64,000 nt of DNA from Chara braunii (Eukaryota > Plantae > Charophyceae): positions 5,115,588 through 5,179,587 of the forward strand of contig BFEA01000007.1 in NCBI GenBank assembly GCA_003427395.1, written 5' to 3'. Position 1 is the stretch's first letter, and every line of letters starts with the position of its first letter. Below are positions 1 through 64,000 of this stretch, one piece after another. The translations under genes and the position numbers were made by a program. Below the pieces are notes generated by a model. The model was given only the letters and a program-made list of their open reading frames with translations. It searched no databases and was not told the origin of the DNA.

Positions 1-456
1 GCCTATGGTCTACATTGCATGCTGATGTGGCGCTGCATATGGTCTACATTGATGATGTGGCGCATGCCACCTGTTTCGACTGCTGATGTGGCATTGTCCA
101 CGCTGTCTACATGAGGTGACTGGTTGCGATGAGGAGGGAGATCGTGATCTGTGGATGACTGGGTTCGGGTACTCACATGAGGTTGATGTCGTCACGGTAT
201 TCTGCTGTGTCTTCATGGTCTTCACGAGATAAGAGTGCCACGCGGCACTACTATATGATCAGGATTATTATACTTGTTATCGTATACTGGTTGATGACGT
301 GGAGAGGGAAGCAACCCGGAGAAGAAATGGGGTTTGATGGGATTACTCTTGTGTGATCTTTGATCATCTCTTCCACCTTCTCCTCTGTCTAATTCCCCTC
401 CACTCTCTTCATCTAATGGTAATGAGATACCATTTCAAATATCACTTCTCGATAAT

Positions 457-547
457 TGGAGACTTTGTTGCAGATGTCAAGACTACTGGTGCATGATGAC
501 TGATGAGTATCTAGCAGACGGGGCTCGTTACAATTTGGTATCAGAGC
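457..547 (+). mobile_element. 3' end of an LTR (ends ...TTACA at 532) followed by a tRNA-iMet primer-binding site (536-547)
   Basis: TGGTATCAGAGC at 536-547, 3 nt after CA. The preceding ~75 bp recur at 1690-1765 and end at the same TTACA. Confidence 0.7.
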
Positions 548-1689
548 GAACTCCTTCATCGCAATCTGCTGTCTGCTGTCAGGTGCGGACGTGGCACCCA
601 GGTAAGTGGGAGGTGCCGCATGTGCAAAACGAAACGCGTTTATTATCGCGCGTGGTAAATACCACAAGTCTAGACATTGTAGTACTGCACGTGCGAGCAG
701 CTGTCCCTTGAAGATGATGACGGGGCTGCACTGAAGACTTCAAGATACCAGCAAGAGCTTCGTTGGCAACAGGCTGACGTGGCGCTGGTCAAGAAAGAGA
801 TCAGGACCGCCGATGTGGCACATTGCTTATGTGGCATAATGTGGAATGCTAACGTGGTATTGTGGCAGGGCATGGTCTGATGTGGCACGTACCTGTGTTG
901 CAATTTCATGTCGGTGTTTAGTGTGTAGCAGACCTGCACTGTGACGTGGCATCCCTCCTTGTAGACCTTTCCGGTCCTTGACGCTTACGTGGCAGAACTG
1001 CTGCGTTGGCATGCCAAGGGTGACACGTGGCATGCATACAGGCTGTTGAGGGTGAAGTATTGAGTGTGCACTTGGGTTGCATTGCTGCTGCAGATGGTAC
1101 AGCGGAAAGAGGAAGGAAGCTAACCATTGATTGGTTGTTGTATTTGCTTTCTACTCACCTGTTGATTGTCTGTGGTTGTTGTGTATACTTACAAGTGTGT
1201 TGTTGTCTTGATCACACTGGTCGTGGCTGCGGTACCTGTAGCTGTAGGACATCATCAAAAAGAACAGACAGCAAAGTTAGGACTTAGAAATTAATTGAGA
1301 ACCTGCTTCTTTGTATCTGCATTGCTCACTTCTTGCTTTAGGAGTTGCATGTGTCGTGGAATTTATTCTTGTCTTCTGATTTTATTTATTGTGCGGCATC
1401 TACACGCTGGTAAAAATGAATTCGCTCTGGAAATGTCAGTGCGTGACGCGGTTCATTCCTCTTCTTTTCTTTCCTATCTATCTCATTGTCTATGTCGATG
1501 AAGAAGGGGGGGAACTAAAGACCCGTGGCCAAATTGAAACAAGAAAGCAGACCCTGATCGGCTTTCTCCACCAATTTCTCGGTGAGGTACACAGCGTCGG
1601 TTCAGAGATTGAACAGCTGATTCGTGGCCAGTTCAATCTGCGTGCTGCAGAAGGCGAACTGAAAGCTGTGGAAAAAGCCGTTCAAGTGA

Positions 1690-1765
1690 TGGAGACTTTG
1701 TTGCAGATGTCAAGACTACTGGTGCATGACGACTGATGAGTATCTGCCAGTCGGGGTTCATTACA
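1690..1765 (+). mobile_element. Second copy of the same LTR terminus, with no PBS after it
   Basis: Near-identical to 457-532 (GGAGACTTTGTTGCAGATGTCAAGACTACTGGTGCATGA...TTACA). A purine run GAAGAAGGGGGGG lies upstream at ~1500-1512. Confidence 0.55.
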
Positions 1766-2711
1766 CCCATCTCTAAGTTTGTTTTAATCTCATAATGGAA
1801 TTGCTTCAACCTACCCTGGCTTGATGTGATTGCCTGCCAGTACTGCAACTGCCTACTGTAAACCGTGTCTGTATCAGCCGCCTGTTTCGGTCTGTTAGTC
1901 AGTCCTGTCTGTTGGCAATTACTATATGCAGTCTGCCTGCGTGACATGTAAGGTCTTTAGTCGAATGGCATATTCCAATCTTGATTAGAGCAACGAATGC
2001 AGACTGCATTTGCAGTTTCTGAAATCCGCTCCGGTTTTATTTTTATTTATTTTTTTCTCTTGATCGCATAAATCAAGTAGTTTTCTCCCTTGCTGTGAAA
2101 TGCTGACAGTTGTGGGAAGGCTCTGTTGTGAGGCTGATCAGAAAAGAAAAGTTTTCGTTTCTGATTTGGTTGTGGGCTTAGTTAAAGTAATTCGTTGACG
2201 GTTTTGGGATGAACCTATAACCTCTCATACTGTCTCTTGACATTTGGCACTAGCCTGCCGTATTCCCCATACCATTAAACAACACAGTTTAGCTCTAATC
2301 ATCTGGGTTTTGACTGTGAATGGTAATCTGAGTATCCCCCTTTTATTTTATTTGTGTTTTCTAACAAATAGACAATTGGTTGTGAGAAGATATTCGCTGA
2401 TCAGGTTGAGTCCATGTGCCATTGGGTGTCAGTCACTGTTGTCAGTTCCTGCACCTGAAAACGGTCCTACACAGAGTTCGGAATTGGTGTGAGTGAACCG
2501 ATCAGCGGGAGTTGAGAGATTAGTCAAGGCTGCCATTGGTATGACCCCTGTTGGTCAGTCTTGTTGGTCAGTGCCATTCCCGCAAGTCAGTCAGAAAACA
2601 GTCCGTGCAAGTCTGTTAATATGTTTGGGTTGGGATTCAACACCACATCCCATATCTGAGTAGACTAGTGAATGGTCTTCAACCTTTGAACACTTACGCG
2701 TTTATCTTGTT

Positions 2712-4221
2712 GTGTGCAAAGATTCTTCTGGAATGGGGGAAGAGAGTTCAGTCAGTGCAGGAAATTGCAAGTTGCATGTCATTGAGCTCAATATTTGGGA
2801 AGTAGGTAAGGCTGTAGAGGCAGATCGGTTGCAGTTGGAGCAGATGGAGAAGCAGAAGGAAGGAAGGTCGAGACAATCCAAGGAAGTGAGGAGGGAAGAA
2901 CACACCTCCTGGGATGAAAGTTTGACCTGGATGGCGGACAGATTGTCCATCATGGAGACCAAACTCTCCTCCTTTGCAAATTCCTTCCATCGTTTTGTGA
3001 CAGTTGTTAATCTCTGTCTCCTCCCTACTCCTACTCCCACTACTCCCACCACTACTCCTAGTCCTACTCCTACCGCTACACCCTATTCCCATGCAAGGTC
3101 CTCTGCTGCTGCATCATCGCAAGCCAGTAGCCCCAAGAGCAGACCGGCTACGCCTTCAAAGGTGCAGTTCCTGCAGCTTGTGGCAGGGCACCCTGTGACT
3201 TCTGAGGCTAAAGTGACTGCAGGCCTAGGCCAGCAGAAATCGAGGTGCCCCAAGACAGTCTAACCGGAAACATTCACTGGGGATAACCCTAAAGTAGATG
3301 TTGCAGATTGGACTGCCTCGATGAGATGGTACCTCAAGGAACTCACTTGCCCAGAGGTTACCAAGGTGCAGTCCACTGTGGCCCGTTTGGGAGGGCCTGC
3401 ACTTCAGTGGGCTACTTCTGAGGCCAATAAGGCCCAGGAAGCCGACTGGGCTGTTACAGTAGGTTTGGACCACATATTTAAGGGCCTGGAGGAGAGGTTC
3501 ACCAATCAAGAGAGAGCCAAGGAAGTTGCTGCAGAGCTTGCGGGGTTAGGCCAGTCACAATGGCAGGGATCCCTCTCCAAGCTCTACGGAGTTTGGGAAA
3601 GATTACTCTCTACCCCAGGGTTATCAATGTCTGACCAGGAGAAACTGCAATTGTTTATCCACGCTAACCCGATAACCTGTAGAGACCCTGTTTACTGTAG
3701 GTCACAATGACTGGAGGGCCTTTGGCAGAGCAGCCTTGGATCTAGAGGCCAAACTCCAAATCCAGTCCACTTCCCACGCGGGAAGCACCTCCCCTTCTCA
3801 GAGTCAAAGGAAGAGTAAGGGGAGGTGGCACACGATGGAGTCTGTGGAAGACTCTACAGGCTTTGACCAGAGAGAATTGACTCCCTCAGCTAGTCAAGGT
3901 TGAGGAGGCTTCCCAGACCAGGCTATTCTAACTTTGGCTCAAGAACTGGTAAGCGCAACGAAAGGCGCAAATCAGCTCCAGAGACAAAGGTCCCCCTCTC
4001 CTATGGGGTCTGGCAAGCGCCCCTGTGGACCTCAGAAGCAAAATCTGCCCAAGTTTTCCAAATGTCCAGCTAACCCTATGGATCCTTCCTCTCTTCCATG
4101 GAGGGACTTGAGTATCCTAGACGGGCTATGGCAAAGAGGAAGGATGCTGGTGTCTGCCTCAGATGTGCAGGGCAACACTTTGTCAAGTATTGCCCTTCAT
4201 GGGGCAACCACTACGGTGTAA
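2712..4221 (+). pseudogene. Degenerate Ty3/Gypsy gag (capsid-like region plus zinc knuckle)
   Basis: Reading through the stop at 3261 gives KTV*PETFTGDNPKVDVADWTASMRWYL...LEERF, typical of retrotransposon gag. Knuckle CLRCAGQHFVKYC at 4155-4193. Stops and frameshifts present. Confidence 0.75.
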
Positions 4222-4999
4222 CCTGACCCAGTCAGCAGCGTATTCTGCTGAACTGAGAAGGACAGGTGCAGTTTGGTTGTTTGTAATCTACCTGTGTGTG
4301 TTCAGCTGATGGAAACCTTCTCCTGGTATAGCTGCCTTGAGCCGGATTCCTTCACTGATCCCATTGGTTTGTCTGTGCATCCCTGTGCATGAGAATGAGT
4401 ACACTAAGTTCCGGGCTTATTCAAGTTTCTCAAACACTATTGATGGACAGGCTGTTAATTGGTCTGAATTCATCTTCTCTTGACGATGAATCAGCCCCAA
4501 GATTGCTTTCAGTCTGACAAGAATTTCAATGTGAGTTTACATTGAATCCTTTTCTGACTACCCCTTGTACTTCCTGTGAGTGGCACTCATTGTCTGATCA
4601 AGTTCATGTTCTGACACTGAACTGCACTCATTGGATGGATGACCCGTGTTTGAGAGAGAGTATGATTAGTACAGATCTTACCTCAAATTCTCCAACACGG
4701 TCCTAAGTTTTGCTCTCTCGGGTAGAAATCAGATTTTTCGTGTTTCTCTGTGACTGCACACTTGTAGTGACAGTGTTCTGAATTTTACCTATAGAGCTGC
4801 AAATTCCTTTTAACCACTGGGCTTTGTCCTAGTAATGTCTCAGCCTGATTGGCTAGAGTCAAATGCAATGACTTGCTGATTTCTGCTGGCGAGACTGACT
4901 GCGAGGCTGTACACTAACCGTAGGGTTAGATTTGTAATTTTGTTTGGCTGAGGGCTAACCGAGAGGTCTGCCTGTGTGGAAATTCGTGAGGGACAGATC

Positions 5000-5978
5000 T
5001 GTAATTCTAAGAAAATACACGCCCTGTACCAACCGAATTCCTATAGCTACCCTAACTGCTTATAGCAGGCCCGGGCTACCCCTAGGACAGTCAGGCCCTA
5101 AGCGGCCTATACTGGTATACGGTCCTATAGCCTATAGCCGGGTTCGGTAGAGGCCGAGAGGCCGAAACAGCAACGGTACCGGTAGGTCCTGTCAGTCCGG
5201 TTTAGGTCTAGGCTAGAGTAGAGGGTCTATAAGTCCTGGAGGAAAATCAGTTCAGGACTTTTGGCAATTCATTTTCGCATGACTGCGTTCGTGGCCAACT
5301 AAGTGTTGCAGCGCTGAATGCCTACAGCGGCACCTGAGACATCAGCGCAGTGGAGCAGCCATAGCCAGCCTTCTGAGACAGCCATAGTTGGGGCTGTACT
5401 CAGCGCATCTACCCCCTGGGGATATCTGTTTTGGCAGGACTATATCGGAGGTCTTCACTGAGTACATGTGGGTACTATTGCTGCAGTAGCAGCTAGGCAT
5501 CCATAGCTGCCTTCTTCATCGTCAGAGTGACTCATCGGCACTGGAGACTACTTCGTTGTTCATGATCTGCACCTGGGTGGATGGCGCTGGCCTCTGGGAG
5601 GCTGTTGCTGTGCAGCGCTAGACTCTGAGAGTGTAGTAGTGAGTGGAGTGTGTGGTTCTTGAGTGGCGAGACACTGGGTGGAACTCTGTAACGATAATTA
5701 AGGTTAACTGTGTTGAGTTGGCTCTTCTTCTGGGTTACTTTCTAATTGTGATCTTCGCAGTGTCTTCCTGTGATTGGTTGTTGGGAGTTTATCAGAGAGA
5801 GAGAACACTGTGTGTATTCTCCCCATCTGTGCATGGTTGCTATTCCGCTGTTTATCTCTGGTCTGTGTGCAGGTGGACTCTGTCTCTTCCTCCCCTTTCT
5901 CTCATGCATGTATGGGTGTGTGTGAGTGTGTCTGAGTGTGAGTGGCAATCAAATTGTCAAACAACCAAGTTCATAACA
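5000..5978 (+). mobile_element. Solo LTR, ~980 bp
   Basis: TGTAA...ATAACA termini. Flanks CAGATC (4994-4999) and CAAATC (5979-5984) form a 5/6-identical target duplication. The end CATAACA matches the LTR end at 17932. Confidence 0.6.
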
Positions 5979-6974
5979 CAAATCTGTTTGTGACTGACTC
6001 TCTACTCGGATAGACCTACCCTACACATGACTCTGTCAGTTCAAGCATTATTGCTGAATATGATGAGACTTCGCCCCATTCATAGATCTTGTTAGATCCT
6101 ACCCTATTCTTGGGAAGAATCTGCGTATCACGCTTGCAAATACACAGATCAGCAGTTGAGGAGTCTAACTGATACCCAGTCCTAACGAAAATTAATCAGA
6201 TTTTCAGAATTAATGGATTATAGCAAAGTTGATTACTAGGCTAACAACCTTGCATTCAACTAGATGGTTGTGTTTTGTTCACGCTGACTGAATGGTTGAC
6301 TAGAAGTAGAGAGTGTGTGGGCGCACGGTTTTAAGGCGCACGTGATGTTGTTCTTATTGATGTTATAGAGCCTGTTTTTCGCCGGCCAAGCTTCTGACTT
6401 TGATTAAAATAAGACTAAGCGTTTTTCGTCTTGTTGTTCTGACCACGATGTGCGTGCACTTATGCGGGAGAACGACGTCGCTGACAGTGTTGCCCTTGAA
6501 CAGTAATAGGAGTGCGAGGGAGTAGAACACGGGCAGGGCCGCCGCGCGGTAGGTGCGGGGCTTGACAGCCGTTGGTTTAGTCGGTAAGTAGGAAGAGTGA
6601 TATTGGAGTGTTTAGCGGACCTACATGCGTAGCGGTACCCGTTTATATGGGCTTCCGCTAATGCTAGACTCAGCCTTGGGCCTAGCACTATTTGTTACGG
6701 CATTGGATTTTCAAAGAGAAGGTACGGGGATCGAGGACAATGACCAGCAGCGATGGAGCATTGGAGCGGTTGGAGATGCCAAAGGGTTGAGGGCCCAGCG
6801 GGGCTATCCCCCTTGGTTTTGTTGCCGGCCCATCCGTGGGTCTGGTTGACGGAACTGAGAGGGGGGGCCAATTTGTTCGTTTCTTCTTTTTTTTTTTTCC
6901 CTTAGTTATTTTAGTTGCCAGCCGCGTTTCTGGGACGCGGCACTAGCATAGGTACGAAGGATTGTTTGCGGGGT

Positions 6975-7295
6975 GCCAGCCAGCATAGGCTGCAGGGGCC
7001 AGCAGTTGCCATCCCCGCGAAGTGGTCGTCACAGCAGTCGAGGACCTTCAGCACGTGCTTCGCTTTGGCGGGCCCATTTGGGTCCCTGCTTATTCGGGGT
7101 GCTGGCGAAACTCCTCTATTCTGCCCTTGCTGAAGACGCAGACCAAGGAGTTCAACGTGCATGCGAGCCGATGGGTGGTTTAGCCCACGAGGTGGAAGAA
7201 ACCCGAGTGGCGAGGACACTCTGCGGGTGCACCATCCGCCAACCACGATCTGCAGTAGGAACTGAGTGGGAGCATTTCTGTCGGGGCCCGTGAGG
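6975..7295 (+). pseudogene. Diverged 28S (LSU) rRNA fragment, end of D2 through D3
   Basis: GTGCTGGCGAAA...TGAAGACGCAGACCAAGGAGTTCAACGTGCATGCGAG...GGGTGCACC...GAGCATTTCTGTCGGGGCCCG parallels conserved LSU TTGAAACACGGACCAAGGAGTCTAACATGTGTGCGAG...GAGCATGCCTGTCGGGACCCG. Confidence 0.7.
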
Positions 7296-7664
7296 AGCAA
7301 GACTGGTCACACAGATTTTGCCGAAGACCCGGATGCACCATTTGTGTGCCCATTTGTCAACGGCCTGTGGAGCAGCAGGGCCAAGGAAATTGTGCCCACC
7401 GCTGGAGGTGACCGCAAATGTCATATTCTTTATTATTATTATTATTCATTTTATTTTATTTTTGTCTTCGGGAATTAGTGGAAATTCGTTCACAAGAGTT
7501 CTTGCACAACTTGTGGATGGCGCCGTGTGACCAGTAAAGGACCAATTCGTCATTGCTGCAGACAGCCAGGGCCTTGTCCCATCTGAAAAGGTACAGCAGT
7601 GTGACCTGAATCATGCCCAAAACCTCGGATTGGTCTGTCCAAATCCGCATATTTTGCAGATTTG

Positions 7665-7760
7665 GGGTCGCAGTGTGAGCATTTCCGTTGGGACTCGAAA
7701 GATGGTGAACTGTGCCCTAAGCACGGTCGGCCAGAGGGCACCAAGGCGGTTGTTCACATG
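7665..7760 (+). pseudogene. Diverged 28S rRNA fragment (post-D3 core)
   Basis: GTGTGAGCATTTCCGTTGGGACTCGAAAGATGGTGAACTGTGCC matches LSU GAGCA...GGGACCCGAAAGATGGTGAACTATGCC. Confidence 0.75.
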
Positions 7761-8519
7761 GAACCCTTAGCCACTTCGGTCTTTGAAGCTCTCATTTGAA
7801 TATTTGCTACTACTACCAGGATCCGCACAGGGACCCGCCTCACCTAAGCTCGCGCAGCAGGCGTCGCAGCAGACCCTGCGCCCTCCTACTCGTCGTGGCG
7901 TCAGAATAGCCACGATGGGCGAGCATAGGTTGCACACTTCAGTGCCATCCATCTGTGGGGGCATGTCGCGTGAGTTCTGGCCGTGTGCGGGTGATTGAAG
8001 ATCTAGGGACTTGGTTGCTCCCCGAGCTGTAGCCTTGAGAGACAACCTTTGCAGCAGGCTGACACCAGTTCCGAGGCTGAAGATGGGACGGACGGCCCAT
8101 CTCAGTCGATACACCTCTAAACTGTTGAAGTGTAGACCCAAGTTGGGACTCCACAAGAGAAAGGTCAGTGAGACACCGCAATCCTGGATTTGATGTGGGT
8201 CGAAGCGGTACCACTTTCCACAGCATTAGCTGTATCAGCTAGCTCGGCTGGTACACTCCTGAGTTGATGGAACACATCTTAGAGTTAAAATCGACCTGCC
8301 CATAGGAGAGACCAGTGGGCTCATCTCAGTTGATAAGCCAATGAACTGCTGAAATACAGATCCAGTCCCGGACCTGATCTTGCGCAGCCTCATTGTGGGA
8401 ATTACCTTTGGTCCTTAGGGACATCAGTTAAAAAAAAAAAAAAGGGGCGACACAGAGTGAGTTGACGTGGCCCATACGCAATAAAAGGGAGAGGGCGTGT
8501 ACCTGGCCAGGGTGTAGGA

Positions 8520-8590
8520 TCGGGTGCACCTCCCGTTGCCCATGATCTGCTGCGAGAGGTTTGAGTGTGAGCATCCCCGTTGGGACCAGT
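8520..8590 (+). pseudogene. Diverged 28S rRNA D3 fragment
   Basis: GGGTGCACC...TGATCTGCTGCGAGAGGTTTGAGTGTGAGCATCCCCGTTGGGACC is the same segment as the other three copies. Confidence 0.65.
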
Positions 8591-9776
8591 GTTGATGCTG
8601 GTTCCGGACCAACTTTGAGACCCAAGGGCCAAGCTCATTTGGTACACGCATGAACTGTTGGAACACAGACTGAAGTTTGAATCCAGACACCTTCAAATGA
8701 AGAGAGGATAAACTCACTCTGAGTTGCCTGAGGCCAGCCGGTTCCACAATTGTGCCTTGGAACTGTTGCTCCACTGTGTGTCCTTCAGGACATCCGTGAA
8801 AATTGGAATGATGCGGAGAAGACTAAAGTCGCCCTTGTGCAAGCATGACAAGTATAAAACCGAGGGCGGGCTTTGGTTAGCAGTCTTTGGTAGTCCGAAC
8901 TGCCATCAGACCGGGAGCCGTAGGGGTGTGTTATATTCGGGAGGAAGAAGACGATGCGAATAACAAAGATGGCGACAACGAGCACGGCGATAGGGATGAA
9001 GTCATAACTCGCCCGTTCCTTAACGGAATCGGGCGAAGTAAAAGCTGAAATTGGGGTTTTGGGCTATGGCGAATCACATGGCAGCGTTAGTTTTTGGGCT
9101 CAAACAGCGGTTTCGGCGGTAGGAGTGATGAGTGCTGCGCGGTTTTCGGTTTTCTCTTTTTTAGCGTTGTTGATCTTCTGTTTGAACCTCGGCGAGCGGA
9201 CAACAGCCTACACCTGGAGAGGAGCAGAGTGGAGGACTTACCTGTTGTAGATTAGTTGGTGCCCCTCTTGCAGACAACTATGGAGAGCGCGGAGTGGAGA
9301 GGGGTTGGCAGTGGAAATATGGTAAAGATTCTTTCCATGTTATAGCGGAAGATTCATTCTCGATTCATTCCCCTCCTGAGTCTCCCTGCATATGCTCGTC
9401 GCCACTGTGTTCGTTTGGAGTGCATGGCATCACAGTATACATACTCGTGGTGTCCGCCACCACAATCATCTTCATTTGAAGTGGTCGCTGCCTTCGTGTC
9501 GTGGTCTCCTTCCCTTTTTTATCGTGGTTCTCACCGCTGTTAGCACAATGTGGCCGTCCTAATCGCAGTTTTGTTGTTGTAATGGTTGCCAAGCAGGACC
9601 AGAGTCGTCATCATCATCATCAACTTGCTGCCACGGTGCAGCGGTTCCCCGTTGTTTGGGGTGGTGTTCATTCCGATGCAGTCATCTTGGTGATTATGAT
9701 GAATCTTTCCACGTTTTAGATTGAGCTTCATCCTCGGTATTCACACTTGGGGAACGCAGGGAGCAGGCGCACACAG

Positions 9777-9811
<35 letters not shown>

Positions 9812-9816
<5 letters not shown>

Positions 9817-9849
9817 TCTTATACACATCTAGATGTGTATAAGAGACAG
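9812..9849. other. Nextera mate-pair junction adapter (assembly artefact)
   Basis: Exact CTGTCTCTTATACACATCT + AGATGTGTATAAGAGACAG (two head-to-head Tn5 mosaic ends), next to a (GT)n tract and an N-gap. Confidence 0.98.
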
Positions 9850-9950
9850 TGCCTAAAGAGACGCTAACACAAGCGGTCTCTGGACAGCTAGCTAGGCACG
9901 GGCCTGCAACCTCTGCCATNNNNNNNNNNNNNNNNNNNNNNNNNNNNNNN

Positions 9951-10018
<68 letters not shown>

Positions 10019-10709
10019 TGTGCGAGGAGGAACGTACCTCTATTTGGATGATGCACCTGGCCACTTTCTAGCGGGAGATTCACTCTCCTATATATGGCAG
10101 TGAATCTTTCCTTTTTTTGGTGAAAGACTCATCCTCAATTTACACATTTGGTGAGTAGTGGGCAACAACCACATTTTCCAGGTGGTAACGACAGCGGTGG
10201 ATTTGATCACCGTAAACGTGATGCTCGTTTTCATTGTAAACGACAGCGATCACGTTGCTATTTGTCCCGCTGATGGTCATTCATCCCGCTGATGGTCATT
10301 CGTCCCGCTCATGTTTCGTGCTCCATCGTTTAACTTAGTTTTTCTCCGTTTTCTCTTTTCTCCAAATGTTGACTAAATCTGGCCATAATAACGGTGATCG
10401 TCCTGTTCATTCATACGATAGGTGTTGCAGTAGAGGGAAGGAGAGGGAAAGAGAGAGGGAGAGGAGTACACACCTGGATTATGTGTCTTTCCATGTTTAA
10501 GTGGGAGATTCATCTTATTTTTGTACATGTATATATCCCTGTTCTAGCGGAAGATTCACTCGGGTTCTGCTGAAAGGTAGGCGGGGAAGACAATGGGGCG
10601 CATATAGCGCTATAGGCATGTGAGGGAAGAAAAGGAGGCGAATTGGAGAGAGAAATTCGTCAGAGGCTGAGGGAAGCAATTTGAAGGAGAGAGAAATTCG
10701 TCAGTTGTA

Positions 10710-10932
10710 GTGCACCGTCTGTTAACCACGGTCTGCAGTGTGAGGTTTGAGTGTGAGCACGACTGTTGGTACTCGAAAGACGGTGAACCATGCCTGAGCA
10801 GAGTGAGGCCGGAGGGAACTCTGGTGGAGGCTCACACTGGAAAAATCGTTCGTCAGACCCGAGTATAGGGGCGAAAGGTTAGTTTGATCATCTCGTAGTT
10901 GGTTCCTCTCGAAGTTCCCCTCAAGATAGTTG
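10710..10932 (+). pseudogene. Diverged 28S rRNA fragment (D3 plus following core)
   Basis: CGAAAGACGGTGAACCATGCCTGAGC...GGAACTCTGGTGGAGGCTC...AAATCGTTCGTCAGAC...GTATAGGGGCGAAAG...GTAGTTGGTTCCTCTCGAAGTTCCCCTCAAGATAG follows the eukaryotic LSU core, with substitutions and a small deletion. Confidence 0.9.
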
Positions 10933-12354
10933 AGGGTGCAGTCTGCTGAGAGAGGATTTGATGCAAGGGTACGTGCCAGATCTCAGTGATGGACTACATG
11001 ACCGACATCTGCATGTAGTTCGGTTGTTGCTGCCGAGGATCACGGTTTTGTTTGTCGTTGTAGTTAAGATAGAGCGGTGGTACGATCGTGACCTGGGTGC
11101 TGAGCTCCGTAGCACTTGTGGTGGTGGTGCGCATACACTTCCGATGACCCTTTGAGTTCGTTGGCATCATATTAGCGGACTCCTGATTTCTAGACAGCTT
11201 AGACTGACTAGTCTTCATCGTGACCTTGCGATCCAAGAGTCCGCGTCCAGCTGCGAGCCAAGGGGTTAGTGGTCCGTTCATACACAGTTTTTAGGGAAGT
11301 GTGGTGGTCTTGTGGTCTTAGCGCGTGGAGTAAGCAGGTGCTGCTTGCTGCCCATTGCTGGGCCTTGATGTGTTTATGTTGGGTGCTTGCGGTGCTAACT
11401 GTGCATTTTGCGGTACATCTCATGCGCAGCACTATGAAATTGCGAGGTTTGTTGGGCACAGATGTCGTGGATCTACTGTGCACACCGACTTATGTAGTAC
11501 ATTGGTTGTGCACTTGTCGTGCTTCGATTGTGCGCCTACCACACACTTGTCATGCTTTTATTGCGTATACGGTGCTTGGGATGATCTTACGTTGCGCATT
11601 GTGCTGCGCTTTGCTACAACGAATATTGTTGTTTAGCGGAGTATTGCTGAGCTTTGCTTCCACTCTGAATAGAGCAAAGGGGTGTGCTCTATTCAAACGC
11701 AGCCTTTCTAGGCTGTGTGGCTACGGTTTGGTCAGAAGGGAGGCGTTGTGGCCTTGGAGGACTGACCACGCTCCGCAAAGGGGTCACTGTTGCGGCTTAG
11801 AAGTCTGTTAAAAGGTCATCACTCTGAGTTTTGGCTTCGATCTTGACCATCTTACTCGCGTACTTGGCCACCATTGCGGGGCCCTCAGGCAATTGAAGAT
11901 CTCAAGGCCCTCTCATGTGAGTTGAGTTTGTCCCTCTCCTGTACCTGGAGCGTCTGAAACCCCTCCTTTTGCCCTTCTTACTCTAAGTCGAGTTGAGGGT
12001 ACGAGAGGAAGGCGGAAGGCGGGATTGCAATCGGGAGGACCGCATCAAGACTCTGTGGGGAGTTAGCCCACCGATTGCGGGAGCTCTGCCGAAGCCCAGG
12101 CGGGGCTCTGGAGGCAGGGAACACTCAGGTACAAATTCGTTTTACACATGTGATCCCATCCCTTAAACCATACCATCCTTTGCTATTGTGTGCCTGCAAG
12201 TATGACTGAGAAAGCTAACTCTTTTTGTTTATTTTTGGATTCAGGACATGATTTGAAAGGTAAATTCGACAAGTGTGTATGATAAACTCATATTATTTGT
12301 GTGAATTCAGAAACGGTCCAGCCACTTGTTTTCTTTTGGGGTTTCTGAACAAGA

Positions 12355-13326
12355 GGACGGGCGCCCTAAGTTGGGAAGGCTCAGATTCCTGATGTTTCTT
12401 TTGGGTTGTTGAAAACAAGACTGGGGATATTCTAAGTTGCGTAGACCCAGTTCTGTGTGTATTTTCTTCTGAGGGGGACAACGACATAAGACTAGGCGTA
12501 CCCTAAGTTGGGGCAGCCTAGCCATAAGCTATGAACCTAAAAGGGTAATCCTAAGTATAAAATACTAATATATATATATCATGGTTACCAACCGGACGTC
12601 CGGATACCGATCCGGACAGTCCGGTGTCCGGTGTCCGGTGTCCGATGTCCGGGTCCGATGTCCAGTTCAGAGGGTCCGGTTGGACCCCGATTTCAAAAAA
12701 TTCGAATTTTTTTTTGGGGGGTTCCCAGGCCGTTTACCTGGGCCTAGGGTACCCCGAAAAAATAATGGTGATGTTTTTTTAGAACCGGTACCCCAACCGG
12801 ACAGGCCCTAAAAGGGACCTCTGTGTGATAACATTGGCACACGAGTTCATTGCTTTGCTCTTATTTGGATGGAATCTTGGTGCATTTGAGCTCTTTTCTT
12901 GGTACATGACTATCTGGACTTCTGCGTGATTTTGCAACTTTATTTTCTGTCTATCGCTCTCGCTCATATTCCTTGCATTTTTGTGACGTGGGAGGAGGGT
13001 CTTGCCGATGGGAGGCGCGAGCAGGGATGGGAGGGAGATGACGGATTGGAGGGCGATGAAGGATGGGAGGGGCGAGCAGGGATCGGAGGGCGATGACGAA
13101 TGGGAGGGCGCTGAAGGATGGGAGGATGATGAAGGATGGGAGGGAGATGAAGGATGGGAGAGGCGAGCAGGGGTGGGAGGGCGATGACGCCAGATAGAGA
13201 TGAGCGACATTGGATACTGTGTTGGTGGGGCCTGAGGGCGATGACATTGGCACACCACTGCTTTCCTCTTATTTGGATGGAATCTTGGTGCATTTGAGCT
13301 CTGTGCTTGTTTTTGTTTGTTTGTTT

Positions 13327-13369
<43 letters not shown>

Positions 13370-14340
13370 TAATTCGCACAACCGAACACCGACACAACAA
13401 AATGGACTGTCAGGTTCCGGATGTCTGGATGTCCGTTTTCATGTCCGGTTAACCAGACGTTTGGTTTGATCCAGACACGGGTCCGGTGTCCGTGTCCGGT
13501 TGTCCGGGTCCGAGGCAACCATGATATATATATATTATATATGCATCTGATAGACTAACCTCCTAAGTTGGGAGGTCGGGTCAATAAGTCAGGTATGAAC
13601 AAAAAGAGAAGGAAAGCAAGTAAAGAACATAACGCGAAGGTAACCTGGGCAGGCTGAACGTACCCCTAAGTTGGGGCGGTCCAGTCCTATGCCCGTGATA
13701 ACAAAAAGAGGCAGACAATTAGTATAAAACTTTATTTTCCGTTCTAAATACAAGGCAGGGTTGGATGTCTCCCTAAGTTGGGTAGGTCAGGCTATCTGCC
13801 TAAGAAGAAAGAAAGTTATAAAGTTTGTGCAAAGTATTTACGGTTGTTTGAACTGTTGTTACGGAGGCTAAGCGTACACCTAAGTTGGGGCGGCTTAGTC
13901 ATACGTCGTCTGTAACTTGTTTAGGCAGGTCAGGCGTACCCTTAAGTTAGGGCGGTCTTGTCATATTGCCTTATGTATCTTAAACTGTTTAGGCTAACTA
14001 GGCGTACCCCTAAGTTGGGGCGGTCTAACGATATGCCCTTTGTCATTGATGTTATGTAGGTTGGACTAGGCATACCCCTAAGTTGGGGTAGTCTACCCTT
14101 ATGCCTCATATCGTCAATTAAGCAGAAGCGAGGCGTACCCCTAAGTTGGGCCGGTCGGGTCATATGCTTTATGTTCATAGTTTATGTTGGGTTGGGCATA
14201 CCCCTAAGTTGGGGCAGTCTGGACATACGTTTCCGTCATGTAAGCTAGGCATACCCCTAAGTTGGGGCAGTCTAATTGTGCGTACCCTAGTCACTTGCTT
14301 AGGCAGGTCAAGCGTACCCCTAAGTTGAGGCGGCCTGGGC
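12355..14340 (-). repeat. Array of 14 hairpin motifs (CCCC-TAAGTT-GGGG core on plus strand) with variable spacers
   Basis: TAAGTT loops at 12367, 12433, 12504, 13564, 13667, 13774, 13881, 13943, 14011, 14079, 14142, 14205, 14258 and 14321. Interrupted by the hAT element at 12580. Confidence 0.9.
12580..13523. mobile_element. Non-autonomous hAT-like DNA transposon, 944 bp
   Basis: TIRs CATGGTTACC / GGCAACCATG, 8-bp TSD ATATATAT (in a TA tract, so weak alone), dense subterminal TCCGG/CCGGAC repeats at both ends, internal GGGAGGGCGATGAAGGAT minisatellite. Confidence 0.8.
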
Positions 14341-14624
14341 TTATGCCATAGGAAAGGGGGGGTTACTAAGGGTTAAAATAACTGAGAGATTAACGAACTA
14401 CTTGGCTAAAGCAAATGCGGGATTGAGAGAGATGTTGTTTGTGCATGTTTGATCAGGGACACTTATTTGGGGCATCTCTTAATAGCTTAGTCGCTTTAGA
14501 TGCTCGTCGTGTGCTGGAGATGTAGGAGTTAGTTCAATTCCTGCATTTTCTCGGTTAAATTTATTTTACTTAGTTCGGTTTCAGCATTTTCTTAGATAAG
14601 TTTATTCATGGCTTTGTACGATTT

Positions 14625-14930
14625 TGGGAAGGCATTTTTCCTACGGGAAGCGCTGCCCAAATTTCTGCAAATCAAAGGGAGTTAGTTAAATTCTGCATTT
14701 TACAAATTCAACTTTTTGTCTGAATTCATATATAACTTAGTATAAATCTGAGAAGCCTACCTCTCTAAAGGAGATGCTGCCCAAATTTTTACTATTTCAG
14801 GGAGTTGGACAAAAAGTGGCTTTGTAAAAATCAGAGTTAATTTTTATCTTGTATTTAACTTTGTATAAATTATGGGAAGACACTTTTCTTATGGGAAGCG
14901 CTGCCAAAAATTTATGTATTTTAGAGGAGT
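14625..14930 (-). repeat. ~120-bp diverged repeat in LTR family 1 (copy A)
   Basis: Recurring GGGAAGCGCTGCCCAAATTT...GGAGTT units. Counterpart at 46030-46570 in reverse complement. Confidence 0.7.
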
Positions 14931-14938
14931 TATGATAT

Positions 14939-15191
14939 TATAGACTGTGTAGCACACCGAACAAAAACTTTTTTTTTGGTTTTTGATTTTTAACTCCAGT
15001 TTGGTTACGAATTTAACCATACCTCCAAGGCAAAAGTTGTTTGTATTATTATTTTACATAACATATATTTTTTTCAAATGCTTTGGAGATTGTTTTATTT
15101 TTTTTTAAATATTTTTATGTTCGCGTTCGAGAAATTCGGCGCTCGTTCGCGTTCGGTCACTGAACCCGAACACGATGCTACACAGATTATA
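14939..15191. mobile_element. Small MITE-like insertion, ~250 bp
   Basis: Inverted repeat CTGTGTAGCA (14945-14954) / TGCTACACAG (15176-15185), extendable to TATA ends. Subterminal TTCG/CGAA motifs. No counterpart seen in LTR copy B. Confidence 0.5.
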
Positions 15192-15805
15192 AACCTGAGA
15201 ATTCGACAGTCGGCCCTCATTTAGGGGATGTACTGCTGAAATTCCTGACATTTTTTAATAAACATCAGAGGCTAGTTAGAAAGGTAGGATTATTTCATAA
15301 TCACTCACGCATGGCTTGGGCACTGACCTGTGCTGCATTCCAAGTCACCGTTATTCAAATTGATTCAAGGTTTGACTAGTTTCAAGCTGATCCTACGAGG
15401 ATCATTTTCTATTATCCTTTGATAACAGGTCGGTTTCCGGCTCAACTCTAATTCATTCTCGCTTGTATGGATAAGGCAAAGGGTTGTGAGTACAGAGAAT
15501 GGTTAAAGTTGACCTCGTGTAGTGCGTGTTTTGTTGATGTGGAACCTTTGATGTGGTTGCAGGTATGATTGTGGTTCGGACTCTGGATTTGACTTGCCTG
15601 CGATCACATTTATATTTTTGAGGGAAGTCACACTGTGATTGTGGGAAGTGATCGTCTCGTGTCTTATGGCCCATATATATATATATGTATATATATAGTC
15701 AAACAAAGTTGGCCGGTAAACCATGGGCAAAGAGGGAGAAAATGACAACAAACGAAGGGTTGTGGCAAACTGTTTCGTCGAAGTTTCACCAACTCATCAG
15801 GAGGC

Positions 15806-15856
<51 letters not shown>

Positions 15857-16885
15857 TAGGCTACCAGAGTGGCCCCGGGTCACTTGCTCGGCCGAGTCAA
15901 AAAACAATTAAAAATTAAAATTAAAATAAAAAAATTATTTTTTATTTTTTATTCTAAATTTGGTGAAGAATTTTGATGTAACCCTGAGGCAAAAGTTGTG
16001 TAGTTTATTTTTCTGCATAACACAGTTTTTTTTTCAGAGTTTTTGGATTTTTTTTATTTTTTTTTTGGCTGGGACCTTCCCTGGTCCTTCCACGGGCTGG
16101 CCAAGAGCTTTTATAGTTGGACGTTGGAGTTCATGGCAGCCGTCAAAGTCAAACCCCTTGATTTCTCTCCAGGCCCTGGACGATGGAGCTTATTTCCAAG
16201 GCCACGAGAGCTCACTGCCACCGCAGGTTGGAACCTGTGTACCACCCACTCTCCGCAGGGTGCAGAAGAGGGTGTGGTGATCGACAACCGCCAAGCGTCG
16301 AGAGATTAACCCCTCAAGGAGCGTGTCAGCTGACACTTGAATGTCGAACGTGACCCTCGAGATCATCGAGGATCGTGTGATTTTCGTGTTAACAGGTTAT
16401 GGGTTGGATACTGAAGGGGCTAGGAGAGTTTCGTTATTGTGTGTGTATCTTAATTTTTAGTGTGGTGTAACACGTGGTGAGTGGAATGCGTCCTAGTCGA
16501 CCGACGACGAGTCGTGCTTGGGACCTCAACCCCCCAATGCGTCGATTCGCGTGTGGGTTCGATTGCGGGGCGTTGACCGCGCATACCCCCTATGCTACAA
16601 CAAACGAGAAACGCCCTCGGTCGGACCACCTCTGCGATTGCATATGAAAAACCTTCGCATGTGGTTCGGTAGCTCGGCAGGGATACACCCACCCAAGGGA
16701 TGGTGACAGCTCCCGCGGGTAGAGGTAAGTTGTGCCTCGCGTGACCCTATCCTATTGTAGGGGCTCGCGAGAGGTACAGCTGGTGCACTCGGCCGGAGCA
16801 GCAAACCGCGCTCTACAACGAAGTCCTGCAAAATCCTGCGTGACGCGGCCGGGAGGGTCCCCCCGAGGGACCGATACGCTCGACA

Positions 16886-17945
16886 GCGGGGAAAACACGC
16901 AAGTGGTGGGGAAAGAGGCCCGTGACACTAAGAACAACAGAAAACACTCAAGTAGTAGGTAGGCCGGTACCACACCAAGTAGAGGTAGATGTGCCGGGTA
17001 CTCGAGGCCGAGCAAGAAAACACAAAAGTTGGCATTTTCAAAGGCCTAATAGTTGTAGGCTAGGTCTAGGCGGGTACCAGTCCAACCAGTATGAGTCTAT
17101 GGCCTGTACGGGCAAAATCAGAGTCTGCAATGATGTTTCCCTCTGAAAGGGAGGAGATAAGGGTTGCTTGGACGTCGCACGGCCTAGAAAGTCACTCGCG
17201 AAGAGGCAAGCAGGCCGCTATATCTCCAGAAGGAGCAAGGTGCTCCTCCTCATTATCGGTGTGCAAGTTTGGTGTGACACTAGTTGGAGCGCTGACTAGA
17301 GCAGCGCTGCTGGGGAGGAGCAAGGGCAGGAGGAGGAAGAAGACCAGCACTAGGAGGGAGGAGCACCAGAGGTACTTACCTGGCTATGGTGGATACCATC
17401 TTCATCACCTTGGTGGGCGCTGCATTTAGGGGCTATGGTGGATACCATCTTCATCACCTTGGTGGGCGCTGCATTTGGAAGGCCCCCGTTGGGGTAGAGC
17501 TGCACCAAGAAGCTTCGAGGCAGAGTCGGGCATGGTGGCCTGAGCTAGAGCAACCATAGCTGCTTTGTGTTGTCCTTAAAACAACAGAGTGTCGCCCTGG
17601 TAGTCCGCCAGAGCCTCAGTCGTGCAAGGAGGAAGAAGGGTGACCATGGCTATGGTGAACCTCATGTGATGCCTGTAGTAGAAGAGGGATTCAGACATTG
17701 ATTCCGGTTCAGCCATTCAACATTATTATTATTATTTCTTGTTTGAATAAGAGAGGAGAAGATAAGGAGGAGGGGAGAGGTTGGCGAAGAAGAAGAGCAT
17801 TATCATTGGTCTATATTGTTGTACATCTTCTTCTTCTTCTTCTTCTCTCCCTCTCTTTCATTTCGTTTTGTAATTGGACGACATTGTACTTTCTGATGAA
17901 TGCGTACTTCAAAATTGGCCAGGATCATAACATTGGTATTAGAGC
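16886..17945 (+). mobile_element. 5'-truncated LTR (ends 17932) and tRNA-iMet PBS (17934-17945) of a chromovirus-like element
   Basis: ...GATCATAACA-T-TGGTATTAGAGC (one mismatch to TGGTATCAGAGC). Motifs shared with the solo LTR at 5000-5978. 48-bp tandem duplication at ~17379-17477. Confidence 0.7.
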
Positions 17946-19277
17946 GGATTCTACTGGCTAGGGAGAGTTGACTTTGTCGGTCCAATCCTAACCTAAGTGG
18001 AGGGCTAACAACTTAGGCTTAGGGCTGGAAGTTGAGGGAAGCGGGGCAGCGTGGTTAAGGGAAGCTGCCCACACCTGGTTAGGTCGTGTTGGGTCGACAC
18101 TGGACCTAACTGGGTTGTGTGAGAATAAAATTGGAGTGGCGAGACACTTCGAGAAGACTTCGTGCGACATTTGGGAGAGGCATCGGTGAGAGGCACTCGC
18201 ACCTGGAATCTGATTCAAGGGAGACACTTGGCGACTTTAGGGCTTCCCTCAAGCAGGCGAGCTTGAGGAAAGCAGTCATTCTGCATCTACAGACTGCAAG
18301 TTGCTACTTTGTTCTTCAACATCGGTGGGGAATCCGTCGTTGCACTTTGGTGTTGGAGTCAGCCGCTCCTAGTAGACAGGACACTAGTGTAGGGGTTGCG
18401 TTAAAAGGGTCAGGAGGACCATAAGAGAGGGGGGTGAGTTATATTCATCTCGAAGCTCAGGCCACTCAAGTAAGTGTCGTGCACCTACGGGATGCCCTTG
18501 TATGTGTGTCCATGGTATTGATTGCCTGTTAGGGTTGCACTGGGTTTCTTTTCCTACTCCTTTGTGGGCTTGATTTGTGAATCTGAGGATGCAAACTGTT
18601 TTCTCACCTGATGGATAAAGAGATGTGGTATCTTGCTTTGGATGTCGTATTTTGCTACAGTGCATTCTCTTTATCTCTGAACGCGTGTAGACTATAGGTT
18701 CTTTCTCAAGTTGAAATTCGTTTTCAAGTTCGGTAGAGGTAGAAAGTAGGTCCATGTGGGACTCTTCTTGGTTGGTACTTGGTGACGACCTACTTGGGAC
18801 CTTCTGGGTACCCAGTGGGACCAGACTCAAGCAAGTAGGGCCCCTTAGGCCCAAATCTGTTTGCCGTTAGATCATTCTCTTTCTATATGGGATGCAAAAT
18901 TGTATTCTTTGGTTAGAGCACTCGCAGCCGAGGGGATCTCGACTGAGATGTTTTGTATACTTTGACCGCACGGTCCGTAGCTTGACTCGCACCTTATACA
19001 CCACTCAATTCTTCATTGTTGCATGGCGTTACTCGATGTTTGAATTTGCTATATGATCACGAAACAGATCAGAATGGACTCGAAGAGATCTTGTATTCGG
19101 TCTGATCAGGCCGAGACTCTGGATCAGAACACTCATCTGAATTACCTTCTTTTTTTGGGGGGGTTGCTCTCTAGTCCAAATGTAATGTCGCTCCGTCTAG
19201 GAGTTCTATCTTTTCTTCTTTGAGGTTTTCAATTTGTTTCTTTTTCTAAGTTCATATTTCGATGCTCGTATAGACTC

Positions 19278-20650
19278 GTGGACAAAAGGAAGAGAGAGGG
19301 AGAAGGGAGAGAGAGAGCACCCGTCAGGAGGGACTTGCTGAAATGGCAGCAGCAAAGGCTTTTGTGGTGCCAACTGGATGCAGCCAACGAAGAGGACAAA
19401 CCATTATTCCAAGTCCTTTACAACAAGGCACTAGAGAGAGAAGAGAAGGCAGAGGAGGGAAAGCGGAAAACCGTTGTTGCGGACCACGAGGCTATTTTTA
19501 AAGCAGTCCTTTCCTTGCCCGACACTAAGGTCAAGAAAGATCTGGTCACATATGTGCGTGCTCTCATAGATTGTCACCTACTCGGTGAAACTGCTGGTAA
19601 GATTGCTAAACTTTTTTACCAGGTAAGTGAACTGTGGATGCAAATTGCGGATATGGCCAAGGAGCACAGTGATCAGATGCAGAAGATGGCAAATTTGCAT
19701 CACGCCCAGATCCCAAATTCTCTTCCTCTACCTTCTGCCTCAAATGCTGCTAACCAATTTGTCCTTGCCCCTCTCCATGCCTTCTACCTCTTCGTCTCTA
19801 AGTGTGGTTCAATTGGACCTCCAGTAGGTGCAGACCCCACTGCCGCTTCAACAAGTGACAACGCAGGGATTTCTGCAACTGCTGCAGCCTTGAGTTCAGA
19901 CACAACATTTGCTGGTGCCGATTATAGCAGTCCCTTCGTGGACAAAAGGCGGTACAAGTACCGTTTAAGTACGACAACAAGGAAGACGTGGAGTCCTGGA
20001 TCAGCTCCATGAGAACCTACTTCAAGGTACTGGGAACTCAGTTGATGAGCCAGTCCTTGATCATGGGGACCAACGTCGAACCCGCCATACGGGGCTCTTT
20101 AGAAGTCCAAGCTTACAAGTCGGGTACATTAAGCTTAATATGACGCAGTGGCTCAGGGTGACACCTGTAACCACACTAGAAGAAATATTGATTAAACAAT
20201 ACAAAGATCCACATGCTGGTGCCAGGAACAAGCTTGACAGTCTCAAGTGCGGCAAGTGGATGGGCACCATGCACAAACTGCAATTGTATGTAAGAAAACT
20301 TTTTGCTACTCCCTGGTTGGATATGACTGCACAGTCATGCATGGATGTTGTGAAAGTTGCAGTTCCCACTGCTTACACACATTGCCTAGGCCAAGATCTC
20401 ATTGGATACATGGACTGGCTCTCACTCATGCAGGATGTAGTCAGCCTCGTTTCCACAGCAGGCAACAAGAAGCCTATAGGCGGCAAGCGGTTTAGAGGCA
20501 GGAACTGCTTTGTTGTGCATGAACTGTTGGAGGCTGAGGAGGAGGCTTATGCAGATGATCCCACTCTTGATGACAATCAAGAACAAGAGTCTGATATAAC
20601 CTGTTCATCTTCAGCCCATGAATCTGATATCAACAATGACGAAGACAAAC
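19278..20650 (+). pseudogene. Degenerate Gypsy gag
   Basis: Frameshifted ORFs 19278-20012 and 20140-20650 (..DVESWISSMRTYF.., LEEILIKQYKDPHAGARNKL..), downstream of the PBS and upstream of RT. Confidence 0.7.
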
Positions 20651-21243
20651 TTGATGCCTTTCGGTCTCAGGAACGCACCAACCACCTTTCGAAGTCTCAT
20701 GGACAAGGTGCTCTGCGAAAACATTGGTCGATTTGTGGTTGTGTATTTGGATCAGAGAGCGCAAACGGGTAACCGTTACCCGTACCCGGTCGTACCCAAC
20801 TGTAACCGCTAGGTTACGGTTGGGTATGGGTAGGCACAAACAAAAGGTGGTGGTTGTTAGGGCGAGCACAATTGCCCTTTTCGGAGATCATGGGTGGGTA
20901 GGGGCAGGTAGGGGTAGGGGTACAAAAAAAAAACGGGTACGGGCGGCCAGAAAAAAAAATAGACGGGTATGGGCAGGTACGGGTGCCAAAAAAAAAAAGG
21001 GGTACAGGTGGGTAGAGGTTCCGATCAGGTGACTGTGCTATACCCGATGTGAGTCTTGTAGCTTTGTAGGCTTTGTATTTTTGCTCAAGCGTGACACTTT
21101 TCTTATACTCCAAATTTCTCGTTTTCCCATGACGCAAACGTTTTTTCTCGCAAGGGGAAATTTTATATCTCTTCATTTTTTTATTTTTTGTTTTTCAAAA
21201 TTTCGGACGATTTTCATATTTGTGTAACCCTATGTATGTAATA

Positions 21244-21297
<54 letters not shown>

Positions 21298-24200
21298 AGT
21301 GGGTGTGTGTATGTGTGTGTGTGTGCATGTGAGTGTGTGTGCATGTGTGTGTGTGTATGTGTGTGCGACAGACTGAGGGTTGTTGTATTTGCAAATGCTA
21401 TACAGGTTGCATAGGCTGCTGTAGCACCAGATGCATCCATAGCAGCATCAAAGTGACGAGATGTAACTGTTGCTTTTGCGGTAGTAGCTGCAACAACTGC
21501 CACAACTCGAAAAAAATAAAAAAAAAGGTAACAATACTAATATTAGTCTAATAATAATAAATATTACCAGTAAAAAAAAAAAAAGGTTAGGGGGTTAGGA
21601 ATAGTTGGGGGGGTTAAGGACAACTAGGGGCGGTTAGGGGCGGTAAAAAAAAAAAAAAGGTTAGGGGCGGTTAGGGATAGTTAGGGACAGTTAGGGGCGG
21701 TTAGGGACAATTAGGGGCAGTTAAGGACAGTTAGGGGNNNNNNNNNNNNNNNNNNNNNNNNNNNNNNNNNNNNNNNNNNNNNNNNNNNNNNNNNNNNNNN
21801 NNNNNNNNNNNNNNNNNNNNNNNNNNNNNNNNNNNNNNNNNNNNNNNNNNNNNNNNNNNNNNNNNNNNNNNNGGTTTGGGTTCGGGTAGCCATGGGTGGT
21901 TTTGAAAAAAATGCTCATGGGTAGGTATGGTCAGTTACATGCTGAAGAGGTTCAGGGTATAGTTTTTTTTTTTTTTTAGCAGGTGGAGATGGGTAAAGGT
22001 CCGGCAGGCCACGTATACAATGGGTATGGGTGGTTGGTTTTCAAAGAGGGCGTGGTTAGGTCAGGTACAGGTATTCGTAAAAATCCCAGTTGCGAACTCT
22101 GATTTGGATGACATTATGATTTTCAGCAAATCGATCGAGGAACACATGAAGCACCTTGAGGAAGTCTTCACTATCCTCAAGAAAACGCAGCTCCATCTTA
22201 ACTTAGAGAAATCTGAGTTCGGGAGGGACAGCGTCATCTATCTTGGGCACCGGTTGTCTGCTGTAGGCCTTGAGCATGAGGCAACCAAGCTTGAGGTCAT
22301 ACGCATGTGGCCTCAACCCGCGAATGTTCGCGAATTCCATTTTTTTCTTGGTCTTCCATCATACTACCGGAAGTCCGTGCCCCGATTTTCTATTGTTGCT
22401 CGCCAGCTGTCCAAACTAACAAGCAAAATGTATGTTACACGTGGGATGCAACATGTGAGACCGCTTTTCAAGCCTTGAAAGAGGCCTTGGTAAGTTATCA
22501 TGTGCTCCGCATTGCAGATTCCAAACTCGCATTCGTAGTCACTACGGATGCAAGCCAGTATGGGATTGGTGCAATGCTGCAACAAGCTGATGGTGACGGT
22601 TTGCGGCCGCTTGAATACTACAACAAACACATGCCCAGCGAAAAGGTAGCCACTTCCACCTCCATGCGCAAGCTCTATGCTCTACACGAAACATTGAACC
22701 ATTGGAAGCACCATCTTTTGGGACGTTGTTTCAACGTCTTCTCAGATTATGAGACCTTGACATGGATCAAGAAGCAAACCATCCTGTCCCCCACATTGAC
22801 TCGCGGATTCCATGAGATTGACATCTTTGACTTTGAATTAAAACACAAAAAAGGGTTGTTATAATCCAGTTGTTGACGCAATGTCTCGCCACCTCGATCA
22901 TATGACTTTCCTTGTGAACTCCTATGACCTCAAAAAGATACTGAAGGAGGAACTTGTGGAGCGAACTACCAAGGATACAAACCTTGGTCCAATCCTCGAG
23001 CAACCGTGGTGACCCCAGCGGTCCGCCTGATTTTCACGAATGCGAAGGACCGGTTTTTCGACGTTACGGAAATAATTCATTTGTCTGCACAAACTTTCCT
23101 TAGACTTGGCTCACGGTCAGAGTGGACAATGTGACATGGCAAAGATTTACGAAAACCTACTACAACAGTTTGATTGGCCTAGTATGAAAGGATTTACGGA
23201 AACCTACTACAACAGTTTGATTGGCCTAGTATGAAAGGATCTGCTGAGAAGTTTGTGGTTGAGTGTCAAGTTCGTCAATGAATCAAACCATCAAGACAAA
23301 AGTTCATGGGGCAGCTTAAACCTCTTCCCATTCCCAGCGGTCCAGAGAGTCTCTCTATCAACTTCTCGGACATGGGAAAGACAAGTAAGAATATACACAA
23401 GTGATGGTGATTGTTGATTGATTCTCCAATTTCGTGAACCTGATTCCATTACCACATCATGCCCCAGGTAAACTTGTGATCCACGAGTTCCACCAGAAGT
23501 TCATTCTGCAGTTCGGGACCCCGAAAACCCTTGTGAGCGATCGGGACCCGAGCTTCATAAGTATTGAATGGGAGGACTTCACGTCCCAACCCCCTAGCCT
23601 CAAACTGAGCATGACATATGGTCGACATCCGAAGCCAACAGTTTGGTTGATGACATATTAATCAGACCGTGTTTCAACTTCCCCATGCCTTAATTATTCC
23701 GGATCAGGAAACGTGGGATGAAAAACTACATTCGGTCAATGGGTTGTACAACAACTCAATCCATTCTTCCACCAGCATGACGCCAAACGGGCTGCATTAC
23801 GGATGGCAGATTCGTAATCCGCTCTCCTACTTATTCCTGAACAGCCGGCTGGACTAACGCATGGCAGACCTGGCTTCATCGCCAAGTATGGTCACTTGCT
23901 CAAGGTTGCCATTGCAACAATGACCAAACGATAACACGCCATGATCCATCATGCAAATAAGAAGCGCACACCTTCGACTATCGAAGTGGGAAGTTATATA
24001 TGGGTCAAGATGTCTGAGTTTTCAGAAGAAGAGGGAGTGTCACGCAAACTTCTCCCTCTCTATTACGGTCCGTGGGAAGTCTTGGATGTGCTTGGGGATG
24101 ATAAGTTCGGTCCGTCATACGTAATTGTCATGCCTCCTCATTTGCGCGCGTACCCAGTCTTTCATGCATAAAAGTTGTTTATACATCATGATGCTAAATC

Positions 24201-24420
24201 CTTCGACTATCGTGAAGGCATGATCCGTCGTGCAATCAATGGCGGTCACAAGATCGATAGAATTAAAAGACGCGTAGAGGAAGGACGTAAAAAACAATAC
24301 CAGATTCATTTCATGTATCACCCGTTGGACGATCTTTATTGGATCTCAAAGAAAGAACTGCAGCGCAGCGCATTTCGCGTTGTTGAAGCATACGAGCGAC
24401 AGATAGCCTCTAATGCTGTA
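20651..24420 (+). pseudogene. Degenerate chromovirus pol (RT C-half, RNase H, integrase, chromodomain), split by a hAT insertion
   Basis: MPFGLRNAPTTF...VVVYLD|DIMIFSKS...LGH; VVTTDASQYGIGAML; SDRDPSF; KLLPLYYGPWEV...PVFH; chromodomain-like IDRIKRR...QYQIHFMYHPLDDLYWISKKEL. Many stops and frameshifts. Confidence 0.9.
20753..22101. mobile_element. Non-autonomous hAT-like element, ~1.35 kb including a gap
   Basis: Perfect 8-bp TSD ATTTGGAT (20745-20752, 22102-22109), TIRs CAGAGAGCGCAA / TTGCGAACTCTG, subterminal ACGGGT/GGGTA motifs, internal (GT)n and TTAGGG-rich tracts. Confidence 0.92.
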
Positions 24421-24538
24421 CCAAAATTTTATGCAAAACTCACTACTACTGAGAACTCACGAAATCTCTTTGCTATGTTCGCTTACGATGCGTTTGTCGG
24501 GGACTCAGAACGAGTTACTCGCTCGAAAGGACCTCGCC

Positions 24539-24560
24539 AGGGGGTAGTGTAATGACCTGT
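24539..24560 (+). mobile_element. Polypurine tract and probable start of a 3' LTR (TGTAATGACC at 24548)
   Basis: AGGGGGTAG immediately followed by TGTAA, shortly after the chromodomain. Confidence 0.6.
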
Positions 24561-24599
24561 CAAACACAAACTGAGACACACAACCGATTTTTGAGTTTT

Positions 24600-25860
24600 G
24601 CTGGCCCGGCTTAACAACAACCAGCCACTCAATGTAGGGGCCCGCCTGAATGGCCCCGGCTGAACAGCATCCAACAACTCAATGTAGGAGCCCGCCTGAA
24701 TGGGCCTGGTTGAACAGCAACTCAATATAGGGGCCGGCCTGAATGGGCCCGACTGAACAGCAACTCGATGTAACAATATCAGAAAGGTATCTTCGGAGCA
24801 AGTGGGGTCCAGAATATGATCAACAGAGTGTCATCTACGCATGGACCAATCACAAAACACCGTATGCACTGGGACTGTACTGCACAAATACCATCCATGC
24901 AGGGACTGAACCGCAAATATCACCTGTGTAGGAAAAATACCGTCTGCTCAGGGACTAACCACGAATATCACCTGCGCAAGAAAAATACCGTTTGCGCATC
25001 GACTAAACGGCAATTACGGTCAGCGCAGGGACTAAACTGCAATTACTGTCTGCGCAGGGACTGAATTGCAATTACCATATGCGCAGGGCGCCAGGGACTG
25101 AACAACAAGGAATCAAATCAACAGGAGTGGGATGCCAAATCATTCCAATAGCGACACTCATGCATCAATCCAACAAGGCACACAGCCTCAAACCAATCAG
25201 ATTAACTGCGTATACGTTCCCAAACCATCATACCAGCGGGGCGCACACTCTAGAGCCTTCATGCCGACTGGGGGCACGCTCTAGAGTCATCATATCAACC
25301 GTGCGTGCACTCAAGATTCATCATATCAGCAGGGTGCTCGCTCTAGAGTCATCATATCGACAGGGTGTGCGCTCTAGAGTCATCATATCAACAGGGCGGG
25401 CACTCTGGACTCAAGGCGCGCACTCAGACAACAATGTCAGGCCTGGGCGCACACTAAAACAACAATACCAAGCATATGCGCGCACCAAAACAGCAAACAT
25501 CGAGTTTGGGCGCACACTAAATCAGCGACACTAGGCACAAGCGCGCACTTGAACATCAATGTCAAGCCTGGGCGAGCACTAAATCAGCAACGACGAGCTT
25601 GCACAGGCGCGCACTAAGACATGGAGTTTGAGCATGGGCGCGCACCAGAACATGAATGCCAAGTCTGGCCACACACTACATCTGCAGTTCCTAGCATTGG
25701 CTCGCACCAGAACATCAATGTCGGGTCTGGGCGCGCACTAAATCTGCAGTTCCTAGCATGGGCGCACACCAGAACATCAATGCCGGGTCCGGGCGCTCAC
25801 AAAATTTGCAGTTCCGATCATGGGCGCACGTGGTTAACCAACTCATTCTCAACAGAGGTC
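24600..25860 (+). repeat. Series of short diverged minisatellites (~28-50 bp units)
   Basis: CTCAATGTAGG..GCCTGAATGG units, then CAGGGACTGAA units, CTCTAGAGTCATCATATC units and GGGCGCGCAC units. Confidence 0.75.
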
Positions 25861-25864
25861 TGAA

Positions 25865-26625
25865 GGCGCGCATGGTATCCGAATGGTAATGAGGTGCGAG
25901 GAAGCGCACAGGTCATGAACAACAATGTCGCACAAATCCAAATGGTGATGAACAGCAATGTCACACAGATCTGAATGGCAATAAAGTGCGCAAAGGCGCA
26001 CAGGTCACAATCAGCAATGTCACGCAAAACTGAATGGTAATAAAGTGCGCGAGGGCGCACAAGTCACGATCAGCAATGTCACACAGATCTGAATGGCAAT
26101 AAAGTGCTCGAGGGCGCACATGTCACGATCGGCAATGTCACGCAGATCTAAATGGTAATAAAGTGTGCGGGGGCGCACAGGTCACGATCGGCAATGCCAC
26201 GCAGATCTGAATGGCAATAAAGTGTGCGAGGGCGCACAGGTCACGATCAGCAATGTCACGCAGATCTGAATGGCAATAAAGTGCGTGAGGGCGCACTGGT
26301 CATGATCAGCAATGTCATGCAGATCTGAATGGCAATAGGGCGCATAGGTCACAGTCAGCAATGTCACGCAGATCTGAATGGCAATAAAGTGCGCGAGGGC
26401 GCACAGGTCACAATCAGCAATGTCACGCAGATCTGAATGGCAATAAAGTGCGCGAGGGCGCACAGGTCACGATCAGCAATGTCACACAGATCTGAATGGG
26501 AATAAGGTGCGCGACGGCGCACAATGTCACGCAGATCTGAATGGCAATAAAGTGCGTGAGGGCACACAGGTCACGATAAGCAATGTAACGCAGATCTGAA
26601 TGGCAATAAAGTGCGAGAGGGCGCA
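25865..26625 (+). repeat. 59-bp tandem repeat, ~13 copies
   Basis: GGGCGCACAGGTCACGATCAGCAATGTCACGCAGATCTGAATGGCAATAAAGTGCGCGA, period 59 (26171 to 26230). Confidence 0.92.
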
Positions 26626-26997
26626 CAAATCCAGAACTGCGAAAGCGGACCGATTCCCAAGGAGCACAAATCCAGAACAGCGAAAGCGAACCGATTCCCA
26701 AGGCGCACAGATCCAGAACTGTGAAAGCGGACCGATTCCCAAGGCGCTCATATCCAGAACTGCGAAAGCGAACCAATTCCCAAGGCGCACAAATCCAGAA
26801 CTGAGAAAGCGGACCAATTCCCAAGGCGCACGGATCCAGAACTGTGAAAGCGGACTGATTCCCAAGGTGCACAGATCCAGAACTGCGAAAGCGAACCGAT
26901 TCCCAAGGCGCACAGATCCAGAACTGCGAAAGCGAACCAATTCCCAAGGCACACATATCCAGAACTGTGAAATTGGACCGATTCCCAAGGCGCACAA
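26620..26997 (+). repeat. 41-bp tandem repeat, ~9 copies
   Basis: GGCGCACAGATCCAGAACTGCGAAAGCGAACCGATTCCCAA, period 41 (26630, 26671, 26712). Confidence 0.92.
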
Positions 26998-27215
26998 GGT
27001 GAGTAGGAGCGCACAGATCTGGGATTTGAGCGGGGNNNNNNNNNNNNNNNNNNNNNNNNNNNNNNNNNNNNNNNNNNNNNNNNNNNNNNNNNNNNNNNNN
27101 NNNNNNNNNNNNNNNNNNNNNNNNNNNNNNNNNNNNNNNNNNNNNNNNNNNNNNNNNNNNNNNNNNNNNNNNNNNNNNNNNNNNNNNNNNNNNNNNNNNN
27201 NNNNNNNNNNNNNNN

Positions 27216-27292
<77 letters not shown>

Positions 27293-27567
27293 AGAAAAAG
27301 GAGGTGGGTGAAACGGCAGCAGAAGGGCAGCAGCACAAAGAGGCAGCTTTGGCCACCGCACCTGCCCAAAGCTGCCCACCCCTTTTCTTACCTCCCTCTT
27401 GCTTGCCTCGATCTCGCTCGACTTGCTCCCTCTTCTACTCGCTCCAACGTCATGACTCGGGCATTCCCCACATATGTGGCCTGTCTCTCTTGAGTGACAC
27501 GCCCTCTCTTTTATAGTGGAGAGGCTGGGTGGTCCGGCCCAAGTGCTGCAGTCCCATGGTCCGGGCT

Positions 27568-27952
27568 AGTGCTAAAAATAGCATGGGCCTGCGCTAAAAA
27601 TAGCACGGGACTGGGACAGTCCCGACCTTGGAACATGAACAGCCAGTCTCGTGCTAAAAATAGCACGGGCCTGTGCTAAAAATAGTGCGGGACTGGGACA
27701 GTCCCGACCTTGGGACATGAACCGCCAGTCCCGTGCTAAAAATAACACGGGCCTGTGCTAAAAATAGCAAGGGACTGGGACAGTTCCGACCTTGGAACAC
27801 AAACAGCCAGTCCCGTGCTAAAAATAGCACGGGCCTGTGCTAAGAATACCACGAGCCTTTGCTAAAAATAGCACGGGCCTGCGCTAAAAATAGCACAGGG
27901 CTGGGACTGGCCCAACCTTGGAATCCGAACGGTCAGCCCTGTTCTAAAAATA
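27568..27952 (+). repeat. GCTAAAAATAGCACGGG-based compound tandem repeat
   Basis: About 11 GCTAAAAATAGC motifs in ~83-bp higher-order units containing GGGACTGGGACAGTCCC palindromes. Confidence 0.85.
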
Positions 27953-30900
27953 AACCGGACCCCTTTAAACTATAATCAGGGCCCAATTACGTGCTCCCTT
28001 GACCATTTCAGGCCGTGCCCTCCCCGACAAGGCCAAAAATGACCATGTCGGTCCTGTCCCAAGTGGTCAACTGCACTTTCCTCACTAACCCTTGGTCTGT
28101 TTCCAGTTCCGTTTGGACCAGGCCCTACTAATTTGACCCTTGCCGAAGTGGCCGTTCGTTCCAAAAAGCGTGATTCGGCTTTCATGAAGCCTGATCATCA
28201 TGCCATCTTGTCCATTAATTCGCCCCAAGGGAACCAGCCAGCGTGTCAGCGCTTTGCTGATTGTGACCACAGACAACCCTTGGAACTGATATAGCGTGGA
28301 GGCTGGCCGCGACGGGTCAACTACTTGTTGACCGCGGCGCGTCGGCTTCCGACAACCATACCAAACCCCATTTATGGCGTCCTCACCAGAATATCTCTGC
28401 TATAAGAGGCAAGCAGCCCACTACTTTTGTCATTCACTTTCAAGTTCACTCAAACTAGCGGCGCTATCGTGACCTAGCAATTATTGCTGCCATCACTGTT
28501 TCGCACTCACTATCATTCTCACTATGTTTACATTAGCACATCTTGCTCTTCCGCTTGCTAGGCTGCTTCAGCCATGCAGGCGAAGGCACGCTGATCTGGT
28601 GCTGGGCCCCAGGCTCCAGGTTAGTGGCAGATGTTGTGCCCCTGGTTCTCACTCTGGAAGGTTTTCAGTTTCGGACAAGCCCAGTCCCGGTCGAGGCATC
28701 TGCGGCCTCCAGGAAGAACAAAAGGAGAAGAGGCGCATAATAACACAAAGCAAGAGGTGCGCTGGCTGCCCCGGTAGCTTTACTTTAGCGGCAGTGGCCA
28801 GTCCATTGCGCACAAGAAGAAGAAGGGGAGTAGCAGGGCAAAAGATTAGTTGTTGTGCCAGCGGCAGCCATAGCTGTACTGGTTGGAAGAAAGGTGACGC
28901 TGGTGACTGGGGTGATCATGGAAGAGGGATGACACTGGCAACAGGTGACTTACCTGGCGATGGCCAAAGTGCACTCTTGCTGGTCAGACTTTGCGGCATT
29001 GTTAGGTGAGAGGAGAGTGGATAGAGAGATTGGAGAGTGCAAGGGAAAGGCGGTCGTCAAGGGAAAGCAGCTGACCGACCAATCGACCTGACTCGCGAGA
29101 GGGAGAGGTCAGAGGAGGAAGAGGAGGAGGAAAGATGGGAAGGTGTCAGGCTGTGCCATCGCTAGATGACTGGTCCGAGCGCAGGCCATCGCCAAGAAGG
29201 ACGGCGTATTAGGCGTATAAATACGAGCAGCATTACGGCGCTCCACCTCCACGCTTTGAACCTCCCCCTCGACCATACCCGTCGCAATATCCCCTTCTTC
29301 CTCCGCTCAGCCACATCCTCGCCATCTCCCCATCCTACCACAACTGCCTCGCCCTGCGCCACTGCCGCTACCACGTGTGCTGGATCCACCCATCGTTCAT
29401 CAAGCTGCGTCGCCTGACCATCGCCTATGCATCACACTTGCGCTGGTTCTCATATGTCAGCTTGAGTTGTGCGGCCTTCTATGCTATCTGATATACAGAG
29501 GTATCATATAAACCGTATCCCCAACTATCTGGGGGCTCGCCTGCGAGGGCTCCAGTGCTCGCTCAATAAGGCATCGACCTCTGGTCTAAGCCACCATCAA
29601 AATCAAAGAAGGATTAGTCTCATCAGTTTTGCGTGGTGCGACCACCGCACACAAACATCATTTCATAGTTGGCTCAGGTCAAAGCCGCTCATGCGGCCTA
29701 ATCATGTGACCAACCCCGCTTCCTTGCATCATTGAATCAGTCTCAATCTTAGGTCAAAACCCTCATCAGGTTTGGCCTAGCAGCATCTCAACATCATCGA
29801 ATCAGTCCCTCTGCTCTCAATACTGCTCTTAGCGGATTAATTCATCTCATCCATGCAGTCAATCATCGCAGTCCTCACAGACATCGCAGTCACAATCAAG
29901 CCACGGGTGGATATGGGACCAATCATCGAACTCAAGATCATCCAGGTTATCTTGACCAAAGGAAGGAACATGCCAAACCCCTTTCTCTTTGTCTGTCGGC
30001 TCTGAGCCTCTTACTGCCAGGTCATACCAAACCCCGTTGTCTTCATCTGGCTGTAGGGTACCTGCAAAACAGAGGTCAAGTCATGCCAAAAAAAAGACGA
30101 GAAAATGGTCTCCCCTAAAGACCCTTGCCAACACCCCTTCCTCATTCACCGTCAAAGTCTTACCCTTAGGCCTTCTGAGAGTGTCCCTGCCTCCACTGGT
30201 GGGCTCCCCCGCTGGCCCAACCCGGCAAGCAAAGCAAAGTCAGTCCTGATTCCCAGTCATGGTGGTCCGACCACCCTTTGAACCCTTGCTCAGAACAGCT
30301 CACGGGGAGCCACACACCCCTTCGTGAAGCCCTACTCCGATGAGTGTAGACCCACGGCCCGGATGCTCATTAGTAGACATCAGAGCTTCATCTGCTCGCT
30401 TGACTTCTTCCAAATGTTCTAGCTTTAGCCACATATGGCGGGTGCTGGCTAACCCAACCAAACCGTACTAGTGAGTCAGAGTGAGTCCACAATTTAAGCT
30501 TAACGACAGTGGGCTAGGAGGCCGTAATCCCCACGGCTCTGTTGTTACCTGGGTTGCGGATACCTGGCTTGGCCCGACTCCAAGGGAACATCCGTTGAAA
30601 CACGACTTCCGAGGGATATCCCAATCAGAGTGATGGTAGGAGTCTACCACCTTGATCAGCCAAATGTCGAATTTTGACTGGAAGAGTCTCAGGATGCCTC
30701 CTTCCTTTCCAGCAGGCGGACCAGATCACCACGTGACGACCCAGGAATGGCAAACCACCCAAGGGTCCGAAGCTGTCAGCCACTGTGGCTCGGACACTCC
30801 ATCAACCCAGCTAGCCTCGGAACCTGTGAAATCCTGCTTCAGTGAATCATCTCTCGCTCAAGAGGCACAACTGAAACTCCATGCCCCTTCACGATGGTTC

Positions 30901-31509
30901 TAAGTGTTGACACCGTAGTGAACGCCACTGATGTTAGACCATTGCCGGTGTCGGGACAGGTGGGTCCCGAGATAAGTCCTGACCCTTGAGAAGTGGTATA
31001 TGGCGGAATTATGCACGACAGAGAAAACCGGAGGCAAGAGGGGTAGAAAGGCTAAAGGCATAAGTGTCGACACCTAGGGACCTAGAGGTTGCCCTGGGTC
31101 GCCGGAACCACTGGACCAAGAAAAGACTAGCGGAACAGCAAGCGGCGAAGGGTCGCAAGAAAATAGCGAAGGCAGCCCTTCACCCCGAAAGGAGGACCGT
31201 CGGGAAAAGTAATGCCCTGGGATGCGTACCGTAGGAAGAAAAGAATCAAGGAGGATGAGAAAATAATAAGTGAGGCACCGACGCGTGAGAGCTTAGCTCG
31301 GGCCAAGGGGGCCACCAGGATGCAGCATCGGAAGGGCCAAAGGGCCATGGGCCAAGTAAGGGGCCGCGGCCGGAAAGATCGATGCGCGCGGATATGAGAA
31401 AGGCGAAGGGAATGAGGCCGCCGTGGGGTGGAAAAATGTCAAGAGAACCCGGGACACCATGGGGGAGAGTGTCGGGGACCACATGAGACCAAGTAAAAAT
31501 AATGGTATC

Positions 31510-31735
31510 CGGGACAAAGTGTCGGGGACCACCGGCGGGGCAAAGTGTTCGGGACCATCGACAGGACAAAGTGTCGGGGACCACCGGCGGGACAAAGTGT
31601 CCGGAACCACCGGTGGGACAAAGTGTCGAGGACCACCGACAGGAGCGAGTGTCGAGGACCACCGGCGGGACAAAGTGTCGGGGACCACCGACGGGAAATA
31701 GTGTCGGAGCCCACCGGCGGGACAAGTGGCGGGGA
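31510..31735 (+). repeat. 26-bp tandem repeat, ~9 copies
   Basis: GTGTCGGGGACCACCGGCGGGACAAA, period 26 (31519, 31545, 31571). Confidence 0.9.
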
Positions 31736-34700
31736 CATGAGGTCTCTAGAAGAACTGCGGAGCGGCATGAGCGGAAAACAATTAAAGCAAGGTGCACCAT
31801 CAAGATCAAAGATCTTGACGGCCGAGAATATTAGCACCACTAGTGCAAACACTAATGGGAGCAAACAGGAAGACCAAAAGGAAAAGAAAAGCAAAGAAAC
31901 ATGAAGATAGAGGCATGGGAGCAATCCGAAAAATCTCGGATTGACCTCCTCAAGAAAATGGAGCCAAAAGAGGCTCCATGAAAAAAATAGGCCTCCGGGA
32001 GAAAATCGAAGTGGGAGGGGCCACCGTTTGAAATAAATAAAGGCAAACGGAGGCTCTCATGAGCATGAGAAAGCCACAGTTGGAGTCCGAGAAATAACAG
32101 ACTGCCCCTTGAGCATAGGAAGGGCCAAAACTAAGGAGGGCCTAGAAAAGGGCCTTAACGGCTAGTTGACACTTGACACGCTAGAAAAAGAAAAAAAAAA
32201 AAAAATATGGGAGAAAATGGAAGGTGAGAGGGAGTGAGTTGGCCGTCAGTAGGGACTGACACAAGTAGGGACTGGCAGGTCCCTACTGTCCAAGAAAGGA
32301 GGAAAAGAAAAGAAAAGAAAAATAAGAGAGGAGAGAAAAAAAAAGAAAAAGAAAAAGGACCCAGATTCATTCCGGCATGTGCCGGTTACAAAGTATCTTG
32401 ATTTTCTCTTGATTTTGCAGAGAAAATCAAGAAAAATCAAAATCAAGAAAAATCAAGGCCCCTTGCAACCGAGATACAACGGATTACAAGGGGAGGAGAA
32501 AACACATGTTTTAGGACCATCCGGAGCCAACATTGAGCCCGGATGCACTTGGAAATTGACCGCTTAATTTTCTTTTAGTTTTGAGCAAGCTGAGGGGCAA
32601 CGGGACAAGGAAAATGACCCCTACTGCGGTCCGAGTTGCAACAGACTGCATGGGGAAGGCAAAACACATGTTTTAAGTGCAGTCGGGGCCAATATTGAGC
32701 CCGGATGCACTTGGAAATTCAGCAGTTCATTTTCTTTCAGTTTGAAGCAAGTTGTGGGGTTGTGGGACTAGGAAAAATGGCACAGTTCCAGTCCGAGAAA
32801 TAACGGACTGCATGGGGAAAGCTAGGCCAAGGGAACACGAGTCGCGACATGCCCACGAGGCTAGAAAACGGTGTCGTGGGCATAGGGGAAGTGAGACGAT
32901 AAATGGTGACCGCGAGATGAGGATCTCGCGGCCGGAAACAATCGGCACACGTGACACATACGGGGAGAGAAAATTGGGCCTCATAGGGACAATAAGGTGT
33001 CAAATAAAAATGGAACGTCAACCGGGGCAATAACGGCAGGGTTGTCACGCGGGGATCCCCGGGGCCCAAGCCGGGGTAGGGGTATCACCCCCGGACCCCC
33101 GCCGNNNNNNNNNNNNNNNNNNNNNNNNNNNNNNNNNNNNNNNNNNNNNNNNNNNNNNNNNNNNNNNNNNNNNNNNNNNNNNNNNNNNNNNNNNNNNNNN
33201 NNNNNNNNNNNNNNNNNNNNNNNNNNNNNNNNNNNNNNNNNNNNNNNNNNNNNNNNNNNNNNNNNNNNNNNNNNNNNNNNNNNNNNNNNNNNNNNNNNNN
33301 NNNNNNNNNNNNNNNNNNNNNNNNNNNNNNNNNNNNNNNNNNNNNNNNNNNNNNNNNNNNNNNNNNNNNNNNNNNNNNNNNNNNNNNNNNNNNNNNNNNN
33401 NNNNNNNNNNNNNNNNNNNNNNNNNNNNNNNNNNNNNNNNNNNNNNNNNNNNNNNNNNNNNNNNNNNNNNNNNNNNNNNNNNNNNNNNNNNNNNNNNNNN
33501 NNNNNNNNNNNNNNNNNNNNNNNNNNNNNNNNNNNNNNNNNNNNNNNNNNNNNNNNNNNNNNNNNNNNNNNNNNNNNNNNNNNNNNNNNNNNNNNNNNNN
33601 NNNNNNNNNNNNNNNNNNNNNNNNNNNNNNNNNNNNNNNNNNNNNNNNNNNNNNNNNNNCCCGCCAACACTCAACCCCGCCCCCGCCAGCTGTTGGTCCC
33701 GCCCCCGGCCCCGCACCAGCAGCTACCCCGGTCCCATGAGTGGTGGGTGTGGCCCCACGGGGGGTCCGGGGTGGGGCATAAAACCCCATTTTTGGGGTTT
33801 AGCCCATGTGGTGCGCGCTCTCACTGCGCACCCCCCACTATTTTATTTATTTATTTTATTCTTATTATTTTTTTTGGGGGGGGGGTCTGGAACCGGGGTT
33901 GGGGGTGCCCACCCTCGGACCCCCGCCGGGGCCCCGGGGCCGGGGCTCGACAACCCAGGATAACGGGGACTAAATGGGCCCAAATAAAAATTGTCGAAAA
34001 CTAAGACTTTGTCGGCGGCACCACCAATGGGACAAATAAATGGGACTAACATGGAAAAGTGGCGGGGACTTGAAGTGTCCCAAGAAAAACCATGAGCCAA
34101 TATGGAAAGCAGTCGCACAAACCAAATGGCATTGTCAAGATCAAAGATCTTGACGGTGAAAAATATTGGCAACCACTAATGCAAGCACTAGTGGAAGCAA
34201 AATGAAGAACTAGGAGTAAAAACAGAGAAAAAGGAGTGATGGGAGGGTTGCCCAACAGTCCGTGATATCTTGGATTAGCTAGGCATGAGAAAATAGAGCC
34301 CCAAGGGGCTCAACACAAAAAAACGGTAGACTAACAGAGGCAAAATGAAGCCCCCATGAGCATGGGGGCTTCATTATTGTAATCCAAGATACAACGGTCA
34401 ACAGTGGAATCTGAATCTGGCCACAGATCCAGATCTATGGCCTAGAAAAAGACTCAATAGCCACTTGACATTTGTCACATCAGAAATAAAAAAACACAAA
34501 AGAAAAATAAGAGAAACTGGAGGGAGAATGAGACAAAGGGGGAGAACATAGTGGAGGAGAATATGTCGGTCAGTTGGGACTGACACAGTAGGGATTGACA
34601 GGTCCCTACAGTGACCTCATCCCTCTAGATTTGATGGAGGGTAATCCGGATTGCAGAGATATGGCCCTTGGGGCATTATCTCTGCAATATCTGAATTAAA

Positions 34701-35977
34701 AAGGCAAAAATGAAAGTAAATGGACGACTTTCTTTAGGGTCATGGATCTGAGATTCAGATTCATGGAGGAGGTAATTTAACCGTTTTTTATGTAGTCAAC
34801 TCAAAAGGCCAACTCTGGAATGAGTTGGCAGCCCAAAATGGAAAGAAACAAAAGAAAGAAGAGTCCAAAATTGTGCATTTGGCCCAAACAGAGGGTCAAA
34901 TGCACCCAAAAGAGGCCTTTGGGGCCCAAAACTGAAGCAACGAACACCATGGGGTAGCTCGGAATATTGCTGGCCTTGGATCTCAGCCCGATCCAAGGCT
35001 GAAAAGACACCGCTGCATGGGAAAATATCTTGGCCTACCCAAAATGGGCCAAAATTAAAAAAAAGTCGAGAAAAAGGCCTTTCTTTCGTAAGGCTGCCCC
35101 TTGGGCCTTTGGACTCAAGGGGGCAGCATTTCAAAAAGGAGTAAAGGCTTGAAGAGGCCCAAGGGGCAGTCCGAGTTGGTACCAACCACTCGGACTGCAT
35201 GTACCTGGCTAAAATAAGACCCAGGTGCCCCCAGAGAGGCCTAGTGGTGAAAATTGGCCATGGGGGTACCTCGGTTCACCTTGGGGCACATGGGGAGGCC
35301 CATGGGCTGGCGGTGTGCTGGTTTCACCCTACATAAGCTGAGGATTCAGTCCGCCACACTCACATTTGCATGCGGAGTGTCCATGCTGCTAGGATGAGCC
35401 CAAGAGAGCACCACACTCACTTGGAGTGAGGAGAGGGGAACCCCTGCCAGTTTGAGAGATTAGAGGAGACTGTGAGCTAGTGTGAGGAACTCTAGAGGCT
35501 AGTGGTAGTGAGGCTGGCCTAGGAGGGTGGTCCGCTATAGCCCCCAGGCTGTGAGGAAGAAGGCAAGGCTAGAGAGAGTCTCATGAGTCCTCCTAGAGGG
35601 GAGGACTCCATAGTCATAGTGATAGGAGTTTGTTGCAACTTGAGGGAGACTGAGAAGGGGAAGTGAGAAGGGTTTGAGGAAGAAGAAAGCCATAGCCAAG
35701 TGAGCAGGAGCATCTCCAAGACTGTTACATCAACTCCAAGACCCAACAGGAGGTGAGTGGAGAAAAGGGAAAACTTTCTTCTTCTTCTTCTTCCTCCTCT
35801 TCTTCGTCTTCTCCTCCTTCTTCTTCTTCCTCCTCTTATTCTTCTCTCATCCTCCCATTTTTCAACATCCACACTTTCTCTTATCTTCTCTCTCTCCATA
35901 GATGCTTTCCAAAAATTAGTATAGATAGTAAGGGGCTTCTCCACTAGTAATGGACTCCCCATTATCCGTTTCTTTAG

Positions 35978-36486
35978 TCTAGAGTAAATCGCTACTTTCC
36001 CTTTTGTGTGTATGGACTCAAAAGTGAGTTTCACTCACTTTCTCTCCATGTTTTGCTTCATTCTTCACTTGGGTGTAAATCGCTACTTCTTCCTTTGCTT
36101 ATTATAGTGTTCTAGTAGTGTTGAGCTCATGCATTGTCTATTTCTTCACTCTAGAGTAAATCGCTACTTCCCCTTCGGTGTGTATGTGCTCAAAAGTGAG
36201 TTTCACTCACTTGCTCTCCATGTTTTGCTTCATTCTTCACTTGGGTGAAAAATCGTTACTTCTATCTTTGCTTATTTTAGTGTTCTAGTAGTGTTGAGCT
36301 CATGCATAGTCCATTTCATCACTCTAGAGTAAATCGCTACTTCCCTTTTGTGTGTATATACTCAAAAGTGAGTTTTACTCACTTCTGCTCTCCATGTTTT
36401 GCTTCATTCTTCATTTGGGTGTGAATCGCTACTTGTGTTCTTACTTTTCCTAGTGATCCAGTAGTCATGAGCTCATGCATTGTCCA
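35978..36486 (+). repeat. ~172-bp tandem repeat, 3 copies
   Basis: TCTAGAGTAAATCGCTACT at 35978, 36150 and 36323. Each unit has two AATCGCTACTT subunits. Confidence 0.92.
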
Positions 36487-36534
36487 CGGTTCATGTTAAG
36501 TCTACCTGTGCTTATATCTTGCAGCTATTAATGA

Positions 36535-36790
36535 GGGATGGGTGACCGACGCTTGGCTGCTACTGTTGTTCGATGGGTGACCAACGCTTGGTTGCTACTG
36601 CTGTGGGATGGGTGACAAGCGCTTCGCTGCTACTGCTGTGGGATGGGTGACCAGCGCTCGGCTGCTACAGCTGAGGGATGGGTGACCAACGCTTGGCTGC
36701 TACTGCAGCAGCTGTGGGATGGGTGACCGGTGCTTGGCTGCTGCAACTATGCGATGGGTGCCCGACGCTTGATGTTGCTTGATTGCTACT
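36535..36790 (+). repeat. 35-bp tandem repeat, ~7 copies
   Basis: GATGGGTGACCAACGCTTGGCTGCTACTGCTGTGG at 36537, 36572, 36607, 36642 and onward. Confidence 0.9.
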
Positions 36791-36929
36791 TGATTGCTGC
36801 AACTATAGTCGGTGACTGCGTGCTTGGCTACTGCTGCTTCTTAGGCTAAAGGCCTGGTCCACAACCGCTGACCGTTTGGCATGATCTAGGGGTTCACCAT
36901 CCACCATCTTCTTTGCATTGTCCCTAACT

Positions 36930-37735
36930 CCTCCATCTTCTTCACCCACCCACCATAGCTAACCACCTCACACCTTCTTCCTCTTCCGTTTTTTTCACTC
37001 GTCCACCATAGCCAACCACCTCACACCTTCCTTCTCCTCCACCATCTTCACCCATCCGCCTTAGCCAACCATCTCACACCTTCTCCCTTCTCCATCTTCT
37101 TCACCCATCCACCATAGCGAACCACCTCGCACCTTCTTCCTCCTCCTTCTTCACCCATCCACCATAGCCAACCACCTCACACCTTCCTCGTCCATCTTCT
37201 TCACCCATCCACTATAGCCAACCACCTCACACCCTCTTCCTGCTCCATCTCCCCCATCCGTCCACCATAACCAACCTCCTCGCACCTTCCTCCTCCTCCA
37301 CCTTCTCCACCCATTCACCATAGCCAACCGCCTCACACATTCTTCCTCCTCCATCTTCTTCACCCATCCACCATAGCTAACCACCTCACACCTTCTTCCT
37401 CCTCCATCTTCTTCACCCATCCACCATAGCCAACCACCTCACACCTTCTTCCTCCTCCATCTTCTTCACCCATCTACCATAGCCAANNNNNNNNNNNNNN
37501 NNNNNNNNNNNNNNNNNNNNNNNNNNNNNNNNNNNNNNNNNNNNNNNNNNNNNNNNNNNNNNNNATCTTCTTCACCCATCCACCATAGCCAACCACCTCA
37601 CACCTTCTTCCTCCTCCATCTTCTTCACCCATCTACCATAGCCAAACACCTCACACCTTCTTCCTCCACCATCTTCTTCACCCATCCACCATAACCAACC
37701 ACTTCACACCTTCTTCCTCCTCCATCTTCTTCACC
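36930..37735 (+). repeat. ~53-bp pyrimidine-rich tandem repeat
   Basis: CCATAGCCAACCACCTCACACCTTCTTCCTCCTCCATCTTCTTCACCCATCCA units. The same repeat occurs inverted at 63745-64000. Confidence 0.92.
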
Positions 37736-39111
37736 AAGGATTGTGGTCGACGAAGCACCAAACCGCAAAGAGGACCTTAGGTAGGACGGTAGGACAAGTA
37801 GGGGGGTAAGTTTGATTAGGCGTAGGAAGTTTTTTCTCCCCTTTCCTATCTCTTCTTCTTTCCTCTTCCTTCCTCCCCTCTTCCTCCTTCTCCCTCGTTT
37901 CTCCTCCTCTTCTTTTTTTCACCGCCGCCTTCCTCCTTCCATCTCCACTTTTTTTTGCATCCCGAAAACCTTGGGCTTACCCTTCCCTCCTCCTTTCTCT
38001 TGGCATGTGACTAACCCTCCTCCACTCACTTGTTACATTGTCAGGGAACGAACGGTGAAAGAAATCAGTCCTCACTTGGTGGAGAGAGTGGGCAAGGGAG
38101 GGGTTGTCGGTCCCTTGTGCCGCCAAGAAGGAAAGGGAGAAACACTTGAGAAATTGGGAGGGTTACGCCCTTGAGAATTGAAAGGAGGGAAAGAGAGAGC
38201 ATGACGCAAGGTCGGTTGACTCAACCATTTCCCCGACTGCATGACTATGAAAAGAGGATGGAATGATTGAGCAAAGGAAGGAGAATTAAGGGAAACCAAA
38301 GAAAGAAAAAGAAAAGAAAGTTAGGCATGTGGGAAGGGTTGTGTGTTGACCCCAATGGGGGATTGTATCGGTCTTTGCCTTTGTGTGGGATTGCGCAGGT
38401 GAGTAAGCCTTATGATGTCTTGAGCGGGACCGGGCCGGGAGAAACCGGACGACAAAGGAAGAGGGAATAGGGGGCAAAGGGGCTAAGGAGCCCCCAATGT
38501 AAAATCTACCCATGAAAGAGACCCTTGTGTATGAGATCTGGAGTGCGAATGAAAGAAAGGAGTGAAACTTTGGCTGATCGGAATGTGAAATAGCGTGTGC
38601 ATGCATATGAAGGCCCTAAAAGGACTAAGGGGCTTGCACCAATGACGATGGATGGAATGTGTGGGACACTAAGAATGCATAGAGGCGAGGGGGAAGACGG
38701 CGTCGCCGCACCCCGATGATGCCATAGGGCTGTTGTGTTTAGGGAAATGGTGCGTGGCCTAAGGATGACACTTAGCCTACGCACAAAAGAAGAGGAACTC
38801 TCAAAGAATCCGTGGACTGCCTACGTATTGGAAGGAGCATTTGCTTGAAGAACACAACCAAGAATCAAACAATCAGCGCTTGGGGAATGACCAGTGAGAC
38901 TGCCACCCGGTGCGAGGGCTGAGCTATATCCCCAATGTCAAGCTCTCTCACTCGACGGCCCACCCCGATCCATCTCAAAGCACTAGGTGGGGGTGACCTT
39001 CGGACGAACGGCCCGCACCCTGAGCGTGAGCGTGGGTGGGACGAGCCAACTGGGACCCTCAGTGGGGTCGATAAAGGCTCGAAAGTCTATCGGGGTTTGG
39101 CCCTACAAAAA

Positions 39112-39122
39112 TGGTGGAGGTG
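39112..39122 (+). promoter_or_regulatory. Primer-binding site, tRNA-Ala type
   Basis: TGGTGGAGGTG 4 nt after the LTR-terminal CA, complementary to the ...CACCTCCA-CCA end of eukaryotic tRNA-Ala. Absent after the second LTR copy at 62428. Confidence 0.7.
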
Positions 39123-40419
39123 ACAGGCATGGGGTTAAACTGACCCTTGTGATCCCGAGGGGGGCACCCTACGCAAGACCGTGTACACAACTAAAGAGAA
39201 GGAAATCGAACTTGTGCTTGCTCTTTCCCTTGAGAGAATCAGACTTGAGGGTGGTTGGGCGCATGACATGGCCTGGCCTGGAGGTATAACATGCATGTTG
39301 CACACTTGATCAACTTGCTCCTTTGTGGAGTAACTCTAGCCCCCCTTCCTCCGGTGTTGGTGTTCTCCAGTCCGGGGAAGATTCGGGCAAGTCGCAGATC
39401 GACCCTTCCTCTTCGTATGAAAGAAGGGCTCCGGTTACCTGGCAGGCGGTTGGTACTTCGGCTTCGGTCGGGGTCCAATAAAAATCCCGCGGTGGAGTGA
39501 TCCGTCCGGCTGGGTGTTTTTCTCCCTTTTTCTTCTGAGCCCAGCGGGCTCATGCACTATACACTTGAAATGCTTGAAGGAACCAACATGAACACAAGGG
39601 TCATCGAGAAGGAACAATCCTACCCTATGAAAGGACAGACGAAGGAAGACAAAGGGAATGAAGGGAGTTGCCAGACTCCAAAAAAAACTAGCTCACCTTT
39701 GAAGATGCTCACGAGAAGGAACCAGCCACTGTGTATGGACAATAGGGGGAGTAGCACACACAGTCCTGAGAGAAAACTGTGAGATTTGGGTAGGTTGTGT
39801 CGGATGTACCTTTGGGAAAGGCACTTGTTCTATGTGTGTCCCATTTGGGACTTGTGATCTGCATGAGAGGAATTGAGCGTCCTGCCTTTCAGAAGGAAAA
39901 GATGGGTCTGCACCAGCTGGTGCGGGATTGCGAAACGTCGTTTCTATTGTAGTGTCGCCACGTCCCAAATGCAGAGGTAGGGCCACCGAGAAGACGGACA
40001 GGAGTTGGTCTCGCCGGTTGATTAGTAGCACTCTCTCCCAGGGGCACCGAGCATGGCTCGACACCTTGCCCAGGCGGGATGCGAAACGTCTTCTCAGGCG
40101 GGGCTTTAGCTTGTCGGCTGGCAGGGGAGGACCACTGCACGTGAGGCAGGGAGGGAGCCTCGAAGACAATTAGTAGCGTCCCGTAGTACGGTTTGGGAAA
40201 GGCTGATTCTTATCGGACCGATGGAAGTGAATTCCCGGACGACTGACTTTGCTCCTAACGGGGTGCGCGGGTTGATTCCCGGTACCAACGGGGTGTGCAA
40301 GAGCGGCAAGACGGGATGGGGTATTTTGGGCAAACAGAGAGGGGTAATGCCCTGTGCCAGAGCCTGGGTACCGCGCTTGCGACGGTTGAGTTGTGCTTGA
40401 GGTATGGGATAAAACTCTA

Positions 40420-41267
40420 CCGACGGTAACAGTGGAGAGACCACTTTGGGAAAAAGGCCGGTGAGGAGATGACCGTGCCGTATATGTGAGATTGCCTGAG
40501 TTTTCGTGTTTTGTATCCCCCTCTGTAAAGATGATTGTGACATGAGCCGTTGGGGGGGACTATGATTCTAGTCTATTCTCACCCCCTGCGTAAGTCCGCA
40601 CGAGTGAGTAAAGATCGTGAGACGAAGAGATAGAGGTCAGCTTGAAAGGAACCGAGAAAATGAGTTTGGTGATTTGGAATTTCGGAGGACTGTGGAAGCT
40701 CGAGGTTGGATCTACTTGTCCAAGGAAGGGGAGAACGCCATGGTGGTAGATTTGGCGTTAGGGATAGCCCCGTACCGATTATTTAGGCGGGCGGAACGGG
40801 AAGGAGTGTGGGCTGCATGTCAGCGAGTGGAAATGGAAATGGAAAAGATAGATGTGCAGGTGGAGCTCGGAGATAGAGGGAACGTAAGGCGGCCGCTCAG
40901 GACAATGAGGTGCACTGTGCCTCCGTTCTTGGCGGACGCTGTCTTCGGGACCCGGAGTAGGCTGGTGCGGATATGCCAGTCCATGACGAACCTCGGGTTG
41001 TACCAGGGCGCTCAACAGGACTTCTTCCGTCTATCGATCGAAATGGGACCCATCAAAAGAAATTGGGCAAGGGAACTAGCCGAGATATTAAACTGCCTCA
41101 GCACGGATGAGGTATTTGTTCCAAGTTCCGTTAATTGGAAGATAATCCATAGGAATGTGGCGATACGGGAAATGTTTTTGGACGGGCTGAAAGATCTATG
41201 GTACGTGGGAGAGGACGATCTTACCGATGAAGATGAAGATGATGCAATCGAGGACTGGGACTTTTGA
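40420..41267 (+). pseudogene. Unknown accessory protein, paralog 1 of 4
   Basis: ORF 40617-41267 with GWIYLSKEG...LALGIAPYRLFRRA...FFRLSIEMGPIKRNWARELAEIL...IIHRNV. Disrupted N-terminus (RPLWEKGR*..VYVRLP) from ~40420. Confidence 0.7.
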
Positions 41268-41325
41268 GGAAAGGGTCCGCAGGGCAGAAACGATAAGGGT
41301 GGTCGGCGTTGTGCAGGGTACCAAC

Positions 41326-42078
41326 ATGGCTAGGGAACAACGCTTAAACAACCGGATGCTTATGGGGTGGGAGCCAAGACAGTTCGAGGGAGGAGTAGAG
41401 ATGACCCTACCAACAAGAAATGAATGGAGAGGAGCGATTTGTGACAGGGTAGGGGAAGCGATCGCATCAGAACTATCGTTTCTATGGGTAGAACAAGTAT
41501 GGAACCCGTTGAGAGAGCAAGAAGGATGGGGCGAAATAGCTGAGGGAAGTGTAGAAGCCCTCGGGACGATCTACTTATCAAGAAGGGGGTGGCATCTGTT
41601 CTGCGTAACGCTGGCGTCTGGGCAAGACCCAATGTGGATCTTAGGAGGGGCCGAGGGACGGACCCGAAATATGGGCTACGAGTTCGCCAACAAAGGGTGG
41701 GATGAGGTAAGTAGTAGCGTTGCGATAGGTGGGTGGGAGGAATTCAGGCTGCCGTGCGAGATAGTTCAGGCCTGGGTGCCGCGTTTCGTAGCAGACTGGT
41801 TTGGAGGATACGAACACATCCTCTCGGTGGCAAAAGCCTTAGACGAAGTAAACTTGGACTTTTCATGGCTAATCGACGCTTACTACAAGATCTCATTGGA
41901 AATGGGACCGTTCCACGGGGATAGGGCAAAAGAGGTCGTCGACATCCTGAAATGTTTTAAGGAAGACTGACTCGAGGTGGGCGACAGGGCCGGGGATGCG
42001 AAATTTCGCCGCGAGTTGGCAGCGACCCCCTCATATGTAGGAGATGTGTTCCTATTGTTTGAAGTACTATGGGTATAG
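41326..42078 (+). pseudogene. Unknown accessory protein, paralog 2 of 4
   Basis: ATG at 41326. VEMTLPTRNEW...GTIYLSRRGWHLFCVTLASGQDP...YYKISLEMGPFHGDRAKEVVDIL. One stop at 41968, then homologous FRRELAATPSYVGDVFLLFE in frame. Confidence 0.8.
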
Positions 42079-42278
42079 CAGAAAGACTAGCGCGTAGGCA
42101 AAAGGGGGGGACGGGATCAGAATATGTATGAAGAAGGGACAACGTCGGGAACTGAAGTACATTAGGCGGGAGAACGGTACCGCCGAAGGGAAAGAAGAGA
42201 CTAAACCGGGAAAATGCAATTTTTTTTCAATGGATGCAGTAGCCGGTTGGAGGGAAGCGCGGAGAAAGACACCACAAA

Positions 42279-43042
42279 ATGACTAAGAGAATGATGCTGT
42301 GGGAAAATAGGCCTCGAGAGATCTTGTCGCCTGGCAGGGAAGGTAGCAGCGTAGAGATAAGTGTGCCGACGAGGAACAGGGTGAGCAACCCGGTAATGGA
42401 CTGGGTTGGAATAAAGTTGGTAGAAGATACGGTGTACCTAGTAGTGGAATTGGAAGGGAATTCGGGGGCGTGAACTTGGATCTTCCGGGACGCGTACATG
42501 CCACGGGTTCGCTGTACCTGTCAGAGGAGGGGTGGCGCACCTTTGGGATCACCTTGGCATCCGGAGGAGACCCCGTACGAATGTTTGAGAGGGCTTGGCA
42601 AATAACCTGGCAAGAGGGGTTCGAGTTCGCAGATCCGGAACGAGACGATGTAACAGCCGAAGTAGGAACCGTCATGGCAGGAACCTTTAACCTACCTAAC
42701 TAAATCGTATGGATGAGTCTGCTTCCCTTACTACTAAGGCAAACGCGAGGTGTATAACGAGTTGAGCAGGCAATAGCGGCACTAGCTAGGCTAAGCTTTG
42801 AAGAAGCATCGGTGTATCAAGAATACTATCGGGCCTTCCAGGAGATGGGGCCCTTTGAGGACAAGAGGAGGCACGAAATACTAAGCACATTACGGGTGAC
42901 TGTAACTACTAGACCAAGAATCCCGCTAATAAGTGATGAAACCATGTGGAAAGTCATTAGGCGCGAAGTAAGTCGCGAAATGACCTACCGAGATGATGTC
43001 CAGCGTTTGTTTGAGCCACCGGAGGAGGAGGCAGGCCAATAG
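42279..43042 (+). pseudogene. Unknown accessory protein, paralog 3 of 4
   Basis: VEISVPTRNRV; GSLYLSEEGWRTFGITLASGGDPVRMFERA; YYRAFQEMGPFEDKRRHEILSTL...IRREVSREMTYRDDVQRLFE. One frameshift, two stops. Confidence 0.8.
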
Positions 43043-43177
43043 AGAGGAAAGGAAAAACAAGGGAAAAAGAAAAGATGGGGTAAGAGGCAGGAGGATAGCT
43101 AGCAATGTCCAGGGGAGCGGATGGAATAAGAGGGATTCACTTTCTGTCTGAACCATGTAGGAACCCACCAACCGGCA

Positions 43178-43959
43178 ATGGCGATGAGACGCACCCGAAC
43201 GTCGCGACGACCCACACACCCTCGACCACCCACAGAAAGCAGTAACGGATGGGAGGTGTCGCTCCCGGCGAGCTACGAGGTCCGAGGGATTGACACGGAA
43301 TGGAGAGTTGTGACCTTGGGGAGGGACCAAGCCTTCATGATGGTGGAATGCCTGTAAAGCGGCATGAGGTTCAATAGGGGGCCAGGAGACGACTTATACA
43401 CTGACCTGAGGATGAACGGGACCATGTATTTACCTGAGATTGGATGGCACATGCTAGGGACCGAGATGGCACTAGGGCATGGACTGCTGCCAATCTTCCG
43501 GAGGGCGGCTAGGGCACTAAACCGGATAGGCCAGGAAGTTCGGGGGAGGAGAAATGTGGGCTAGGAACCCGGGTGGAAGTAGGAGGATGGCGAGAGCTTG
43601 CCCCAATGGCAGGGTTGCGGTGCCGGGTACCCTGCTTTATGATAGATTTGGTATTCGGCAGCCTCTCGAGGGCAAGGGAACTGGTGAACTCGACCCTAAC
43701 CTGGATTCACCATTTCCAGCCATAGACAACGGGAATGTTTTACGATGTGTCGGTAAGACACGGGCCGTTTTGGGGAAATCGGGCCCGTGAATTACTAGAA
43801 CTCATCGAGATTCTGATATTTGGGGCTCCACTCTTGGCTTTTGAAGAATATGAGCCGATAATTATCAGAGAAATAAGAATGGGGGAAAACTACCTTGCAG
43901 GGGTGGCTAGCCTATTCGAGGAACCTAACGAACATGACGGGCCTGAGGAACCGGTGTGA
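43178..43959 (+). pseudogene. Unknown accessory protein, paralog 4 of 4
   Basis: WEVSLPASYEVRG; GTMYLPEIGWHMLGTEMALGHGLLPIFRRA; FYDVSVRHGPFWGNRARELLELI...IIREIRMGENYLAGVASLFE. Frameshifted. Confidence 0.75.
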
Positions 43960-46029
43960 GAAAAATGTCGGGGAAGGTGGCAAAGGTGAATTCTAGCTAT
44001 GGAATGATAGAAACAAAAGCAAGGATAGCGATCTGCGGGGGGGTAGTGGCTGGAGTCCTACTCCATCTAAGGGTGTGCCAGGAAGGGACTAGGATGGCCA
44101 CTACTACCAAGGACACCAGGGGTATCCAAAGGCTGGGAAGGCAAAAGGTATCTTCGAAAGAAGGACCGACCCGCCATGGACACGTCGCCTTAGAACCGAG
44201 GCACGGTGGTGACAAAAACACCGAAACCCGGCAGCGGGCTTTCCGACAGGAAAGGCAAGCGGTGTCGAGCGCATCGGTCCGGCACCGCACAAAACGGGGC
44301 GGGACCCTCCCGGCCGCGTCACGCAGGAGTTGGTCTTAATCCTCGTCATGAATACACATGGAGCTTTCGCAAGCTGCTCCGGCTGAGTGCGCCAACCATA
44401 CCTCTCGCGAGCCCCTACGATAGGATAGGGCCTACGCGAGGCACGACTTACCTCCACCTTGCGGGAGTTGTCACCTCCCTTCGGTGGGCGTATCCCCACT
44501 GAGCTACCAGTCCACAGTACGAAAGCTGATCAGTTGCAATCGCAGAGGTGGACCAGCCGAGGGCGTTTCTCGTACGTTGTAGCATAGGGGGTACGCGCGG
44601 TTTTACGCCTCTATCGGACCCGCACGCGAACCAACATCTTGGGGGGCTGAGGTCCCAAGCGCGACTCGTCGCCGGTCGACTAGGACGCATCCCACGCACC
44701 TACGCGTACTCCACTCTAAAGAACATAAAAAATAAAACGCACACGCACATATACATATATATACAGAACGACACAGAACAAACAACGCGACAACACTCCT
44801 AGTCCCTTAGTAGCCATCCCATAGCTCTCCGATGCGGAAATCGAATAGGCGTCGCGCGCGAAATTTTTGTATAAAACCGCGCGGACGTAGGGCTAATTCA
44901 TATTGTCTAGCAATGCATGAATACACAAGCAGTCGCAATGATGGCGTATTATGCAGTGCCCATAATCAAGCGGTTCCTCGTGGATCCGAGTACCGCTTAT
45001 GACACTAAGCGTCAAACTCGAAGTATCGTGAGGGTCTACCCGTTCACGATATTGCACGGCTGAAGGAATAGCCGTGCGGCCTCCACAGCACCTCGGACCT
45101 TTAGGCTGAGTGTCCCGGCAGGCAGGGCAATGAGACTCTTCGCGGGGGGTGATCCCTTCCATGCAGAGTCTTGGACCTGGGATGTCCTGGACAAGGACCT
45201 CGAACGTTCGACTAAAAAATCTTTAAGAAGTATCGACAATAAAAAATGGGTCCTCTTTCCTTTCTCAATCTTAACCCTAATTAAACTCTTAAGCGTGGGC
45301 CCCTTAGGCCACACGAATACTTAATATAAGTACATACATATATATACGTACAGGAGGTATAAGTATGTGACGATCACTTCTCACAATCACAGTGGGACTC
45401 CTCACAACCATATATATGTGTGTGGTCGCAAGCAGTCAAATCCAAAATCTGAACCACAGTACATACCTGCATTCATATCAAAGAGTCAACCAAAAGTTCA
45501 CGCACTACACGGAGTCAACTTCAACCAACCTCTATACTCATACCCCTCGCTTTAGCCATGCAAGCCCCAACCCTTGTCCAACCAACCATAATTAAATACT
45601 CAGTACCTTTGTTAAATGGCAATTCAATAAAAGTCCGGGTGAAAACTTTAATAAAACAACAAAAATCACCAGGGCTAAAATCTTTTAGGTTGAGTATTGA
45701 GGATAAATTGGAGTTGAGTCGTAAACTGACGGATCGACAACCGACCAGTTATCAGTAATAACAGAAGGTGATCCTTGTAGGATCAAGCTGCATCTAGTCC
45801 TGATTTCGAATCAAACGTTCAAGAGGACCTGTAACACAAAACAGACCAATCCCAAGCTAAATTTACGAGTCCAAATCGAGAGTAATCTCCATATCACGAT
45901 TTCACCAAGAATCATCCTACTTAACTAATCCCGAGTCTACCCCTAAGCCAGTGCCTAATGAAAAGGTAGACCTGAGAATCTCCTCTATATAGAGTGGATT
46001 GTCAGACCTGCCACCTGTCAAAATATAAT

Positions 46030-46570
46030 CTAACTCCTCTAAACCAAGAAAATTTCGGCATCGATTCTCGCAGGAAAAGTGCCTTCGCAGAATTTATACT
46101 AACTCAAATATGAAAACGAAACAAACTCTAAATTTGGAAAGCCAAATTTTGTCTAACTCCCTGAATTAGCAAAAATTTGGGCAACACTCTCTTTAGAAAA
46201 GGAGGCTTTCCAGATTTTTACTAGGTCAGATAGGAACTCGGAAGGTAGATTTGAGTTCGATTTTAAGACAAAGTTCAACTGACCCCTTAGATTTGTAGAA
46301 ATTGGCAACGCTTCCCGTAGAGAAAGTGTTATTCCAAGATTTATACAAAGCTAAGTTCAGAATCTAAAATGACTTTCTTCTCAAGGTCCGATTCTGTGTA
46401 TTAGCAAAAATTTGGGCAGCACTCCCTTTAGGAAAGGAGGTTTTCCATATTTTTACTAAGCCAAAAAAGTCAAAAAAATTTGGACCCTGAAAAAGACAAA
46501 ATATGACTAACTCCCTGGTTTTGTAGAAATTTCGGCAGTGCTTCCCGTAGAGAAAGTGGCTTACCAAGAT
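46030..46570 (+). repeat. ~120-bp alternating repeat in LTR family 1 (copy B), 5 units
   Basis: AAATTT(C/G)GGCA...(CCCGTAGAGAAAG or CCTTTAGGAAAGGAGG) units at ~46050, 46172, 46297, 46407 and 46527. Confidence 0.75.
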
Positions 46571-46869
46571 TTACACAAGACCAAGTATAATAAATGATCC
46601 CCAAAAATGCAGAAATCGACCCAAGTAAAAATAAACTTAGCTAAAAAAATGCAGGAATTGAAACTAACTCCTACGACTCTAGCACGTGGCGAGCAAGTAA
46701 AACAACTACCTATCAAACTGAAACTCAAACTAAGTAGTAGTCGCCCTCAGTCTCATGCAAGCCAAACCACAAAGGTAAGTACTCTCACCATCCCAAAGTC
46801 AATTTATCAAACAATAGTTCATAGTCTCTCAATGATTTATTATCCCTTTGTACCCAATTTACATAGGGC

Positions 46870-47595
46870 ATAAAGCCAGACCACCCAAACTTATGGAACA
46901 TGTCTAGCTCAACCATTAAGTATACACAAACACAGGGCACAACAACTTTTCTCTTCTTTGAGCATATGACTAGGCCACCCTAGTCGCCCTGAACTGTTTA
47001 AATACCCCAACTTTATATAATTGTCTGCACTTAGTCTTTTGAGGTAGCATATAACTGAACCGATCATCTTTAGCTCAAGATTCAGTCTGCCCCTTCGTAC
47101 TACACGTTTATTCTTAATTGGTACTCTCTTCATTTGGTGATAAACTATAATTAGACCACCCAAACTTATGAAACCCTGTCTGACTAGCCTGTTCATAGAT
47201 AAAATAGTAGTAAGGTATAACCAAGTTATAACCTTCTGGTTCCAGCATGTGTGTGGCGTTGGACCCAGACCACCCAAACTTATGAAACATGCCTTGGTCC
47301 TCAGCCTGGTTCATTTCTCTTAAAACCAAAGCAGGAAGAGGCTGAGCCACCAAAACTTATGAAACCTCCTCGTTCAGGAGCGAAAGAAACTGAAAGAAAC
47401 CCAAATTAAACAAGGCGACCAAGCCACCCAAAGTTACGGAACATGCTTGGTACCTGAAAAGTCGTTCACAACCAGCCCTCACAAATCAGAGCAACCAGAT
47501 CACCCAAACATATGGAACATGTCTGGTTCCCCAGGCAATTCAAAATAAACATAGCATTGGGCCTCCCCAAACTTATGGAGACTTGCCCAACCTTT
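46870..47595 (+). repeat. Hairpin-motif array (CCA-AACTTA-TGG core), ~7 copies
   Basis: Loops at 46888, 47163, 47277, 47354, 47431 (variant), 47507 (variant) and 47570. Positional homolog of 12355-14340. Confidence 0.85.
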
Positions 47596-50500
47596 GGTTG
47601 ACCCAGTCAAACAAGCAATACTGCCTTCCTCCCATCCTTCCCCCAGATGCAATCCCACAATCTGCTTTCAGTCAAACAATAATACTAAAACTGATATTGC
47701 GCATACATTCCTTTACTTAGTCTGAATCATGTCCTGAAGTCAAACTGAAAGTCCAAGTAGGGATACAAACAGTATACTCAGTCAAACTGTAACAAGAAAT
47801 ACAGAAAAGGGTTATAATTGGGTTTATAGAGGGAAAGCAAATGATTACCTCTCAGTTCCCTGCCTCCAGAACTCCCGAGTTCTGGTAGAGCTCGCACAAT
47901 CGGTGGGTTGACTCCTCATAGAGTCTTGCTGCGGTCCTACGGGTTGCAATACCGCCTGACGCCTTCCTCTCGTAACAAGACTAGACTTAGATTAAGAAGG
48001 GCATAAGCAGGGGTTTGTGGCTCTCGAGATACAAGAGAGGGACTGACTCAAGTCCCAGGAGAGGGCTTTGTGATCTTCACGCGCCTGAGGGCCCTGCAAT
48101 AATGGTCGAACAACAACAAATTGGTCAACTGGAGTCAAACTGTCGAAGTAAAACCTCTGTCAACCTCCTCGTCTGCAGCAATGCCCCCCCTTCAACAACT
48201 CAACCCCTCCGCTGATGTAGCTGTCCGTTAAACAGGTAAGTCTTTGAACTCACCGCTGGCCTTACCCCAACAGTTAATGAACGAGCCGCATATCGATCAA
48301 TACGAATGTTCCAACCTCTCGACTCTTGTTCGCTGTTTTCAACAGCCGTCTGCCTGCGCAGTCCGTCAGCAGCTCTGCTCAATGCGGCAACAGATTGGCA
48401 TTGTGATCTTGCCGACCAGGCAGCAGGGAGGTCACACGCAGACAAAGGTTACGTAGTCCTCACTATGCTTTGGTCAGTGCGCCTTTCCGGTTGGGTTCCC
48501 GCCACCTCACTCAACACGATGAGTCGTGCATTGGCCTGCTTGCAGCCTCGCTGCTCCGCTCACGCGACTTCCTCGATAGGATGAGTAACGCACCAGTCCT
48601 ATAGGTGATTCTCCAAATCTCGCTTCCAGATCCGCGCTCCCTTGATGAGCCTTACGCAGGCCAGGGGGTGAACTTCCTATCCCGCAACTCCCTCCACGTT
48701 AGGAAGGACGCGCCCGCAACATCGATCAGGAGGATTGCTACTAGGGAGTTGAGGTCGGCAAATGTTCAATCATGGCGCTTATAGGATAAGCGGCATCACT
48801 CCAATAATATCAAAGACAAACAACAACCGTTCCTGAGAACTTCGTGAAGACGATCAGGGTATGCCGCACAATCCTGTTAGCGGCACCCGTGATTCCGACC
48901 AAAAAGCCTGCACGGACGAGACGACTGCATAGGCTGAACCGGTTGGAGGAACAGAGGTGAGAACTAGAGAAGAAGATGGCAATCGATGAACCCACTATCA
49001 TGAGGGCGGACTCGCCCAACGATGGCGATCACGGGCTCGGGAATGGTGACGCGAGCTCGGCTCACCACTCACTAGCACGCAATACGATCATGAACCTTCT
49101 ACTAGAACCTCAACACATGCGCCGCCTCGGAGGTGTGCTATTGCTCAGGAAAGGTCGCGCAGCCTATTTACCTCATTACTACCTATTCACTAACATACTA
49201 GTTGAACTAACGCTATCTTTAGGTTCGCACCACCTAGAAACCTCTGACTAAAACTTTACTCCACCTGATTCTACGAAGAATCAAGGGAAATACTCATTTC
49301 GCACTCCCACCATAACCACTCTCACAACTCCTCCACGCACGTCCTAATCCTCCTACCTCCTTCTCTGCTTCCTCTCCGTTCAATCTAACTTCAGTTTCGT
49401 GTTCACCCTTCCTCAAAACCCCAGCTTCAAGCTCTCCCCCAACGGTTTTCACCACGAAACAGGTAAGTTCTGCTATCTTCCCTCCTCGTTCTTCCTTCTC
49501 TTCGACTCCATCGCGCACCTTTATTTCCCTTCTATTCTAAAACTAACCTTTGAACTCCAAATCTGACTGCAGATCTGGGTGCGCCCGACCCAAAGACCCC
49601 AAGTAAGAGTCCTCCACTGCCCAACTTCGTTAAGAAACGAGCTCCCCGTAGCTTCCTACTCCGCCATGGCTTCCTACTCCACGACTATCTCCTTTCCCTC
49701 CCTTCGGTCGTCCCTGGCATGTTTCCGTGTCCAGGTTCATCCTCTTGTTACCGCTCTCACCGCTTCACCTCCGGTCCTGTTACATTCACATTGCGCTATT
49801 CTTCACTCCTCTAGCTCTCCTACGTTCACTTTACTCCTCCCGTTCCCACGACTCTGCATGCTTCTTGGCAGCCCTCCACTCGTAGTGCACGCTCAATGAC
49901 TTCCATGAATACAGCTCGTCAGCCCGAGTCGGTCTGACGGGCGCTCTTGGCGGAGTCAGCTCCTATACGACCTGATTTTGCTCCTCGTCCCTACACCTCG
50001 GTCCCAGCGGGCGACCTGTACATTAGTCCGCGGGTGGGTCTTCAACTTCCCATTTTGTGCCACTCCCCCCTAAGGATTCGAAGTGAACCTAGTCCCCGCG
50101 GCCGCTCTCACACCTCTTCTACCAGCAGTATTGGCAGCCCTTCGACTGCATTGGTGAGCCTCTCCCCCACGCTACTCTTATCAATAGAGGTAGCGATTTT
50201 CCAAACGAACTTTCCGTCAAAACAAAGAAATATACAGACGCCTTTCCTACCTCGTACCCAATGAGACAGCGCGTATCTGCTTCTGTTCACCAGCGCACAA
50301 CCCACAGGCAAGTATTCCAATCTCACGGCCTCTCTCATGCCAGATAGGTAGGTCTCAGGCCCTGCTGCTGTCCTTAGAGAACCTGGTCATCCTGAGGGGA
50401 GCTTCGGATGGAATCGGCCCAGGTCCATCGGCTAGTCCTTTATCCCTATTACCGCAGACCTCAAGCGGTGATCGGTAAATCCTCGGTGGGTCCTCCCACT

Positions 50501-51021
50501 CAGTTTTGTACGTAAGTTGGCCCTCAGGTTTGCCCTTTCGTATCTTATAAGAGCACCAACCGAGCCGGCTGAGAAGGAGGGTCGTAGCCCCTCCTTAATT
50601 CCGCCAACGTCGCCCCGAGGCCCCCTACATCGTCGCCGCTGACCTCGATCCCTAAATTTCTTCAATGAAAATTTGGCGCTGTAACCGCTAGTGCCAGGCC
50701 CAAGTCTTGGTCTAACTCTGACGGACACCTAAAATAAACCAGTACTGCGCGACGCGCAGACCTACCAAAAATGATCCCAAAATCAAATGGTTGTCGATGC
50801 CGTCCTTCGCATGCATGCATAAGTCACAAATAAACACACCAATCAAGTGACAGAGTCCGTTTAATCCTAACTTAATTTAAAAAATAAAACTCAGGTCTGC
50901 GACTACGCCGACTTTCACAATCATTAAAAAAAAAAGAATAAAGATCACGTGCGCCTCAAATCTGCGCGCCCACACACTCTCTACTCTAATCATTCATCCA
51001 GCCAACGTAAACCACAGACGC

Positions 51022-51031
51022 TGGCGCGCTT
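51022..51031 (+). promoter_or_regulatory. Candidate PBS (tRNA-Arg-like, TGGCGCGC)
   Basis: Lies 5 nt after the inferred LTR end. Only the first ~8 nt fit a plant tRNA-Arg 3' end. Confidence 0.45.
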
Positions 51032-51938
51032 CGTGCGGAATACTTAAACTCTAAACCAAACCTATTTTCTGGCGTTTTGCAAAAACTAGGGTCGATACCC
51101 TTGTAAGGGTATTCGCACCGACAGTGATACCCCACAAAGTAAGAAAAGGCAGACAGGCCTCTTACGACCACTATAAAACAGAAAATATTGAAATAGCAAA
51201 GATGGGGAGACTGTAGCAAACCCTAGGGCCCGAAAATCTGAAAAGTTGTGAACAACCGCCCATCCAAGGGGAGTCGGGGCACAGAGAAGGACGTAGACCA
51301 CAAAGATGGGAGACTGTAGCAAATCCTAGGGCCCGAAAATCTGGAGAGCTGTGAAAATTGAAAAAAAAATTCTCTTATGTGCAGGATTAGAAAAGGATGG
51401 CGACGGAGGAGGAAGCAGGGAGCCTGCGAAGCAAGGGGAGTCAGGGCACAAAGAAGGACATAGAGCACAACGAGGGGTCCGAGGGAGCAAACGAGGAACT
51501 CAAGAAACTAGGGGGGATAGGAATAAAGGCAGTCCGACGCCACAAGCATCTGAGGGCGCGCTGTCAAAGAAGGTAAGGCTACCGGACACCCAGAAGAAAC
51601 TAGCCGAGATAGAAAGGAGAACGACGGAGTATAAAGCAAAACTCCTGAAGGAGATGATGACCGGAGGCGAAGGGGACTTCGCCGGAGACAGGCTAAAGGA
51701 AAATCACTAAACAAACCAGGGGCGGGGGAGCCAAAACGATACTATAAAAAGGAGGAAGGATAGCACTGGGGAGCATAGGGGGACGCCAACCAAGAAAGGA
51801 AAGGAGAGAACGGAGTCCCCAGGAAGGGAGGCGGAGAAAGCTACTAACCTGTCGGCCATAGACAGCGGGACAAGCCGACCCGCGGTCTCGCCCATAATCG
51901 CAAGAGGATGCGAAGGGCTTTGGAGCTTAAGAGAAAGG

Positions 51939-53686
51939 GTGTCAGGTTGGTTCGACCCGGAAGGAACGACAAAGCCCGGAGAAGTATCGAGAACCGGTAA
52001 GGAAGAACAAGGCTATGGCACCACCGATGGAACAGGAGGAGCCGAGGGGGGGCTTAAGAAAATGGTCTCTTCCCTCACACGGGCGCTAAATAAAAATCAG
52101 GGATACTTGGCCGATGCCAAGAAGAAGCTGACATTCGAGGGGGCTAATATCACAAAATTATTGATAGACTACGAAAATTTGGCAGCACTACGAAGGTGGA
52201 GCGAGGAAGAAAAGACGGAGCACTTAGGGCAGCATGTGTCGTTGAACCTAGGGAGGGACATAATGGCTATCGTCGCGACCAGCGGATCCTGGAAGGAGGC
52301 GTGGGACGTAATGATGTGGAAATATCTGGCAACCGAGAAAATGGCTACGGAGACAGAGCTGGTTGCGGTGCAAAGAAAAAACTTCGCAACATATAACGAT
52401 TTCCTGAGGGAATTCACCCTCGTAGCGTTGCGGATCCCGGGGGTAACTGATCGCATAATGAGTAAATACTTCCTCAGGCAATTCACTGAGTTCGACAAAG
52501 ATAAGATCCTATCAGCCTACCAGCAGACCACGAAGTTCATGAATACACAGGACGTCGACTTCAGCATCGTGACAGACATCGCTGAGAAGATGGTTGTAAC
52601 CGACTCATTGGCCCCGCTGAAGGAAGGAGAGGTCATAGACTTAACCGGTAAGACAGGCGATAAAGTAAAGCGAGGGATATAGAGTCTACACGAGCATGTC
52701 CATGGGGTAAATGGAAAGATCGAAAGAGTAGAGAACGCGTTGATGGTAATGCAAGCCCAAGTGACGCAAACCCAGGCAGCTCGACCCCCCCTCCCACCAC
52801 AGGAAGCGGTGGCTCCCGCAGGAATAGCTAACCGAGGGGTCAATAGGAGAGATCCGACCAATGAGCAATGCAAGTATTGTACGATGGTCGGACACTCTGT
52901 GCGAGCGTGTCCAAGACTTAAGCATGATATCATGCACAAAAGGTGCTCCACGACATTGCGAGGGGAGATCATAGGCCCCCAAGGAGAGAAAGTGAATTGG
53001 AACTCCCTGAGTGGGATGCGCCGGGCCGTAATCGCACTTAACAACCTCGACGTCGCCACAATAGAGGCCGAGCCCGTGGCGGAGCTCGCCTGGGAACAGG
53101 CGCGAGGACGCGGGCCGCCGACCAACTTTATTTTAGAAAATGACGGGCGAGATAGGGTGAACGTGACCACCAGGTAGCGAACAGCAGAAAGGAACGTCAT
53201 ACAGGACGTCGTCATGGAAGATGCTGGGGATGGCAGGGGATGCCGCAAGAAGCCGAGGCACAGGAACAAGAGAAAGTGTACGGGAAACCTAGAGAAGAGG
53301 CTCCGGTAGACAAAACAGCCTCGACCAAAAAGAAATTCTAGTATCAGATCCCCATTCTAACTATGTCCGAGATCGATGACACCCTTAGCAAACTTCTAGG
53401 GACCATGGTGTCGGTCTCTTTTCAAACCATGTTGCAGGCAAGTCCTAGGCTCCTAAAAGGCCTTAGGCAGTTGCTCACGAGGCGAAGAATAGAGGAAGAA
53501 GAAGGGCCGAAACAGCCGCAGGAAGAGAAGGAAGAGGAGGCGCCACGAGAAGTTGCCAACCTCCAAAGGATCCCCGGGGACCTGGATAAGCTAGAGAAGG
53601 CCTGCCAGACCGTGAAGGTGGCGAGGTTTCATGGGCACCACCAGGGACAAAACTTAGCTTTCACGCACTACCGGTGGGTAAGATGA
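51939..53686 (+). pseudogene. Gypsy gag (several stops)
   Basis: LTFEGANITKLLIDYE capsid-like region. Zinc knuckle CKYCTMVGHSVRAC (CX2CX4HX4C) at 52869-52910. Confidence 0.85.
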
Positions 53687-53720
53687 AAGTCCAGATCGGA
53701 AGCCACCACACCACGGAACG

Positions 53721-53793
53721 GAGGGTGTAGTTCAAGTGGTAGAACGCATGTTTTGCAAGTATGAAGTTATCGGTTCAAGTCCGATCGTCTCCA
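53721..53793 (+). tRNA. trnA: tRNA-Ala(UGC), organellar type, within NUMT (probably non-functional)
   Basis: Cloverleaf with D-arm GTTC/GAAC, anticodon loop TT-TGC-AA, T-arm ATCGG-TTCAAGT-CCGAT. Acceptor stem has a mismatch. Confidence 0.85.
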
Positions 53794-53805
53794 ATTTCCC
53801 CGTGA

Positions 53806-53867
53806 GCCCACGTAGCTCAGGTGGTAGAGCACTCCCTTGGTAAGGGAAAGGCCTCCGGTTCAAGTCC
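53806..53867 (+). tRNA. trnT: tRNA-Thr(GGU), 3'-truncated, within NUMT
   Basis: GCCCACGTAGCTCAGGTGGTAGAGCACTCCCTT-GGT-AAGGGAAAGGCCTCCGGTTCAAGTCC. The 3' acceptor strand is missing. Confidence 0.85.
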
Positions 53868-53911
53868 AAAGTACGAAATTGGAAAGACACAAAATGGTTA
53901 GTGAAGGGCGA

Positions 53912-53929
53912 TTTTGCACCTTCTAACAT
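53912..53929 (-). pseudogene. atp9: First six codons of mitochondrial atp9 (MLEGAK)
   Basis: MLEGAK is the canonical plant mitochondrial Atp9 N-terminus. Very short, so supported mainly by context. Confidence 0.55.
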
Positions 53930-54071
53930 AGCCATCTTTTTTTTGTTTGTATCAAAACAAAGACCATTTATCGTTGATTACCCAAATCACCGATTTTGTC
54001 AAAATCAATGCGGCAGAGGCTCACTTCCTTCGTTCGTGCCTCTGCCAATCCTCAGAAGCGATGATATGATA

Positions 54072-54234
54072 TTATACGCGGCGTTTCTTAGGAGGAAGAC
54101 ATCCGTTATGTGGCGTTGGAGTTGCATCGCTAATCTTGGTTATAATAAGACCTCCTAATTGTAAACCACGTAAGGCCGAAGGCTTTCCATAACCTAAACC
54201 TTTGATTCTCACTTCAACTGACTTAATTCCATAC
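54072..54234 (-). pseudogene. rps11: Mitochondrial ribosomal protein S11, C-terminal fragment
   Basis: [53 protein letters not shown] carries the S11 signature DxTPxPHNGC. Confidence 0.93.
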
Positions 54235-54370
54235 AGGGACCCAAAATGGAAATAACACCTTTGTCTAAAGTTTTCAAAGAAACTTCATACCCAAAATGTA
54301 AAAATGATTTAGCTATGAAATCATTAAAAAATTATAAAATAACCATCGCTTGTTCAAAAAACAATAGCAC
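54235..54370 (-). pseudogene. nad5: Mitochondrial NADH dehydrogenase subunit 5 fragment
   Basis: FLNKRW / [31 protein letters not shown] matches the Nad5 C-terminal region. One frameshift. Confidence 0.88.
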
Positions 54371-55311
54371 TTCGTGCCTAGTGTACTAGTTTGCGCTCGT
54401 AGATGGAGGGGATGAAATAACGCTCATTAGGAAAGGTTTTGCAAAGATTACGGGATGCCAGTAAACAAAGAGACAACGAGAAGCGTCCGTGGCGCAGGCG
54501 GGGAAATTCCCTTCTCCGGATATATTACTAAGTGCGCCGTCAAGGCCGGGGTTAGGGAGTCCATCTGGTCGTTCCAACGGATAACTGTCATGGACGAAAT
54601 GGACCATGACATAATCCTTGGGAGACCTTGGTGTGCGAATGAGGAGATGATCGAAATGCACCTGCATGATGGAACATACATGGTGGACATAGAAGACCCG
54701 GCGACAGTACGTGGTGAACTACTTCGTCTCATCGGGACAAGCGGTGACACGCCAAAGGGGAAATTAGCAACACGGTCACCATCATTCGAAGAAAGTGCCA
54801 GAAAGGGGCCTTTTGCACGAATGGAAGAAATGAGGGAAATGGTAGAAATTATGATTGAGGAGGCATTCAGCAAGAAAGAATGGGTCAAGATGGGGCTACC
54901 ACAGAAAAAGCGGAGATAGGAGGACGATGCCCTAGGAGTAATGGTAGTAGAGAAAGAGACAGAGGTCGAATTAGGGGTCAGCTTGCTGAGGCCAAGGGAG
55001 GTTCGGGATGAGGAGGTCGGGATAACATTGGAAGTCCCGGACCTACTCCACCTCATCAAGGCTATCCGATACCATAAGGTAGGTGTGGACCCAGTCGCTC
55101 TCGCCAAGTTTGAGGGAGAAGTCCGAAAAGGCTACTGCCTGAATGGGAAATTAATCAGTATCCAGCCTCAGATTGCTGAAGCACCTCGGGCAAATCGGGC
55201 TTTCCATTTTTTAGGAGAAAGATCCTGGAAGGAAGCATTCGCAAGTACAAACCAGTAGGGAAGAAGGCCAAGCCTGTCTCAGTCCTGCTAGAAACAACAA
55301 AGGAAGAAGCC

Positions 55312-56991
55312 ATGGAAAGGGAGGAGGAAGTGCTCCGAGTGATTAGAGAAAGAAGGGCAACAGAGGGGCATCGAATACCAAACGAAGTAGTAGAGACCAT
55401 GAAGATAGGGGTGGAGGGATTCCTGACAGAGCATGAGACATGCTTGATCAAAGAAGCATGCCAAGAGTTGCACCTAGCTTTTACCTTCAACGACCATCAC
55501 AAGGGACTATTAGACGCGAAATTGACACCCCCGGTCAAGATCCACACAGTCGAGCACAATTGTTGGAACGACAAGGGGTCCGCCTACGACTTTGGAATAG
55601 CAGGGGAAGTAACAGAACTACTCAGAACAAAAATAGACTCCTTTGTGGCAGAACCCACCGCGTCACCATACGTGAATAGATGGTTTGTGTTCCGGAAGCC
55701 TAACAAATCGCTTAGGTGGATCGAGGATCTGCAAAAATTAAATGTTGTCACCATCCGGGGCGCAGGATCATTGCCTTAAGCTGACCTACTGGCAGAATCT
55801 CACGCCAGACGAAGCATTTACTCATTGGTAGACCTCTATTATGGATACGATCAACTCTCACTGGACGCCCGGGATAGACCCTACACGACTATGCATACCC
55901 CGGTAGGTCAATTACAAATGCAAGTGACTCCTATGGGCTTCACCAATGCTGTGGCGGAAGCACAAAGAAGGATGCTCGCACTCGCGGGAGATATGTTCCC
56001 TGCAAAATGCGAACTGTACATTGACGACAATTCGATCAAAGGCGCACGCGACACAAAAATCCAACCAGGGATACAAAAATTTGTACACCTGCAGGATATC
56101 AAAGAGCTTCTCCGCAGGTTCTTGGAATACAACATCACTGCCAACGGCCCCAAAAACATTCTGCCAGTGCCGGAAGTAACCATCCTAGGATTTCGTTGCG
56201 GGTCGTATGGGAGGAACTCGGATCCGGCCAAGACAAACAAAATCTCTCAATGGCCAACGCCCCTGCGAACCACAACGGAGGTGAGGGCCTTTGTAGGAGT
56301 TGTAGAATTTTGGAGGATTTTCATCAAAGGATTCGCAAAGGTAGCCGAGCCCATTCGGGCCATGATCCGCGAAGAGGGCATGCTCGATTGGACGGAGGAA
56401 CGAGAAGTCGCCGTCCAGACCTTGAAAGACATATTGACATCTGAACAAGTCACTCTTGCTGCTCCATGTTTTAACGATGAAGTAGGACGTCCGTTTGTGC
56501 TTGAGACCGAAAGGGGACCACTAGCCGTGAGAGGAGTTATGATCCAAAGAGGGGAAGATGCAGGGGAACGGTCAATCAGATTTGAGAGTAGGACGCAGAA
56601 CTCCGCCGAGCGTTGCTACTCTCAATTCAAGAAAGAAGTGTTGGTCGTTCTCCACTGCCTCAAGACCTTCCAAGCCTACCTCTTTGGAAGGAGGTTCATC
56701 TTGAGAATAGATCTGACAAACGTCGCAGGAGCTCTAAAGAATTACAAGCCTATAGACCCCACCGTGGGAAGATGGGTGGGGTTCATCTGGCAATTTGACT
56801 ACAAGATCGAGCGCATAGCCGGTCTTAGGAACAGGGCCGACGGCTTGAGCAGGATGTGTATTACACCGGAAGGAGTAGAGAACGCGGAACCTATCGATGC
56901 GTTCCTCAACTACGAGGGAGGGACCCTTGTGGTAGATAATGAAATGATAGAACCCGCTTGCACGTTCGGGGAATTGTCGCTTAAGACTTGA
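55312..56991 (+). pseudogene. Gypsy reverse transcriptase plus RNase H
   Basis: DLQKLN; DLYYGYDQL; TPMGFTNAV; YIDD; ILGF; FWRIFIKGFA; YSQFKKE; NRADGLSR. In-frame stop at 55777. Confidence 0.95.
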
Positions 56992-57390
56992 GAGAAAGGG
57001 TCTCCCGCAGTGGTGGCAGAACTCAGGGAAGGGGCAGTTACAAAAACCGGCCACAAGGAAGAGAAAGACTCGTGGGGTGACATTGTGGGACCTCAGGAAG
57101 AGCTGATGGCAATGGCTGTAGAAGGGGGGCAAGAAGTGGTTATGAGTCTGGTTGAGTCATGGGAACAGAAGCGGCAACACTACTTAGTAAACCAAGTGCA
57201 GAATGGGCAGGAGGATCGCTGGGATCATAAGGAATTCGTCCTTATCCGATCGAATGATGGGATCTTCAAGGAGATCGGTCTATTATTAGTGGGAAACTAG
57301 GAGGCTCAGGAGGTTAGCCTCAAGGCCAGAGAGGAAGCCGATAAGTAAGTACTAAGAAATGGACACCTGTTCAGAAAAGAGGAAGGCCTA

Positions 57391-58556
57391 ATGCCTAGAA
57401 GGGTGGTGTGTGGACAATCAAAGCAAGTTGACATAATTCAGGCGATGCATGATGGGTCGGCAGGAGGACATCGCTCCTCAAAAGGGACCCTGGCCAAAAA
57501 TGCGCCACTTTACTTTTGGTCGGGAATGGGGAGTATGATTGCCACGTACTACCAGACCTGCTTGATCTGTCAAGAGCGGAGTACGACTCGAATCTTGGAA
57601 TCTTTGAGACCCACGCGAGTGCTAGGACCTGGGCACCTGGTCCATCTCGACCTCGTAGTCATGCCTGTATCCACGAAAAGATACAGATACATACTTGACG
57701 CTAGAGATAATCTCAGTGGGTTTGTGGAGGCGGTAACCCTTAAGAAGAAAACTGGACCGACAGCGGCTGATTGGATCGAGGACTTTTATCCGAGGTACCC
57801 ATTTATCAGAAGATTTATAGCTGATAATGAGACATAATTCGTGAATCAAGACGTGTTAAGTACATGCAAGAGACTCGGGGTGCCCATCAAGTTAATTGAG
57901 CCATACCACCCTGAAGCTAATACACTCGTGGAGAGAGGGCACAAAACTTTGAAAAACACGATCACAAAGTTAGCAGCGGATGATCTTGGGAACTGGCCAA
58001 AGAACCTCAAGCAAGCAGTGTTTGCAGAAAATGTGACCCCAAAGAGGACCACTGGGTGTATTCCAGTCGAGTTGTGGTATGGGAGGGAAATTGACTTCCC
58101 TGTAGAATCCCTAGTACAACTTGGAACAGGCTGGATGACGACCCACGCCTGACGGCGGAACAGTTAATTGAGACTAGATTTCGGCAGATCATTCAAAATG
58201 AGGAGGCAATGGAAGAATTCATAAGTCGGGTTCTGGATAGCAGAATGAAGGATAAGGCGAGGTGGGATCAACTGTGGAACATCAGGAAAGAACCACTACA
58301 GGTGAGGGAACTGGTCCTAGTCAGGAATTCCGCGCTAGAAAATACTTGGTCAGGACAACTGGGGAGAAGATTCAAGGGCCCCTACCGGGTCGCCAAGAGA
58401 CTGGGGGTGAACACTTTTGAGTTGAAAGATTTGGATGGGACCAGGGTAAAAGGACCATTTCCAAGACAACGGTTGGTCAGATTCCTAAGTCGGGACCCAG
58501 TGGAACAGTGGTTGCAAGAGGCTCATGACAAGGAAACTGGGAAACAGTCCGGCTAA
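57391..58556 (+). pseudogene. Gypsy integrase (no chromodomain seen)
   Basis: HDGSAGGH...CLIC zinc finger; HLDL; IADNET; PYHPEANTLVERGH; FKGPYRV. One stop and one frameshift. Confidence 0.93.
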
Positions 58557-59001
58557 GACACCAACAAAGTTCTTACCTATGACGTGTCTGTTTTGTGTGG
58601 AGGGGTTTTTGACTATACCTATGGGAGCGGACTGCATGAATTAAGTAATGCGACTGGGGCATTGTACCATAGTTTTTGGTGAGGAATGATACGGGGATGA
58701 ATACCTGGGGCATTGTACCATAGTTTTTTTTGTGAGGGATAGATGGTATCGGGATGATTGTCTGGGGCAACCTATCACGGCTTCGAGAAAAATGCATGAG
58801 ATTTAAGTGAGACACGAAATGATTCATTATATGGATGGGCTGGGCAAAAGGGGTGCATCCTTGGAAATTTAGGCAACTTTGGCATCATGAGGAAATGGGA
58901 CTTGGGATTCTGCTATTACTTGGACAGGGCTCCGCCTTGGGAATGTGGACTGAGCTTCCGTTTTCCTTGTCCTGACAGGCATAGGGAAAACACAAGACAA
59001 G

Positions 59002-60290
59002 ATGAAACTCAATAATGAGAACGATGTCAACCACGCTAACGTGTCTTTTGAAGATGAGTGGCAAAGAACCGAGAGGCCACGAGACAGGCCAATACCGGTA
59101 TTCTTCATTGGGCCACAACCAAGACGGACACTAGGAAGGAGAAAGAGAAAGTTGTTGATCCGCAAACCTTCGCCCCTTAAAGAAGGCGAGAAATTGTAGC
59201 CCTTGTCCGAAGAGGAAAGTGAGGAACAAGGAGCAGGGGAGAGAAGGGAGGAAGAAAGGCAAGGTATGCGTGACAGTGATGAGAGAGGGGGCAGAGAGGG
59301 ACAAAGTACGCATGACAGCATTGAAAGGAGGGACGAAGAGGCAAAGTGTGCAAGGCAATTGCGAAAGAAGAGACGAGGAAAGAGAGAACGTGTGCCACGA
59401 TTCTGAGGGGGGTGAGGAAGATGCCCGAAGAAGGCGGGGCAGTTGTGAGAGGGGGTGTACGGGTTTTGAGGACGAACCCGAGAGAAGGACGTATATCCCA
59501 TACAACTTGAATCCGGAAAACTTTACGGGTGAATTCAGTCTCGTGCAAGAGGAAGAGGATGAGAGTAAGGATGAGGTGCACAAAGTCATTGCCATCAGTA
59601 GTGGCGATGAAACAGATCTCAAGGCCTAGGGCTGAGGGGCACCTTCAACAAGTAGGCCAAGGGAAGGACCCTCCAGGTGGGAAGAAAAATTCGGACCCAC
59701 ACACAGTCATTGGTTCGAGCAATGGATGAGTGTGATTAAGCACGATTGGATTATCAGAACCAGAGAACTAACGAGGGCCGGAGTGGCGGTTACACCTTTG
59801 GACTTTTACAACGAGGAAGAACTGCGAGAGATTGCACAAAGAAAAAGGGAGATCATGGCCGCCGGCCTGGGAGCCGAAGGACCAGCCAGGCGCAACAACG
59901 AACGGGCACCCAAGCGACAAAGGACTGATGACCCGAGGAGGGACTAAAAATGAGGCACAAGCTTGGCAAGAGTTGTCGTTTTTTGCAAGAAGTAGAGAAA
60001 AGATTTGACTAGTATGAATGAGGTTGTTAAGGGCAAGCACGACAGGGACTAGTCAAGATTTTAGCTTAATGGGCAAAAAAACAGTATTCGAGCTACTTTT
60101 TTTGGATGAGCTACCTCAGATGGATTTTGAGAGAAAAACATTGGCAGGGGACATAGGTATGAGACTAGTTGGGATGGGACAATTGCAGGCTTTGGACAAG
60201 ACAGAGATTGTACCTTGGATGAAAATTATGAATATGGATGAATTGAGCACGAAAGAGCATTGAGTGACAGACAAATACAAAAGAGGTTAG
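59002..60290 (+). pseudogene. Disrupted extra ORFs downstream of integrase, unknown function
   Basis: Protein-like segments 59002-59629 (PIPVFFIGPQPRR, acidic/basic), 59726-59947 (DWIIRTRELTRAGVAVTPLDFY) and 60018-60263. Confidence 0.4.
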
Positions 60291-60654
60291 GAAACCTATG
60301 GATAGAGCGGTACGAGGATGCCCTCTCCTATAAGCCTAATCCGACCAAGTCAGAGTCATTTCACAAGGGACAAAGTTGTGAGAGTGAACAAGAGTGAAAA
60401 GGACAGAAGGACCCGCATCTGATCTATGGTTGAACGGTCGGGCGGGCTAGCACTGCCTAAGGTTGAAAAGCCTCTACTTGGGTGCTAGACGCTAAGTCGG
60501 GTGTATGAATGAGGATGTTGGAATTAAGCAAAACTATATTGAGAATAGGAGGAAAGATACAACACGCTGAAAACTGCAAAGATGGTTGTCTTCTAACCCG
60601 CAAAAAAAAATCGGATCCGTGTCCTCAAAGCCCATCCCCTCGAGCGCTAGCATT

Positions 60655-60965
60655 TGAGAATGGAAAGGAATGACCCTAACCAGGCTGTTCGACTTGAGAA
60701 TCGAAAGGAATAGCCCTAACCATGCTGTTCGACTTGAGAATGGAAAGGNNNNNNNNNNNNNNNNNNNNNNNNNNNNNNNNNNNNNNNNNNNNNNNNNNNN
60801 NNNNNNNNNNNNNNNNNNNNNNNNNNNNNNNNNATGGTCACCAGGTTGTTTGACTTGAGAATGGAAAGGAATGGCCACCAGGTTGTTCGACTTGAGAATG
60901 GAAAGGAATGACCCTAACCAGGCTGTTCAATTTGAGAATGGAAAAGAATGACCCTAACCAGGTTA
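60655..60965 (+). repeat. 40-bp tandem repeat spanning an N-gap
   Basis: GAATGACCCTAACCAGGCTGTTCGACTTGAGAATGGAAAG units. Confidence 0.9.
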
Positions 60966-62427
60966 TTCGGGAATGACCCCTGACAAGGGTCGTTTCTTCT
61001 GAAATAGGCACTGGGGTCCCCTTGTATGACTGTTTGAGAAAGGCTGATTGAGAATGAGTTGGAATGAGTAATGTGAAATGGAAAAGGTTGGTGGGTCAGT
61101 CGTTGAAATAGCCACGAGGAAGGGTGAAAGAAAAGATGGGAAGGGAAAAAGTCGTCAAGACGGTTATTGAAATAAGTTGGGAACGATAGAGAGAGACGGA
61201 GGAAAATGAAGAGAAAATGACGGGTCGACCTTTGAAATACTCATGAGAAAGGATGAAAAGGATAGGTGTGAAGGGAAGAGGCCGAAGGGACGGTCATTAA
61301 AAACATCCTTGAAACAAGATTGAGAAGAGAGAAATAGAAGGGAAGGATAAAAGAAGGCAGACATTAAATTGAGAAGGACTTCGACCGTTGGGACAGTCAC
61401 AAGGGATGGTTATTGAAAAAGCAAAAATTGAGAGGTAAAAGATGGGCCGATGGGTCGGTCATGAGAGGTGGCCTAATGAAAAGAGGCCGCCAGATCAGCC
61501 ACAAGGATTGGCCTTGTTGAAAAGATGTTGTCGGACCAGCCATGAGAATCACCCTTGAGAAAGAGTTGGGAAGAGCATTGGGTTGAGCGTTTGCCTGAGA
61601 ATTGGAAATTGCATTGCATTAACAGGGGACCCTAGGCAATTTGGAAATAGCAAGAGATTGAGCCTTCCTTCTTCTTCTAGTCTCAGGTCTCAGCATGAGG
61701 GGGATAGTGGTGCATGCACCGCGACCCCGGGACCTCTACCCCGTAGGAAAATGTCCAAGCGCGACCTGCCCCTCGTAAGTAGGGCATCAAGTTAAAGGAT
61801 CAAGGTATCGGACACGGTACTCGACATCCGGAACCAGCTCCGACAATAAGCTCTAGTCGGAAGATTCAAATTGCGCCTCGCGTTGAGTTCCTAAAAAGTC
61901 CAGGGCGCCGAGATGGGCCGAAAAGTTGCTCTTCTAAGTCTTGATTACCCTCTCTAACCACACGCCACGCCGTTGAGAGGCGGCCTGGCCGTTTGGGATG
62001 GACCTAGGCTGCTCGCACTAAGTCAAGCAGCACTGTTCACAGGGAAGGTCGGGGCGAGGTACCGGGTGGAGTCCGCCACCACCACAGGGCATTGACACCG
62101 CCCTGCCGGAGCATTACAACCATTCCAGGGACTAACCGCGAGGTCTTCGTAACTACACTCGCAAACTAATAAGAGAGCCCCAACTCTCTTGAGAAGGAAG
62201 AGGCCGGATCCATAAAACTTACCACTAGGGAGGAACGATTCACGAGGGAGCCACTTATGGTATGATGGGGTCCTGGGAGGCGAGGACCCACCTAATAGAT
62301 GCGAGGAGGTACCTCAATGATGATGCCCATCTCCAAAGAAGTGGCCGCCGGACTAGAGTAGAGGATGAGGTGAGTTATCAGCAGGGGGAGGACTGATCAC
62401 CCTTCCTTTTAGGGGCTGATGGACCGG

Positions 62428-63553
62428 TGTAGGGGCCGTACCCTGAAGGACTTTCGAGCCTAAGTCGACCCCACTGCGGGTCCCATTTGGCTCGACACGC
62501 CCACGCTCACGCTCAGGGCGCGGGCCGTTCGTCCCAGGGGCACCCCCACCCAGTGCTATGAGATGGATGGGGATGGGCCATTTGCGAGAGGGCTTTACAT
62601 TGGGGGATGTAGCTCCGCTCTCGCGATAGATGGTAGCCCTTTGATCACTCGTGGCGTTTTCTCGGTTCATTTAAGTGTGACCAAGCAATTGCTCCTTCCA
62701 ATACGCAGGCAGTCCAGGGAATTCATTGAGAGTTTGTCTTCTTTCGTGTGTAGGCCAAGCGTCATCCCTTGGGCCACACACCTTTTCACTAAGCAGGCCA
62801 ATCCCTACGGCATCATCGGGGTGCGGCCGCGCCGTCCATACCCCTAGACCCTATATTTTTTTTTTGCTTGACGAACATCCTATTCGCATATCCATTGTCG
62901 CCCTTAGTCTTTTCAGGCTTCCACAATTGCACGCAGAGCGTCAAGACACACATCCATCACACAGGCCATGTCGCTTTTTCCAAGCACGCGATCATCAAGT
63001 CCCGCCCGCGTCCGTAGCTTATGCTAGGCCCATGTCCATCCCTCGTCGATTTTCCCACTCTTGCCCGCGTTCCGCGGATCCTATCCCTCTCAAACCATCC
63101 TAAGCTACTCACCTGCGCAAGGCCACACGAAACACAAGCCAAATACAATCCCCATTGGGGTTAACACATCGCCCCTCCCGCAAGCCTAAGTTCTTTCCGC
63201 TTCCCATGGCCCCTCTTGGTTCTCTTCCCCTTCCTTCAAGCAAGCCATGCCTTTTCCTTAGTCATGTAGTCGGTCAAACTGACCTTGTCACAAAACTTCA
63301 CTCTTTTCTGCTTTCCCAGATGCTTACAAAAGTCCGGTGCTTTTTCCTTCTTGGTGGCACAAGGGACCGGCAGCCCTTCCCTTGCCCTCGCTTTCCTCCA
63401 AGTGAGGATCAAGTTCTTTGCCGTTCGTTCCCTGGCAATGTAACGGGTGAGGGGAGAGGTTAGTCACATGCCATGGAGGGGAAGGGGTAATGGGAGAGTT
63501 CAGGGTTAAAGGGGCTTGAAAAAAAGGGAGAGTGGAGAGAGAGAGGGGGGGGG

Positions 63554-63619
<66 letters not shown>

Positions 63620-64000
63620 AAAAACGAGGAGTTTCACATCCTAATCGACCTTGCTCCTTGACTTACCCTAACCGATGCTACCTAAGGTCCCGCGTGCCCC
63701 TCGGGGTCCCTAGGACCTTTGTGTGGACGAGGGAAACGATAGAGGAGGGAGAAGGTGTGAGGTGGTCGGCTATGGTGGATGGGTGTAGGTGACGAAGGAG
63801 GGAGAAGGTGTGAGGTGGTCGACTATGGTGGATGGGTGTAGGTGACGGAGGAGGAAGAAGGTAAGTGAAGGTTGGCTATGGTGGATGGGTGAGGGTGATG
63901 GTGGAAGAAGGTAGATGAAGGTTGGCTATGGTGGATGGGTGCGGGTGATGGAGGTGGAAGAAGGTAGGTGAAGGTTGGCTATGGTGGATGGGTGCGGGTG
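62428..64000 (-). mobile_element. Family 2 LTR (3' part), inverted, running off the window; includes the 53-bp repeat at 63745-64000
   Basis: Reverse complement matches 36930-39107 block by block. Terminal TGTAGGGG at 62428, no PBS beyond it. Confidence 0.85.

Follow-up and report, generated by a model that had tools for sequence, protein, structure and literature searches.

A Ty3/Gypsy LTR retrotransposon variant of Chara braunii with four paralogous ORFs between its primer-binding site and gag

The 64,000-nt stretch of the Chara braunii genome analysed here (hereafter, the window) carries what we classify as a new LTR-retrotransposon variant encoding a new protein family, for which we found no recognised relative or fold. 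The copy is a dead pseudo-copy. On the full proposal, a Ty3/Gypsy element whose four accessory paralogs, kept in fixed order between primer-binding site (PBS) and gag, are likely translated from spliced mRNAs of their own and act as soluble host-interaction factors, our judgement is evenly balanced.

Structure and boundaries of the element

Outside the four-unit cassette, the following features were annotated in the window:

30949..39107, + strand: 5' LTR, with an observed 3' end, a candidate start, and internal tandem arrays of 26, 162, 172, 35 and 53 bp
39112..39119, + strand: tRNA-Ala type PBS, 4 nt after the LTR, an 8-nt complement
44263..51123, 6.9 kb: nested insert with TG...CA ends, outside the element proper, 70-80% alike to 11873-16864 on the minus strand
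51397..58556, + strand: gag and pol (order protease, RT, RNase H, integrase), broken
53713..54390: organelle-like insertion with a tRNA-Ala(TGC), splitting the protease region
58963..59929, + strand: further extra-ORF remnant after the integrase, matching the C-termini of P0016, P0019, P0027 and P0040
62428..64000, - strand: 3' end of a second such LTR copy, a head-on insertion, 69-77% alike to 37572-39107

The 3' end of the 5' LTR is placed at 39107, where homology with the second, minus-strand copy stops at exactly that base and where the heterogeneous loose ends of 47 contigs (agreement 0.4) and 29 RNA reads begin. As a candidate start, 30949 is the sole one of 619 TG sites between 27300 and 38000 to combine a 7-of-9 inverted-end match with an NCGN flank, and a purine/skew switch lies nearby, at about 31000; the TGTAGGG at 30052 was ranked below it. 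The giant LTR proposed by the initial annotation thus keeps its 3' end, and its size, 8,159 nt including 633 N when counted from the candidate start, is plausible only. Flanks are of the NCGN type, with CCGG following the second LTR copy and loose ends starting with CCG. The proposed tRNA-Ala PBS was borne out by TGGTGGAG at 39112, an 8-nt match to the tRNA-Ala 3' end with the CCA included; no PBS follows the second LTR copy. The internal region spans at least 15.8 kb and holds five extra ORFs. The element's own 3' LTR lies beyond the window and, provided that 30949 is the true LTR start, the whole element would measure about 32 kb.

The initial annotation had the rest of the element lost at 44263; on the contrary, a gag of the same family (51397) and a Ty3/Gypsy pol resume beyond the insert. 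This insert most likely represents a solo LTR from a different family: the gene models of the element family show no match between 44300 and 51376, and the flanks GCGG/GTGA form an imperfect target duplication, with no read seen to span the join. We rejected the reading that the insert is the 5' LTR belonging to a different gag-pol element, given that no PBS follows 51123 and that the gag belongs to the family of the cassette. For pol, the closest relative with a solved structure is Ty3 Gag-Pol (E 9e-28). The organelle-like insertion interrupts the protein matches, which end at 53712 and pick up again at 54393/54437. The extra-ORF remnant after the integrase is unrelated to the cassette and has no Pfam family.

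The order of gag followed by protease-RT-RNase H-integrase, together with a PBS adjoining an LTR with a CA end, identifies the element as Ty3/Gypsy. The added (archaeal-type) RNase H of Tat/Ogre was sought in 43 proteins and the window pol, which displayed only RT_RNaseH/RT_RNaseH_2 (for P0013, among the 5 of 19 families listed), and the Tat/Ogre lineage was rejected accordingly. Ogre itself was also set aside on its PBS, which is of tRNA-Ala and not tRNA-Arg type here, and on NCGN-like flanks as opposed to a 5-bp TSD. A chromodomain is absent from the integrase tail of the window (E 0.1) and from the gene models, which excludes a chromovirus, and no plant mobile domain was found.

The four-unit cassette and its protein family

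Four collinear, same-strand units of about 250 codons follow the LTR end and PBS, as initially described:

40542..41267, + strand: unit 1, with an acidic tail and, in this copy, a damaged N-terminal part (clade u1, support 100/100)
41326..42078, + strand: unit 2, one internal stop (clade u2, support 100/97)
42279..43042, + strand: unit 3, a frameshift and two stops (clade u3, support 100/99)
43178..43959, + strand: unit 4, the only basic paralog, a frameshift and two stops (clade u4, support 100/99)

The spacers between them measure 58, 200 and 135 nt. The start of unit 1 had been put at 40420 and is here moved to the ATG at 40542 (MSRW; compare MARW/MVRW in other copies), with 40671-41267 as the only part of the unit that aligns. 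All four units are damaged in the copy described here.

The units are paralogs with 23-30% protein identity. In a tblastn search of the window with the C. braunii protein P0001, all four were matched (E 4e-93, 8e-17, 3e-11 and 5e-10), with no other match below E 1.7. Consistent with the claim that they are alike in protein and not in DNA, pairwise protein scores were 130-223 for all six pairs and the best of 300 shuffles per pair 53-60, whereas DNA scores (21-29) stayed within the range of shuffled sequences (means 21-22, maxima 26-36). Among 1,282 aligned codon pairs, positions 1, 2 and 3 agreed at rates of 0.42, 0.51 and 0.29, compared to 0.28, 0.26 and 0.27 by chance, and 42 of 155 fourfold sites matched. 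Third codon positions are saturated and the protein is conserved, in agreement with the old duplication under purifying selection that had been proposed.

The cassette is tied to the LTR element elsewhere in the genome, as also anticipated: 36 of the 43 relatives found are gene models with same-family gag/pol downstream. The order 1-2-3-4 is kept in all 13 multi-unit models, and each unit position defines one clade (support 100/97-100). Across copies, unit 3 has a mean identity of 67%, compared to 68% for gag-pol, and its identity correlates with that of gag/pol (rho 0.45, reached by none of 2,000 permutations; 214 pairs, 25 models). A search for a host-gene relative of the units found none.

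The absence of a recognised domain or fold, noted at the outset, held up in systematic searches. Pfam gave no credible match to the units in eight window pieces (E 1), 43 proteins (E 0.001) or four unit-1 proteins (E 0.1), and neither PHROGs (one of 23 members, E 0.036) nor NCBIfam (one of 23 members, E 0.013) gave anything credible. A PDB sequence match to designed 'Pizza' propellers was rejected as the sum of repeats of about 8 bits, each stretch at E ~15. A word search with protein P0002 yielded no relatives, and 114 pattern matches to it in metagenome contigs yielded none that was confirmed. The AlphaFold model predicts a confident alpha/beta-plus-helical structure (pLDDT 76), for which nothing in PDB (whole model) or among viral folds (whole model and N-domain) matched at E ≤ 0.001 in Foldseek. 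In the ESM Atlas, the best score for unit 2 was 0.87, with low recognition, and unit 1 had no usable match. With VIA-align, for which the tool gives a typical background best Z of 7-8, the helical part scored best with CMV IE1 (Z 5.3, rmsd 5.0, 86 aligned), and the top three matches of the N-domain were chimallin phage-nucleus shell proteins (Z 4.4-4.9, 101-110 of 149 residues, rmsd 4.2-5.8; the best at Z 4.9 with 109 aligned and rmsd 4.2). For these models, the Z values of 5.3 and 4.9 do not indicate kinship, nor does a missing match prove a new fold. Resemblances to GNAT (Z 4.3, 61 aligned, rmsd 2.3) and to Ulp1 protease (Z 3.2-3.8) were set aside.

The columns kept across all four units are mostly G/P/L/F/W, with E200, R226 and an N-terminal R as the only conserved polar residues, and on this sequence pattern the units are probably non-enzymatic. 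Units 1-3 are acidic (pI 4.2-5.2), and the units contain no transmembrane stretch (max KD19 1.27). Counts of GW/WG Argonaute hooks were not clearly above shuffles (p 0.02-0.62, five tests). We tentatively propose, at somewhat less than even confidence, that the four proteins, non-redundant and probably not enzymes, work against host silencing or as activators of the element. Acidic units 1-3 would act via protein contacts, with unit 4, the basic one, binding nucleic acids or providing for entry into the nucleus. The earlier suggestion that the units bind the LTR arrays is disfavoured for direct binding because units 1-3 are acidic, perhaps with the exception of unit 4. A silencing pathway to be countered exists in C. 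braunii, since Pol IV/V-like subunits are present according to PMC11194755.

With the same layout, the four proteins could instead be subunits of a hetero-oligomer with a structural or trafficking role, coating or carrying the particle or RNP (nuclear export/import, cell-to-cell movement), by analogy with the caulimovirus ORFs upstream of the capsid gene. The fixed order in every multi-unit model, as for non-interchangeable subunits, the mostly structural conservation and the chimallin matches are consistent with this scheme, but those matches lie at Z below 5, under the typical background best, and the viral folds gave no movement-protein or capsid match. We consider it rather less probable than the counter-silencing or activating role.

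Expression of the cassette

Two candidate splice donors precede the cassette:

38399..38404, + strand: candidate donor GCAG|GTGAGT within the LTR, also present in the second LTR copy
40402..40407, + strand: second candidate donor, in the leader, the exit point in gene models P0043, P0049 and P0053 of other copies

Acceptor-like TGYAG sites lie 5' of the ATGs of unit 2 (TGCAG, 9 nt), unit 3 (TGCAG, 39 nt), unit 4 (TGTAG, 17 nt) and gag (TGCAG, 12 nt), and unit 1 has AAG before its ATG and no TGYAG. Four of five start codons thus have a TGYAG within 45 nt; the motif occurs 12 times in 7,428 nt (P ~1e-4 for a motif picked post hoc). On a simple pyrimidine score, the acceptors of unit 2 and gag rank low, with values of 7 and 8 that fall outside the top 25 of 175 YAG sites. 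Junctions predicted in the gene models of other copies fall at offsets similar to those of the sites in the window: 2 and 3 residues for unit 2 (window 3), 9-15 for unit 3 (window 12-13), 3, 4, 6 and 6 for unit 4 (window 5.7), and 2-4 in 11 of 15 scored for gag (window 4 codons); these junctions are themselves predicted, with some circularity, and in many models the entry into a unit lies mid-ORF.

From this arrangement of sites, alternative splicing appears more likely than polycistronic translation, given that acceptor-like sites precede units 2-4 and gag. Probably, one leader donor and alternative acceptors yield five single-ORF messages. In a transcript from the 5' LTR, a donor in the LTR or the leader would be joined to an acceptor immediately 5' of unit 1, 2, 3 or 4 or of gag, and the unspliced RNA would serve as the genome. 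HIV and the adenovirus late genes likewise use one leader and many acceptors.

The polycistronic module of the initial annotation is accordingly doubtful. It would have the units translated from one RNA by reinitiation or shunting, or expressed from internal promoters, with the acceptor-like sites due to chance. The short spacers suit such a module, and so do the RNA data: no read fell on a splice joint among the 15 joints listed, of 207, use of the LTR donor was not seen, and depth is steady past that donor (~30 before, 41 after) in the one informative library, which for both mate directions tracks the profile of DNA depth and may represent DNA carry-over. However, TGYAG sites and predicted junctions cluster directly 5' of the ATGs, and leaky scanning is implausible because each unit is preceded by 27-91 ATGs. 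To reinitiate downstream of a long ORF, ribosomes normally require a viral transactivator, and none was identified. Although plant pararetroviruses do translate polycistronic RNA by reinitiation, as described in PMC4498817 and PMC5902531, we regard the polycistronic alternative as unlikely.

Combining the spliced expression that we favour with oligomeric products, the element might be a ~32-kb 'complex' retrotransposon of virus-like organization, in which an LTR leader and five acceptors would produce Gag and the four paralogs, of a new fold, whose single hetero-oligomer protects the element's nucleic acid against the algal silencing machinery or disables that machinery; this combination is less likely still. 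It is highly improbable that the units are passengers, captured or decaying, that play no part in transposition: all four are broken in this copy and RNA is near zero in two of three libraries (15 and 14 reads), but gag-pol is likewise broken, and saturated silent sites with a conserved protein, unit 3 conservation equal to that of gag-pol and the lack of any host-gene relative in our search argue against it.

Relation to known elements and significance

Extra ORFs before gag are already known, and it is the four-paralog array that is unusual. An ORF upstream of gag (eORF-5'F) is reported in PMC6317226 for 21% of Ogre, 23% of TatII and 33% of Tekay elements. Ogre/Tat and Tekay resemble the Chara element in having the Ty3/Gypsy gene order, tandem arrays within long LTRs and, before gag, an extra ORF of about 250 codons in sense orientation; they differ in carrying one or two unrelated extra ORFs, as described in PMC6431247, and the Chara element lacks the added RNase H, chromodomain and plant mobile domain and has a tRNA-Ala instead of a tRNA-Arg PBS. 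Compared by features, the non-chromoviruses Phygy (moss) and Selgy (club-moss) similarly have no added RNase H and no chromodomain, Phygy has NCGN-type flanks, and a tRNA-Ala PBS is given for 90% of Selgy in PMC6317226. The same source describes both as elements of 4-10 kb with no extra ORFs, and membership in either was rejected on the length of the internal region and the five extra ORFs found here. Burro, a giant planarian Gypsy element, also exceeds 30 kb and has accessory coding capacity (as described in PMC6431247), but places known domains in one giant polyprotein, whereas the Chara element has four separate paralogous ORFs of unrecognised fold.

The VANC genes of VANDAL transposons resemble the cassette in being element-encoded accessory genes beside tandem-repeat-rich non-coding DNA (as described in PMC5735166). 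However, each VANDAL DNA transposon has a single such gene, in contrast with the four paralogs, three of them acidic, of the Chara retrotransposon, and membership in the VANC family was rejected on the absence of DUF1985/DUF287 from the same Pfam searches. An env-like aORF was also rejected: by the definition in PMC7264820 it has a transmembrane segment and lies between pol and the 3' LTR, whereas the units have no such segment and lie 5' of gag. Caulimoviruses and complex retroviruses have several accessory ORFs around a gag-pol core, and alternative splicing of the CaMV 35S RNA is described in PMC4498817; their accessory proteins are mutually unrelated and gave no sequence or fold match to the units, and the Chara element differs further in combining LTRs and an integrase with no env-like membrane protein.

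Large plant LTR retrotransposons often carry extra ORFs, which in the accounts of PMC6317226 and PMC7264820 are usually single and poorly conserved. The expansion of one gene into four, with their order kept and their conservation like that of gag-pol, is strong evidence that such ORFs can be essential and specialised. The cassette also offers structural and functional studies a defined family of soluble, foldable proteins for which no structure match is known and, in a charophyte relative of land plants, allows a direct test of virus-like multi-acceptor splicing and of counter-silencing by a retrotransposon.

Paralogy and conservation of the cassette units

The Chara braunii protein P0001 matched four collinear same-strand units, as the initial annotation had described, and no other match to this protein query in the window fell below E 1.7:

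40542-41267, + strand: unit 1, protein match to P0001
41326-42078, + strand: unit 2, protein match to P0001
42279-43042, + strand: unit 3, protein match to P0001
43178-43959, + strand: unit 4, protein match to P0001

The proposed likeness of the units in protein and not in DNA was borne out, with protein scores of 130-223 in 6/6 pairs against shuffle maxima of 53-60, and DNA scores of 21-29 near shuffled means of 21-22. Identity between units at codon positions 1, 2 and 3 was 0.42, 0.51 and 0.29 (1,282 codon pairs), figures in which the protein-guided alignment somewhat favours positions 1 and 2, and fourfold sites matched at chance (42/155). This codon pattern is indicative of an old duplication under purifying selection, in agreement with the earlier proposal. 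The copy in the window is itself dead: unit 2 holds one stop, units 3 and 4 hold two stops and one frameshift each, and in unit 1 the opening ~70 codons known from other copies are unrecognisable here.

All 11 non-Logan proteins looked up among the 43 unit-related hits are C. braunii gene models on different scaffolds, and a profile search added 13 further proteins, all named C. braunii; the gene model CBR_g4576 matches unit 2 at 57% identity. These relatives assign the window to C. braunii. P0002, the one Logan protein without a name, has a complete ORF of 252 aa, shares 35-38% identity with unit 2 and branches beside the clade of that unit (support dropping to 89/85 once unit 4 is left out). 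A tree built from 39 unit sequences places each cassette position on one side of a branch (support 100/97 to 100/100), identity being 48-91% within a position and 15-35% between positions, and the order from unit 1 to unit 4 is kept in 13/13 models that hold two or more unit types. Mean identity is 67% for unit 3 and 68% for gag/pol (25 models, 214 pairs). The two co-vary (rho 0.45, reached in 0/2000 label permutations) because whole elements share descent, and the informative part is their equal level of conservation rather than the covariation. On these comparisons, the four units are predicted to be stable, non-redundant genes. In a single gene model, P0011, unit 1 occurs twice, flanked by gag/pol on either side; this probably represents two nested elements, though possibly a five-unit variant.

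Structure of the host element

The LTR end at 39107 was confirmed by a second LTR copy in the window together with heterogeneous loose ends, and TGGTGGAG begins 4 nt past it. The best LTR start, 30949, gives an LTR of 8.2 kb, a length that nested DNA could inflate. In run X1, contig depth summed over 38924-39121, at the LTR end, is 70,835 versus 97-3,428 per cassette bin, at least 20 times any such bin, as many solo LTRs would give; depth is not copy number.

The initial annotation regarded the element as cut off at 44263. This was not supported, as gag (ATG 51397) and then pol, in Ty3/Gypsy order and of the same family, resume directly after an insert at 44263-51123. The insert has TG...CA ends, is 70-80% alike to 11873-16864, and is matched by none of the gene models of the cassette family; without it, 576 nt separate the end of unit 4 from gag. 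No reads joining 44262 to 51124 were seen, and the flanking GCGG/GTGA fits a 4-bp NCGN duplication only in decayed form. The suggested linkage of the units to this element elsewhere in the genome was upheld: gag-pol of the window's family (45-88% identity) lies downstream of a unit in 36/43 hits, a count that, like the unit order above, rests on automatically predicted gene models stitched from separate pieces and drawn from a 50%-clustered protein library that favours chimeric models. A second diverged copy of the large LTR-like family to which the insert belongs occupies 11873-16884, and both copies hold internal repeat arrays. Like the cassette family, the two copies are inserted at 4-mers that contain CG, which suggests a shared NCGN target preference.

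Past the integrase, 58963-59929 is a remnant of a fifth extra ORF. This ORF has a W-rich motif, is conserved in 4 gene models that represent other copies, and matches no Pfam family. The protease region of pol is interrupted at 53713-54390 by organelle-like DNA carrying tRNA-Ala(TGC) and another tRNA-like segment with 84-89% likeness to bacterial records. A palindromic sequencing-adapter junction, presumably Nextera mate-pair, apparently remains in the assembly at 9812-9850.

The 3' LTR lies outside the window; an internal region spanning at least 15.8 kb, together with LTRs of 8.2 kb, would make the full element ~32 kb long. If the LTR start is right, this compares with a maximum of 24.1 kb in an 80-species survey (PMC6317226) and over 30 kb for Burro elements (PMC6431247).

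Predicted expression of the units

Between the PBS and the starts of units 1, 2, 3 and 4 lie 27, 47, 71 and 91 ATGs, and therefore scanning cannot reach the unit starts. A donor in the LTR or leader would instead be joined to alternative acceptors ahead of the units and gag, a model we consider moderately probable. A candidate donor, GCAG/GTGAGT (slash at the junction), is kept in both LTR copies. TGYAG lies 9, 39, 17 and 12 nt ahead of the ATG in units 2, 3, 4 and gag (P about 1e-4 given 12 sites in 7,428 nt, for a motif picked after inspection); unit 1 is preceded by a pyrimidine tract, with AAG 11 nt ahead of its ATG. In the gene models of other copies, the predicted junctions, which are partly circular as support for splicing, cluster at offsets like those of the window: 2-4 residues for gag (11/15 scored of 17 found), 3, 4, 6 and 6 for unit 4, 9-15 for unit 3 (6 scored of 7), and 2 and 3 for unit 2 (2 scored of 3). 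Counting against the model, the candidate acceptor sites of unit 2 and gag fall outside the top 25/175 by pyrimidine score. A conserved leader at 40180-40400, just ahead of unit 1, is the first exon in gene models of many copies and could represent either a regulatory element or a short ORF upstream of the unit.

Comparison of 38330-44262 with three poly(A) libraries (8.9, 16.7 and 16.2 million reads, 6-13% of the runs) returned 15, 2,398 and 14 reads. Most reads of the rich library come from other copies (35 match at 99% or more). In both mate directions coverage extends over the four units and tracks the DNA depth profile; the reads show no drop in depth past the LTR donor and support none of the 15 joints listed, with 192 more lying beyond the listing. 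The excess in this library, X6, is ~160 times over the two others of the same study, which may reflect either release from silencing at a particular stage or carried-over DNA.

Fold, relationships and possible role of the unit proteins

The AlphaFold model (23 rows; pLDDT 76, pTM 0.70) comprises an N-terminal mixed sheet with helices (~residues 15-150) followed by a helical C-terminal part, and the N-domain of the window's unit 2, folded alone with 33 rows, has the same elements. As first supposed, the fold is not a recognised one: Foldseek returned nothing at E 0.001 (whole model against PDB and viral folds, N-domain against viral folds), and nothing credible was found in Pfam, PHROGs, NCBIfam, PDB sequences or the ESM Atlas. 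The best VIA-align Z scores, 5.3 and 4.9, are under the tool's stated background of 7-8, and the three top N-domain rows, all chimallins, are a lead only.

By domain order, the element is placed in Ty3/Gypsy. It lacks the added RNase H of Tat/Ogre elements and tested negative as a chromovirus. Its tRNA-Ala PBS recurs in Selgy and its NCGN flanks in Phygy; unlike the Chara element, those two are short and have no extra ORFs (PMC6317226 supplement file 3). Large array-bearing LTRs are common in non-chromoviruses generally (PMC6317226). Sense ORFs upstream of gag are already known in LTR elements; the available portion of a review of additional ORFs gives their functions as unknown and describes no paralog array (PMC7264820). 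In the literature covered, mostly non-subscription papers and in partial text, we found no account of this Chara family or of any four-paralog cassette.

Conservation falls mainly on G, P, L, F and W columns, the polar ones being only E200, R226 and an N-terminal R, and enzymes are therefore unlikely. No membrane segment was predicted; pI is 4.2-5.2 for units 1-3 and 9.7-9.8 for both halves of unit 4. Three positions of unit 2 invariably carry GW/WG motifs, though these are not clearly enriched. A host-directed role is the most plausible because the proteins appear soluble, probably non-catalytic and conserved like gag-pol, in an element with an array-rich LTR. Tentatively, they would counter host silencing or transactivate the element. 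Pol IV/V-like subunits are present in Chara (PMC11194755). VANC proteins, which bind to motifs in tandem repeats, contain DUF1985/DUF287 (PMC5735166); the units have neither domain. Service in particle or RNP trafficking as a hetero-oligomer seems to us the more doubtful proposal. The cassette is real and conserved, with a mechanism and function that we infer, and constitutes a new protein family in a Ty3/Gypsy element.
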